A program made the position numbers and the translations under genes. A stretch of DNA of 64,000 nt from Amphiscolops sp. MND2022 (taxonomy: Eukaryota). Of the stretch, positions 1 through 64,000 are shown one piece after another. The DNA is taken from positions 7,504,001-7,568,000 of the forward strand of contig OZ076409.1 of assembly GCA_964187785.1 (NCBI GenBank), read 5' to 3'. The notes beneath the pieces were generated by a model. It saw nothing but the letters and a program-made list of their open reading frames with translations. It searched no databases and was not told the origin of the DNA. Position 1 is the stretch's first letter; every line of letters begins with the position of its first letter.

Positions 1-25
1 CAGAGCACTAGTTGAAAACTGGCAA

Positions 26-3000
26 ATGAATGATGGCACCAACCATCCAGTGTTCCCAAACCCATTGGGGACCGAGACCCATGAAGACGTTGCTCAACCC
101 ATACCACAATCACTAGTAGACGAGAAGCAATTCCAGAATGTCTTAATCACCAGGGACGGTGAACCAGACTGTGTACCATTGTCAACCAACATCAATCTCA
201 ATTGCAAAAAACGCATGTTGTACTTCCCCATGGACTTTGGGGAGTTGACCATAGACGGACTTATCGACACTGGAGCGCTGTCCAGTGCAATTCCTGAGAT
301 GGACCTCCGGAAAATTCGACTCCTATCTCCACAATCTGTTATCCGAGAAAGTCCGCCTCCAAATTTCCAAATCATGGTTGCTAATGGGCAATTGGAAACT
401 CCTAAGAGTATCATAGAGCTCAAATTTGAAGTTGGTGACATTGAGTTTCATGAGATTTTTATAGTCATGGAACACCTGACAGGTCCGATTATCGGCCTAA
501 TGTTCCTTCAACGAAACCATACAGTTCTGGACATGAGACAAGGAATACTGAATTTCCCGTTCTTCTCAATGCAGCTCAAAACAGCTGACCATAAATACTC
601 AAATGTATTAGAACCAATTCTCAGTCCCATTGAGATAACAATTCCGCCACATGATAGAGTCCTAATTAGGACCAATTCCCTACTGTACCCTGAGAATGCT
701 GTCACTGGAATTTTGCAACCGAGCGACCTTCTACATGAAGAAGGCGACATCACATTTTGCCCAGCTTTGGTCACTCTGAATGATGGCAACATATTGATAC
801 CAGTGAACAACTTCACAGACCACCCCTATAAACTCAAAAAGGGACTTCATATTGCCAATTTCTCTGTTATGACGCCAGAACAAGTGAAGTATGTCAAACC
901 GGTAGACCCGGCATCAACCTGGCATCTTTTACAAAATGACCAAGAGCAGGCAGCCCACTATGTCAGCAGTCTCATCAAAACTAATAGAAATCCACAAAAC
1001 TCCGAAAAATACTGGTTCCCGACTCCAGAAAATCCTGGAAATCCTGAGGAACATACGCCCATACAAAAACGAATCCTCCAAGAATTACAGGCTTTACAGG
1101 TCCTGGAGACACTTGACCCTACTAAAGATGACGAATCACGTGCAAAATTCCTAGAAAACTTTGACTGGAAGGATTCCACCCTTACTCCTGAAGAGAAGGA
1201 GAAAATTGAGGAAGTGTTAGTGGAATTCCATGACATCTTTGCACGACACCGATTTGATATAGGCATGAACGAGGATTTCAAGGTGAAACTGACGCCTAAG
1301 GACGATTCCCCAGCCTATAGTCAAAACCTCCCAGCTCCTATCAATTTGAAGGAGGACATCCTAGTCGAATTAGCCATGTTACACAAATATGGCATAATAA
1401 CTACACTGCCATTTTCGAAATACGCAAGTCCAATATTCGCACAAAAGAAACCGAATGGGAAACTCCGACTCTTGGTTGACTTGAGAAAAATCAACAACCT
1501 CATCTCGGATGATTACATCAACAATAATCACCCCGTCAGCACACTAGTTGATGCTGCCCAACACTTAGCAGGCAAAAAACTGTTCTGTAAATTAGACTGT
1601 TCGCAGGCATACCACTGCCTACCAATGGCCGACCAACGCTCAATCGAAATGTTAGCTTTCAATTTTGCCAGTCGCACATTCGCCTACAGACGTTTGGCAC
1701 AAGGCCTTAGGCGGTCACTATCCGCATTCTCAAGTTTCATGAGGGAATACCCCGACAAAGTCATCAAAGCGGATCAGTGTGCCCAGTATGTGGACGATAT
1801 CGGCATCGCAGCCACTGATGTTGACCACCTCATGACGAACCTGAGAGCTACATTCAAATGCATTCAGGAAGCAGGCCTTAAGTTAACAATGCACAAATGT
1901 CATTTCGGTGCAAAAGAAATCGATTTTCTCGGACGGACTATTACCCCACAAGGCGTCAAACCCCAGAAACAGAATGTGCAAAATTTTCTGGAAAAAGACC
2001 AAATTACCGAAGTCGAAAAAGGCTTTACAGCGCTACTTGGGATTCCTAAACTATTACAGGAATTATGTCCCAAGACTCTCCGAACGCCTTGCCCCATTCT
2101 ACAAGATGCTCAAAAGCGACGAAAAGGTCCTAGTATCGAAAGAATTAGTCCAACAATTCGAAGAAATCAATAGAGCACTAGACAAATGTTGCGACCTGGC
2201 CCTACAACAACCCATCCCGAACAAACAAATAGCACTAATGACGGACGCAAGTTTCGGTGCAGCTGGATACGCAGTACTAATAGAAGACGATCCGAACCAG
2301 AAATTTACTTCTCTTCGAAAATCCTATGCACCGGTGGCATATGGTTCAAAAACCTTCACCCCAGCTCAAATCAAGATGTCAATATATGCCAAGGAGTTTT
2401 TGGCAATTTACTTTGCATTCAAAGAATTTGGGCATATATTCTGGGGTGCGCCGAAACCGGTCATCATCCTTACAGACAACAAAGCTGTTACGAGATTTTT
2501 CCAAACAAAAATAATACCCCCAGCCCTGTGGAATGCGTGTGATTATGTGATTCAGTTTAATTTTGTCATAGCGCATATCCCGGGGGCACAAAATACAGCC
2601 GCAGATTATCTGTCCCGATTGGAGGCAGACCCGAAGGACAAATTGGTCATGAAAATTCGGGAAGATGTGCAAAGCTTACCAATAGAAATCAATGTCCAAT
2701 CCTCAGGAGTATCCCAAGAGGAACAAATATTCTACACAAACGATGACGATGAGACAGAGGAACAGTACTGGGCAAGAAAAGAAACAATCAGGACAAATCC
2801 AGTGATCGAAGAGCCCACTGTCACAATACAAACTCTGTCTACAAATCTGGTAAAACAACAACCAGATATCCAAGTCCGTCTAAGGAAAACGAACCAGATC
2901 ATTATCGAGCAGTCCAAAGATGCAGTATTGCAGCAGCTGAAGGCAAAGCTCCTTCATGAAGATTACTCAGAGAACATACTGCACCAGGACGTCCGATACA

Positions 3001-4778
3001 GACATTATGCAAACAATATGGAACGAATTGCCCTAAAAGACGAAATCCTGACAAGGCAATATTTTGATGAGACAGGGAATGTGAAATACCATCAGATTTT
3101 ACTCCCGCAACACTTACTCCGGGAATTGCTTCAATCCCTTCACGGGACAGCGCATAAACACCCCGGAATTTCAAAAAAGCTGCAGGAAATCAGACAGAGA
3201 TATTACTACCCTAGCATGGCTAAACACGTCAAAAAGTGGGTAGAAGGGTGTGAACAATGTGCCAGAGACAAGAGAGTCCCTAATGCAACGATCACACCTG
3301 AACTGCTCAATTTGCCCGAATGGGACCTTGGACCTGAAGACGCCATGCAGATTGACTTACTGCCGAATCTTCCCCCAAGTGGAGGATACGAAAACGTCCT
3401 TACGGCAATCGATGTATTTTCTAGATATTTGTTTGCTTACCCTCTTACGGACGCATCAGCGATCAATGTAGCAAAAGCGCTCATTGATATCATGACAAAA
3501 CATGCGTACTTGCCAACAACGCTTATCACTGATAAAGGTACCGCATTTACTTCCACAATTTTCGCGGAGGTTACGCAAATTTTGGGAATTACACTCAAAT
3601 GTGCGACGACGAAACACCCGCAAACAATTGGGAAATTGGAGCGGACCCATGCCTCATTAAAGACAAATCTCAAAATGGCATGTGGGGAATACCGCCGACA
3701 ATGGCATAAATACTTGCCATTAGCAGTACTGAATCATAATACAAGTTACCATGCCAGCATCGGCTGTGAACCAACGAGAGTATTCCATGGCCGAATTCCC
3801 TACAATATCCTGGATCATAAGCTTGGAAATAATCCAAACGAAAAGTTCAGTCCTACAACCGAATTTGCTGAAGAAATCCAGAACAGGACGAAAACCCTAA
3901 TAGACAAAACGAAGCAAAATATTATGCAGTCATATATCAAATACAAGGAATATTATGACCGCAAAGCGAAAGCTGCTCCATTGAAGGAGAATGAATTCTG
4001 TTTTCTCTTACAGCCGAAAGCGGATCATCAAGGATCGAAAATCCCATTCCGCGATTATCGTTGGGTTGGTCCATTCATAGTGCAAAAAGTCTTACCAAAT
4101 GAGAATTACATTGTACGACGGCTTAATACAAACAAAACTCAAATATTGCATCGAATTCGCCTTAAAAAATTTGTCCCCAATCAACCGCTTGAGGACAATT
4201 TCCGAGAGCAACGCTTGCAGCCAGAGGAAGAAATTGTTATTCCGCAGGATGACTTATACATCATAACGTGGGAAACCGACTTTGGCGAGCAGCTAACTAC
4301 ACGAGACAACGAAGCTATTCCGACTAGCTTACCGAATGGCGAACAGCCGAGTACGGCACAAATTAACAATGACGCAAACGAGAGTGACGCGGATTATATA
4401 ATCACGCGAGAAACGAATAAAGACAATACGGCACACAGCCGGAATGACCGCTTAAGTGACAACGTCACAACGAGAAATGAAGATAATGATGCAAATAGAA
4501 ATAAAGCATCTGATTGGCCGAATCCGGCCGCTAGCCCAAACACTCAAGAAAAATTTTTACCGAGTACAGCAAATGCACCGGAAAATCATGAAATTTTGTC
4601 AGAAAGAAATTCGCTGAATGAAAACGATGCACAAAATTCTCCAAATAGGGGGGATGATATTATCGTGCCCGAAATATCTGAAAACGATGCTAGAAATGAA
4701 AGCCTGAGCCCTAGAGGAGGAAAATATAACCTCAGGCCTAACCCCAACCCGAACTACTCAGAAGACTATAGATACTAG
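26..4778 (+). pseudogene. pol: Gypsy pol polyprotein (aspartic protease, RT, RNase H, integrase) split by a 1-bp frameshift at ~1992-1996
   Basis: ORFs 26..2173 and 1908..4778. Motifs: LIDTGA (protease), LRLLVDLRKIN and YVDD (RT), MTDAS/ILTDNK (RNase H), H..H..CEQC zinc finger, QIDLL/TDKG/LER (DDE integrase), WVGPF. Removing one A from gaaaaagacc restores NFLEKTKLPKSKK. The frame likely extends upstream of the window. Confidence 0.92.
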
Positions 4779-5008
4779 AGAAAATTAAATTCGATTCAGG
4801 AAACTAGCCCTGAATTTTATTGCCTTTTTTTCTCTTTTTATTTTTTATCTTTTAGTCCCAAGGTGAATCTTTTGAATAAATAATTGGGACAGCCAACAAA
4901 ACCCCTTCAGAAGAATAAATACGGGGCAAAGAAAAAACAGAAATGAAAATTCAAAAAAAGAAATAAACAAAGTTTACAGTTTGAGAGTACATATATACAT
5001 ATGTACAT

Positions 5009-8000
5009 TTAGTTTTTAGAACTGCTAGCTGAAGATTCGTCGGCAATAGACGAAGCCCTAGAACGCGAAATGGCCCTCTCCATTCGTCTTCGCTTGCTAT
5101 CACTGGGAAGTTTTACTGCAGAGGCATCAGGGATAGATGTGGTATCTGCTATAGTGGGGCTACGAAATTGAAACTCTGACCCAGAAAGGATAGAACGGTA
5201 AGAAGTGACAAGGGTCTTGTAAATAGCAGTCCGGCCGAAACCGTCTACAAAAGGCCAGGGGTCATAATCGGCGGCGAAAGCGGATTGCCCGAAAGAAGAA
5301 GACAGCTGCTGGAACTTCTCAAGTTGAGGCTCAGTGCAGCAGACTAGCAGGGAATCAGGATCTGAAGTCAAATAACTTTGGCAGGGTAAGATCACGTCTA
5401 CCAAACGGGACTGAAGCCCTGTTGTATCGATTCTCCCAAAGGAAACTGGGGGATATTCAGGACTGATAGTAGTTATGCAAAGACAGCTTAACTTAAACAA
5501 ATAGCAAAGATGATCATGGGACTGAAGGAATTCCAAATTCATGAAGAAATCGATGAGATCAGGGGGATCCTTGGCTGAACTAAATTCAGCGGAGTGATTG
5601 TTCCGGAGGTGGTCCAATAGGGCAACATACTCGTCTCGGCAAGCTGACTCGTTGAATTCCGAGACCCAGAAACGCAGCTGGAATGTGGAGTACAGGCAAT
5701 CAAAATGGCGCAAAGCAACATCCACTGGTCGTTTGAATAGGATGTATGGGTCGAACGCTGCCAACCCTTTGATAAGTTCGGAACTAAGTTCAGTATGTTG
5801 GAGAACCTCCGACAACAGGAACTTGATATAACTCCTGGCGCTTGCTGCGAAATCCAATTTGGCCTGGTCAGCAGTCTTAATAATCGCTGCTTTACTGGAC
5901 TTCTTGTTGAAGTGGAGTCCAGCTGCTTTCAAGTTGCTTGCTGTAGTAACTTTGCCAGCGATCTTGAGTCGCACCAGAAAGTCCTCGTCTCCCATGAATG
6001 TACCCTGGTTGAGCTGGAAATTCATCAATAAGAACCAGGCGTTCTCTAGTGGCACTGTATCCGGCTGGAAGATGCGGAAGCAAAGGCGGTTGATGTATTT
6101 GCACACTTCGCCACAGAGGAAGAAGGAGGCATCACGTCTCTGACTCAAATTGGTGACGAAGCTGGTGACATCTGAAATTCACAAATCAATGGTCCTTAAA
6201 AGGACAACAGACCAAAGGGATCTTAGTAGATTGAGAATACTCACAATCGCTGACCAAACGTTGAAAAAGCTCCAATTTGGCAGCAAAGAAGTTGTCCATG
6301 ATGAGGGACCATTCGAAGCTCTGGACCTAGGAAAGAAGCAGTGTGAACACTTTGAGACTTACCCATCAACGATAATGCAAGGAAAGCAATTACTACGATT
6401 CCTTATGTAAAGAAGATGCCACTTGAAGTTCATAACCTTATTGTGCACTCCTTGATTCTCTCGGCGAGATGAATGGTCTGTAAGATAGCGGAGGATTGTT
6501 TTCCACTTCTTCGACAAGGTTCGGCAGAGTTCAGGAATTTTCTCCACTTCTAGTCTGCAGGTCGTGATTGCCTAAACAAAGTAATCCTCAGGATTGGAAT
6601 TTCAACTGAAGTTGCTTACCACCCCCTACCAGTGTAATGTGAATCAAATGCACAAACTAGACTCACTCGGACAAGTTCAGGTGACTCTGAAACCCAGTCT
6701 TCAGATAGGCATCCTCCGAGTGAGACTAAGAGACTTTGGAGAACGGAAAACATGTTTATGTGCCCAAACACACTGTAGTTCCCCTTGTGCATCAAGGTAC
6801 GCAAGTTGAGCAGTTCGAAGCGGAAGCAACTTTGAACCCCTCGCGGATAGGCTGTGTGATGGTCCACCGTCCTGATCAGGTCGACAGCGCAACCTGAGAT
6901 CGCAACTATGTCAGGAGCAGTCGATACGACGGATAACAGTCGAGATAGGGAGCCCAGTTCCTCGGTGAGTCCAGCGCCGGTGAGGCCACTTCTGCAAATG
7001 AATAGGCGGCAGAGTTTCGCTCCTTTCCAGAACCGCAGGGACATAAAGCGATTAGCCCCTCTCTTCTCAAACTCAACTCCGAAATGCTGGGAGGCGCAGA
7101 CCTGTTCAGCTATGTCCTCCATCAGGCAATTGAAGACGTGTTGGAAGATGGCCTGAAACGGAACAAAATTGGATGAATAACATGACGTCACTTTCCTGAC
7201 CCTTCCCTACCACCTAGTTCAACTTTTCGGAAAACAACTGAGAGATCTTACCATGATGTGGTCCTCATTCCAATTGAAGTCCTGGAAAGCTGACTGAAAC
7301 TCAGTGTAACTTCCAACTCTCGCCCACAGTTTTCGAAGCAGTGCCAAATCTCCAGAACTTTGTATGAAGTCTCCCAAAAGACATACCTGTGTTCGTAACC
7401 GGGACTGTGAAGTGATGGGAGCGGAAGTGTGGCCTTGCAGATAATCCTCGTAGAATGGATTTCTTTCTCCAACGTCAACGAGCTCCGTGTGTATGAACCT
7501 GGGTAACTCATCAGCGAGTTCCTTCTTACTAAGAATTTTGCCATTCTTCCCCCTGACGCGATGCTGAACTTTCCCAGTCACAAGATCCACTGTTTTGAGG
7601 TGTTCATACCTCCACCTCTGGTCTCGGCGTAAATGTTTTTCGGTCCTGTGATGGCTCAGGATTTCAACGGTGCCCTTGGTTTTTATACTAAAATTCTTTT
7701 TACACATGTGGCACCATACCATGTGTGGATTGTGGAGGGGATCAGAGGGCCCAGAGATAAAAGATCTCGTCCACCCGATTTTGGAAAGAAACTCCTCCCT
7801 CATGGGTACGCCTCGCCTGGAAACCTTTTTCACTTTGGCTGATTTAGCAGTTGTGGTACTTTTTCGGGGCCTCTGGGTAAGCGTCCTATTCTGGATCTCA
7901 AAGAGGGTAATGTCGAGGCTACCCTTTTCACCTGTCTCAGCTCCCTCCTCAGAAGAATCTTGTAGCTGCGCTGGCTGGGGCGTTTGAGGAGAACCCATGG

Positions 8001-9279
8001 GATCTGTAATTCCGAGAGTCTGGTTGATGAGAGCCATTTCAGTAGAACCGTCACTCTCGTTGGGATCAAGGAAATCACTGACGTTCTGGAGCAGACTCAT
8101 GTCAGTTTGTGACTCATATCCTGACCCGAATTCAGTCAAAGTTCCTTCAGAACCGGATCTAGCAGGTAAATTGGGACCAGGAGTGGACGAGCGGGCCCGG
8201 ATCTGAAACTTTTCTGTCCTCGAGGGGGCTGTTGCGGGTGTTCCTCTGACAGCTCCAATTACCATCCTTTCCATGGTCGAACAAGTCATGTTGATGGCCT
8301 CATCGGTTAAAACCCGGAGCAAGTGGTAAACTTGTGGCTCAGTAAATGCGACGACTCTTTGTCCGACCGGAAAGGTGTAAGGGTCCTCGGTCTCGAAGTA
8401 CTGCTTCAAGGTGGCTCGACTTCGCCCTGACAAATCTCGCAAGGTGTCGTTTTGACCTGATTGGCCAGATCTAGATGTGCCAGGTTGGCCCGGATCGTGA
8501 ACTTCTGAGCCTGATTCACCTCCAGTTTCTGATTGCTGTGTAGAGTCAAAAGGGTTCATAGCATATAATGGGGGGCACTCAGCTTGACTGATGTTTTCTG
8601 ATGTTTGATTGGCATCACTGAACTCACAAATATCTTCAACTTGGTCTTTCCTCCCAGGAAGTGGAGGAGGTTCTATGATAGAAGAGGAGGCATCCCCTTC
8701 AGACTGTAAGAATGGGACTTCAGACATCTCTTGTGTCTGATCTTGGAGGACTTGCAACTCGGGAAACCCTGTGCTCATCTTCGGCGCCTCTGAAAGCGAG
8801 GATTCAAGTTGGGTGAGACTATCTACTGAAGTCCCTGGCTGATTTGGTGGATTAGGTGTGCCAGATCGTACAAATTCAGCACCCTGGACTGCAATTTGGA
8901 CTAATTGGCCTTGGGCCGTAATAGGACCCTCTTCAACGTTACTAGCAGAATCGGCTTCAGTAAGTCCTTGTATGGTCTCCATCCTCTGAGACTCCTGATC
9001 TGCATAGGCGGTGACATCGGCATTGCTCTCATTGTGGAAGGAAGAGTCTACAGTCATATGCTCGGTTTGTCCACGGGCAGCCCTGATTGGAGGGAAAGGA
9101 GGCGGTGAAGGATTAACTCCAGGAACATATCCAGACGTGAAAATGGGGACTGGGCGTTGAATAGCCCCGGCAGAATTGTCAGTTGTGTTGGTGGTTTGAA
9201 CTTGAGGTTCATCAGGATTCTGGTTATCTAAACAGAAAGAGATGAAATTTGGCGGTAAGCTTCCTTGAAAGAAATCCAT
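5009..9279 (-). CDS. Spliced antisense accessory gene: BED-type zinc finger plus degenerate hAT-transposase-like protein, ~1297 aa; exons 9279-7252, 7152-6667, 6571-6437, 6326-6245, 6171-5009
   Basis: Four GT-AG introns (7251-7153 GTAAGA..TTTCAG; 6666-6572 GTGAGT..TTTAG; 6436-6327 GTTATG..CCTAG; 6244-6172 GTGAGT..TTTCAG) join the 686, 191, 62 and 379 aa ORFs in frame without stops. WCHMCKK...SHHRTEKH finger at 7633-7716. The third donor is weaker and the true start may lie in a further upstream exon. Confidence 0.75.
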
Positions 9280-10347
9280 TACGCCGCATTAGAAAACTTC
9301 CGGAAGTGTTTTGAAAATTTGAATGAAACGGTTTATCACGTTAGTGGATACATTAGTGGATACAGGAAGCGTTTTGTGAACAAATTCGACCTTGATCAAG
9401 TTGAACTAGTTCAAAATAGGAGAAAATCAAACCAACCTGTATTAGAAGAGATTCTGTTGAAACGGCCCACTTGGATACAGTTCCGATTCGGACGTTGTTG
9501 AAAAGGGGGAATTAGAAGTGCTCGGGGATGAAGCAAGGGGAAAGAATCTGCGATGAAGCAGGACGTGGTCCGATGCATGCACCGAGACGAAGTTGACGAT
9601 GAAGATGAAGATGAAGATTAAATTACAAATGAAAGGATAAATGGAACAATAATTGGAATTAAATCAGGAATTGAATGAGTAAAAGAATTACTAAAAGTTG
9701 GAGTTCGTGGCTGAAGATTATTACCGGACTAATATTATGGGATTATCTACATATTTATTCTGTACATGGAGTCTGCCAGCGAAGTGTACAAAAAACTTTG
9801 TTATTTACAGCTTACTTAGTTAGTGGCCTATTCCGGCCGTTTGACCAGTTGCACTTTATCGTTTCGTTCAGTTATCTTAGTTATTCTTAGTTAAAAAATC
9901 CGCCATTTTGAAATATTTTGATTTAATATTTTCGCCATTTTATATTTTAATTTTTCAATTTATCAGAGCTTAACTCTGATTGGCTGAAGCCATGTTGGAA
10001 GTATTTAGCGACGCGTGCTGTTAATTGTTCTGAAGCAAGCCGTTAATTACCTACTAGAGGTGAAGATATTTGATATCAACAACTTAAGTGCTGCTTACAC
10101 CTACTTTGATGATGGCTTGGATGAAGGACAAACATCAAACTAATCGGAGCCGCCAACCCCGTTTAGGAATTCCATTCAGAAAAGTTTACGATGAATCGGG
10201 GCAATCAACCTAAGATTCTCCCGCTAAATTGGAAACTTCGGGAAAAGTCCTAACTCGGAATTTGGGGAGGTGATAAGCTCATTCTGATTTCAAACCCGCT
10301 CACGACAAGTTGACTAGAAAACCTTCAAAATTGCAAAAAAACCGATA

Positions 10348-11118
10348 ATGGAGAAATTCAACAAAGCGAGAAAGCTCTTTGGTTCTCTTGATTTTAGCTC
10401 GGACTCATCAAATAACTCTGTAATCTATATCAGTAGCGACAAGGAAACATCCGAAGGATGGGACTCAGATTGGTCAACGGACACAGAGGAGCTGGTGAGG
10501 AGAGTTGAAACTCAAGTCCAAGCCCGGCCAATACCCATAGCAGGAAGAAAACTAACTACGGCAAGTGATGAGCCTGGCCCCAGTACTGTGTCGCCCAACA
10601 TGCAGACCACGCCAAAGCTAGACAAGAAATACTTTGATGAGAAACTTTGCTATGCTCCAACTAGAGGCAACACAAAAAGGAGGATAGAACTGTGCAAGAC
10701 GATTCTGCCAGTTCTAGAGTCTCCACTATCTCCCCCTGCCCATGAGAGGGGGCCGTCAATGGACACGCCGCTATTACAGCCTGAAAACAGTGGATTTCAC
10801 GCCTCTTTCCATATTCAGAACGGGCTTCCTTACACGGACATCAGTACCCAGAGGTGTACGAGTTGCATGGTCTGTGGAAAGTCAGTAGACGAAATAAAGG
10901 CAATAAAAGTGACTCGCTATATGGAAGCTTCAACGCCTAGAAGCGAACCGGCGTACAAAACAGCTCTCAGAAAGGAGGCTTACATCAACGGCCTCAATGC
11001 TGGCAGTCTTCTTTTCATCGCACCCGCTGTGTCGCAGGCTGCCGCCTGTGACGGAACTAGAATTTCAACAACAGCTGTTGGCCAAGATGTGGCTCCTGGG
11101 ACCCTGCCCATTTATTAA
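10348..11118 (+). CDS. Hypothetical 256-aa protein in the 3' region of the Gypsy element
   Basis: Clean ATG-started ORF in AT-rich surroundings, Ser/acidic N-terminus and a CTSCMVC Cys cluster; no recognisable family. Confidence 0.5.
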   Translation: MEKFNKARKLFGSLDFSSDSSNNSVIYISSDKETSEGWDSDWSTDTEELVRRVETQVQARPIPIAGRKLTTASDEPGPSTVSPNMQTTPKLDKKYFDEKLCYAPTRGNTKRRIELCKTILPVLESPLSPPAHERGPSMDTPLLQPENSGFHASFHIQNGLPYTDISTQRCTSCMVCGKSVDEIKAIKVTRYMEASTPRSEPAYKTALRKEAYINGLNAGSLLFIAPAVSQAAACDGTRISTTAVGQDVAPGTLPIY

Positions 11119-12028
11119 AAGTAAACTGAAACTTTTCTTTAAACTTTTTCATTGTTTATGTATCTTGTTGCCTTGTTATTTTAAAAACTACCCGAAAGGG
11201 CCGTACTGGGACATATTCCCTATTACCGAACCAAAAATGTGCTTGTTATTTATTTACAGACAACCTTAATTTTGAATGTTAATTGTATATTAGTCCGTTA
11301 ACATAGATTGTGTTGTGCTGTTGTTTTGTAAATGCAATGAAGTATTAATCGGAGATAATAGCAATCAACTTAGAGAAAGTACGGAAACGTGTTCAAATGG
11401 TCCTCTGTACTTTCTTGCTAGCGTCACTTGCGCTCACTCTATTAGCCAATCAGATGCCTTCATTTTGTACGCTTTATTCTCTTTTGCCGATTATGGCCTT
11501 TGTATAATCTGGACGAGTGTGCTACTAATGCCGTTCAGGCAGACGGTCTAATCCGGCTATTTAGTCTACAATGAACATAGCACTTGTATTTAATGCTAAT
11601 TCCATGTAGTAATATTTATTTAGTAGTAGGCTTTGTTGATCATGAAGTACCAATTTGAAGTGCTATTTAATGCTTTGTTGTGTTATTAACAAATAATTGC
11701 CCGATTTTGCTCTAGTATAACCCTGTTGCATGAAATTTGATGTTATTGCCTTAACAGGCCTTTTGCCATTGTACTCATGAAAGGTATTTAGACTAAACAT
11801 ATTTGTTGTGCTGCCATGTGCTAAAGTATGTGCACTTACATCAACAAATACCTGTTCAATGAAAATATTTTGCCAAATATGTAAACGATGCTAGCGGTTG
11901 AATGATTGTTCCTTTGATGTATAATATTTGGAATGGATAGCGTTCATCCCGTGACCATCAGAAATGCAGTCATATGATATTGTCTTAGTCAAAGAATGTA
12001 AAGAATGAGAGTGTCACTCTTTCGGGGG

Positions 12029-12034
12029 TATAAA
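12029..12034 (+). promoter_or_regulatory. Candidate TATA box of the Gypsy LTR promoter
   Basis: ggggTATAAAga lies ~135 bp upstream of the ATG at 12167, inside the inferred 3' LTR. Confidence 0.4.
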
Positions 12035-12166
12035 GACCCGTGCCTTTGGGAGAGGAGACACTTCTTAATTTGCTCTCTTCTGGAAAGACTATCATATTAG
12101 TACAAACGGTTTCACTGTTATTTTCGAGATATAATCTAATTCAATTTTATACTCGAAGTTTTCCTT

Positions 12167-12752
12167 ATGCCTACTACAAGAAAACAAAAGAAAGCTAGAA
12201 AGTCCAGAGGACTAGAGATCCTTTCTGATATCGAAAATCTAGATATAATGTTAGGAGGCGATCGTTACAATGGAACTGAAAGAGAAAGGAGTTTAGACAG
12301 TAACTCCGTTAGAAGGAGAGAAAGTATCATGAGTAATAACTTAGACAACGAGGGCGAAAGCCTGTTTTCAAATTGTAGAAATGATGAACCTAGGACAAGT
12401 GCCGATCTTGGTCAAAACTCAGCTGAAGCAAACTCACTAGCTGAGATAAACAGGTTGTCAAGCGAATTAAACTCTAGGATATCCCGTGAGATGGATGAAA
12501 TGATGAATAATGTTGGTACACAGATCCAGAGGGCCATCAATGAGGCTATTAGCAGTCAAGTATTGCCTCAAATACAGAATGTCATAATGGCCGGATCAGG
12601 TCGAGAGACCAGAAGGGGATGGGAAGTCCCAGTTGAGAGATCGGAAGCAAATGCCGAGGAACAGCGGATTCAAAACACCAAGGCCGACTGTAGAAATGAA
12701 CAACATGATGGCTACCGATCAGGTGGACCATCTACCCGTCATGTTCATGACA
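12167..12752 (+). CDS. Probable gag/ORF1 N-terminus beginning within the 3' LTR, truncated at the element end
   Basis: Basic N-terminus MPTTRKQKKARK and a coiled-coil-like segment EINRLSSELNSRISREMDEMM. The frame runs off the element boundary into host repeat DNA. Confidence 0.5.
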
Positions 12753-13029
12753 CATACATTACCGGGCGAGACTAAAGGGTCCCCCTTTCATTTTTTTTCG
12801 GCATTGTGCAACTTTTTTCGAAGTTTTTTTCACCAAGGGGTCCCCATTGCATTTTTTTTCGAGTTTTGCGACAAAATGGATGTTGAAAAATTCCAAAGGG
12901 TCCTCCCTTTCAGTTTTTTTCGGCATTGTGAGACTTTTTTCTAATTTTTTTTATGAAAAGGTCCCCAATTCAGCAATACTTTGACATTTTGAAGTCCTTT
13001 TGCTATTTTTGAGCCTTAGATATGGCGCC
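12753..13029 (+). repeat. Partial copy of the abundant HINE-like dispersed repeat, interrupted by the Gypsy insertion
   Basis: Matches the reverse complement of part of 44616..45107 (cattaccgggcgagactaaagggtcccc; gagccttagatatggcgcc). Confidence 0.7.
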
Positions 13030-13383
13030 AACAAGTATCCCGATGCGATGTAGGTTCCGGAGAATTTCACGCGGTATGAAATCATCTAAACGCGTGAATT
13101 AATGACCAATCAAATTTCAGCAAGTCACCGGAGATACAAGCGTGAAATAACTCAGTTTTCCCTCAAAATTAGGTCATATGAGGTGAAATTAAACGAAAAA
13201 CCAATCAAACAACAGTTTTAGCTAGCAAATTTTGTTGCGGCATTTCCTACTTAGCACCGATACAAAGAAGTTTTTGCAGCCAGCTGAAAATTTTGACCAA
13301 TGAGCGTCAAAATTGAGATTTTGAAACTCAGAAGAAACTACACTTTTTGTATGTCAATGCCAAAAGAAAAAAGTTCAAAAACC

Positions 13384-13586
13384 CAGTGGCGTCTCTAAAA
13401 ATTTCTAAGGGGTGAATGAATCTAAGGGAGGTGAAATGAATCTTTATCAGAGAAAAATCATCGAAATTTTTAAAGGGCTTTTTCAAAAATCCAAACATGA
13501 CCGATTTTTAAAATGTTCTACTGATTTGTCAATTTACCCAGTTGAAGTTTTCCAAAGGGGGAAGGCAGCCCCTAAAGACGCCACTG
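13384..13586. mobile_element. hAT-type MITE
   Basis: TIRs CAGTGGCGTCT / AGACGCCACTG; 8-bp flanks caaaaacc / ctaaaacc (7/8 match). Confidence 0.7.
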
Positions 13587-13682
13587 CTAAAACCGGATAA
13601 GAAAATGCGTGAAATTGGGCCGCAAGCGTGAAATTTTGATGGCCCTTAAGTGAATTTCTGCGGAACCTAATGCATTGCCAAG

Positions 13683-14046
13683 CAGTGAATCGTCGTGTAT
13701 CAAGCTTTTCGTGTATCGTGTATTTGCAAAAACCGTTATGTGTATTCGTGTATTTTTTAAAAAATCCTGTATATTCGTAAGTTTTTTTCTGAAAAATGAA
13801 ATCTCCGAAAGTTTGAATTTCAATTTACTCATTATAAACAGCAATTTGAACCAAAATTTCCACGTTTTTGGCGACATACGGTTTCTTCTATTTACGCATC
13901 GTATGTTACATTGAGAAAATAGCCTTTCGACTGTTCCATTAATTCATGCTCAATTGCCACATTCACGCGCTCAATTTAATTATCGTGTAAATTCGTGTAT
14001 TTTTCGTCTGTATTTCAAAAAATCGCGTATCGTGTACAATTCACTG
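13683..14046. mobile_element. hAT-type MITE
   Basis: TIRs CAGTGAAT / ATTCACTG with repeated subterminal tcgtgta motifs; 8-bp flanks ttgccaag / gtgccaag (7/8 match). Confidence 0.65.
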
Positions 14047-14150
14047 GTGCCAAGACCTAAGCTCAATTCACAAACTTTCTGACTGCTTTTATCTTTGTGA
14101 CCCATATCATTTACCCATAGCTGATTTCACCATCGTTTACACTATATCGG

Positions 14151-14864
14151 TGTAACGTCAAGCCAGCAGCTACATCTTAGAGATGGGACGATGCCCAGAT
14201 TGCCTGAACAGGAGACCGTTGCCTTAACACAACCTAGACACTAGTTTTTAGTCCCAAAGCGGTCTCCTAGGGGACTTTTCCGAACGTCTCAGGAGACTCC
14301 TCGTATGAGAGCTCCGTGGCGACGTGCCGGCACACTCAAAGTCCGGACACGTCCCACAAACACGTAAAAAGATTCCTAAAGGTTCCTGCGTGTTCCTACA
14401 TGCTTTCGAGGTCCAAAAAGAGGGGTTTAGCTGAAGCACATTCTATTCCGTGAATAAAATCTAAAATTGCAAATACAAGGATCTACCAGATCCTTTACCA
14501 TCTCTATCTGCAAAATAACACTCACAACCATGAAATTAACTGAAACCATCACATTCTGCACTTTCATGGAGTTTTTCAGGGTTTCTCGTACAATCCATTG
14601 ATAGGTTGTACCTCTCTTCTTCGGGTTTCCCAGGAAATGTTCTGAAAAGATGGCCCAACACCTGGTCTTGTCTCTGTTCAGCTTCTGGATATCTTCGGAC
14701 GTCTGACTATACTGGTTTTTTTATGTGTTCGGGAGGGTTGGGGGGTCCTTTACACGTTCTGTGTGTTCTCTTTTCGATTTCAACGACCTGCCGGGTCGGC
14801 CATATTGCCTTGCACACTTTTCGAACTTTCATCGAATTTTTGACATTGACTGGTGGACGTTACA
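14151..14864 (-). mobile_element. Solo LTR related to the LTR at 52184..53259
   Basis: Same termini (TGTAACGTCAAGC...TGACTGGTGGACGTTACA) and a shared internal block gagctccgtggcgacgtgccggcacactcaaagtccggacacgtcccaca; 714 bp versus 1076 bp. Confidence 0.85.
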
Positions 14865-15278
14865 TGGGAAACATTAGAGTGCACAGGCAAGCCTTATTTG
14901 CTCAAAGCGCAACATAGTGCTTTCAATATCTCGGATTCTACGACCATACCTTTAACCGTGCAAAATTGGCAAATTACGTCATTTGTCCCGGATTCCACGG
15001 ATTTAGTCGTGGATTCCAGTAACAAATGCTTAGCTGTACGAACTGTCGGCATGCAGCGGTGTCCCGGATTCCACAAAAACGTAAGTTTTGCAAAATGAAC
15101 CAATCAGATTGCAGAAATCATAAATTTATAAATTTCCTGGATTCCACGACTTTATGCTTGACGCGATACGAGGTATCTCTTCTTTAATTAAATTCAAGTG
15201 GAAGACTGAACAAACATAATATTATGCACTACTTTTCGTATATTAATTCAAAATGATTCAGACAATCACACCAATATC

Positions 15279-15680
15279 ACACAAAATTTTTGTATTTTTC
15301 AGTTTAGTACCAGTTTTGAACAAACTGCCGAATCATCACAATCTGCCATTATTTGATGACATGCTTCATTTTTGGTACCAGTCACGAGTATCACTATTCG
15401 TACTTCTTGGATTTTTCGTGTCAATCAAAACAATTTCCTTTGATATAAGATTGATTTAATTCAAGTTCTTCTGCCTTTCTAATAATGATCATGCAAAATG
15501 AATATTATACTACACAAATATTCGTATTTTTCAGTTTAGTACCAGTTTTGAACAAACTGCCAGATCATCACAATCTGCCATTATTTGGTGACATGCTTTA
15601 ATTTTGGTACCAGACATGAGTATCTCTATTCGTACTTTGGGACTTTTCGTGTCAATCAAAACAAATTCCATTGATATGTA
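15279..15680 (+). repeat. ~230-bp tandem unit (about 2 copies), repeated at ~17781..18185
   Basis: cagtttagtaccagttttgaacaaactgccagatcatcacaatctgccattatttg recurs (with variants) near 15300, 15532, 17801 and 18033. Confidence 0.85.
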
Positions 15681-16182
15681 AATTTTTTCAACTTGGTGAA
15701 AATAAAAAAAAGTGCCAATTAGATTAACTTTTGTGAAAATTTGCAATTTCTAAATTTTGTAATGTTTGTCGCAGAAATTTCAAACAAACATTTTTGTAAA
15801 CTGGATAAAATTCTGACTCATTTCCAGGTCCAGACAGCTGAACGAGAACTGCGCAGGGGAGAGAGCTAAACCGCACAAAAACGGACTTCTTCGGGCAAAA
15901 TGTGTTGATCACAAAAAGTAACGGGCCACAACCCACAGGAAGCGAAGGCGAAGGATGCGAAAGCGAATACTGATTAAAGTCCAAACATACAAAAACTACC
16001 AGTTGCTACTTAATACTCGTGGTACTACCTATATTAAACGATACCCAATTGAGTTTTGATGATAGTAGTATGTACAAGGATGATACTTTATTCAATAGTA
16101 TGTACAATTTCGAGAAAGCAAAGTTCGATTACCAAAATATAGTTTTTCTACTATGTATTTTTTCGAAGGATTCCAAGATTTT

Positions 16183-16254
16183 GCGGTCGGAGAGATTCGA
16201 ACTCGAAACCTTATAATTAGGAAGCCAACGCTCTAACCATTCGGCCATAGCGCC
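16183..16254 (-). pseudogene. tRNA-derived relic (tRNA-Arg(CCT)-like pseudogene or SINE head)
   Basis: Minus strand GGCGCTATGGCCGAATGGTTAGAGCG...TTCCTAA...GAGTTCGAATCTC has A and B boxes at tRNA spacing, but the acceptor and anticodon stems do not pair. Confidence 0.6.
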
Positions 16255-16575
16255 TCTGATTGGACGATTTGTTATTTGCTATATAACATTTCCTCTTTTA
16301 TAAATTGAGAAAATAGGTATACTAAGAGGACTCTTTTACGTCCTCACGAAAAATTTTTTGGACATATTTTAACTGTCTGACTTCCAATAGCAACGAATTT
16401 TGGCTTTAAAAAGTCTTTGTCTCACGAAAACCTTGAAAACAATTTTGCAAGGCATTTTATAAAAAAATGGCATTTATTTATGACTGTCTTGTCATCGAAA
16501 TATGGCGGATTCTTATTAACTGCCATTTTTTTATAAGCATTCAACGAATGAGCTCGTTCTTGAATGGTCCTAAAA

Positions 16576-16874
16576 CGACTGTGGAAAGTAAGACCATATC
16601 TTTATACAGGTGTCGTGGAAACCATATACATATGTTAAACTGTAAGAAAACAACTACCAAAGGGGGTAGTACGTTAATATTTAATTCTGACTGTATGGTC
16701 CTGGTTTCCACCAAAATAGCATTTACTGTTCGATGGCCACGAAAGCGACCGACTGTGGAAAGTAAGACCATATCATTATACATGTGTCGTGGAAACCATA
16801 TAAATATCTTAAACTGTAAGAAAACAACTACCAAAGGGGGTAGATAGTACGTTAATATTTAATTCTGACTGTAT
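16576..16874 (+). repeat. Direct duplication with ~174-bp period
   Basis: cgactgtggaaagtaagaccatatc...aattctgactgtat occurs at 16576 and 16750. Confidence 0.85.
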
Positions 16875-17066
16875 TATTGTACGTCAATAATGAAATTTTG
16901 ATATACCGTATTAGTGTAATGGAAAAATTGCTCAAAATTCAATGACGTTTTAGAATATTCTGACATTTATTCATATCTGGCTCACTATTGACAACTGGCA
17001 GATTTTGATGAAATGGTACATTTTCGATTGGTTAGCAATTTTAGAGGCCGGCGATTGTTCGCTCCA

Positions 17067-17560
17067 AAGATATTATGGACATATTTTGTCTCTCTAACTT
17101 CTAATAGCAACGAATTTTGGCTAAAACTGCAATTCAAAAGTGAAATTAATCATGACTAATTTTGGTCCCAATCGCGAGTAATTTTTTTACTCACGATTGG
17201 GACCAAAATATCACAGAATCTTTTTTCATTTTAGTATACTGAAAGGCCTCCTTTTTGTCCTCACGAAAGATATTAGGGACATATTTTAACTGTCTGACTT
17301 CTAATAACAACGAAATTTGGCTAAAAATGCTATTCAAAAGTGAAATTAAACATGACTAATTTTGGTCCCAATCGTGAGTAATTTTTTACTCACCATTGGG
17401 ACCAAAATATCACAGAATCTTTTTTCATTTTAGTATACTGAAAGGCCTCCTTTTTGTCCTCACGAAAGATATTAGGGACATATTTTAACTGTCTGAATTC
17501 TAATAACAACGAAATTTGGCTAAAATGCAATTCAAAAGTGAAATTAATCATGACTAATTA
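17067..17560 (+). repeat. ~200-bp tandem array (about 2.5 copies)
   Basis: aagatatta(t/g)ggacatatttt recurs at ~17067, 17267 and 17466; units contain the inverted repeat ttttggtcccaatc / (g/c)attgggaccaaaa. Confidence 0.85.
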
Positions 17561-20500
17561 ACGTTTGCAGGACTTCGATTTGGTTAACACTGTAGCACAT
17601 TGGTACTTTCAGCGGTGGTTGATTGGCTGCGTGACGAAATTCCTCAGTCATAGTTTCGTTCGTTTGTTTAGCTTCACTGCTTTGCGTTGTTTTAATGATT
17701 GTGGCAATCTCGTTAAGTGTTTGTTTATTTACATTCGCGGCGTTGCTCGCTTTTGTCATTTCTCTCTCACTTGGTTATATTACACAAATGTTCGTATTTT
17801 TCAGTTTAGTACCAGTTTTGAAAAAACTGCCAGATCATCACAATCTGCCATTATTTGATGACATGCTTCATTTTTGGTACCAGTCACGAGTATCTCTATT
17901 TGTACTTCTTGGATTTTTTGTGTCAATCAAAACAATTTCCTTTGATATAAGACTGATTTAATTCAAGTTCTTCTGCCTTTCTAATAATGATCATGCAAAA
18001 TGAATATTATATTACACAAATATTCGTATTTTCAAGTTTAGTACCGTTTTGAACAAACTGCCAGATCATCACAATCTGCCATTATTTGATGACATGCTTC
18101 ATTTTTGGTACCAGTCACGAGTATCTCTATTCGTACTTCTTGGATTTTTCGTGTCAATCAAAACAATTCCCTTGGATATAAAATTGAATTAATTTAAAAT
18201 GATTACTCAAAATCAGCGGACCAATCAGAGAGCAGCGGCAAAAGTGTCATTATAGCAGCATTATTGGCGTGGAATCCAGGACAAGCACTGTCGTGGAATC
18301 CGAGACACGCTGAACATCAAAGAGAAATTTTGTCCTGGATTCCACGAAAAGCAGCAAAAAGCTTGCCTGTGCACTGTAATGAATTGCATACCACGGTGTT
18401 TCATTGAAAAATGAAGAAAAATAAAAGACCAGCAAAGTACTGATTGAATAGTTTCGAAACATATTCATCGCAAAAATGATCAAAACATCAACAAATTTCA
18501 AGAAACTTCAGGTGATCAGAGCGAAACCCTGCCAAATTTTTGTTTTTAACTCTAAATGAACTTTTGACCAATTTTGTGATTTTGTCATTCACGGCTTGCT
18601 TTTCGAAATTCATCAGCTAGAGCCGCGAGCGTTTAACACACATCATTGTAGCATCCTCAAATTCATGTGTGGCAATCTTTCGAAACGTTTTGCACGAGAA
18701 AAAGTTGGTTTCATAACTTGTTTCTTTTCTCAACTTTTTAATCAGTTTTCTTGTTTGACGAGTGCTGTTTTCCTTTGTCATGCGAAACCTCAAGTTTGAA
18801 AATCAGGATCTTCCGTGCAAGATTTTACAAAGTCGTTTCATTGTCGTTTGCTACCCAACAAAAATAGTTTTCAACGTGTTTCTTCAGTTCCAGGTTTTGA
18901 GTTTTGCCCGCTAATCGTGAATAGAAACGATACAACTTCATCAGGTAGCAAGATCTCTATCATGCATAAAGAGCCAGCCATTCAGGTAACTTTCGCAGTT
19001 AGATAGTTGCTTTTCTTTTGAAAAAAAAAAACAAATCGGATAACATAATAGATCGCTGAGCACAGGGTAGCATTTCGTAGATGAACAATTTTAGGTTGTT
19101 TCCATTTAAATTCAAGGCTAAAATGCTATAGAATCATCAATGTACTATCATTGTGTACACACAAACTGTCATCGCTATTCGGAATTTTTTACAGTTTCTG
19201 TCAGCTATATCTTCGACAATTCACCCCTGAAGTCAAACAGAATTGTTAAGTTTTTTGTCGGAGTCAAATATTAGAAATTTTTATCTTAATATTGTTCTCT
19301 GATAAAGAGAAGATTATCTGCAGTTTCTCACCAACTTTCATGTTTCTCCCTTGAACTATAGAATCGCCCCCTTGAACACTGGGCCATCATTCCCGTTGCT
19401 TTGTACGGTCTCTTTTTTATCCATCCAAGTAGAAATGAAGAAGAGAATAAGAAAAAACTTTTGTTTCCCGCAATGTGAACCTACAAAATTCAACTTTCGG
19501 GTACTGTCGAAGAGAATACTTGACTTTTTGAGGTCCTTTTGCTATTTTCAAGCTTTAGATATGGCACCGACTTATGCCGTTCCCGGCTTGTTCCATAACT
19601 TCCTGACTATATCCATAAAAATAGCGTTTATAAATATACCTTTTATAAAAAATATAGCATATCCGAAAATACGTAGACTTACTTCTATTCTGCATATTTT
19701 TGGTTATTCATTCTATGATTTTTATTACCTTACTGGTCCCAACGAATTTGTTGATTTTGGGTCAAATGTTTCTTGAAATAACATGTTAGGTACAATGTCT
19801 GAACTTATACTTTTATGTAGATTATCGACTAAAAGCTACGTGTTCGAACATTTTTGTTCGAACAAAACTTCCACCATTTGGAGTCCACTTTCACAATAGC
19901 AGCACTTTTTGATATGCCTCATGTGCGTTTGAATGTCCACGTATACAGTTTCAAACTTCAACCCCACTTTTTTTGTCTTCAATATTGACATACCGTACTT
20001 ACCGTAGCTCCCTTGGGATTTTTAGTCGGCGCTTTTCTAGTGAAAAGTGCCCAACTATTACGGTGACTAGTTTTTTGTCAGAACACAGACCTCGCCCTGT
20101 ATGTACCACATAGGTACTTAGTACTTCATTTTGAACGCATCCAAAGTCTCTAAAAAACCCTTTTCAATTTTTCGGTGCTATGAGACTTTCTATGCTATCT
20201 CCGCCCCCTTTTTTGGCTTTGTCAGACTATTTTTCGAAAACTGTTCAATATTCCCAAAGGGTCCCCCCTTCAATTTTTTTTGAGATTTTGCAACTGAATG
20301 AATGTTGAAAAGCCCAAAGGCCCCCATTCACCATTTTTTGGCACTGAGACTTTTCAAAATTCTCACTTCTCGTTTTTTTTGTGAAAACTTTTTAATGTCT
20401 CCAAAGGGTCCCCCTTCAATTTTTCTGATATTTTGCAGCAAAATGAATTTTCAAAAAGCCCAAAGGGTGCCCCTTATACAATTTAAAAAACTTTGCGCTT

Positions 20501-20886
20501 TTTGAGCCTTAGATATGGCGCCGACTTTAGAAGTTCCCGTCGTTTTGTATTGTTTGACGTTATATCTGAAGTAAATTGCGCTTTACTAAGGAGGAAGCGG
20601 AGGTTCGAAAAGAATTCCCTTTTCGAAAATGTCCTTTTGGGTTTTTCAGGTACTGTGAAATAGATTATTTATTCGAATGAGAAGTACTTTTGCTCTTTTT
20701 GAGCCTTAAGGGGGCGCCGATTTATACCGTTTCGGGTTTTTATAAAAGACTATTGTCGATTTAACTTTTGCAAAGCTAAATAAATAAATAATCGCCAATA
20801 AACCTTCAATTTTGAAGGTTGATTCGGTGTTGGTTAGTTTCGAAACTACACCTCCTTCCTGGTAACATGAGGAAAAAGCAAAACCT

Positions 20887-21349
20887 AAACAAGACGGGAA
20901 CGTCTCAAGTCGGCGCTATATCTAAGGCTCAAAAAGCGCGAAACATTTTTTTGGAAAAAAACTTGAAATTTTCGAAAAAACTTTTTCTTTCGGAAAATGT
21001 CGCACAGTGCCGAAAAATGTAAAAGGGGGACCCCTTTTGATTTATAAACATGCTTTCTGTAGCAAAATAACAAAAAACTCAAAGATGGGACCTTTTGGGG
21101 ACATTAAAAAAAATTTCGAAAAAAAAATCGAAAGGGGGGACCCTTTAGTCCCGTCCGGGCTTGTAGGTAACGTTTAAAAAGTAAAAAACCAAAGGGGGGA
21201 TCCTTTGGAATAATTTACATGCGTTTCTCTGGTATTTAGTTTCCTTTAGTTGAACGTTAACGTTCGTCGCTTCGAGTCTGTCTTAAATAAAAAAAAAACG
21301 AGTGACTGTAATAGTCTGGCTTTTATTTATAAAAGCGCCGACTAAAAAA
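20887..21349 (-). mobile_element. Full-length copy of the HINE/Helentron-like non-autonomous repeat
   Basis: Terminal hairpin AGACG-GGAA-CGTCT next to AGTCGGCGC; the other end is GCGCCGACTAAAAAA. Related copies at ~20020-20545, 44616-45107, 46654-47306 and 47401-47650. Confidence 0.55.
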
Positions 21350-24300
21350 TGCGCTATGTCTGAATCTGACATTCTATACTTCACTCAGTCCCGCTTTGGT
21401 CCTTAGGGGGATTCAAATCAAGCATCAGCCTGCAATACTAGCCGTCTTCCTAATCCGATAAAGTGGCCAGGAACGTAAACTGGAAAGGCTGAAAATCTGC
21501 GATCGTTTTTTTTATTTTTGGTCCCGTTTTCTTGATTTCGGGGATATTTATTTCGTGAAAAGACGTGCAATGATATGTAATATTGTCTCAAAATCTTATT
21601 CAAGAGTTTTCTTTACCATACGGTCAGCTGGTGCCTTCAGACGTTTGCAGAAAGTAACTGGTACGAAATCGTACCATCATCCATTTAGGGTTTAAAAGTC
21701 ACTAATTTGGTGTGCGTCTGAAAGCGTCGACTGAAAGAAACATTCAAGTACGGCAACAGAATGACGGAGCAAGACGGGACCCTTCTAAACTCGGTGTCCC
21801 GCTCAAAGCTAAAAAAAGCGAAGGCAGTCTTGTAGAAATGTTCAAGGTGGCTTCTAAGAAATTTTCGTAACTTTCAGAGTCGCAAAAAATCCGAAAGGCT
21901 CGAATAACGCTTTTTGAATAAAACATTAAAAATGCCCAAATTGGTGGAACTTTTTTCAAAAATCGCACAGCGCCGAGAACAGCGCCAATAGAAGGGATCC
22001 TTCAGACTTGAAAAGGTCTTTTTAAAATTTTAAAAGTTGAAACACGCGAAAATTGAAGGGGCACTTTAATGAAAAAATGTTCCGAAAAAAGTCGCACAGT
22101 ACCGAAAAAAACCAAAGGGTTGTCCTCCTTGGCTGTCGAGAAAGACCTTTCTTCTGAAAAAAACCGAGATGTTACATCACGGAAACACGCTAAGGGAACT
22201 TAGCTGGCAAGATGAGAAAAAAGCAAAACCCGAGAAAAATGCGCCATATCTGAATCTGACATTTTATAAGTCCCTCTTTGGTCCTTAGTGAGATTCAGAT
22301 CAAACATCAGCGTGCTGTACTAGCCGTCATCCTGTGTCAGTTCGTGTGGTTTTAAAACCTGAATGGACGACGAAATTTCGCCACACTGGCTCCGAACTTT
22401 GCAATGTACTCTCTCCATTTTTCAACTTTCATTGCTTATCCTTGAGCGTTGATTATGATTGGCTCGCAGCTTCTGGTGATTAAAAACGGAGGCTTTATAA
22501 ACAATATCAATTCAAATAATCTCGAATCCTAATCTATGCAATCCACAAAGATTCAAATCAATTGACTTATTTGATCAATTCCGCTCTGCTTCGTCTTTGT
22601 TTCACGAGGTCCCTGCATTCTTGTCTCGTCTGTCTGTCTGTAGATGTTGATCGTTTCATTTCATCAGTTTACTAGGGGAACCATAAAAAAACGGAACGCA
22701 TGAAATCATTTTGAGCTCTCAAAGTTTCAAATATTTGTCAACAAATGTTTCAAAACAACTCTGAACATTTCAATTCAGCTTGTCAGTCATTCACTTTGAC
22801 AACTTTTCTTGGACGCAAATCAACTTTCACACATCTAAAGTGTGAACAAAACGACCTGTAAAGACGTCTAGACTTTTTCGGAAGGTTAGAGTCATTCTTT
22901 GTCCAAGATGTGATTACGTAATGAGAGGATGATTGACAGACAAAGTGAAAGATTTTCAGCTTCTTGTTTACAAATATTACTATTTTGAAGAGAGAATATT
23001 TTGTGAGTTCCATTTTTTTGTTCACCTAGTAGCAATAGAATTGGAGAGATTGAAAGCTAGGAACTACCAGACGACTGGATCAACCATGATTTGCACACTT
23101 TGCGGCGGAAATTTTTAGCACAAGCAGAAAAATATGCAAAACAAGAGGTTCACATTCTAACCATTTCCTCTCGAAAATGGGAAACTAGATCCATTATTTC
23201 TTAGATTCTTTAAAATTGATAGATTCTTTGAAAACCGGCTATGACTAAAATTTTCAACGTATTTCTGTCTCATTCATCGTATACATTTGTTCCCACATTC
23301 TCAACTTTTTTGAAAAAAACTGTTTGATTCTTTTTAAACCGGCTTTTAGGTATCTTGATGCCTAAAATTTTCAACAAATTTTCATTTATCGCATACATTT
23401 GTTTCCATATTCTCTTCATTTTAGTAATGCAGTCAAAAGTAATGACGAACTGTCTAAGAATGTGAACAACTTAGCCCGTTCTCTTGCGCGGATAGTCAGA
23501 AAATAGCAAGTGCACATAGTAAGAAACGGCGGCCGGACAATAATGTTCTTCTGGTCGGACGTGTATTCGCCGCAGCAAGAGTTTCCTCTCTTCTGTTCTG
23601 TACAGGGAGGTTACGTAATAATAACAAGAGCTTACGTAATAATGACAAGAGGGAGGGGCTGGTATGAAAAGTAGATTCGAGAAAATTGAAGCCATGATTC
23701 GCAACTAGGCGGCAGAGAAGAGCGAAGGGGATAGGCGGCGAAGGGGAAAGACCAAAGGGGGAAGTTGATTGTTAGAGTGGAAAGAAGCAATATTGGATTA
23801 TCATCATTACACTATATATTATACACTAAATACGCATTAAAAGTGGACAAAACGCAACACGTAACGAAACTTCGCAATATCAACCGCAAATGATGACCCC
23901 TGTTCCATAAATAGAACTGCCTTACACCTTTTGAGAACATTCTAGAATTATAAGAAGTCATAAGAGGTATTTGAAGGATAAAGGCCATTACTTTGTACGT
24001 TAGTCAAACGATTGCATTGGGAAATGTTGAAACCACTAAGTGTTCCAGACATTTAGGGTTTATTGGATAACTCGAATTTTTGCGTCGGAAAATTGTCCAC
24101 TTGTAGGTTGTGTAGTTGGTAAGCAAAGGTCCCGGGTTCGTTTCTCGCTTTGGGCGATGACCTTTTTGCTTTTCTGATGATTAGCACGGTGGGTGAGGGA
24201 AGAAGGTGATTGGTTTAGCAAGTTAGTTGTTTACTCACACAGCAGACTTTAGCGGTGTGAAAAGAGGATATAAAAACAAGAAATGAAAGAAGAGCTGAAA

Positions 24301-27246
24301 GATGAGAAAGGGCTTGGTCGGGAGAGAAGAGAGGTACGTTATAAAAACAATCAAGATGCATGATCAATCAACCATGCGCATAATACAACCACTAATCTTG
24401 ATATCAGCGCGTGACGTCATCAACGAAAAAGAAAATTGGGGCTCATTTTTCTGTTGTCTTAATTTTGTTGCAAAGAAACACATCACGATGATAAATTGCG
24501 ACAACACAACTCTAACACAAAGTTGGCCCAATTTTCTTCTGTTTGTTGTCAAGATGCTGAAATAGACTTTTCATTCGCGAATTACCTTGAGAGCACTTGT
24601 GAGTGAATTTTTAAAGTAGTATAAGACATCACTCGAGACATTTTTGAATTGAAAGTTAGCTGATAGTAGTAAAAAAGCACTTCGGGTAGAAGCGCCCAGA
24701 ATTGCATGATCGTTAGACGTTCGTTATCGCGGATGGTCGTGGCATGCTTCGCTGCATTGGAATTGGAACCATCGAGAATCGCCTGCGTCCACCCGTGGCA
24801 CCATTGGAAAGAACTACTTGGGGTAAAGAAGGGGGGTTAAGGGGTTTGGGGGAACGACTGTGGTGTTCAGACCAACAAACAAACAATCAAAGGTAGAAGC
24901 AAATTATACACTTACGTAAAAGTGGGGGCGGGCGGGCGGCTGCACATAAACTGGGTTGTAAGTTGATAGTACGACGTTTCATGTAGTATTATGTTGAATT
25001 GTATTATTATGTTTATCAACAAAGTAGCACCTTGATGAGAAAGAAATGCTTGATGCTCATAATTTACAAACAAACTTAGCCAGTTGCGATGCGAGATGCG
25101 AACAAGTGCGGTAGGAGAGGGCCAATGCAGGGATGCAAATATATATATTGTATTTAAATATATTATTGACAATAAATGAAATATAATTATTTTTAGTTTT
25201 GTACAATACAATATATTTATTTTTCGTTCCAATGTATTAGTGTTTTGGGCCAATATATGTGACGATATTCATTTTAATATTGGCGAAATATACAAAACTC
25301 GATTGGATTTCTCGACCAACTGTTATAAAGTATTCGGATTTAGTTACTCGTCATGTAGAAAAATCGATTCAGGAAATTCGGAAACTTTTTTGTTGGTTAT
25401 ATAAATACAGTCCATTACAAACGAAATCTTTGTCCAAACAATACATTTTTTCCTCACCTAATACTGGACAATATACACTGTAATCCACCTATTTCGTATC
25501 GCTAGGGACCGAATCAAATAGTGCGGATAAGAAATACGAATTAACGGGATGATGAAACTTTGGTCGTCACGAAATGGGGGTTCAGATCGCATACGAATTA
25601 AACGAATATCCGAATTATCCGGATATGAATCAACCGAAGTTGACTATTTAACATATTTATCTACCAGCCAGCAACAAATATATTCATATTTTTTAAATAA
25701 TAATATTTAAATACAATGTTTTCATCCCTGGGCCAAGGTGAGGAGTAGGAGTCAACATTAGAAAACCAAAACCACACCAGCAGCACGTAAAGCGTAGAGT
25801 CCCACAACCAGAATAAAAAATAAATGTTGCTCCTGACGATGATAATGCCATGAAGATTCAGTCAATACTCAGATCAATCAATCTTGTCCTCTTTGTTTTG
25901 CGAGGATCATGGAAACAACCTTTGAAAAAATCTGACAGGTCTACCATGTTTTGTTTCTACTCTATTTTTCAGGATAAAAATGGAGCACAAATGAGCATTG
26001 GCTGCAGAGTTTTGACATCGCTAATTTGTTGGCTAATCGCTAAACCGCTGATTTCAAAATCGCTATGTCGCTGAAAAACCTTTCCTTAAAACTATTAAAT
26101 GTTTGAATTCAAGAATGGTTAGAATATAAACGATAATTTAATTCATTTTCTTGGAAGAAAAAAACTAGAATTTTGTTCTTCAACTAGAACTTGATTTCTT
26201 CAAGTGTAAGATTTGAAACTTTTGAAAATTCATTTTTGATGGGTATTTTGAATTTGGACAACCTATTAGTTGTCGCTAATATCTAATCAAATCGTTGAAA
26301 AGATTCTGCACGGGCTCTAACTCGCTGATTAGCGGTCTCAGAACTCTGATTGGGGCTGTATGTTCACAACAGTTTCACACAGAGCAACCTCGTAGAATCA
26401 AAGCATGAAAGTTGACGTAGGCTTGAATGATGGGCTTGACAAACGACAACGGATATTAACTGGTTATCTATGTATAAAACCCGTAGCAAGAAATACAACA
26501 TCACTGGTTTCCACATCGCGTCTGCATATCTTACATAGTTAACAATTAATTAGGCACTTACATGACAGCTTAGCAAAATGGGTAGCGCCATGTTCAACAA
26601 TTTAACCCCAGATGGTTGTTTCGGAGGACAAAAGAAAGGGTTAATTTGAGATGATAATGAGATGAAAATACAATTTAGTGTAGTTTACAGCTATTAAAAT
26701 AAAAGATCCAGAGTTCATGTATTCGCTGACATCAGATCCAGAATCTCGGGATAATTCGCGAACCTAGTACAACTCTTGTTACTTTTCCTCGTTTTCAACC
26801 CAATGGCATTAGGCCAACAATTGGAAAAGGCATATGCGTTGGATCTGTTGCATGAAAGTGTGAAAAACGATGTGAATATAGCGGTATTTGCACGCGGACA
26901 TGAAAATGAGAGTGGGACGACAAAACGCAAAGATTTGCACACACAACGTTGTTGTTTCTAGTTTCAAAGTGACTTCATTGGAGAGGATTCAATTTGAAGA
27001 AGAGCTTTTGTTTCCGGGTGGAAAAATTTGACGAACTCGGCCCCCGGTGGCAAAACATTGAGGTCCTCATTCTGACGTCATCAAATTATGAAGGCTTTCG
27101 GTCGAGTCGTCATTATTAATTCAATTGCGTCGTTCAACGGGAAAAGGGCAAAAAAGATGGACTGGATTGGAATAACAATTGATGATGTTTCTGAACTGTT
27201 TAAGAACTGTGGCTGTGGTGGCATCCATTATGTTGACGGTACATCT

Positions 27247-28566
27247 CTAAAAAACATTGGGAAGGGGGATTAAAACTTGCCCGAAGTTTTCTACCCAGCG
27301 ACTGCGTTCGAGGTACTCGTAAGCGGCCTCGTCTCTGGCAATTGCTTGTCTGTTCATCATGTATTCGTCTTGCGGTCTGTGCATGTCTGTAGCCACCAGT
27401 TCATGCTCTGGGTCTACCGCCCCACCGGCCGCTGCCACTGTAGCACCTGGACCCGCCGGCACGACTGAGCCTCCTCCGACGGGACCCCCGGCCGCTGCCA
27501 TTCCAGCAGCCGCGGCGGCCGCGACCTGTGACATAGTCGGTTGTGCTGCAGGACCTCCCGTGGCTGGCACTGCAGCAACTGCACCTTGAGGAGCACCATA
27601 GATTCCTGCGCCTGCAGGGTAGCCACCACCGGGGTATGCAGCGGCGGCGGCTGCGTAGGGATTATGTTGCTGGGCCGCTGCCCAGGCCGTGGTAGGGTTG
27701 CTGTAGTACATGTTGTAGGACCCGTTGGCAGCAGCGGCGGCGGCAACGGCTGCTGTGTTGTACCAAGTGGGGTCGTAAGAGTACGCGGCGGCTGCAGCCA
27801 GAGCTGCATTGTAGTCTGCAGAAGCACCATTTGTGTAGTCTTGTTGGGCTGCCTGGGCGGCCGCCGCTGCCATCATTGCACCTGCAGGACCACCGCCGGA
27901 CCCTGTAGGGATGCCCCCGGGGCCACCAGCACCATTACCTGGATAAGGAGTTTGATGAGCATTGTAACCCTTGTTACGTTCATTAGTCTTGTTCACCTTG
28001 ATGGCGATGCCATCGCCGCACGAAAGGTACTCTGTGCCATCCAACTGCAACGCCTTCTCGATTTCTGACTCGTCAACGAAGTTCACGAACCCGAAGCGCT
28101 TCGTACCGTGTTGATCCAAGTACGTGTGGGCAGAGACAATGGTTTCAGGGCATTTGGTGGAGAACAGATCGAATAAGGCCTTGTTGCTGATGTTAGCAGC
28201 TAAGTTGCCCACGTACACAGAGAACTGGGTTCGGGTATTTCTGCCTGGCTGGTACCCGCCGATTCCGTTTGTGCCCACGTTGCCGAACGGGTTTCTGTTC
28301 TGGTTGCCAGCCTTGTGCGCAGCGTAGTTGAGTTTGAATCTGGTCATGCCAGGAACGTTGTTGATGCTTTTGCCATTGAGGTTGACCAGCACCTTTTCTG
28401 CGTGATCTGCCGATGGAAACGTGACAAAGCAGTAGCCGTTGCCGGTCGTCATCAGATTCCTGCCCATTTTCACTCCAACCGGCGTCTCGTAATGACCCGC
28501 AAACGCAGCCATGATGGAGTCTTCAGTCGCCATTGGAGGCACATCACCCATCCAAAGAGTAGCCAT
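27247..28566 (-). CDS. TRNAU1AP: tRNA selenocysteine 1-associated protein 1 (SECp43)-like, two RRMs, 439 aa
   Basis: N-terminus MATLWMGD...GYCFVTF...LNGK...RFKLNYA matches SECp43 RRM1. RRM2 has SVYVGNL/RFGFVNF, followed by a Tyr/Ala-rich linker and a C-terminal NRQAIARDEAAYEYLERSRW motif. A splice acceptor TTTTTTTTCAG lies just upstream of the ATG at 28566. Confidence 0.85.
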   Translation of the reverse strand: MATLWMGDVPPMATEDSIMAAFAGHYETPVGVKMGRNLMTTGNGYCFVTFPSADHAEKVLVNLNGKSINNVPGMTRFKLNYAAHKAGNQNRNPFGNVGTNGIGGYQPGRNTRTQFSVYVGNLAANISNKALFDLFSTKCPETIVSAHTYLDQHGTKRFGFVNFVDESEIEKALQLDGTEYLSCGDGIAIKVNKTNERNKGYNAHQTPYPGNGAGGPGGIPTGSGGGPAGAMMAAAAAQAAQQDYTNGASADYNAALAAAAAYSYDPTWYNTAAVAAAAAANGSYNMYYSNPTTAWAAAQQHNPYAAAAAAYPGGGYPAGAGIYGAPQGAVAAVPATGGPAAQPTMSQVAAAAAAGMAAAGGPVGGGSVVPAGPGATVAAAGGAVDPEHELVATDMHRPQDEYMMNRQAIARDEAAYEYLERSRWVENFGQVLIPLPNVF

Positions 28567-28625
28567 TCGATCACTTCTGAAAAAAAAACGATACAATTCA
28601 AGTTGCAACGTCATTGTATTATTAT

Positions 28626-28998
28626 TAGAGGTGCAACCGGATCGATATCTACCGGAACCGGATTTATTCCGGATTTTCGTCTGCCGGATACCTGATTTTT
28701 TTCCTCGAAAATATTATGGCATTTTTTCCTTTGCATGTTTTTCTATATTTTAGAAATCGAGAGTTAGACTTGTGATGAACTTTCTGAAAAACTCGTGTTA
28801 TTGCACGATAATCTCAATTTTTTGACTGATTGTGCATTCGAAAGATGACATTTTTTTGTTTTGGATTAAAGTCTTTTCGTTCTATTATTCTGTTTTCAAA
28901 ACAAGTCTAGAATCCGGTAAAAAAACCCGGTGAAAAATTCCGGAACCGGATTCGGTTCCTGAATTTACCGGATAACACCGGATTCCGGCGCATCTCTA
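28626..28998. mobile_element. hAT-type MITE upstream of the TRNAU1AP CDS
   Basis: Ends TAGAGGTGC / GCATCTCTA with clustered ccgga/tccgg subterminal motifs; 8-bp flanks attattat / attatcat. Confidence 0.65.
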
Positions 28999-29678
28999 AT
29001 TATCATTATAAAAGGTTTCTTCAAAATATGCAATTTATCATAAATATGATATAACCAAGGGAGTAGCAACATTGAAGGGGGTTCGATACGAGACGGATAG
29101 CGTGGCAATCTCAACGGATCCTAACCTAATAAAACACTATTAATTTCAGATAATACCTTCAAAAGAGAAAACAGCGAACGGCTTAGATGGTTCCAACTGG
29201 GGCCCTAGCTTGGTGGTTTCTAAATGTTCTAAGCCCAATGGAGGCATTCCACTTTAGCCAAAACTTCACCTAGAAATATAGACTAGGAAAAAAACAATGA
29301 TCGAAATTTTCTTCAACAAAATTAGACGGAATACTAGTGAAAGTATTTTGATTTTTTCTTTTCGGATATTTTGCGAAATTATCACTTCGATGTCACTCAG
29401 AGATATCAATCAGCTTGATATTACATTTTTACTTTTCTTTTCTCTTATGCTTATTTTCTCTTCAATTCTTTTCTAGAAAAAAGGGAACGTATGGCCCAGA
29501 GTTCAAAGGAGCAAATTTATGACTGAATGATAGTGACGATTCGCCGCACTTTCCCAAAATTAGCATTTTCCAACTTTCTCAATTTGGGTCGTAGAAATTT
29601 CTAACATTTTTGTAAACTACAAAAAAATCCAAGAAACTTTCCTAGCAGACATTTTTTGTATTCCTAGCAGTTTTCAAG

Positions 29679-30311
29679 GGTTACATGTCATTTCGTCCTA
29701 TGCAATTTCAACCTATGCAATTTCAACCGCTGTCATTTCAACCTATTACACTTTCAATCGCTTGCAATTTCAACCGCATGCAGCAATTTCAACCGCTTGC
29801 CATTTCAACCTATTTTAATTAGTTCAAGATCGTTGCATTCTTTGCGAACGTCCTAACACTAACTGAACATAATCGAAGCGCGGCAAAATAAAAGCATACA
29901 AACTGTCAAGACGCATAATATTGAACGCATTGAAAACTTTTTTGAATTTTTCAATAACATTTTTATTAACATTTGTGTTAACATTTTGAGCTTTGAGATT
30001 CAAAATTGGACTTGTTGTATGGACTAGTTACAATTCAGTTGACTTCGCTATTTATACTACTAAAACGTTGCAAGTAATTATCACATTTCATAGTGTGAAA
30101 GATTGTTAGTTGCTGGACTCTTTTTATAGCTTTACTAATTACCATAAAGGCTTTCATAATTAGCACGGTTTGAGAGCAATTAGGTGGAAGTGTGATAGGT
30201 TGAAATTGCCGTAGGTTGAAATGGCAAAAGGTTGAAAGTGTGAACGGATGAAATTGCAAGCGGTTGAAATTGCATAGGTTGAAATTGCATAGGACGAAAT
30301 GACCTGACACC
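29679..30311. mobile_element. Mutator/Foldback-like MITE with modular TIRs
   Basis: Perfect 9-bp TSD GTTTTCAAG (29670-29678; 30312-30320); long TIRs built of ~15-bp tgcaatttcaaccta / taggttgaaattgca subrepeats. Confidence 0.8.
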
Positions 30312-30936
30312 GTTTTCAAGATATTTGGGTTTGAAAATGGTAATTTTAAGCAATGGAGGTGCAATATTTTAGAACGCTACTGTACAAATATTGAAAACTT
30401 CATTATTAAGTGGAGGACAGATTTATAAAATTCTTGGATATATCACTTGGTTTTACTGGGAAACAATTGCGGTGCTGAAACCTAAACCCTAGATTAAGGT
30501 CCATCTTTATATCTGGTTTAAGTATTTTGTTCTCCAGGGGTACATAAATCAAACAAGTACCCTGGAGGGAACTATTGGAAACATTATTCTCAACTTTACC
30601 TAACAATACCAAATGGTCAATTTCATTGTGCTCAATTATTCATTCAAAACATAAAAATCAGGATATACAATACAGTTGTTCATAAAATGATCATATTTAA
30701 TTACATTGAAACATTTAATAAGCCCATCTAGGTCTGAAAGAATTCGAACCTTGAAAAAAACAGTAACACAATGTCAATGTTCTGAAACAGCATAACTAAA
30801 AAATGACTTAAATTCAAATCAATTCATGTATATAATACGTTCAATTAAATCAATTCGATGCACGAACGGAACAATTCAAAATCTCATCACAAAACAACTA
30901 AATTTCTACAAAACACAAGCAAATTCATGTTTCCAA

Positions 30937-31416
30937 TCAAAACTTGAAAGCTCTTTTTACAACAACGGGCTCAACAAACTTTCTGGGAGACTTGGATCTA
31001 CCATCTGTAGAGGCGTTGGGCAGAACACAAGGCAGCGTTCGAAAGCCTCCCCCTTTAAACTTAGAGGGACTATTATTTGTCCTTTCATTTTTGCAGCCTG
31101 AAAACGTGAGAGGCCTCAAGTGTTTAATCACAATGGGTGTGCTAGCGATTCGATCGATGCTCTCCGCTTCTTTCTCATCTACCATAGGTGTCAATTTTTC
31201 AACTGCACTACAAGCAACGCTACTGCCGCCGTTTTTAGCTTTGACCGATTCGTGTGTAATGAAAGCAGGCATTCCCGATTTTCCATAATTAGTGCTCTTT
31301 TTCACCTCTTTGATAAATGCCATTGTCCTATCTCCCACGACGTTCGTTTGAGGAGATAACGATCCCGCCGTCAATCGCTCCTGTGAGTCATCAAGACATC
31401 CTTTGAGGTCATTGGC
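30937..31416 (-). CDS. Probable terminal coding exon of an unidentified host gene
   Basis: Acceptor TGATGTTTTAG|GCC at 31416 is in phase with the 145-aa ORF ending at 30937; upstream exons were not identified. Confidence 0.4.
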   Translation of the reverse strand, partial: ANDLKGCLDDSQERLTAGSLSPQTNVVGDRTMAFIKEVKKSTNYGKSGMPAFITHESVKAKNGGSSVACSAVEKLTPMVDEKEAESIDRIASTPIVIKHLRPLTFSGCKNERTNNSPSKFKGGGFRTLPCVLPNASTDGRSKSPRKFVEPVVVKRAFKF

Positions 31417-32269
31417 CTAAAACATCATCATGTGTGAAGCAACCATGAGATGAGTTTCATCATCTGTGTTGTAATAAAACTAGAAGAGAATGAAAAACGG
31501 TCATTCTTCAGTTTCCTCGATCATATCGTGTGTCATTTGAAACATAAGCACACGTATCATCTACAGTGGACGGGTATTATGACAAAACGTCCTTCTCAAA
31601 TTGCATTGAATCATGTATATATTAAATATATATGACGACGATTGTATAATAATGAGTCTACACTATTGTACAATAATGGCGGCTATTGATTCTCTCCTAA
31701 CTTAGAAGGCTTGGGGGTTACAAACATTTGAAACTGCATGTAGCGCCGAGTCTAGTCTAGATGTACCAACAAAACGATAGGGCAACGGTTGTGTGAGAGA
31801 GGAAACTTTGTGTTTACTGTGAACATTATTCATGAATTTACAAGGTGAAGAGACAAATGGTCAGAGGATGAATGAAATGCCAAGAATGTCTTTCATGCAC
31901 TTCTTCGTTTGCTCACCCAAAAGCATCACTACAGCCAAGAAATACTACTGAAAGACTGGCCACGTGAAACGATCAGTTACACCCAGAGTTTTGACACCGC
32001 TGTGATTTTTCAGCGATTTAAATTAGCGGCAAGTAATAAATTGTCCCCGAATTCAAAACTTTCTCGGAAAATACACGGAGTTCATGATGATTTTCGAAAA
32101 ATACGAACTCTTCATCTGTAAACCCCACACAGTAGTATAAAAAACTAGTTTTTTGTTGCAAAAATTGAATTAACTTATCGTTTATATTTCAAAGTTCTTG
32201 AATTCAATCATTTAATAGTTTGAGGAAAAGCTTTTTTTCAGCGAAATAGCGATTTTGAAATTACCGATT

Positions 32270-33060
32270 TAGCAATTCACAAATTCTTTCAAAAAATTGA
32301 CGAAAAATGCGTAAAAACTTTGAAAAATCGAAAATTTTGGGGTTTTTGTCATTTTCGGTGTCAATTTGAGACATTTTCATTCAGAACATTGCAATTGTCT
32401 CCTCATAAAAATTTACTGGACAACCAATCTGTTCCTTGTTGACCCTTTAAATTATTCCAATCCACGAAGCTGTCAAAACTTTAACAAAAAATCATAACTT
32501 TAAAAATTGGAAAAGTTTGGGGTTTTTGTCATTTTCGGTGTCAATTTGAGACTTAGAAAACTGCAATAAACTCTTCGGGAAAGCCTATTGGACATCACAT
32601 TCTTTCCTTGTTGACCCTTTTCAACATTCTAATCCACGAAGTCTATCGAAAATTTGATAAAAATTGCATAAAAATGATAAAAATCGGGAATTTTTTGTCA
32701 TTATCGGTGTTTATTTGAGACATTTTTCATCAAGAAAGCTGCAATTATCTCTTCATAAAAGCCTGCTGGACAACGAGTTTGTTCCATGTTGAACATTTTA
32801 AACATTCTAATCCACGAAGTCTGTCAACAATTTGACAAAAAATGCGTAAAATCTTTGAAAAATGGAAATTTTGGGGGTTTTTGTCATTTTTGGTGAATTT
32901 GAGATTTTTTTCATTCGGAAAACAGCAATTATCTTTCCGGAAATGCCTACTGGACAACGAATTTGTGACTTGTTGAACGTTTTCAACATTCTTATCCACG
33001 ATATCTATCGAAAAATTGACAAAAATTGCATTGAAACTTCAAAAATTAGAAAATTTTGCA
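32270..33060 (+). repeat. Degenerate ~180-bp tandem array (4-5 copies)
   Basis: The motifs aatccacgaag, ggggtttttgtcattttcggtg and ctggacaac recur at ~175-185-bp spacing. Confidence 0.75.
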
Positions 33061-33528
33061 AATTTTCTTGTTTTGGGGTCACTTTTGGGTCAACTAAAAA
33101 AGTCTTGAAAACTCCACAAATACATATCACACGAAGCTAAATTTATGTGAGTTGAATTCTATGGCTAACACCCTATAAATTTGGTGCTTGGCAAATTTTG
33201 TAAAAAAAACCGTTCGATTTAAATATTTTCCTTTCCCATATATGAAATATGGGCGGAAAATAACATTTCAATAACTCACTTCACATGCATTTTGGCCTAG
33301 GTGATGAGTAAGCGGCTGAGGAGCTGGTGTACGTGAGTTCAAATCCTGTGCTGGACCAAAATTTTTTCATGCTTCCAGGTAGAGAGGAGAACCTATTGTC
33401 ATTCGATTCTTAGAGGCAAAATTCACTTTGTGACATTGAACTAATTTTACAACTTTGAGCCCTTTTTTCGTCCTCTAAGAAGAGTACGCATCGCATTTAG
33501 TTCTTTTTCAAAAAAAAATCGACACGAT

Positions 33529-34559
33529 TGTTGGCGCCTGAGATTTGAGATTATGAAGACCTGGAGCAAAAATATCGGAAAAACTCGATGTTAATTAATT
33601 GGTAGCGATCTGGTGAAGGTTTTAGACCCTTTGATTTTTCCCTTACGTACCAGATTTTCGGAGACTCCACTTAATGTCTGATAAGTTTCTTCATTTTTCA
33701 TCCTTTTCTTCATTTTAGTGCATCAAACTTAACTACATCTTATTCAATTATTTGGTTCATTGGTGCTTCAAGGTTACATGATATTGGTTGAAGCGACTCA
33801 TTCGACCTTTTGTTCTATATTTGAAATTGAAGGAATTTTAAGTTGTTGGTACTTTAGTGAATACATATTTGTTAATATATGGCGTGATTTAGCATTTCCT
33901 GTGCTTTTGTTTCTTTAAACTATCGTTCACGCCACATCTACGTGAATCATGTATTCTGGCCTCCATTGTGATTCCTTGCATGCCACACATTTATTTGTGA
34001 TATTTTCTTAATTAATTTAAATGGATATTCTGATGACTACTGAGTTTGATATTTAACGATATTTCGACTATTTTATATAATTAATACACAAATAATCGTT
34101 CAGTTTGGGTTATTCCATACCCACCTACATATTTGTGGCTCTTTCGGCCGCTACCAATCCACTTTTCATTCACGCTTTGTCATTCTAATTTTATGGTTCA
34201 ATAGTTTGTTTGCTATGTAAACAATGCATTCTATCAGAACATCAGTTGAATTTGGAATAACGCCAGTGAGCGGTTGATCGTTAACTCGAGATTAAATTGT
34301 TCAGTTCTTCATAATCGAGCGCTAAAGACAGATTTCAGTCAAGTTGGGATTGGAATCACCAAGATTGTCTATTTCGAAGAAGATTTGGATAATAGAAATT
34401 CTCAAAGTTGAGAAATAGCTAGCTAGTGGAGTTATTTCGCCTCAGTGAAAGATACAGTCCTTTCAAAATCGAGAATCCTGCTTCATTTGTGGAAAGCAGG
34501 ACGAACCAAGGACCGGCATAAGCTTGAATCGTTTGTTGGGATTTGAGTCAGCCGTTACA
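33529..34559 (+). repeat. 5' LTR of the BEL/Pao element
   Basis: Direct repeat of 41211..42240. Confidence 0.95.
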
Positions 34560-34561
34560 TT

Positions 34562-34578
34562 TGGTCCGCCGACCCGGA
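34562..34578 (+). promoter_or_regulatory. Primer-binding site (tRNA-Tyr-like)
   Basis: TGGTCCGCCGACCCGGA directly after the LTR resembles the TGGTCCTTCGAGCCGGA complement of the tRNA-Tyr 3' end. Confidence 0.65.
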
Positions 34579-34620
34579 CCCTGTCTGTTTGGAAGCTGAA
34601 GACGAGGTACAACTGATATT

Positions 34621-34790
34621 GTGGTAGTTTGGACGTTTGCGTCTGCCACATATCACTATCATCTCGTGGTAGTTTGGACGTTTGCATCTGCCACACATCT
34701 TCATCATCGTAGTATTTTGGACGTTTGCGTCTGCCACACATCTTCATCATCGTAGTATTTTGGACGTTTGCGTCTACCACATATCTTCAA
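34621..34790 (+). repeat. Four ~43-45-bp tandem repeats in the BEL leader
   Basis: gt(g/a)gta(g/t)tttggacgtttgc(g/a)tct(g/a)ccaca repeated four times. Confidence 0.9.
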
Positions 34791-34827
34791 CACTCATTGG
34801 ACTTCGTGTTACGAGGGAGTCAGTGTG

Positions 34828-37800
34828 ATGAATACTCAGACTCAGATCGACTTTGATGTTTCATGGTACACGGATACCAAGCGCTCTAAAGACCTACGAA
34901 AATCAACGGATCTTGTCAAATGGAGAATTCATGCAGAAGCTTTGCAAAAAACAATTTTGGATTTGAATGTCGTTGTGAAAGAATTCGAAAGAGGAACAAA
35001 ATGGCTGGAAGAAAGAAGACTCGGTGAATTGGGAAAATTGTACCATGAGTACCGCGATCTCAGAGCTAGAGTGACGGACTTGCACCAAGTTGGAAACGAG
35101 ATGCTGAAGGCCAAAGCGGTAGATGAACAACGACGTATGCAGTCAACCGTGTATGTGCTACTGGACGACGCTTGAAAAAATGGACCACAACGAACACTGG
35201 ATTGTCATGGCTCGGCCCAGTTTATATGCACCTAAAGCAGAAGTCTTCTTGCGTAACCTATTGTAAACAGCAAGATAAATTCAATCAACTGATCGTTGAA
35301 CTGAAGAAGACAACTTCGCAAATAGAAGACCAAATTGAAAATGGAGATCGGTCGGCGAAAATACGGACGTCAGTACACAGGTTCATTAACACCGTGGAAG
35401 AAGTCAAGGCTGTTTGTCGATACCAGAAGAGCCTTTTAAGCGAGTCGGGAGCAAACCAACGTCAAAACTTATTCGAGGGAGATGAAGTCAGTTGGATGGC
35501 AGCAACCCAGAAATGGCTAAACTATTTGGAGGCCATAGAAAAGGAAAGTGCCTTTTCAGACAATTTTCAAGACCCCGTTGAAACTACTGAAACATCACTA
35601 CTGATGACAAATAATGAGACAAGTGAGACTGAAGATGGGAAGCAAGTAGAGAACCAGAACAACGTGGAAAGTAATGTTGCTTCTGCTAACACTCAGGAAG
35701 AGGTAAAGGCGCCTCAACAACCTCCAAAAAAAACCAAATATTACTGGCATAAGCGTGGTCTCACCTCAGAAAAACCTTTCCAGAGAAGACGACCCCGAGG
35801 ATGTTCTTGGAGCACTAAAAGTGAGCCGTGGTTCCACCGCATCGTCACGCTCCTCTAGACGACGTTTGCAATTGGAAGCTGAAATCGCCGAGGATGAATC
35901 TCGTGCCAAAATTGAAAGAAAAGAGCAAGAGTTAGAGCTGCGACGCAAGAAGAGAGAAATGGAACTGGAGGCCCAAAAGGAGGAAATGGAGCTTGCCGAA
36001 ATCAGGCGAGAGGAGAAACTATCCCTGAAGTTGAAGAAAATGGAAATGATGGATCGAACATCTTCAGGAAGTAGCGTTTCTAGCATCTGTGAGTCGCTTC
36101 GCAGTCAGAACGTCAAAACTAGCACATGGGTCAATTCACCAGAGAAAAAATTTGGCCCTCACGTAGAGACCAAGCTTGGGGAAGAACTTCAGGCTGCTGA
36201 CAATAGCGAGAGACCGTGCTCATCGAGACGAGCTGATGCTAAACTGGAGCAATCAATAGAGCAAATTGCACCCATGGCAACTACCGATGTCAAGCCGAAG
36301 AGGGAACTAAAGTTCGGTTCAAATGTGTTTGTGCCTAGCAATGCATCTCCTGGTGGTGCCAAAACCCCAGCACCAAAGCAAGTGTTTGGATCAACGATGC
36401 AATCAACCCCAGCGCAGACAGTTTTGCCGTCTGCGTCAGTGCCAATGAAATTGCCAAAGATGGTCTTAGAAAAATATTCGGGCGACCCTCTGGAATGGCC
36501 TGAATGGTCCGGTCAGTTTATCGCGACCATTGATCAATCGGGAGTAGCAGACAGTGTCAAGATGAACTATTTGAAGACACTGGTCACTGGTAAGGCAAAA
36601 GCAGCAATTGAGGGCATGGGATACTCGGGTCAGATGTACCATGTTGCTTGGCAGACTCTGGTGCATGATTTTGGGCGACCTGAGCTGGTTGTGAATGCGC
36701 AACTGAGAAGGATTCATGCCTACCCTTTCATCAAACCGCATGATTCAACAGAAATTGTGAAGTATTCTCAAGTGGTGTCCGGATGTGTCAACGTGCTCAC
36801 CCAATTTGGATATGAAAGTGACATTGCCTCCGAATCAGTGCTGAACAGTGCCGTCAGAAAGCTGCCAAATGAGCTCAAAAACAAGTGGATGACGTATTTG
36901 CAACGATACGACATGAGTTATAAGAATATGCGAGTATTCAGTGCATGGCTCAAGAATATTGCGCAAGTACAAGAGAACATACGCTTGCAGTTTGGCTCTA
37001 GTGGTGACAAAGCGAAGTCCAACTTCACAAAAGACAAGACGAGGAATACGAGTTTTGCTGCGACAAGTGATTCTGGTTCACCCACGAAGGCGCAATGCCC
37101 TCTAAAAGACGGTGAACACAAAATTTGGCAATGTGATGCGTTCAAGAAGATGAAGTTGTCGGAACGACATGATGCCGTCAAAAAATGCAATTTGTGCTTC
37201 TCTTGTCTGAGCTCTGGCCACAGGATTGGTCAGTGTCAAGTCAATCGAACGTGTGGAAAAAATGGGTGTAGCAAGCGGCATAACAGACTCTTGCACAGTG
37301 ACGATTACAAATCCAAGCTTCAAAAGGAAACTAGTAACAGCATTGAGAATACAACCAATGCCGATGCGGTTATGACAGCAAACGCGTGTAGTGGAAGTCT
37401 GCAGATTGTTCCAATCACGCTCTCGAATGGAGCCACCTCAATTGAAACGATGGCCATTTGTGACACTGGATCGACGCTTTCCTTTGTGGACAAGGACATA
37501 AAAAACCGGTTGGGTGTTCAAGGGAATGCTATCACACTCAATATCGCTGGAATCAACGGAACAAAGGAAATGGACAGCGAAAGGGTGAGGATCAACGTCT
37601 CAACTACGAATTTGTCGGAAGCAGTGAAGTTTCATGTTCATCCTTCGATGTATCTGGGAAACAAATCTTATGATTACAATGATCTAAAGCGGAAGTACAG
37701 CCATTTAGACGTTTTGCCAGACAACAATGTGGATCTGAAGAATGTCAAAGTGGTCCTGGGACAAGACAACTATCACCTGCTTTTTCCTGTTGCGTACAGA

Positions 37801-40800
37801 AAAGGCAAGCGAAATGAACCCTGGGCTGTCAAGACAAAACTTGGATGGACGTTAAGTGGCCCACTACCGAAGCATGAAGTGGCACAAGTAGCAGCAACGA
37901 GCCATGTTGCATCCGAAGATAACGAGCTGGGAACGCAATTGAAATCCTGGTTCAACATGGAGTCATACGCCACCAGAGTAAATCTCAGCGGACGCTCAAA
38001 AGAAGATAAGAGGGCTCTTGAACTGCTGGAAAAGTCGACGAAACTGGTTGATGGCCACTACGAAGTAGGGTTGCCTTGGGCAGAAGACAACGCGACTATT
38101 GAGAACAACTATTTCTCGGCACATTCGCAATTCTGTTCACTAGAGCGACGGTTGCAGAAAGACGAGTCTCTCAAGCAACGTTATAAAGAGACGATAATTG
38201 TGGATTTGCAGAACGGCTATGTTCGTAAACTAGACGAAAAAGAACTAGAGGAAACCAGAGACGAAAGGCAGTGGTATGTGCCGCATCATCCAGTTATAAG
38301 CCCCCACAAACCCGAAAAAGTCAGACGCGTATGCAACGCAGCATCTAAATACAAGGGAGAGTCGCTGAACGACAAGCTTCTGACAGGTCCTGACTTGCTA
38401 CAAAATCTAGTGGGAATCATTTTTAGATTCAGAGAACATCAAATTGCCTTGACAGCGGACATAGAAGCTATGTTCCTGCAAGTGAAAGTGCCCCCTCAAG
38501 AGTGCCGCGTGCTACGATTCTTATGGAGAAACAACCCTCATGACAAGATTGACGTCTATGAGTATACAAGGCATGTCTTTGGTGCCAAAAGCAGTCCGAC
38601 GTGTGCAAATTATGCCCTCCTCCAAGCTGGCGTGGACAACAGAGAGAGTCATCCAATAGCTGCAAAGGCTATCAAAAGAAACTTCTACATGGATGACTTT
38701 GCAAAATCTGTGGCCACAGTGGAAGAAGCTGTGCATGTCTACCAGGATGTGAGGACGACTCTTAAAAAAGGGGGATTTGAGTTGCTGAAGTGGATCTGCA
38801 GCAATGAAGAGGTCACAAGAAGTATTCCTAAGCAGGATAGATCACAGGCGAAAAGCAAAACATTTGAAGCTGAACCTCACACTTCATCACTTCTGGGCAT
38901 GCAATGGAATGTGGACAACGACACTCTGGAAGTGTGTCGTGGTGCTGACAAAGAACTACCCAACAAAATAACACAACGAGCAGTGCTTTCGTTCGTGGCA
39001 TCAGTGTTTGACCCGCTAGGACTCGTTGCACCGTTCACGATGAGAATGCGCGTCCTACTTAAGACAATCTGGGCAAAAATCGGACAACAGTGGGATGATA
39101 AAATTGACGAAGAAGACGAACAGCAGTTCCTGGATTGGGTGAAAGAACTAGCGGAGTTAAAGAACATGCCCTTGAAGAGACGATATTTTGACAAACGTTA
39201 CAAGAAAATAGATTTGCATATTTTCTCAGATGCCTCTCTTGAATCAATGTGTATAGTGGCTTACCTGCGAGCAGAAGATGATGAAGGAGTGGAATTGTCC
39301 TTCGTCATTGGAAAGTGTAGAATTGCTCCAATAAAGCAGCAGACTATCCCGAAGTTGGAGTTGCAGGCCGCACTCTACTCGGTGAGGTTGAGAGAGTTGA
39401 TCACAGAGAACCACGACATTCAGGTTCAGACCGTGACACACTGGACAGACTCGATGACGGTTCTCCAATGGCTACACTCTGCACATAAAAAACAGCAAGT
39501 GTTCGTGGCAAATCGAGTCGGAGAAATTTTGGATCAATCTACAGTAGACGAATGGCAACATGTGAAGGGCACAATGAATCCTGCGGACATCGGAACTCGA
39601 GGGGTCACAGTGTCACAGTTACTTGAAAGTGAATGGCTAAATGGGCCGGCCTGGCTTAAGAAGCGCCCAGGTAGCTGGCCAGAACAACCAACGCTAGTGG
39701 ACGATGACGATATTGCTTTGATGACTACTCCCGCAGAGAGCGTCATAGATTGGTCCAGGTTTAGTAAATACAAGCGAATGGTTAACGTGGTTGTTTACTG
39801 TCTTAGACTTAGATCACAGCAATGTGGTGTTTTGACAGCATTGGAAAGACAGAAGGCCGAGTTATTGATTTTGCAAATGACTCAACGTGAAAGCTTTGCC
39901 GAATTGTTCAGTAAACATGAAAATAGTGGACAGAAACTAAAGCATGACTTGGCAAAGTTTGCTTCATTTGTTGACAGCGACAACACAATACGATTGAAGG
40001 GTCGATTGAGCAAAGCAACAATAAGTAATGACTTGAAACATCCAATTCTACTATCAGCCAAGCATCCTGCAGTGGTTCTAATGTTGGTACAAATGCATGA
40101 AGACAACCACCATGAGGGAACCGAGTATGTGAGAAGCCTAGTTCAGCAACGCTTTTGGGTTATCGGACTACGGAATGCATTGCGCAGCATCAAATCCAAG
40201 TGTGTCAAATGCAGAAAACAGGCAGTACAACCAATTCACCCTCACATGGCGGATTTGCCGAAAGAACGAGTGGAGGGTAGTGTATATCCTTTCAAGAACA
40301 CTGGAGTAGATTATTTTGGCCCGTTGGAAGTCACTGTTCTGCGTAGACCGATGAAACACTCGTGTTGTTTGTTTACATGCTTGGTCACTAGAGCTGTTCG
40401 CATAGAAGTGGTCAATGGACTGGACACTGATGCATGCATGATGGCAATCACCAGATTCATGGCTAGACGTGGCAAACCCCACATAATCATTAGTGATAAT
40501 GGAACGAACTTTGTGGGAGCTGCTCGGGAATTTAGAGAGTGCTTCAACGAGTGGGATCGTGATGCTGTGCGTGAGCGACTGGCTAATTCGCGAGTTATTT
40601 GGAAGTTCAATCCTCCGGGAGCGCCACACTTTGGTGGAATTTGGGAGAGATTAGTACGTAGCTGCAAGAAAGCTATGTTTGCGATTCTTGGAAATCGTAG
40701 ACTAACGTTGCCAGTGCTGACGACAACAATGTGTTTGGTTGAGCAGACATTGAATGCCAGACCATTGACGCCTGTAAGTGACGATCCGGAAGATCTAGAA

Positions 40801-41223
40801 GCACTGACGCCGAATCACTTTCTGTTGGGACGACCTGTGGTGGCAGAACCGCTGATGCCAGATTCTGTCAGATACGTGGACTGTCGAAAAATGTACAAGG
40901 TGGCTGAAGCGTACAATCAAATGATCTGGAACAGATGGGCGAAAGAATATCTTCCCAAGTGGAACGTGCGAACGAAATGGGCAAATGATGACGAACGTGT
41001 CCTCAAAGTTGGAGATCTGGTTTGGTTGATTGACGAGTCAGTTAAACGACATGAAAACAAGATGGCGCGTGTGATCGAAGTGTTTCCGGGAGCTGATGGT
41101 GTCATACGATCAGCACTAATCAAGACAAGCGATGGAGCCCTTCAAAGACCCGCTGTGAAGTTGGCGCCAGTTTTCTATGAGTGTTTTCGAGATGAAAACA
41201 GGGCCGGCGATGTTGGCGCCTGA
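34828..41223 (+). CDS. BEL/Pao gag-pol polyprotein; two frameshifts in the N-terminal extension (~35170, ~35730), 1822-aa core intact
   Basis: KLPKMVLEKYSGDPLEWPEW (Gag), three Cys/His knuckles, ICDTGS (protease), NFYMDD (RT), IFSDAS (RNase H), GVDYFGP/SDNG/GIWERL (integrase). The stop lies inside the 3' LTR. Confidence 0.9.
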
Positions 41224-42240
41224 GATTTGAGATTATGAAGACCTGGAGCAAAAATATCGGAAAAACTCGATGTTAATTAATTGGTAGCGATCTGGTGAAG
41301 GTTTTAGACCCTTTGATTTTTCCCTACTACGTACCAGATTTTCGGAGACTCCACTTAATGTCTGATAAGTTTCTTCATTTTTCATCCTTTTCATTTTAGT
41401 GCATCAAACTTAACTACATCTTATTCAATTATTTGGTTCATTGGTGCTTCAAGGTTACCTGATATTGGTTGAAGCGACTCATTCGACCTTTTGTTCTATA
41501 TTTGAAATTGAAGGAATTTTAAGTTGTTGGTACTTTAGTGAATACATATTTGTTAATATATGGCGTGATTTAGCATTTCCTGTGCTTTTGTTTCTTTAAA
41601 CTATCGTTCACGCCACATCTACGTGAATCATGTATTCTGGCCTCCATTGTGATTCCTTGCATGCCACACATTTATTTGTGATATTTTCTTAATTAATTTA
41701 AATGGATATTCTGATGACTACTGAGTTTGATATTTAACGATATTTCGACTATTTTATATAATTAATACACAAATAATCGTTCAGTTTGGGTTATTCCATA
41801 CCCACCTACATATTTGTGGCTCTTTCGGCCGCTACCAATCCACTTTTCATTCACGCTTTGTCATTCTAATTTTATGGTTCAATAGTTTGTTTGCTATGTA
41901 AACAATGCATTCTATCAGAACATCAGTTGAATTTGGAATAACGCCAGTGAGCGGTTGATCGTTAACTCGAGATTAAATTGTTCAGTTCTTCATAATCGAG
42001 CGCTAAAGACAGATTTCAGTCAAGTTGGGATTGGAATCACCAAGATTGTCTATTTCGAAGAAGATTTGGATAATAGAAATTCTCAAAGTTGAGAAATAGC
42101 TAGCTAGTGGAGTTATTTCGCCTCAGTGAAAGATACAGTCCTTTCAAAATCGAGAATCCTGCTTTATTTGTGGAAAGCAGGACGAACCAAGGACCGGCAT
42201 AAGCTTGAATCGTTTGTTGGGATTTGAGTCAGCCGTTACA
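41211..42240 (+). repeat. 3' LTR of the BEL/Pao element
   Basis: Direct repeat of 33529..34559, followed by TSD ACGAT. Confidence 0.95.
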
Positions 42241-44615
42241 ACGATTCTTGACTACCTTCCAGTGGAAAATTTGTCGACGGATTTTCCAGCATAGACTTTT
42301 CCCGTAAGAAAACTTGAAAGATCGAATGTGAACACCAGTTTCTGATCAGTTGGCAACTATTATCTTGGAAGTATTCAAACTACTGACATGATGGGCATAT
42401 ACCTTTTCATAATGCACTCTCGAAGCCTTCTAATGTAACAATTATCCCGCTAAGGTGGCTCCTTAGTGCAATATTGAAGGAAAATGCTCCTTGATCGAAG
42501 GCGACATTTTAGCATATTTAGTTTTCTGAGGCTTAAATCTTCGATAGTTTTTGTCATGCAGTAAAAATTCTTTCTCCGAAAGTTATTCTTACGTCTACCA
42601 AGTTTCCTTACTTCTCGTCAAAACTTTTAGTTTCAACAACTTCTTCAACGTAGAAGATGGAGAGCGGAAAATAGAACAGGACAGATACCGTGCACAAATC
42701 TTCCAAACTTTGTATTGCAATTTTTGACGCCTTCAAACTTTTTAGCTGCTGTCCATTGGGCTCACCATACTGTTCACTTTTTGTTCCCCTTGGTTTTCGA
42801 ATATTTTTGATTTTTTCCTCGAAATGATGTCATTATCATTTGGCACTTTTTTGTTTTCCGAATTGATTTCCTGAAGCAAGTAGTTTTCATCTATGATAGC
42901 GCACACTTTTCTTCCTTTCCGATTGACTCTGATGTTAGAGAAGCATCTTTTGTGGTAATGACCATTCCTCACTAAAAATCTAGTTTTCTTCAAGTGAACT
43001 CCAAATTTTAACTTTTCAGATGGTCTACATTATACTCCGGTACTGTGTTCCATTATCAAACTCCCGGTTTGCCTTTTGAACGATTTATATCCTGAATGTA
43101 TTTGGTGTCAAACTAGTATTCTTCTATTCTTCGCAAGCCTCGCGGTAAGAACCTCAGCGCCTATGCTTCTAAATTCTGAAACCCTTCGACTGGTTACTCA
43201 ATATTTTCCAAGGATTTTCTATAACTCATAATTCTCAGAGAAAAAATAAAGATGAGTAGTTCGCTAAACTTGTAATAACTAGAGAGCCGCATATGCGGTA
43301 AAGGAGTCGGCTTAGGTCTTTTTCCTTCTGACTCGCTTGAATCCCAGTGACAAGAATTTATTGAAATCGCACACATAGGACCATATTATGGTGTAGAATG
43401 ACTTTAGACAATTTCGTTCGAATCGTATGGAGAGTATAGAAAATCGAAAAAGTCGGAAAATGGCTGGTTTTTGGCCATTTATAGGCTAATTTTGGCTATG
43501 TGTTTTTGAATGGCAGTGCAAAATTTTATGAAAACCGTATGGACAGTTTTTGAGAAATTTTAACTGAAAGGTCGGGAAAATAAAAAAAAATGATGGCATA
43601 AGTAGTCAAAAATTTTCTCCGACTCCTGAAAATTAGATATTTCTGGCATTTTTGAAAACACAAAAGGTTAAAATAGAGGTGGTGCTCATCGTTAGCACAG
43701 CATGCATCACGCTTCGCCGCACTGGCTCCGGACTTTGCGCCAAAACTTTGCACGCCTCGTGTCTCTGACTGCATTTCAGCACGTTTCAAAACATGCTAGG
43801 GCCACTGTGACCCAATCTTTTCCCGAGTGGGATAAAGTGGCCACACAATAAAACAGGAAAAACCGTAATTTTGCGCTCATTTTCATGATTTTTTTGGTCC
43901 CGTTTTCTCAATTTTGGAGACATCAAGTCAACAATCCGTGAAAATACGTGCAATGCTATGTAATATTGTCTGAAATCTTATTCAAGAGTTTCCTTTACCA
44001 CACGGTCAGCTGGTACCTTCAGAAGTTTGCACATCTTAATTTGTGCAAAAACGTACCTCGGTGCTATTTAGGGTTGAGTATATTTTTTCATGACAAAACA
44101 ATTGCCACCATAAATACGATAAAAACCTTTTTCGTCGTTATATTCTCTGGGAGAGCCTTTAAATTTTGAGTATATAATTGTAACTTCGCTTTCGTTTCAA
44201 TTCCATTTCAACTTTCCAAGGCCACAGAATGCTAGCATATGGCACAGAATATGGCATATTTTCTCAATCTGAGCAGCACAGATTGATAGGCCATCACTCG
44301 TAAAGTCATCTTTCAGTAGAGGGCGGGCTGTCATAAATCTGACAATCCCTCGGGTGCTTACCATGAATCCAAATAATTTCCGACGCTCAATAAAATTTGA
44401 GGTACATTGCCTTAATTCATCAATTTACCGATGTTTTCCAAATTTATTTTGTAGGACCGTTATTGCCACTGTAAGGAGACTCCGCAGCTTGCAGCCTACT
44501 GACACCCAAACTAATCTCACTGACACGCCCTCCGTGTAATAAGCGCACAAAATATCTTCTCTCTACACCGAATCCAGGTTTCAGTATGCGCGGTCCTTAT
44601 TCTATTTACAAAGCG

Positions 44616-45107
44616 AAACAAGCCGGGAACGGCATAAGTCGGCGCCATATCTAAGGCTCAAAAATAGCAAAAGGACATGAAAGTGTCAAAAAACTCAAAG
44701 TATCAAACTCACAAAAAGAGTATCAAACTCACGAAAAACCCAAACGACCGAACTGGCACGCCAGGTGCCCGCTAGCGCGGGCCCCTGGCGCGCTAAGGGG
44801 GGGGGGGACCCTTTCGGATTTTTCAACACCCATTGTTGCTAAACATCAAGAAAATGGAAGGGGGAATTTTTCGGAAAAAAAGTCTCACAATGCCGAAAAA
44901 ACTGAAAGGGGGACCCTTTAGTCTCGCCCGGTAATGTTACGTGGAAAAATAGGAAACACCTTTTTGGTTCAGTTCCCTAAGCCAAATGGTTCAATTTGAC
45001 ACCATAAAATTTTGTAGAACTTTGTAGAACTATTTTGGTCAGTTCGTGTGGATTGAAAAGAGTCACTGTAATAGTCGCGTTTCACTTCATGAAGCGCCGA
45101 CTAAAAA
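44616..45107 (-). mobile_element. Full-length copy of the HINE/Helentron-like repeat
   Basis: aaacaaGCCG-GGAA-CGGCataAGTCGGCGC ... GCGCCGACTaaaaa. Confidence 0.55.
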
Positions 45108-48100
45108 TGTGAATAGCACATAAAAAGCTTCATACTTCTGTGGATCTGGACGGAGGAGAAGACAAGTGGAACTTTTTGCGGAAGTGTTCCATTCTGTTCT
45201 CTATCCTTCGAAGAGTCTCCAAATGATCGGCAGCTGCGTGCGGTGGTTTTTCACATCTGGAAGAAAAAACGTTGGCCTTGTCTTCTTCGACATTGGAACT
45301 GCGTCTAGAGCAAGATTGTTAATTAAACAGTTTTTTCACGAAAAATGTTTTAAACATGTTTTTAAACAAAATATACTGTTTTTTGTTTTTTTTTTATCTT
45401 GGGAAAACTACCGTGGAAAACAATGTGTTATGCACAACTGTTTTTCATTTGTTGCCAAATATTTCATTGCACAAAAGTGAACAAATGAATATAAAGCATG
45501 GAAGTCATTCACTTCATTGAATTTTTTCCAGATATCATCTTTCACACGAGATATTCTGATGTGGAAAAGGTAAAAAGTACCAAACATGGAACAGTCAGAA
45601 ACTACTGAAAAGAAAGAAGTGTCTGAAAAAACCATGAAAAACAGTTTTTTTAAATAAAACACCTCAACAACCTTGATCTGGGGAGAAACGAATCATCGCC
45701 AATGAAAGCACTGTCCAAAAGAGAAGCTCGCGTAGACGATGTTTCACTGACACATTCTGACTGGGAACTTTCCTCGATTTGAACATAGCTCGAAACTGAA
45801 TGTTCTGAGGTGGCGCTGAAATCTTCACTTCTGATGCTGGGAACTTCGAAGGAAGTGTTTTCTTTGCTCCAAGAAAATTCCTCGTCGCTTGGCCTCCTGA
45901 AAGCAGCCAAGACAACCCCAAGAATGCAGAGAAAGGACGGGAACGTAGCAAGTTGGCACCTATTTGAGGTTCGAAGCAAAAAAAAACTTAGATGAAAAAC
46001 AAGAGGCTCAGTGGCACTGCAACGTTTTAAGTCGGCGCCTTTTCCTTTAAGGAAAAAAGCCCGACTATTTCAGTGACTACTTTTTTCGTCAGACAACAGA
46101 ATGTATGCATAGTGGACACTTTTTACAGAACTACTAAACTACTGGACCGGCAACGCATCCAAATGAGTGCAAAGGGTCCCCTTTAAATTTTTACGGCACT
46201 GTGCGCAGGGTTGGCATGTTTTAAAACAAGGTGTTTTAAAACTGTTTTAAAACAAGGACATTTGCCAGGAGGTGTTTTGAAACAGTTATCGCCTCTTTCC
46301 GCAAACATTCTCTCAGTTTTCCAGGATCCTTCGTCCTGTTGTGTTTTCAGAGTTATGAATAAAGGACGCTTACTTGATGGGATGTGGGAACACTTTCAAC
46401 GTAAAGATGACATTTTGTATGCGCTTGCTGAATTCTGCTGCAGTTTCTGAGTAATTTTTGTGATAATGAATTGAATTGAGTTTTTCACTCTAAGGGTACA
46501 CCTTCGATTCTATTGAAGTTCCCCTCGTAATATTGAAATTGAGGCGCTATATTCGAACTTTTGACGTTATATCCGAACTATATTGCGTTTTATTTAGGAG
46601 GAGACGGAGGTTCGAAAACAGGAGTTTTCATCAAAAAGGTCCTACGTATATTTTAACAAGACGGGAACGTCTAAAGTCGGCGCTATATCTAAGGCTCAAG
46701 AAGCGCAAAGTTTTCTAAATATGCTCAGGATGTATTCATGAAAAGCTTTGAAAACACTTTCGAGACACCCAAAGTGTGCCTTTCATGCTCGATATGACTG
46801 GAAAATCACTGTTTCCCGACTGGGAACAAAATAATTTTTTTTTTTGAAAAAAACTTTGAAAATGTCGCATAGTGCCGAAAAATGAAAAGGGGGGACCCTT
46901 TGGGATTCATTAACATACATTCTGTTGCAAAATATCAAAAAACTCGAAGGGGGGACTCTTTTGAGACCTTAAAAAATTTTCGAAAAAAATTTCGCACAGT
47001 GCCGAAAAAAATTGAAAGGGGGGACCCTTTGGTCTCTTCTGGTTTTGTAGGTTACGTAAAAAAAGGTAAAAAATGAAAGGGGGACCCTTTGCACTAAGTT
47101 TCCATTAGCCTGACTTGGCCTGAGTAGTCTTATCAGTTTCTGTAAAAGTGGTACATACGCGATGAGCTCTGTGGTCTGACGAAAAAAAGAGAAAAAAAAC
47201 TAGCCAGTAATAGTCGGGCTTTTTTCCTTGAAGGAAAAGGGGCCGACTAAAAACAGCGCTTTCTGAGCCTTAGATATAGCGCCGACTTTAAACGTTCCGG
47301 TCTTGTTCGTATATTCTGCTAACATTTTTTTGGGGGGTTTGCTAACATTTTTCATGCTATTACGGAAACATCTTCAGCTTCAATTGGCTCACATTTTGAC
47401 AAACAAGTCGGGAACGGTATAAGTCGGTGCTATTCCTAAGGCTCAAAAAGCGCAACCTTTTTCAAATATGCTCAGGGCGTTTTTAAATGAAAAACCCACA
47501 AAACAAGTTTCGAGACACTTCCGAAAAACCCAAACGACCGAATTGGCGTTAAAAGGGGGACCCTTTGGAGACATAAAATACTTTTCGAAAAAAAGTCTCA
47601 CAATGCCGAAAAAAACTGGAAGGGGACCCACCCTTTAGTGTCGCCCGATATTTTATAATACCAAGAACTCGATTGTTACATGCGATAAATTGCAGTGAAA
47701 CGGATCTAAAAATATACCTGGTCACGATAGTTTTCCGGTTTATCTCTTTGATCCGTTCCGAGGGGCTTGTACATCGTCCAAACACTATCTCAGAGTCGTC
47801 CGGATCTGGTTGGAAAGGATTGAATACTTCTACGTATGAGCATTCCATTCCTGAAAAACAAAACACCTGTTCACAAAAGTATCAGAAACAAAAGACGAGA
47901 AGATTCAAAGTGGGCAGGCTTTCAATGCTCAAAAAGCGAAAGTCGTGCAAATGTGTTAACCCTAATTAACCTAGCGATACTTCAAAACAGCCTACCTTTT
48001 TCAACTTCTGATTCGTTTTCCCATTAGCCCATATTCTTTAGCACGATTTTTAAAAACAATTCATTGGTACGGTATGCGCAAAACTCGTCGAAATGAAAGG

Positions 48101-48729
48101 GTGGAAAACTGGTCGAAAATCAACTTGTCGAATAATAATTGAGTGCAAACTCGTGCAATATTTACAGATTACAAACAGCGATTATCAAGGGCTAATTGCT
48201 CTAATTATGGATTAATTTTATTTAATTGATGCGTGAAATTTTCAGTTTCATGCATAATATAGCTTTCTATATAACTGCTTGAAATATTTCACTTTTATAA
48301 TTAACAGTGTAATACTTCATAATAAGTTGGAACTTAATAACACAATACGATCACATGAGATTTTCTGTTTTCCGCCGGAGAATTTTCGACCAGTTGTTTT
48401 TGGCGAGTTGTTTTCGACGAGTTTTTCTAGATTCCATTGGTACAGTATTTGATTGGAACGGCACAAGCATTACAAAAAGTGAATATGTCTCCAAAACAGA
48501 GAAAAATGAAGTTTTCTTGCAACAAATGTGTATACTTTTCCAAAATTCCGTTTTTGGCGAAATTCAGTTTTATCAAAAGTCTGTGACCCATGGAGAAAAG
48601 CAAACCCCCTTCCCTTCCAAAACAAGACCCTGAGCAACAAAACCTATCAATATGCTGTTGTTACCACAAGCCCAGCACAGCGGGCCGTAAGAAACGAGGA
48701 ACGGCAGCGTAGCAGCTGTATCGAAGAAA

Positions 48730-49105
48730 CCAAAATTCTGAAGAACGGCACGCAGCGACAGAGCCCCATTAACCAAAATGAAAGCTCACTACCAGAGACC
48801 TTTCAAACGCACTATAGTTCATTTCTCTGGTATGCGTAGTTGTCGAGATATTCATATTTGAAAGTTTTGATCAGATTTTTCGAAAATTTGCAAAAACGTC
48901 AATTAGGGTTAATTCACTTTAACCCTAATTGACCTGGGCGTTTTTGCAAATTTTCCAAAAAAATTGAATAAAAATTTTAAAAAATTAATATCTCCACAAC
49001 TACGCGTACCAGAGAAACGAATTATAGCGCGTTTGAAAGGTCTGGTATTGGGCTTTCATTTTGTTCAGGTGAGCCCCTGTCGCCGCGCGCCCCTCCAAAA
49101 TTTTA
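48730..49105. repeat. Long imperfect palindrome (foldback/MITE-like)
   Basis: Arms such as gacctttcaaacgc / gcgtttgaaaggtc and tttctctggtatgcgtagttgt / acaactacgcgtaccagagaaa, centred on gtcaattagggttaa-ttcact-ttaaccctaattgac (~48915). Confidence 0.75.
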
Positions 49106-50461
49106 GTCTTTTTTCCGGTACCACCTCTTCACTAGGTTAATTAGGGTTAAAAATTTTGATCAGAATTTTCGAAAACGTCAATTAGGGTTAATTCACTTTA
49201 AAGATTTTGCTAAGAATTGTTTCCTTGAAAGATCCTACAAGGATTACATTTTCCTTGTAAGATTCTTGCAAGGAGTATATTCACTTGCAAGATCTTCCAA
49301 AGAATGTTTTAAATGCATTTTCCATCCAGGGCCCAAGCAAATAAAATACTTGTTTTCTACGCAGTATTCCATATTCGCATTTATTTCCACTTAATTTAAG
49401 TTCGACAATATCATGCAAGCATGGAATTGAAACCAAATAGAAAGCTTAGTAAAACCAGAAATCTTCACAGAACTGTGCCAGCTGTTGAAATGCGCTTATA
49501 GAAGCGACAGCATATTTCGGCAAGTATTCATTTTTCGAAGATTATTTATTGAAACTCGGCTCATGAAAGCATTGAAAACTAATTCAAAATTCTCACATCA
49601 GACTCGAAATAAACTGATTTTTACTACAATATCAGCAAAACTCGACTACAAACTGCCACTGTAGCTAAAAGTAGTTGTTAGTTCATTAAACTGAATCAAA
49701 TTAATTTTCTCGGTTCAACAAAAAACGAAGTTTTCTACATCACGTGAAAAATTTACGACGTCAAGTATCTCAATAAAGCCGTGATTAAATTCGAAAACTC
49801 TGAATTTCTAAGACCGCGCAAATTCACAATATAGTCACCACAATTACGTGTAAGTATAAATAGGTATACCAAAATTAAGTGCCCCTAATCAAAACGTGAC
49901 ACAAAAAACGACCAATAAAATGAGAGAAAAAATATATGAGCATTAGGACTTGTAGACTTTAAATTGACCGACGAGAAAAGATCACAATCAAAACTCGAGA
50001 AAGACTGAAAATAGATATTTGGAACTCACATCAGAAAAAAACGAATATCACAAAAATGTTTTTGATATTCATGCTCACAGTAATATGCAGACTAAAACAA
50101 CAAGGTCAATTTCTCAACTGATACCTCCCTGTAATATGGGACAAAAAAGCATTCGCCATTCCACTGTGCGCTTCACTGTGGTTTCAATGCGCACGATATT
50201 TTTCAAAAACAAAAGCTGAAAAAGATACACTAAATGAATATAGGAAATAGAAAAGACACAATTCATCAAATTATCTTCGAATAAAAATTTCTAGAGAATC
50301 CAATCAATTATTTATATCAACTACTGTAAACTAAACTGCTTGAAATTAAATAATTGTCTACATTTTACAACAATAAGTATTTGTAATACTAATTTCAAAA
50401 ACTAATTTCAACTTCATATGCTCTAAAAAACAAACAAATTCTGTCATCATGGGCAATGTCC

Positions 50462-51983
50462 TCAGAAAGGGTTCTCATTTTTAACCTCTGCATAACCGTT
50501 CTGGTACATTACTGCACTCGGCGGAGAGTATAATTGAAAGTTATTTGCTGCTGGATGCTGATTCTGCGGAATAGACATGTTCTGAGGCGAAGGCCCAGGG
50601 TTATACACAGGTTCAGACTTAATATACTGCGTAGTAGCAATACTAGAGCTGCCCTGTGGCTTTTGCGGTACTTGACGAGGGTACTGGGAACCACGGGGAC
50701 GAATGGCATTCGAGTGCTGTATTGGTTCTTGGATGGGATCCGATTTATAGTCCTGTCCCGATTGACCTATACGCAGTGACGGACCCGAAAAACTCACTTT
50801 GGGTTGCGATTGGTTGCATCCCGAAGAATTGATTTGGTGCGACTGGTCTTCTAATTTCAATTCATGACTACCTTGGAAAGGAATTGGATCTTGAGGCGCG
50901 TTGGTACTGGACGAGTTAGCTTTACGGGAAAGGTTCTTTTGTTTGATACCCTGATGGATTGTTTTCACGTGACGCTTAGCTGATGTTTTGTGGTTCGAAT
51001 TGAAATCGCAATGACGACATAAAAACAACTCTTTTTCTCCTATTTTACTTGGCCCATCCAACTGCAGACTGGCATGTGTGGTGTTTATGTGTCTACGAGC
51101 ACTGGTTCTGTGAGCAGAAATGAAGGTACAGTGGGGACACAAGTAGGAATACTGCACGTAAATGTCGTCAGAGCACTCTCCAGTGATACTCGAACTATTT
51201 TTAGGATTTGCATGTTGAACAGACTCAGTTGAATTAGATGGCTTTAATAAGGACTCGTTTATAACTAGTGGTTTCACGTCCCCACTGTTAACATCAGCAG
51301 TTTTTGATTTCTTAATTGAGGTTTGGCTGGAGGGAGATGTATCTGCTTTCCTCTTCTGGGGTGACCCCGCGCTGAATTGTGCCCTGTTTACGAGAACAAT
51401 GGAGTATTAGGATCGATTTCCCATGATTATATATACATTCTATATGCCAGGATGATATCAGCACAAAAATGGAATGGATGAAATTTTCAGGAGCAAATGA
51501 TAGATATCAATGACTAGAAGAATCTAATGCTTCTGTAAGAAATAGGCATACGTTTCACCCTTTTTAGTAACCAGCTCTCGGAAAACAACACAAAACGTTA
51601 ATAGGAGACAACGAAATGCCGAGCCGTAGTTATTTACATCAATTATCGAGTTATCATAAATTATTTTTTTAGATATGTAACCATACAAACAGACGATTTT
51701 AATGAGTTTTCAAGAATTTTCCTGCGATTTTATTCGTAGATCACCATTGTTGTGGCTAGTACTCCGATGCACTCTTCCAAATTTATTTTTCTGAAAAGGT
51801 TTACCTGGCCAGTTGCGGCTCGTTAGCAATTGCCGAGGGCTCAATTTTAACATGACGTGACACAGGTTTAGGGATAAACTCGCTCAGGCCAAACATTTCC
51901 GCAAAATCAACATCACCATAAGTATTGTTTCCAGGCTCGTTTTTAGGGATCGTTGTTCCGTTGTCACAACCAATGGAGCCCAT
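50462..51983 (-). CDS. C2H2 zinc-finger protein, ~366 aa; coding exons 51983-51805 and 51383-50462
   Basis: Two fingers CPHC..HINTTH and CRHC..HVKTIH. The phase-2 intron 51804-51384 (GTAAAC..AAACAG) joins the 69-aa and 271-aa ORFs in frame. An upstream acceptor TTTTCAG lies at 51990. Confidence 0.75.
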
Positions 51984-52183
51984 GACGCTCTGAAAAGAGG
52001 AAGAGATCAATTAACCTTCGGGATGTGGCAGTACAAATGACTTTCTATCATTGATTCCAGAACAAAGAAAATAGTATAATAGAATTGACACAGGTATATA
52101 TATTTTCTAATATCCCCAATTTGCGGGAGGGTGTTCATCGTATATAAATAGTCCAAAGAGAGCATTGAGTTAGATAAAGTTAA

Positions 52184-53259
52184 TGTAACGTCAAGCAAGT
52201 AACGCACATACCAGAACTGGGACAGTACTTAGGTTGCCTAGACAGGAGACCATAGTCCTATAACAAGCCTAAATACTAGTTTTTCATCCCTAAAGGTCTC
52301 CTAGGGACTTCTCCAAAACACCGTGGAGACTCCTCTTATTAGAGCTCCGTGGCGACGTGCCGGCACACTCAAAGTCCGGACACGTCCCACAAGCGTGTAA
52401 AAACGTTCCTAAAGGCTTCCCGCGGCTCTACATACTTCCGAGGTCCGAAAACAGGGTTCTAGCTGAAATGCATTTTATTTCAGAAAATAACGTCTAAATA
52501 CTCCATTACAAGGATCTGACAGATCCAACATCATCAAAATCTGTAAATCAATACTAATGACATTAGAATCAATCAAGATTGGCATTTCTGGCATGTTTCT
52601 ATCGAATTCGCGATTCTCTTCATCTTCTTTGCTGTGGGACATCGGAATCTCAGAACGTTTTTGTATTAAAAACGCACTTTTCTGGGGGATGGCTGTAAAT
52701 AGGTCGAATTTTTCTGGTCGAAAGGACTGAGGTCGAACCTCTTGATCGAATTACAGGGATCGAATGGAATACGGTCGAATTTTATCGTATTTGTTGTATG
52801 GCTCGGTCGCTTCGCTCCCTTCGCCAAGTAGCAACATTGAGGCATGGCCATATGGCACGTCGCTCCGCTTCGCTTCGCTCCTGCATTCAGGGCACTAGGG
52901 CTATGTGAACATATCTGACTACGTTATTAAAATTTCGATCCGAGTTGTTTCGATCCCATTCAAAAATTTGATATTGTCGACCTGAGGACTAACTCTGATT
53001 TTCGATCCCGTTCCTTCGACCTATTTCCGCCCACCCTTTTCTGGGGAGATGACACAAATCCGAACATTTTTCTTGTTCTTCCACATCGTGTCAGTGTCTT
53101 TTCTTCTTTTTTTTGGGTCGGGGCTGGGTTTGTCTGTCTTCTTTTTTGCTTCCTTTTTGGTTTCAACGACCTGCCAGGTCGGCCATTTTGACTCGCACAC
53201 TTTCTGGTTCTTGATCGAATTTTTCATCGAAAATTTGGTGCTGACTGGTGGACGTTACA
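52184..53259 (-). repeat. 3' LTR (1076 bp)
   Basis: Terminal inverted TGTAACGTC / GACGTTACA; adjacent PPT; homologous to the solo LTR at 14151..14864. Confidence 0.88.
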
Positions 53260-53723
53260 TCCTCCCCGGGCCACTGTTTGTCGTCCTCGGCAAACGGAGA
53301 AGGATGCATTATTACTTACAAATGGTTTTAGCAACGTGGTTTTCAGTTTTTCTATTAGATCTTACTGCTTCAAAATTTCGATTTAGCACTTTTTGGTCAT
53401 CCTGGGACAATGAAATTCAGTTTGTTTAAAAACTCTTACCATTCGTTCCAAGCTAGTTTAAAAGTTCTTTTAAGGGTGGTTGCACTTTTGCGACACTTAG
53501 CCAGAGAAACGGAGAACTTTTTACTAAAACTTTAATTGCACTTGTTTTGGCAGTTAGGCAGGCACCAAGCTGGGACCTACCCACCGGGTAGTTACATTAG
53601 CAAAATAACCAAAATGATGTTAATACTCTGTTAACTAAAATAGCACTTATTGTTTTGACAACTGCTGAGGCATAATATGTTCTTGGTTAGTTTTGGTTTG
53701 ATTAGCCAAGTTCAGTACTTGTT

Positions 53724-56700
53724 TCATTCATCGCCAGTGTCATCCATAGTAGTATCGTCATTTTGTAGCACTTCATTTAATGATACGGCCAATACTTCCG
53801 ATGGCGGCAGGTCTTGCTGATTCAAGCTAGGTAGTTCGTTCAACTCTAATTCGATATCAGCTGCTAGTGTTCTCGTCAATGACGTGGGCGTGACTTCCAA
53901 AGCTTCTAGCGGCACTGTCTGATCATTTGAAGTAGCATTGGTGGTGATGATTGTGGTTGGGTTAGCTGTTTCAGGGTCATGGATGGATACATTGGTGTTG
54001 GTTGGTGTTGCAGCTATTGCAATGCTGATTTGGCTTGAGGTTGACATCATGGAAGTTAAGGTATTTTCAGCAGTAGAAGCCTCCTCGTGCCCTGCTGCCT
54101 GTCTCATTGAGGTCGAGCCCGCTGGGCTTAGTTCTGGCAGCTGGTCTGCGAGGTCTTGGCGTCCATATCGGAGAAATGTTTCTTTGAAAGTTCCAATTGC
54201 ATTTAAATAACTGTCATATACGGTATTTCCTTCGTCCCTCTTCTTGGCTATCAGACTCATGAAGATTTCCCTGGCCATTTGTGGATTGTTCGGCATCTCT
54301 TCGTTCAGGGGCAAGGTCTTTCTATTGGGTTCTCTTGCGATTTTCGGAACTGTCGCTTTCAGAGTTTGAAATCCTTGGTAGATCATTCTGTCCACTATCG
54401 GCGGGTCTGCCCAATGCGTAGTGTCGGACAGGATTTTGGCTGTATCGGCTTGCGGTGTCACTCGAGGGTTGTACATTCGGGATACATCTTGTATTACTCG
54501 ATGCTGGAGTCTTTCTGGTGTGGAGCCTTTTCTTCGTCCACCCAGGCGTCGTTCCGCATTGGTTAGTACTCGGAGAATACCGGGCTCATCCCAGCTGGCA
54601 AAGCCTTGCAATGCTCCAGTGGTGGGTTCTACAGGGGCGTGCAACCATTCTACTGGATGAAGTTCTAGCGACATAGGAACAGCGCACCGCGCTCTGGCTC
54701 GGATCAGGGCACTGAAATTGTACTCGACCTGTTTCTTGTCTTTGATAATCGTGTATGCCATTGGTGGTCGGAAGTTGGCAAAGTTGCGCACTAGCATTTG
54801 AAAATCCGGTTGTCTGGTGTCGTCTTCAGGGTCCACAAAATGTAAAATGGATAATGTAGGTGCTTTTGCGGCAACTCTAAGCGGCTGTGTAGGGTATCTC
54901 AGGGCCATCATTGAACCAAATATAGGCCAGACTATGGGTGCGATCATGGGGACTAGATCTTCAGTTTCTACCAACATGAGGCTGGCTACTTGCGAGGGGA
55001 ATAGGAAACCTGGCAGGTTATTGCTGTTGGGTTTTTGAATTAGCGAGTTGTCTAAAGTGCTCATCACACCAGAGACATTGACCCAGGCTGAGTAAACCCC
55101 AGCTAATAGTGTTTCGATATTCTCGGCGAGCTGGGCGCGCAACTTCAAAGCGCCTGCAGGGTCCAAAGTGTTTAGAATGGCGTTAATCCAGTTCCACTGG
55201 TTCTTGGCGAATATGAGAAAACTGAGTAGACAGGAGTTGGCTTTAGCTAGGACTAATCTCTGCAATAGGTGCACTGGGCCTTTGTAGACGGCGCCTAGAC
55301 CAACGGCCATCAGGTATGCCAGGATTTCAGCAAATGTGGCCCTCTGCATTGCTTCTACATATAGTCTAACTTGCTGCTCATCTAGGCTGTTTTCACGCTG
55401 TACCATCGTTGGTACCCAAAATGGCGAGATATTATACAAGAATATGGGGAAGGGAATTCCATGGCTTTCTGCTGTTTCATTCAAGGTCACCTGCAGCGTC
55501 TCATGCCAAGATTGGTAAGTATGCTGTGGGTTCATTCGGTTTTCTTGCGCTGTCTTTTGAGCTAATACTGTCAACAATACTAGGGTGGGGGAAACCATGT
55601 TGGGCTTTGCGTCGATCGCTTGTGCCGCCACTGGAAAAACAGTCGCGTCGGTCCAAGTTTGTTTTATTCCTTCGGTCTTCTTGAAGAGAGCTAGCAGCTC
55701 TTTGTGGAATTTAGCGTTGTGTGTCCTCTCATCTAGCGTTGAATCGTCTCTCCTTTCAAACCATCCGTTGTCAATCATGTTTGCCCGTTCCTTTTCATTA
55801 GGTTCCTTAACTCGGCGTACTCCATTTTCATCAAAGGTGCGATGCGCCATTTGCATGCCAAAGTCAAAGGCAGTAGCATCATCAGCTAGTAACTGAGAGT
55901 TTCACTCGTATCCGGTACAAGCCTGCAAGGCTTTCGAGATTTCCGCCAGGAGTGCAGAATAAGAATTTTCACCCGGACGCCAAGTTGTGGCACTCACTTT
56001 CAGGTTCGGTGCTATTATGTAAATTGACAAATTCTGTGAGTAAGATACTTCTGATACTAGATATAACAGTTGCTGGAGTGGTTTAGGTAAGTATACGTAT
56101 CCTGGGGGCGACATAAAGACTACCCCTACGACGGGCTTCATTCGCTGCACCCGCCTGATCACATTTCTCATTGCTTCGACGTACTCAATTACTTCTCCTG
56201 TCATCACTTCTTCCGTCAGTCTACGGTTGCCTCCTTCAAAGTATTTCAGCGTTCCTCGAAGAGCCAAGTGGTCGATCATGTTGCTATATATTAGGATCGG
56301 AGGGAATGGAATTGTCTCTGTGTGGTTGACGGTGGGACCGAAGACCTTGCAGGTCACCTCTGCCATTTCCTCTAGCGATGTGCAGGGCAAATTCATCACG
56401 CGAACATCCATCAGGGTGTTGTTCATGTTCGCCGTTGCTTTCATCGTGGAGTCCATGAACAAGGCAATCCTTGTCTTTTGCAACATCTCTTTGCCCATGG
56501 GGAGTAAGGTTATGTCCCTCATGAAATCACGGCTTTTCATCAGTTGGTCATCGTATCTTGCTGGTCGTTGTATGGCTAATTTTACTTTGGAGGGGAGTGA
56601 TCTCATCAATGATGACTTGTCTTTATGAAGATTCTCCTTTACTCTCTCGAACCAGGGAGGAATGCGGTCCAGAAGGAGTGTTGGCTTCTTTACGGGCCTC

Positions 56701-57966
56701 AAGTAATGCACTCCGATTGTTGCTTTTTCTAGGTTTTCCACATCCTCTGGGTTTCCTTTGCTGGTAGCTGTTTCGAATTTCTGCACATTCAATCCTAAGT
56801 CTGGATTCTCTGATTTCGCTTCTCGCTGCAGACGCACCGCGTCTCTGGCAGCAATGTCAAGCTGTCGTGCCTCTGTCTGCGATAGGAGCTCTTTAGAGAA
56901 ACGCACTCGCCTAGGCTCCGGCTGTTGCACTGGGGATGGATTCGGGCTGGAGTTCGTTGCATCCGAATTAGCTAAGTCTCTGGCTCTTTTCTTTTGAACT
57001 AGCTGTTCGATCTTGCTTTGTTCCTTTCGATTCAGTACGTCGCGGAGATCGATAGGTGCCTTGGCTGCTTGCCTTTCTGCTAGTTCTTGCTGTTTCTGTT
57101 GTTCTTGGCGTTCTGGGTCGGCCTGAAAACCTATTAGGTGATGTGGGTCCTGCGACGTTGAAGGTAGCAAGGCATCGTAAGAGTCTTGAAATCCGATCAT
57201 ATCTGTCATGATGGGCACGTCGAGCGGGTTCCGCATCATTATGGTTCTCGGTCTTTGGCTTGTATTTTGGGTGGCATCTTCATCGTTCTGCGCGCTCGTG
57301 TGCGCTTCTTCTACCCCTTCCCCGCTGAAAGAAGAAGGGAGCATGAGTTTGTTGTTCTCTTACAGGCGCCTGACACTAATTGGGGCGGATGATGGTGGTA
57401 GCGTCAATATTGGCGGAGGCACTGTTGGCAAAAGGCATGTGAATTGCTGTGTGGGCGATAGTTGCGTAGATTGACAGTCGCGGGCGATCTCAGGGGCAGT
57501 TATCGACGATATTGCAGGTGCTTGCGTCAGGTTCGTTTGAAGACGTCGTTGCTGCTCCATGGGAGGTCTATTAGGCTCGCCATATCTCAGGTGCGATCTG
57601 TGGTCATCAAAATGGTGGGTGAGATCGTGTCCTTGCCACGCGCCATTGTGGAATTCCGCAGTTCTGCGGTAAGATCCAATTCCAATTGATATGGAGAGGG
57701 TGAAGTCCGGATGTATCTCAAGAGATTGCATTTGAGCAATTAGTATGGCCATCCCGGTCACCAGTGATGGAGAAGGGACTCTTGTAGGGTCGATTGGACC
57801 AGACCAAGCTGGTCAATTTTGGTTTGAGATTCTTCGACAGGCAGCGAGCACACGGGAGCTTCTTGCGTGGCAATTGTCGGCGGTTGTGATTGGTCCATTC
57901 TGCTGGTGCTCGGTTGCGAGCTTGTTGTTGATGGAGCTGGCATGCGGGTTTTAGCCGATTGATCCA
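53724..57966 (-). pseudogene. Large accessory ORF downstream of pol with an SGNH-hydrolase-like domain, interrupted by two in-frame stops and a probable frameshift
   Basis: ORFs 57360..57761, 55902..57344 and 53724..55856 share one frame, separated only by TAA (57360-62) and TGA (55902-04). SGNH-like blocks: IALFMDS, ILIYSNMIDH, GVVFMSPP, WRPGENSYSALL. Confidence 0.6.
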
Positions 57967-58273
57967 TTAAAGAGATAGGTACCGCCTTGGATAAATTACT
58001 ATGGTGGATATACTGCAAATGTGATGATATATGACTGGCTGCGTCAAGTGCATGGGAAATGACAGGACTGAACTAGAAAAAAGAAAACGACAGACGTCAA
58101 TTTGAGCTAAAATATTATTGCTGATGAGTGCAATTGATATGATGAACATTAAAAGACAATAAGATAAAACAGATTCGACAATTCACGTTAAAACCTAGTT
58201 CAGGGATTACTCAAACAACACATATGCTAAGAACAGGACGAGTGGCCTCCCTTATTTTTTGTACCACAGTAAT

Positions 58274-61200
58274 TCAGTCAAATTTGTATTTTACATGGTT
58301 CTGATGTGTCCTCACTAACGCAATTGATACATACACCCTATCATGGAGGACTATGTCGATATTGGAATCAATGAAATGATCTTTCAACATTGAATACCAA
58401 GCTGGTAGCATGTTGATTGATCTTTCAGGGTCATAGATGGGAAAATGGATACGGGTGATCTGTGCTCGTATGAGCTTCTGCACCAGGTCTATTAGGCACA
58501 AATGTAGCACATCATGTAAAATGGGGTGTTTACTAGAGGCTCTGGTGATTAACAGGAACATTTCGTTATTCCACGGCGTTGCGGGTGATCTAGTGAGGTG
58601 AATAGCCTTTCCTACAGCTGGGCGTAGTCGGAAAATTTCCTCCTGGCCATATTCCCTGATGACGTAGCGCGCCATTGCTGAATATGATAGAAGGTCTGCC
58701 GGACAGCATATTACTACGGTACCCCTGGCTTGCAAGATGTCAGTTTCTTCGTAATGAATCCATGACAGATAGTTCGGTTTGATCTTTGGATGCGTTATCA
58801 ATAGTTTTCCCGTGACTGTGCTTTGATTGTCTTGACTTGGTGTGAGATGATCCAGAATGGCCTTACGGTCTTGCCACACTGTTCTGCGTAAAGGTCTGTC
58901 CCCCAAGTTCGTGCAAGACCAATCGTGAACTACGGAGAGTGCTTCCAGCACGGTCACTGGGTTCTCGAATGTATATGTGTGTTTGTCTAACAGGCGTATT
59001 TTGGCTTGGCGACAAAAGATGATAGCTAGTAGTTGTAACCAATGTTGACTGAGGAATCTCCCACGATAAATATCTGCTAGATGGAAGCATAAGGTGTCCT
59101 CGAACTCTACGAGCGTACGCAAATTTTCCAAGCAAATCAGTAAAATTCCTGGAGTCACTAGTGACGTTTCGTCCAAAGAGGTGACCAATAGCCACCAACC
59201 AGCCGTTGGGTGATACACATCTCCAGGAGGGGAGGTTACGCCATATTGCTGCCATAGTCTTCGCGCGGTGATACAGCGGACCATTGCTATTCGTGTGTCA
59301 CTTGGTTCTATTTTTCCAAACATCATCGATGGTGGGAGTGGGGGTATGATTGCGGTCAACGTGAATTCTAATCCACTCTTTTCATGCCGTGTCCATTCCT
59401 TAAAACGGTAGGTGGGGCAGTCTGATGGAGATGTTTCTTGCATGGCTTTTAGTGTGGTTTCCAGGGGTGGGACCACGGCTGGTCCAATGCTCGAGTAGGT
59501 CTTTTCCACGGTAATCACAACGTGATGTACTTGTGGAACCTCTTGGTCCTTAGCTTGTATGTTTCGAATGTATTGCATGTGATCTTCCGTTGTTTCAGTA
59601 ACAGCTGTGTCTGGGGCAGGAGCGTCTACTCCCCGGGCCAATCGCTTGTTCGGTGGTTTTCCACTAATTAGGTTGACGCAACTACAGTTACGGGAACCAC
59701 ATGTTCCGCAGCGATATCTAGGAGTTCTATTGCGTCGCAGCAAATAGGGTGGTGCTCGTGAGGTTGTTGTTTGTTCCGCTTCTGATTGCTCTGATGATAA
59801 ACTTTCTGCAATGTTGGGTAGCGTCATTGCACGTTCCAGGGTTTGAGATTGTGCTCTAGTTCGCAATCTGCCTCTCGATCTGGTGTACGGTCGGTGCGTG
59901 CTTGCAAGTGCTCTGCTTGATGAGTTGGCACTTCCTCTTCTACGATTTGGAGGTCTGCCTCTTGGCCTGCCTCTTCTACTCGCGGTTCTCCCTGATGATG
60001 GCGATGCTTCCATGCTGTGTCTGGGTTCTGGAATTTCTCTGTCAGTTCTTTCTTGGGGTTTGGGTTCCTCGATAGTTTGCAGTCCTGCCGAGCTACCAGC
60101 TCGGGAACTGAATAGTGGGAAATTGCTCAATGTGTCGGTTAAAGCTGGGTTCGAGAGCAATGGTGCTGATGTTCCTGATGGCGAGGGTATCAGACTTGGT
60201 GTTGGTTCTGGCCTGACTTCCTCTTGGTCTGAATACAGTGGTTCCAAATCATCGATATCAGGGTAGATCATTGGTTGTTGTGGCTCTTCAATGGGTTGAT
60301 CCATTTGTTCTTGGTCGGATTCCGACTCAGAAGGGTATCCAAAATGGCTGAATCGTCTTCGAGGGATTCCTCGTTCTAGAGCAGACTGAGTACGTGTTTG
60401 AATCGTGCTCGGGGGAACGGGCGCGGTCGGTTCCATCTCGAATGATGCCTCTGGCAGTTGTTCTGGAAGAAATGAGTCACGTGATATGTCTGACGTTATC
60501 TCCTCATTACTTTCCTCCACGTATGGGTCTGCGATGATGGCAACATTCTGGTCTAACCCAAAGGGTTGATGTGCCGCCCAATCCCACGGCGCAGGCACAT
60601 GCTCCTTCAGGCGTTCGAAGTGGACCTTTTGTCCTGTATCCAAAACGTATAATCTTCCATCTTGTAATACATCTGTGACCTTGTGAGGTCCACGCCAGGC
60701 ACGAAGGAGTTTGCGGGTGCCACCTTTAGGAATTATGTGGCAGAAAACCCAAACAGCATCACCCACCGCGTGAGCTTTTGCTTTCAAATGCTTGTCGAAC
60801 TTCTGTTTTTGTCGTATTTGCGCCTGGTGTGTGTTTCGGCGAACAAGTTCGTGGATTTCTTGTTGTCGAGCAAGTAGGTGCTCCACAAATTCTTCTTTGG
60901 ACTCAAACTCTCGCGCTGCGAATTCTGGGTATATAAACGAGAGTGGAATGGATTTTTCTGCGCCATGTTGGAGCATATAGGGGGAAAATCCGGTCGTTGC
61001 ATGTCTGGTAGAATTATAGGCACCCAAGACTCCGTCTATGTGTTCATCCCAGTCAAGCATTCTTCGAGACGTATAGACTCGGAGCAAGGTCTGTAATGTT
61101 CGGTTTTGACGTTCCACTAAACCATTACCTCTCGGATGAGCTGGAGTAGACGTTATTTTGGTTACTTGCGAAGCTTTCATCAGTTCTTGAGCAATCTCAG

Positions 61201-63868
61201 CAGTAAAGTTGGTGGCATTGTCCGATTGCATCCTGGCAGGTGTGCCGTGTCTTGCAAACCATTTGTTCAGGATAATCTTTGCAGTCGTCTGGGCGTCATA
61301 TTCGTCGTGTGCACATGGGATTGCCTCTGCAAATTTAGTGAAATGGTCGATGACGACTAGCAATCCATTATTTCCTGACGTTGTTTTGCACAACTTCAAA
61401 TGGTCGAACTGCACCAGGTCATTAAAATTGCTGCTGTTGATACTTTGTAACGGATAACAGGGATTCCCAGCGGGATGTTTCGTCTGTTGGCATGTTAGGC
61501 AGTGCTTAATATGATTGACAACATCACCCTTGATGCCCGGCCAAGTGTGGCGCTCCTGGATTCTTGTCAACACTTTACCAACGCCTTGGTGTCCTGATTC
61601 GTCATGCGCTCTGTACAGGATTTCGTGTTGGTATAGCTGGGGCATGACGATCATACATGGTCGTATGTGCATCGCGCGTTGCCGCGGAATGTAGTTGACA
61701 CACAAGATATCGTTCTGATTCAGGAACAGTAAGTCTTTTTTCTGGTGAAAGTACCGTTTGGCAAAGTCCTGCACGTCTTCGGGAAACAACGTATCCTCTA
61801 GTGGCTCATTCTTCATGAGTTTCTTCAGCGCTAGCAGATGTACATCTCTGTTTTGAGCTAGATGAAGATCTTTCAATCCTCGCATTGTTGACTGATGCTC
61901 GTGAAGCTCAGTCCCGATTAGCCGGAGGAAGTCAGCTTGTTCCTGACACGGCGTAGGCAATCTACGCAGTGCTGGGTCACGTTGGATGGTGTCCAGACGT
62001 GCCGCCGGCACTTTGGTCGTTACGCTAAGGATACAATTCGGTCTGTCGTCTTCGGTTGAAGTCGGAGTTGTTTCCCATTGCACCTGTGGGTACCATGGTA
62101 TGGAACTCAGGGACGGGTCTGATGTCAGATCTTCCTTTGGTGGCTTTTTCAAAATGTACAGCACTGGAAGTTGTGCTTTAGCTTCCAGTGGAAGCTCTGG
62201 ATGGTTTGGGATAAATTTTCCATGTTTGTCGATATAGGGCACAGTGGGGAGTTCTTCGTAGTCTTTCTGGGGCATGAAGCGGAATCCCTTACTCACTTCT
62301 GGTAGAGTTTCTACAATCTTCTCCCGATGTACGTAGTCATTGGTCCTTTTGCTAAGACCATCCACATTTCTATGTTGTGTGCGCGGTCTGTGGATCGTCT
62401 TGAAATGATATTGGTCGAGGCGCGCAATCCAGCGTCCAATCATGGCTTGATCCATTGAATATGTCTTCAGCCACGAGAGAGCCTGGTTATCCACGCGCAG
62501 CGTGAATTCTCTACCTGCAAGGTAGGAATGAAATTTCTCGATAAAATAGAATACTGCATACATTTCCAGCTTCGGGGCGCCATATTTCATTTGTGTTTTA
62601 GTCAGTGACTTACTGCCATAAACAATAGGACGAAGAATAGTTTTCCCATTGTATTGTTGCTCTTGGTGCAGTATGCCGGCTATAGCAACTGCACTGGCAT
62701 CCGTATCTAGAACGAAACGTCCTTCTTCGTTGGGCGCTGCCAAAGCTGTGGCATCGACCAATGCCTGCTTTACTGCATCGAACGCTTCTTGGTGTCTTTC
62801 TTTCCAGTAGAAGTGTTGGTTCTTCTTTAACAATTCCTGCATAGGTTGCACCTTAGCAGCATGAAAAGGAATGAAATCTCGGTAGTAGTTCGCAAATCCA
62901 AGGAAGCTCTGTAATTCTTCTCTGTTTCTGGGGGGCATCCATTCCTGGATTTTGCTGACAGCAGCCGGGTCAGGCTTTATGCCTTCGGCCGAAACTACTC
63001 TTCCAAGGTACTTGGTTTCAGTGCGCATGAAGTCGCATTTCTCTGCTCGCATCTTGAAACCTGCCTCTCTGAGACACTCGAACACTTCTCTAATTCTTTC
63101 CAAGTGGTCTTCAATGGTTTCTGTCGCAATCACTATGTCATCTATGTATGCCATGACAACGCTTCCATGTCGTTGTTGGATCTTCTGTAGAGCTCTCGTG
63201 ATCGATCGCTGAAAGGTGGCCGATGCATTGCATAGCCCGAACGGCATGCGCCACCATTCGAACAGGCCAAGTTCACACGCGAACGCCGTTTTTCTGCGAT
63301 CACGCTTCTTTAGTGGAATTTGCCAAAAGGCCCACGCCAAATCGATGCTCGTGAAGATCTTTGCATTCCCAATCCTCGAGAGGCTTTCATCGATTCTGGG
63401 TAGTGGAAATGCGTCCTTCACTGTTACATCATTTAGCGGGCGGAAGTCACAGCAAAAGCGAAGCTCGCCTGATTTCTTTTTCACCATGACTATGCCACTG
63501 GCCCACGGAGAGTAGGAGGGTTGTATCAGACCAAGGGCCAGCAAATTTTGCACTTCCTGATTGGCTTCCGCCGCCTTATCAGGGGACATTCGCCTAGCTC
63601 CTTCTCGGTGAGGTATAGCCTCCGGCTCTAGCTCTATCTTGTGCTTTTCAATCTTACACCTACCTATGTCGGACTTATTTTTCATGAATAGGTCTTCGTA
63701 CTCATTTAATATAGTTTTTAACTTGTTTCTCGCCTCTTCCCCCCATGAAGAAAGGACGGAAGAGAGGTCGGGGCCTGGGATTGCTTTTAACAGCTGTGGA
63801 TCTGTCCTTTTGCGCTTTTCATTATCTGATAAACCTGCCTCAGACGGTTCGGTCGACGATAAAAATTT
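58274..63868 (-). CDS. pol: Gypsy Pol (RT, RNase H, integrase) with C-terminal Cys motif and tandem macrodomain-like extension
   Basis: LRFCCDFRPLN, YIDD, LDTDAS, LRVDNQ, H..GH..CLTC, QFDH/SDNA/VER, WRGPH. The frame is open upstream of the ATG at 63685 to ~63910. Confidence 0.92.
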   Translation of the reverse strand, partial: KFLSSTEPSEAGLSDNEKRKRTDPQLLKAIPGPDLSSVLSSWGEEARNKLKTILNEYEDLFMKNKSDIGRCKIEKHKIELEPEAIPHREGARRMSPDKAAEANQEVQNLLALGLIQPSYSPWASGIVMVKKKSGELRFCCDFRPLNDVTVKDAFPLPRIDESLSRIGNAKIFTSIDLAWAFWQIPLKKRDRRKTAFACELGLFEWWRMPFGLCNASATFQRSITRALQKIQQRHGSVVMAYIDDIVIATETIEDHLERIREVFECLREAGFKMRAEKCDFMRTETKYLGRVVSAEGIKPDPAAVSKIQEWMPPRNREELQSFLGFANYYRDFIPFHAAKVQPMQELLKKNQHFYWKERHQEAFDAVKQALVDATALAAPNEEGRFVLDTDASAVAIAGILHQEQQYNGKTILRPIVYGSKSLTKTQMKYGAPKLEMYAVFYFIEKFHSYLAGREFTLRVDNQALSWLKTYSMDQAMIGRWIARLDQYHFKTIHRPRTQHRNVDGLSKRTNDYVHREKIVETLPEVSKGFRFMPQKDYEELPTVPYIDKHGKFIPNHPELPLEAKAQLPVLYILKKPPKEDLTSDPSLSSIPWYPQVQWETTPTSTEDDRPNCILSVTTKVPAARLDTIQRDPALRRLPTPCQEQADFLRLIGTELHEHQSTMRGLKDLHLAQNRDVHLLALKKLMKNEPLEDTLFPEDVQDFAKRYFHQKKDLLFLNQNDILCVNYIPRQRAMHIRPCMIVMPQLYQHEILYRAHDESGHQGVGKVLTRIQERHTWPGIKGDVVNHIKHCLTCQQTKHPAGNPCYPLQSINSSNFNDLVQFDHLKLCKTTSGNNGLLVVIDHFTKFAEAIPCAHDEYDAQTTAKIILNKWFARHGTPARMQSDNATNFTAEIAQELMKASQVTKITSTPAHPRGNGLVERQNRTLQTLLRVYTSRRMLDWDEHIDGVLGAYNSTRHATTGFSPYMLQHGAEKSIPLSFIYPEFAAREFESKEEFVEHLLARQQEIHELVRRNTHQAQIRQKQKFDKHLKAKAHAVGDAVWVFCHIIPKGGTRKLLRAWRGPHKVTDVLQDGRLYVLDTGQKVHFERLKEHVPAPWDWAAHQPFGLDQNVAIIADPYVEESNEEITSDISRDSFLPEQLPEASFEMEPTAPVPPSTIQTRTQSALERGIPRRRFSHFGYPSESESDQEQMDQPIEEPQQPMIYPDIDDLEPLYSDQEEVRPEPTPSLIPSPSGTSAPLLSNPALTDTLSNFPLFSSRAGSSAGLQTIEEPKPQERTDREIPEPRHSMEASPSSGRTASRRGRPRGRPPNRRRGSANSSSRALASTHRPYTRSRGRLRTRAQSQTLERAMTLPNIAESLSSEQSEAEQTTTSRAPPYLLRRNRTPRYRCGTCGSRNCSCVNLISGKPPNKRLARGVDAPAPDTAVTETTEDHMQYIRNIQAKDQEVPQVHHVVITVEKTYSSIGPAVVPPLETTLKAMQETSPSDCPTYRFKEWTRHEKSGLEFTLTAIIPPLPPSMMFGKIEPSDTRIAMVRCITARRLWQQYGVTSPPGDVYHPTAGWWLLVTSLDETSLVTPGILLICLENLRTLVEFEDTLCFHLADIYRGRFLSQHWLQLLAIIFCRQAKIRLLDKHTYTFENPVTVLEALSVVHDWSCTNLGDRPLRRTVWQDRKAILDHLTPSQDNQSTVTGKLLITHPKIKPNYLSWIHYEETDILQARGTVVICCPADLLSYSAMARYVIREYGQEEIFRLRPAVGKAIHLTRSPATPWNNEMFLLITRASSKHPILHDVLHLCLIDLVQKLIRAQITRIHFPIYDPERSINMLPAWYSMLKDHFIDSNIDIVLHDRVYVSIALVRTHQNHVKYKFD

Positions 63869-64000
63869 TGGGCAAAGGAACTGAATTCTGAACTGGTGTC
63901 CATATCAAAGTTTCTATGTATTTGATTTACATACTCGGCAGAAAGCTTCGAAGCTTCACCTTCAGTTTGCATAAGAACAGAGTTCAATACAAAAGTGGTA

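Follow-up and report, generated by a model that had tools for sequence, protein, structure and literature searches.

A five-exon antisense gene encoding a putative hAT/ZBED-type accessory protein in an animal Ty3/Gypsy retrotransposon

The stretch of DNA analyzed here, hereafter the window, spans 64,000 nucleotides, and the region of interest corresponds to the 3′ half of an LTR retrotransposon of the Ty3/Gypsy type, which is young and full-length and belongs to a high-copy family (at least 107 scored copies) in an animal genome. The element is 16,026 bp long, with LTRs of 1,729 bp. The 5′ LTR (-3273..-1545 in window numbering) lies upstream of the window together with gag (-3273..-421 for both, locus L021), which matches DUF1759 and zf-CCHC in Pfam and has the first ~195 codons of its frame within the LTR. 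The pol gene (2..4778, plus strand, stop codon at 4776-4778) encodes protease, reverse transcriptase, RNase H and integrase, with Pfam matches to gag-asp_proteas, RVT_1, RT_RNaseH, Integrase_H2C2 and rve arranged in the order PR-RT-RH-INT. Many sibling copies have pol as a single frame of ~1,735 amino acids; in the window copy, it is split into two frames (2-2173 and 1887-4778), the frame change falling within 1887-2173. The 3′ LTR (11030..12752, plus strand) has the ends TG...CA (TGTCG...ATGACA), is 99.25% identical to the 5′ LTR, and is followed at 12753-12757 by the 3′ side of a 5-bp target duplication, CATAC. The sequence directly after the 5′ LTR, where a primer-binding site would lie, starts with TGGTGACAGG. 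The 30 nt preceding the 3′ LTR, where a polypurine tract would be expected, are not purine-rich, and no tandem repeats were detected in 4600-13000. The 64-kb window also contains an element of the BEL/Pao group, which is known only from animals.

On the opposite strand, the interval from pol to the 3′ LTR contains a gene of five exons, the joined frame of which is free of stops: the spliced coding sequence of 3,894 nt runs from the ATG at 9279 to the stop codon at 5011-5009 and encodes 1297 amino acids. Exon 1 (7252..9279, minus strand, as are all the following features of the gene) comprises 676 codons and includes an N-terminal region predicted with low confidence, a basic stretch and a conserved finger block. 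It is followed by exon 2 (6667..7152, 162 codons), exon 3 (6437..6571, 135 nt, 45 codons), exon 4 (6245..6326, 82 nt, 27 codons) and exon 5 (5009..6171), which is entered in phase 1 and has its coding frame at 6169-5012 plus the stop. The four introns, at 7153..7251, 6572..6666, 6327..6436 and 6172..6244, are 99, 95, 110 and 73 nt long, respectively, all have GT..AG boundaries, and are in phases 0, 0, 0 and 1. The gene converges with pol, and the two stops are separated by a spacer of 230 bp (4779..5008) that contains two minus-strand AATAAA sequences (4842-4837 and 4821-4816), candidate poly(A) signals of the antisense gene. The intron lengths and phases, the 1297-aa frame and the spacing of the stops had all been proposed in an initial sequence-only reading of this DNA, and our recomputation confirmed each of them; that reading also described four ORFs joined through four introns, of which the introns stand whereas the exons number five.

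The protein has many diverged relatives in public data (438 representatives for exon 5 at E ≤ 1e-3, with 26-52% identity), all of which are unnamed, exon-sized ORFs. Longer annotated forms were not found: 5,532 candidates 677-2000 aa in length gave no scoring match, a result of little weight. A search of metagenome contigs with a smaller alignment of relatives yielded no relative. ORFs from other assemblies were compared with our model at the exon junctions. Three relatives (P0099, P0306 and P0334) have in-frame insertions of 24-25 aa at the junction of intron 1, and P0351 has a 38-aa insertion at the exact site of intron 2. Across the junction of exons 3 and 4 (intron 3), P0162 aligns without any insertion; at intron 4, the same relative has a 22-aa in-frame insertion, and P0125 and P0197 align across without one. 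Where intron 3 (P0162) or intron 4 (P0125, P0197) is absent from a relative, the flanking sequences are joined exactly as our model predicts, and we regard the anatomy of the gene and its intron positions as demonstrated.

To place the gene within the family, we compared the window copy with 10 fetched siblings from three subfamilies (A1-A4, B1-B3 and C1-C3). All 10 are colinear with it over the whole unit, antisense gene included, at 77-98% nucleotide identity, and a tail-to-tail match to exon 5 at a distance of 205-244 bp accompanies at least 44 of the integrase matches among the 87 listed. LTR pairs with TG..CA ends were detected in 9 of the 10 siblings (98.2-99.9% identity within pairs), and perfect 5-bp target duplications, differing from site to site, flank all eight copies that could be scored (window, A1, A3, A4, B1, B2, B3 and C1; A2, C2 and C3 were unscorable). 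The antisense gene is an integral part of the Gypsy element and not a nested insert. Its spliced frame is fully open in only four of the 11 copies (window, B2, B3 and C2), the proteins of which diverge by up to ~29%. The splice dinucleotides GT/AG are kept at 38 of the 40 positions in the 10 siblings, intron lengths vary among these copies through indels of non-3n size, and in subfamily C the introns are 44-74% identical, compared with 64-91% for the exons. The possibility that the exons are chance ORFs was rejected, given the open frames, the kept splice sites and the junction-matched relatives.

The gene is under strong purifying selection. The dN/dS ratio is 0.07-0.13 for the whole gene and 0.04-0.09 in the structured exons; exon 1 falls into two parts, with a ratio of 0.15-0.22 over aa 1-500 that drops to 0.07 over aa 501-676. 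Synonymous divergence among the three subfamilies is near saturation. In colinearity, splice-site conservation and dN/dS below 1 alike, the sibling copies thus behave as the sequence-only reading had anticipated. These observations bear on the idea that the gene is a passenger, that is, a hAT DNA transposon that inserted into an ancestor of the element and has since been propagated with it to no benefit of the element. An antisense nested insertion is indeed the simplest route of entry for an intron-bearing gene, but the presence of the gene in every sibling, the low dN/dS (0.04-0.22 across subfamilies so far apart), and the conservation of the upstream non-coding block described below all argue against this scenario. 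Furthermore, no convincing terminal inverted repeats (TIRs) or 8-bp duplication were found around the gene: the best inverted pair (18 nt, 94% complementary, 4815-4832 / 10891-10908) is attributable to chance because it is A/T-rich, has its right arm within the coding sequence of a sense ORF, and belongs to a set of 89 inverted pairs spread over 6.5 kb. We consider a passenger origin very improbable. As a separate observation, the subfamily affinities of pol and of the accessory gene are discordant among the copies.

The sequence-only reading had the gene starting beside the 3′ LTR and cited antisense genes driven from that LTR as precedents. The LTR, however, begins at 11030, 1,750 bp beyond the ATG, and the 1.75 kb in between is occupied by a non-coding block and a sense ORF, both of them conserved, so that expression from the 3′ LTR finds no support. 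Situated upstream of the ATG by 420-720 bp, the block (9700..10000, minus strand) shows 73-93% identity between subfamilies, compared with 45-70% in its flanks. On the plus strand, it contains ATTGGCT at 9979-9985, the complement of a minus-strand CCAAT box, and three occurrences of GCCAT(T/G)TT, at 9901, 9934 and 9989; in six aligned copies, these motifs are invariant or nearly so. They may be NF-Y/YY1-like sites. Judging from its conservation and motifs, the block is a candidate internal promoter of the antisense gene, possibly a bidirectional one, and appears to be a better candidate than the 3′ LTR. The sense ORF (10318..11118, plus strand) has its first Met at 10348, from which it encodes 257 aa, and reaches 89 nt into the 3′ LTR. 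It is open, at 266-285 aa, in eight of the 10 siblings (A1-A4, B1-B3 and C2) and shorter in C1 and C3; five siblings were aligned, with B2 and C2 at 56-58% amino acid identity to the window copy. No Pfam family matches this ORF.

The antisense product is predicted to have four parts, namely, a long, fast-evolving N-terminus of low confidence, a basic stretch with a BED-like zinc finger, a small domain of the beta-beta-beta-alpha type and, at the C-terminal side, a large domain that is all-alpha. The finger noticed in the sequence-only reading (WCHMC...HHRTEKH) is indeed present, at aa 523-549 (nt 7713-7633), and conforms to the pattern CxxC-x17-HH-x4-H, with its Cys and His residues kept in 18 of the 19 sequences that cover it and a Gly at the first Cys in the remaining one. 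In Pfam searches with 42 relatives at E ≤ 10, zf-BED was matched by one relative (E = 4.1) and Zn_ribbon_19 by 13 (best E 0.014). Exon 2 contains the conserved motifs EFE, CRS and SGC, and in the model of a relative with 60% identity it folds into a helix, three strands and a helix, which makes it a candidate for the N-terminal half of an RNase H-like fold. In the predicted model of exon 5, residues 10-230 of the exon form an all-alpha domain at pLDDT above 85; the C-terminal tail is disordered, basic and Ser-rich, and ends with SSSKN.

This predicted order of finger, beta-rich core and large alpha domain matches the arrangement in hAT transposases, and together with the weak structural matches it would fit a transposase of the hAT/ZBED type in which the DDE triad is not recognizably kept. 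Two further lines of evidence point in the same direction. The Hermes chain (8edg) gave the longest structural alignment, among 48,161 representatives, for two non-overlapping domains of the protein, in colinear order, with alignments that are weak in themselves. In ESM space, the two halves of the protein draw matching halves of hAT/ZBED families: the neighbors of the N-terminal half are clusters with DUF659, DUF4371, ZBED1_RNase-like and zf-BED, and of the 30 neighbors of exon 5, 22 are clusters in which 53-60% of the members contain Dimer_Tnp_hAT, alongside FAM200/GTF2IRD2-like clusters. Based on domain order, structural matches and ESM neighbors, we consider descent from a hAT transposase fairly likely. 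Sequence-based methods gave no link between the protein and hAT. No hAT family, PF05699 included, was matched in Pfam by any exon or by 32 + 42 relatives; PDB sequence profiles searched with two alignments of relatives returned no transposase, the only rows being Taq DNA polymerase I at E 0.7-1.8; and hhalign gave the same two alignments probabilities of 0.4% and 2.9% against a single 697-aa hAT transposase from the same genome, which itself matches PF05699 at E 4e-17. Foldseek, proposed as a test of hAT similarity, found no match in the PDB at E ≤ 0.001 for the exon-5 model.

Alternatively, the gene, although integral to the element and under selection, might not be derived from hAT, the product being a captured or de novo zinc-finger protein with another or a new fold, and the likeness to Hermes and in ESM space being noise from a large helical domain. 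Against this alternative stand the observations that a single chain is the longest match for two separate domains in colinear order, that the two halves of the protein find their respective counterparts in ESM space, and that the domains follow the hAT order; on balance, we judge it rather unlikely.

The product probably no longer cuts DNA. No DDE triad is recognizable in the alignments of relatives, no invariant Asp occupies the catalytic positions put forward in the sequence-only reading, and the second of these positions is taken by an invariant Ser. A still-active transposase, which would give the element a second, DNA-level mobility, could draw on a few invariant or nearly invariant acidic residues (E29 and E65 in exon 2, D140 and D204 in exon 5). 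But the insertions carry the signature of an integrase, with TG..CA ends and 5-bp duplications in all eight scorable cases instead of duplications of the 8-bp hAT type, and TIRs were not found, so that we give this option hardly any credence.

We favor, with a probability of roughly 0.6, the explanation that this integral five-exon antisense gene encodes a hAT/ZBED-type DNA-binding accessory factor of the Gypsy element. The gene is a fixed part of the element, on the strand opposite to pol, between pol and the 3′ LTR. Its introns read CT..AC in the genomic RNA and would therefore not be spliced out but retained through reverse transcription, whereas the antisense transcript could be spliced normally. 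Transcription of the latter would most likely start some 600-700 bp upstream of the ATG, at the internal CCAAT/GCCAT block rather than at the LTR. The product would be a catalytically silent, nuclear, sequence-specific DNA-binding protein, the most likely job of which would be control of the element's own transcription or chromatin state, with tethering of integration as the alternative; we hold such a regulatory role tentatively, at slightly less than even odds. The protein might also hold the element back, by repressing it in a self-limiting way or by controlling its copy number. Silencing could be fed by antisense transcription of the 3′ internal region itself, as is discussed for antisense ORFs (aORFs) of plant elements in PMC7264820. 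However, the family is abundant and recently active, and selection acts on the protein sequence and not on transcription alone, which makes a repressor improbable.

A more far-reaching version of the accessory-factor explanation, which we regard as somewhat doubtful, is that an old, widespread lineage of animal Ty3/Gypsy elements has permanently recruited a hAT transposase, now without catalytic activity, as a DNA-binding accessory protein that steers landing or shields the element from silencing. Its internal, possibly bidirectional promoter would be shared with the sense ORF, and the multi-exon structure would survive reverse transcription only because it is antisense. The discordant affinities of pol and the accessory gene would then reflect exchange of the module between lineages by recombination.

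The closest known counterparts appear to be the antisense ORFs of plant Retand/Grande elements. Like the gene described here, aORF-3R of the Tat lineage (Retand, Grande gene 23, RIRE2) is antisense, located between pol and the 3′ LTR, and associated with an unusually long 3′ internal region. According to PMC7264820 and PMC11963269, the plant aORFs are present in most or all copies, encode a predicted DNA-binding or nuclear protein, mostly with a TRP28 domain (PF04195), and, in the case of Grande, are said to use a promoter of their own; the word "intron" does not occur in either paper. The present gene, in contrast, resides in an animal genome, is interrupted by four spliceosomal introns and encodes a protein resembling the hAT/ZBED type, with no Pfam match to TRP28 on its exons or in its relatives.

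HTLV-1 HBZ and HTLV-2 APH-2 are likewise accessory nuclear regulators coded opposite gag-pol. Transcription of both begins in the 3′ LTR; a spliced form of HBZ exists, and the protein described here is about six times larger than HBZ. The present gene differs from them in the distance of 1.75 kb between its ATG and the LTR, the conserved internal block in between and its four introns, and no bZIP domain was matched in Pfam by its exons. Nuclear localization of HBZ and its role in the virus life cycle are described in PMC11963269.

With hAT transposases and their ZBED, FAM200 and GTF2IRD2 descendants, as exemplified by Hermes (8edg), the product shares its predicted domain order, in which a CxxC..H..H finger on the N-terminal side is followed by a beta-rich core and then by a large domain that is all-alpha. 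Unlike these, it has no significant match to a Pfam hAT or BED family, no recognizable DDE triad, no TIRs and no 8-bp duplications, and its gene, instead of being a free DNA transposon or a single-copy gene of the host, rides within a retrotransposon. Extra third ORFs also occur in other animal LTR elements, namely, Vesta, Juno and others in bdelloid rotifers. These ORFs are of foreign origin (PMC5408684), and in that paper the single use of "antisense" refers to small RNAs, whereas "intron", "hAT" and "transposase" do not occur. In the literature searched, which excluded most subscription journals and Repbase reports, we found no LTR retrotransposon described as carrying an antisense gene that is hAT-like or contains introns.

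Antisense accessory ORFs of LTR retrotransposons have so far come mainly from plants, and their functions are unknown. The animal case reported here comes with unusually clean evidence, combining five exons and strong purifying selection with a young family (LTR pairs 98-99.9% identical) and the large sets of copies and diverged relatives given above. It is a natural instance of the principle of antisense-intron reporter cassettes, in that a retroelement can carry reverse-facing spliceosomal introns indefinitely. If the hAT descent is true, a retrotransposon would have domesticated a DNA transposase, the reverse of the usual domestication by hosts, and the protein would be a concrete candidate for control of targeting or silencing by an LTR element. 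On the practical side, gene finders will list the antisense gene thousands of times, as supposed host "genes" or as fragments of ORFs.

The antisense gene is a five-exon gene on the minus strand (exons 1 to 5 at 9279-7252, 7152-6667, 6571-6437, 6326-6245 and 6171-5009, with the ATG at 9279), and its four introns of 99, 95, 110 and 73 nt all have GT..AG boundaries. The spliced coding sequence of 3,894 nt encodes 1297 aa in a frame whose only stop is the terminal one. This stop lies 230 bp from the converging plus-strand stop of pol (4776-4778); two minus-strand AATAAA signals (4842-4837 and 4821-4816) are located between the two stops. Recomputation reproduced the exons, introns, frame length and stop spacing of the sequence-only reading. 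The splicing of separate ORFs into one frame stands as well, with five exons rather than the four ORFs originally counted, but the gene does not start beside the 3' LTR, as had been thought: the ATG is 1,750 bp away from it.

The window opens inside pol, and 10 kb of upstream sequence were fetched to complete the Ty3/Gypsy element. Because a pair of LTRs and a 5-bp duplication, CATAC, on both flanks mark its ends, the whole element is 16,026 bp long. The LTR is a direct repeat of 1,729 bp (-3273..-1545, where negative positions are upstream of the window, and 11030..12752; 99.25% identical) that starts with TGTCG and finishes with ATGACA. The plus-strand gag (579 aa; 7843-9579 of the fetched upstream locus L021, that is, -2157..-421) contains DUF1759 and a CCHC knuckle. 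Its frame opens within the LTR, at about -2157, and continues through the LTR end, with about 195 gag codons encoded by the LTR and the sequence directly after the 5' LTR, the expected place of the primer-binding site, inside the open frame. Consequently, the start of gag recurs in truncated form in the 3' LTR (12140-12775). The 30 nt before the 3' LTR (11000-11029) are not purine-rich, and there is no obvious polypurine tract at this expected place. Pol follows gag in the -1 frame and encompasses protease, RT, RNase H and integrase. Many sibling copies have a single pol frame of about 1,735 aa; in the window copy, pol is split into two overlapping frames, with the change within 1887-2173, and the antisense gene is fully open despite the two-frame pol.

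A search of the 1.07-Gb genome with exon 5 alone yielded 107 scored matches among 7,695 candidates; these fall into three identity bands (93-98%, 87-88% and 77-81%), and the majority are open. We fetched 20 kb around each of ten matches, which constitute the sibling set. All ten siblings are colinear with the element in the window, the antisense gene included. Recognizable LTR pairs, 98.2-99.9% identical, are present in nine siblings, and perfect 5-bp duplications, different at each site, flank all 8 scorable copies (the window and seven siblings). For 44 of the 87 integrase matches listed, a listed exon-5 match lies 205-244 bp downstream on the opposite strand, and only one other geometry occurs among the listed integrase/exon-5 pairs within 20 kb; both lists are samples, so unpaired integrases say little. 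The alternative, under which the gene is a nested insert with its own terminal inverted repeats and an 8-bp duplication, missing from sibling copies, is excluded because all ten siblings are colinear, the 5-bp duplications surround the element, and a search for terminal inverted repeats flanking the gene found no credible pair. Thus, the antisense gene belongs to the Gypsy element and moves by retrotransposition inside it.

Measured against the window, several copies (for example, at C10:48.09 Mb, C13:41.50 Mb, C4:13.81 Mb and C3:90.54 Mb) combine an integrase from one identity band with a neighboring exon 5 from another, 96% with 87% or 90% with 97%. The sequences suggest recombination between subfamilies, with a breakpoint after pol and before the antisense gene.

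The gene keeps its introns, which are supported by four lines of sequence evidence. First, the GT/AG dinucleotides are retained at 38 of the 40 positions in the ten siblings, bearing out the proposed splice-site conservation, and the intron lengths (97-100, 86-104, 110-113 and 73-74 nt) differ by indels of lengths not divisible by three. Second, between the most distant subfamily and the window, introns are 44-74% and exons 64-91% identical; in the 87% subfamily, intron divergence is no greater than exon divergence. Third, the spliced model of the window is stop-free in four of the 11 copies (the window, B2, B3 and C2), the remaining seven having stops or frameshifts. Fourth, exon-sized ORFs of relatives from public assemblies, aligned to the spliced model, behave as the five-exon structure predicts. 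Similarity in exon 2 starts directly after the translated acceptor and stops at the translated donor; at the exon 3/4 junction in P0162 and the exon 4/5 junction in P0125 and P0197, the alignments run through without insertion, whereas insertions are found at the exon 1/2 (24-25 aa in P0099, P0306 and P0334), 2/3 (38 aa in P0351) and 4/5 (22 aa in P0162) junctions. Given how the spliceosome reads splice sites, introns antisense to a genomic RNA survive; those of this gene run opposite to the genomic RNA of the element and so persist through retrotransposition.

Selection keeps the antisense gene functional. In comparisons of the window, B2 and C2, dN/dS over the entire gene is 0.07-0.13, below 1 as anticipated, with synonymous divergence near or at saturation in the most distant pairs. 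The first 500 residues are at 0.15-0.22, whereas the structured part of exon 5, like the finger block, exon 2 and exons 3-4, is at 0.04-0.09.

We estimate the probability that the protein descends from a hAT/ZBED-type transposase at roughly 0.65-0.7. The hAT echo noted in the sequence is backed by language-model neighbors and weak structural matches, but not by sequence profiles. The Cys/His pattern of the finger is retained in 18 of 19 sequences, within an almost invariant block. For exon 5, 22 of the 30 neighbors are clusters with Dimer_Tnp_hAT in 53-60% of members, and FAM200/GTF2IRD2-like clusters are also included (score 0.93); for residues 480-844 of the relative P0099, the neighbors are DUF659, DUF4371, FAM200-ZBED5 and ZBED1 RNase-like clusters with zf-BED (score about 0.8). 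Two non-overlapping domains match the hAT transposase Hermes (8edg) in the order of its chain, both with scores under the reliability level of the tool. Conversely, no Pfam family matched any exon of the gene, Pfam gave no hAT family in 74 relatives, PDB sequence profiles found no transposase, and hhalign gave no link to one genuine hAT from the same genome. A total of 438 cluster representatives match the exon-5 domain at E<=1e-3, with identity down to about 26%; all are unnamed, exon-sized ORFs. An intact DDE triad is not evident because the alignments contain no invariant Asp where the catalytic residues had been placed (EFE, CRS and SGC are invariant there), a result at the level of sequence alignment that falls short of a firm negative.

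Between the ATG and the 3' LTR, the 9700-10000 block is better conserved than either its flanks or the N-terminal coding region, with 73-93% identity between subfamilies. It holds three GCCAT(T/G)TT motifs and an invariant ATTGGCT, which we take to be a CCAAT box on the minus strand. Judging from this conservation, the block is a candidate promoter region of the antisense gene itself, from which the gene would be expressed. The product might bind DNA in the nucleus via the finger and a basic stretch, would have lost cutting activity, and could regulate transcription or chromatin of the element or tether integration. On the other side of the block, divergent from the antisense gene, is a plus-strand ORF (10318-11118; 257 aa from the first Met), the fourth of the element, which has an open counterpart of 266-285 aa in eight of the ten siblings and matched no Pfam family. 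Its final 89 nt are inside the LTR, and the protein, which is acidic and Ser-rich with a CxxCxxC motif, is 56-58% identical to the window in B2 and C2 (five siblings aligned).

In retroviruses, antisense genes such as HBZ are transcribed from the 3' LTR. The nearest described systems are the antisense additional ORFs of the plant elements Retand, Grande and RIRE2, which, in the parts of the reports consulted, resemble the present gene in place, orientation and presence in most copies, and have predicted DNA binding; they carry a TRP28 domain and introns are not mentioned there, whereas the present gene is multi-exonic (PMC7264820, PMC11963269). Rotifer LTR elements take up extra ORFs, but in the paper describing them, "intron", "hAT" and "transposase" do not occur and the single "antisense" refers to small RNAs (PMC5408684). 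Our literature search, with subscription journals and Repbase reports mostly outside its range, turned up no LTR retrotransposon whose antisense gene is hAT-like or contains introns. The evidence well supports a real feature of the antisense accessory ORF kind, in an animal host and multi-exonic, probably derived from a transposase.

Elsewhere in the window, a separate BEL/Pao LTR element (33690-41670; 300-bp LTRs, 97% identical) contains a 1,838-aa ORF (35707-41223) with Peptidase_A17, RVT_1, rve and DUF5641. Another Gypsy pol region is on the minus strand (53724-63904), with a 1,876-aa pol ORF (58274-63904) and, downstream of it in the same orientation, two large ORFs (55902-57359, 485 aa; 53724-55901, 725 aa) that had no Pfam match and may be additional accessory genes. 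Two minus-strand ORFs, one of 488 aa with two RRM_1 domains (27247-28713) and one of 314 aa with weak C2H2-type finger matches (50462-51406), are likely host genes or exons. Finally, a 265-nt direct-repeat family (15284-18281) forms two pairs, 15284/15516 and 17786/18017, separated by 2.5 kb.
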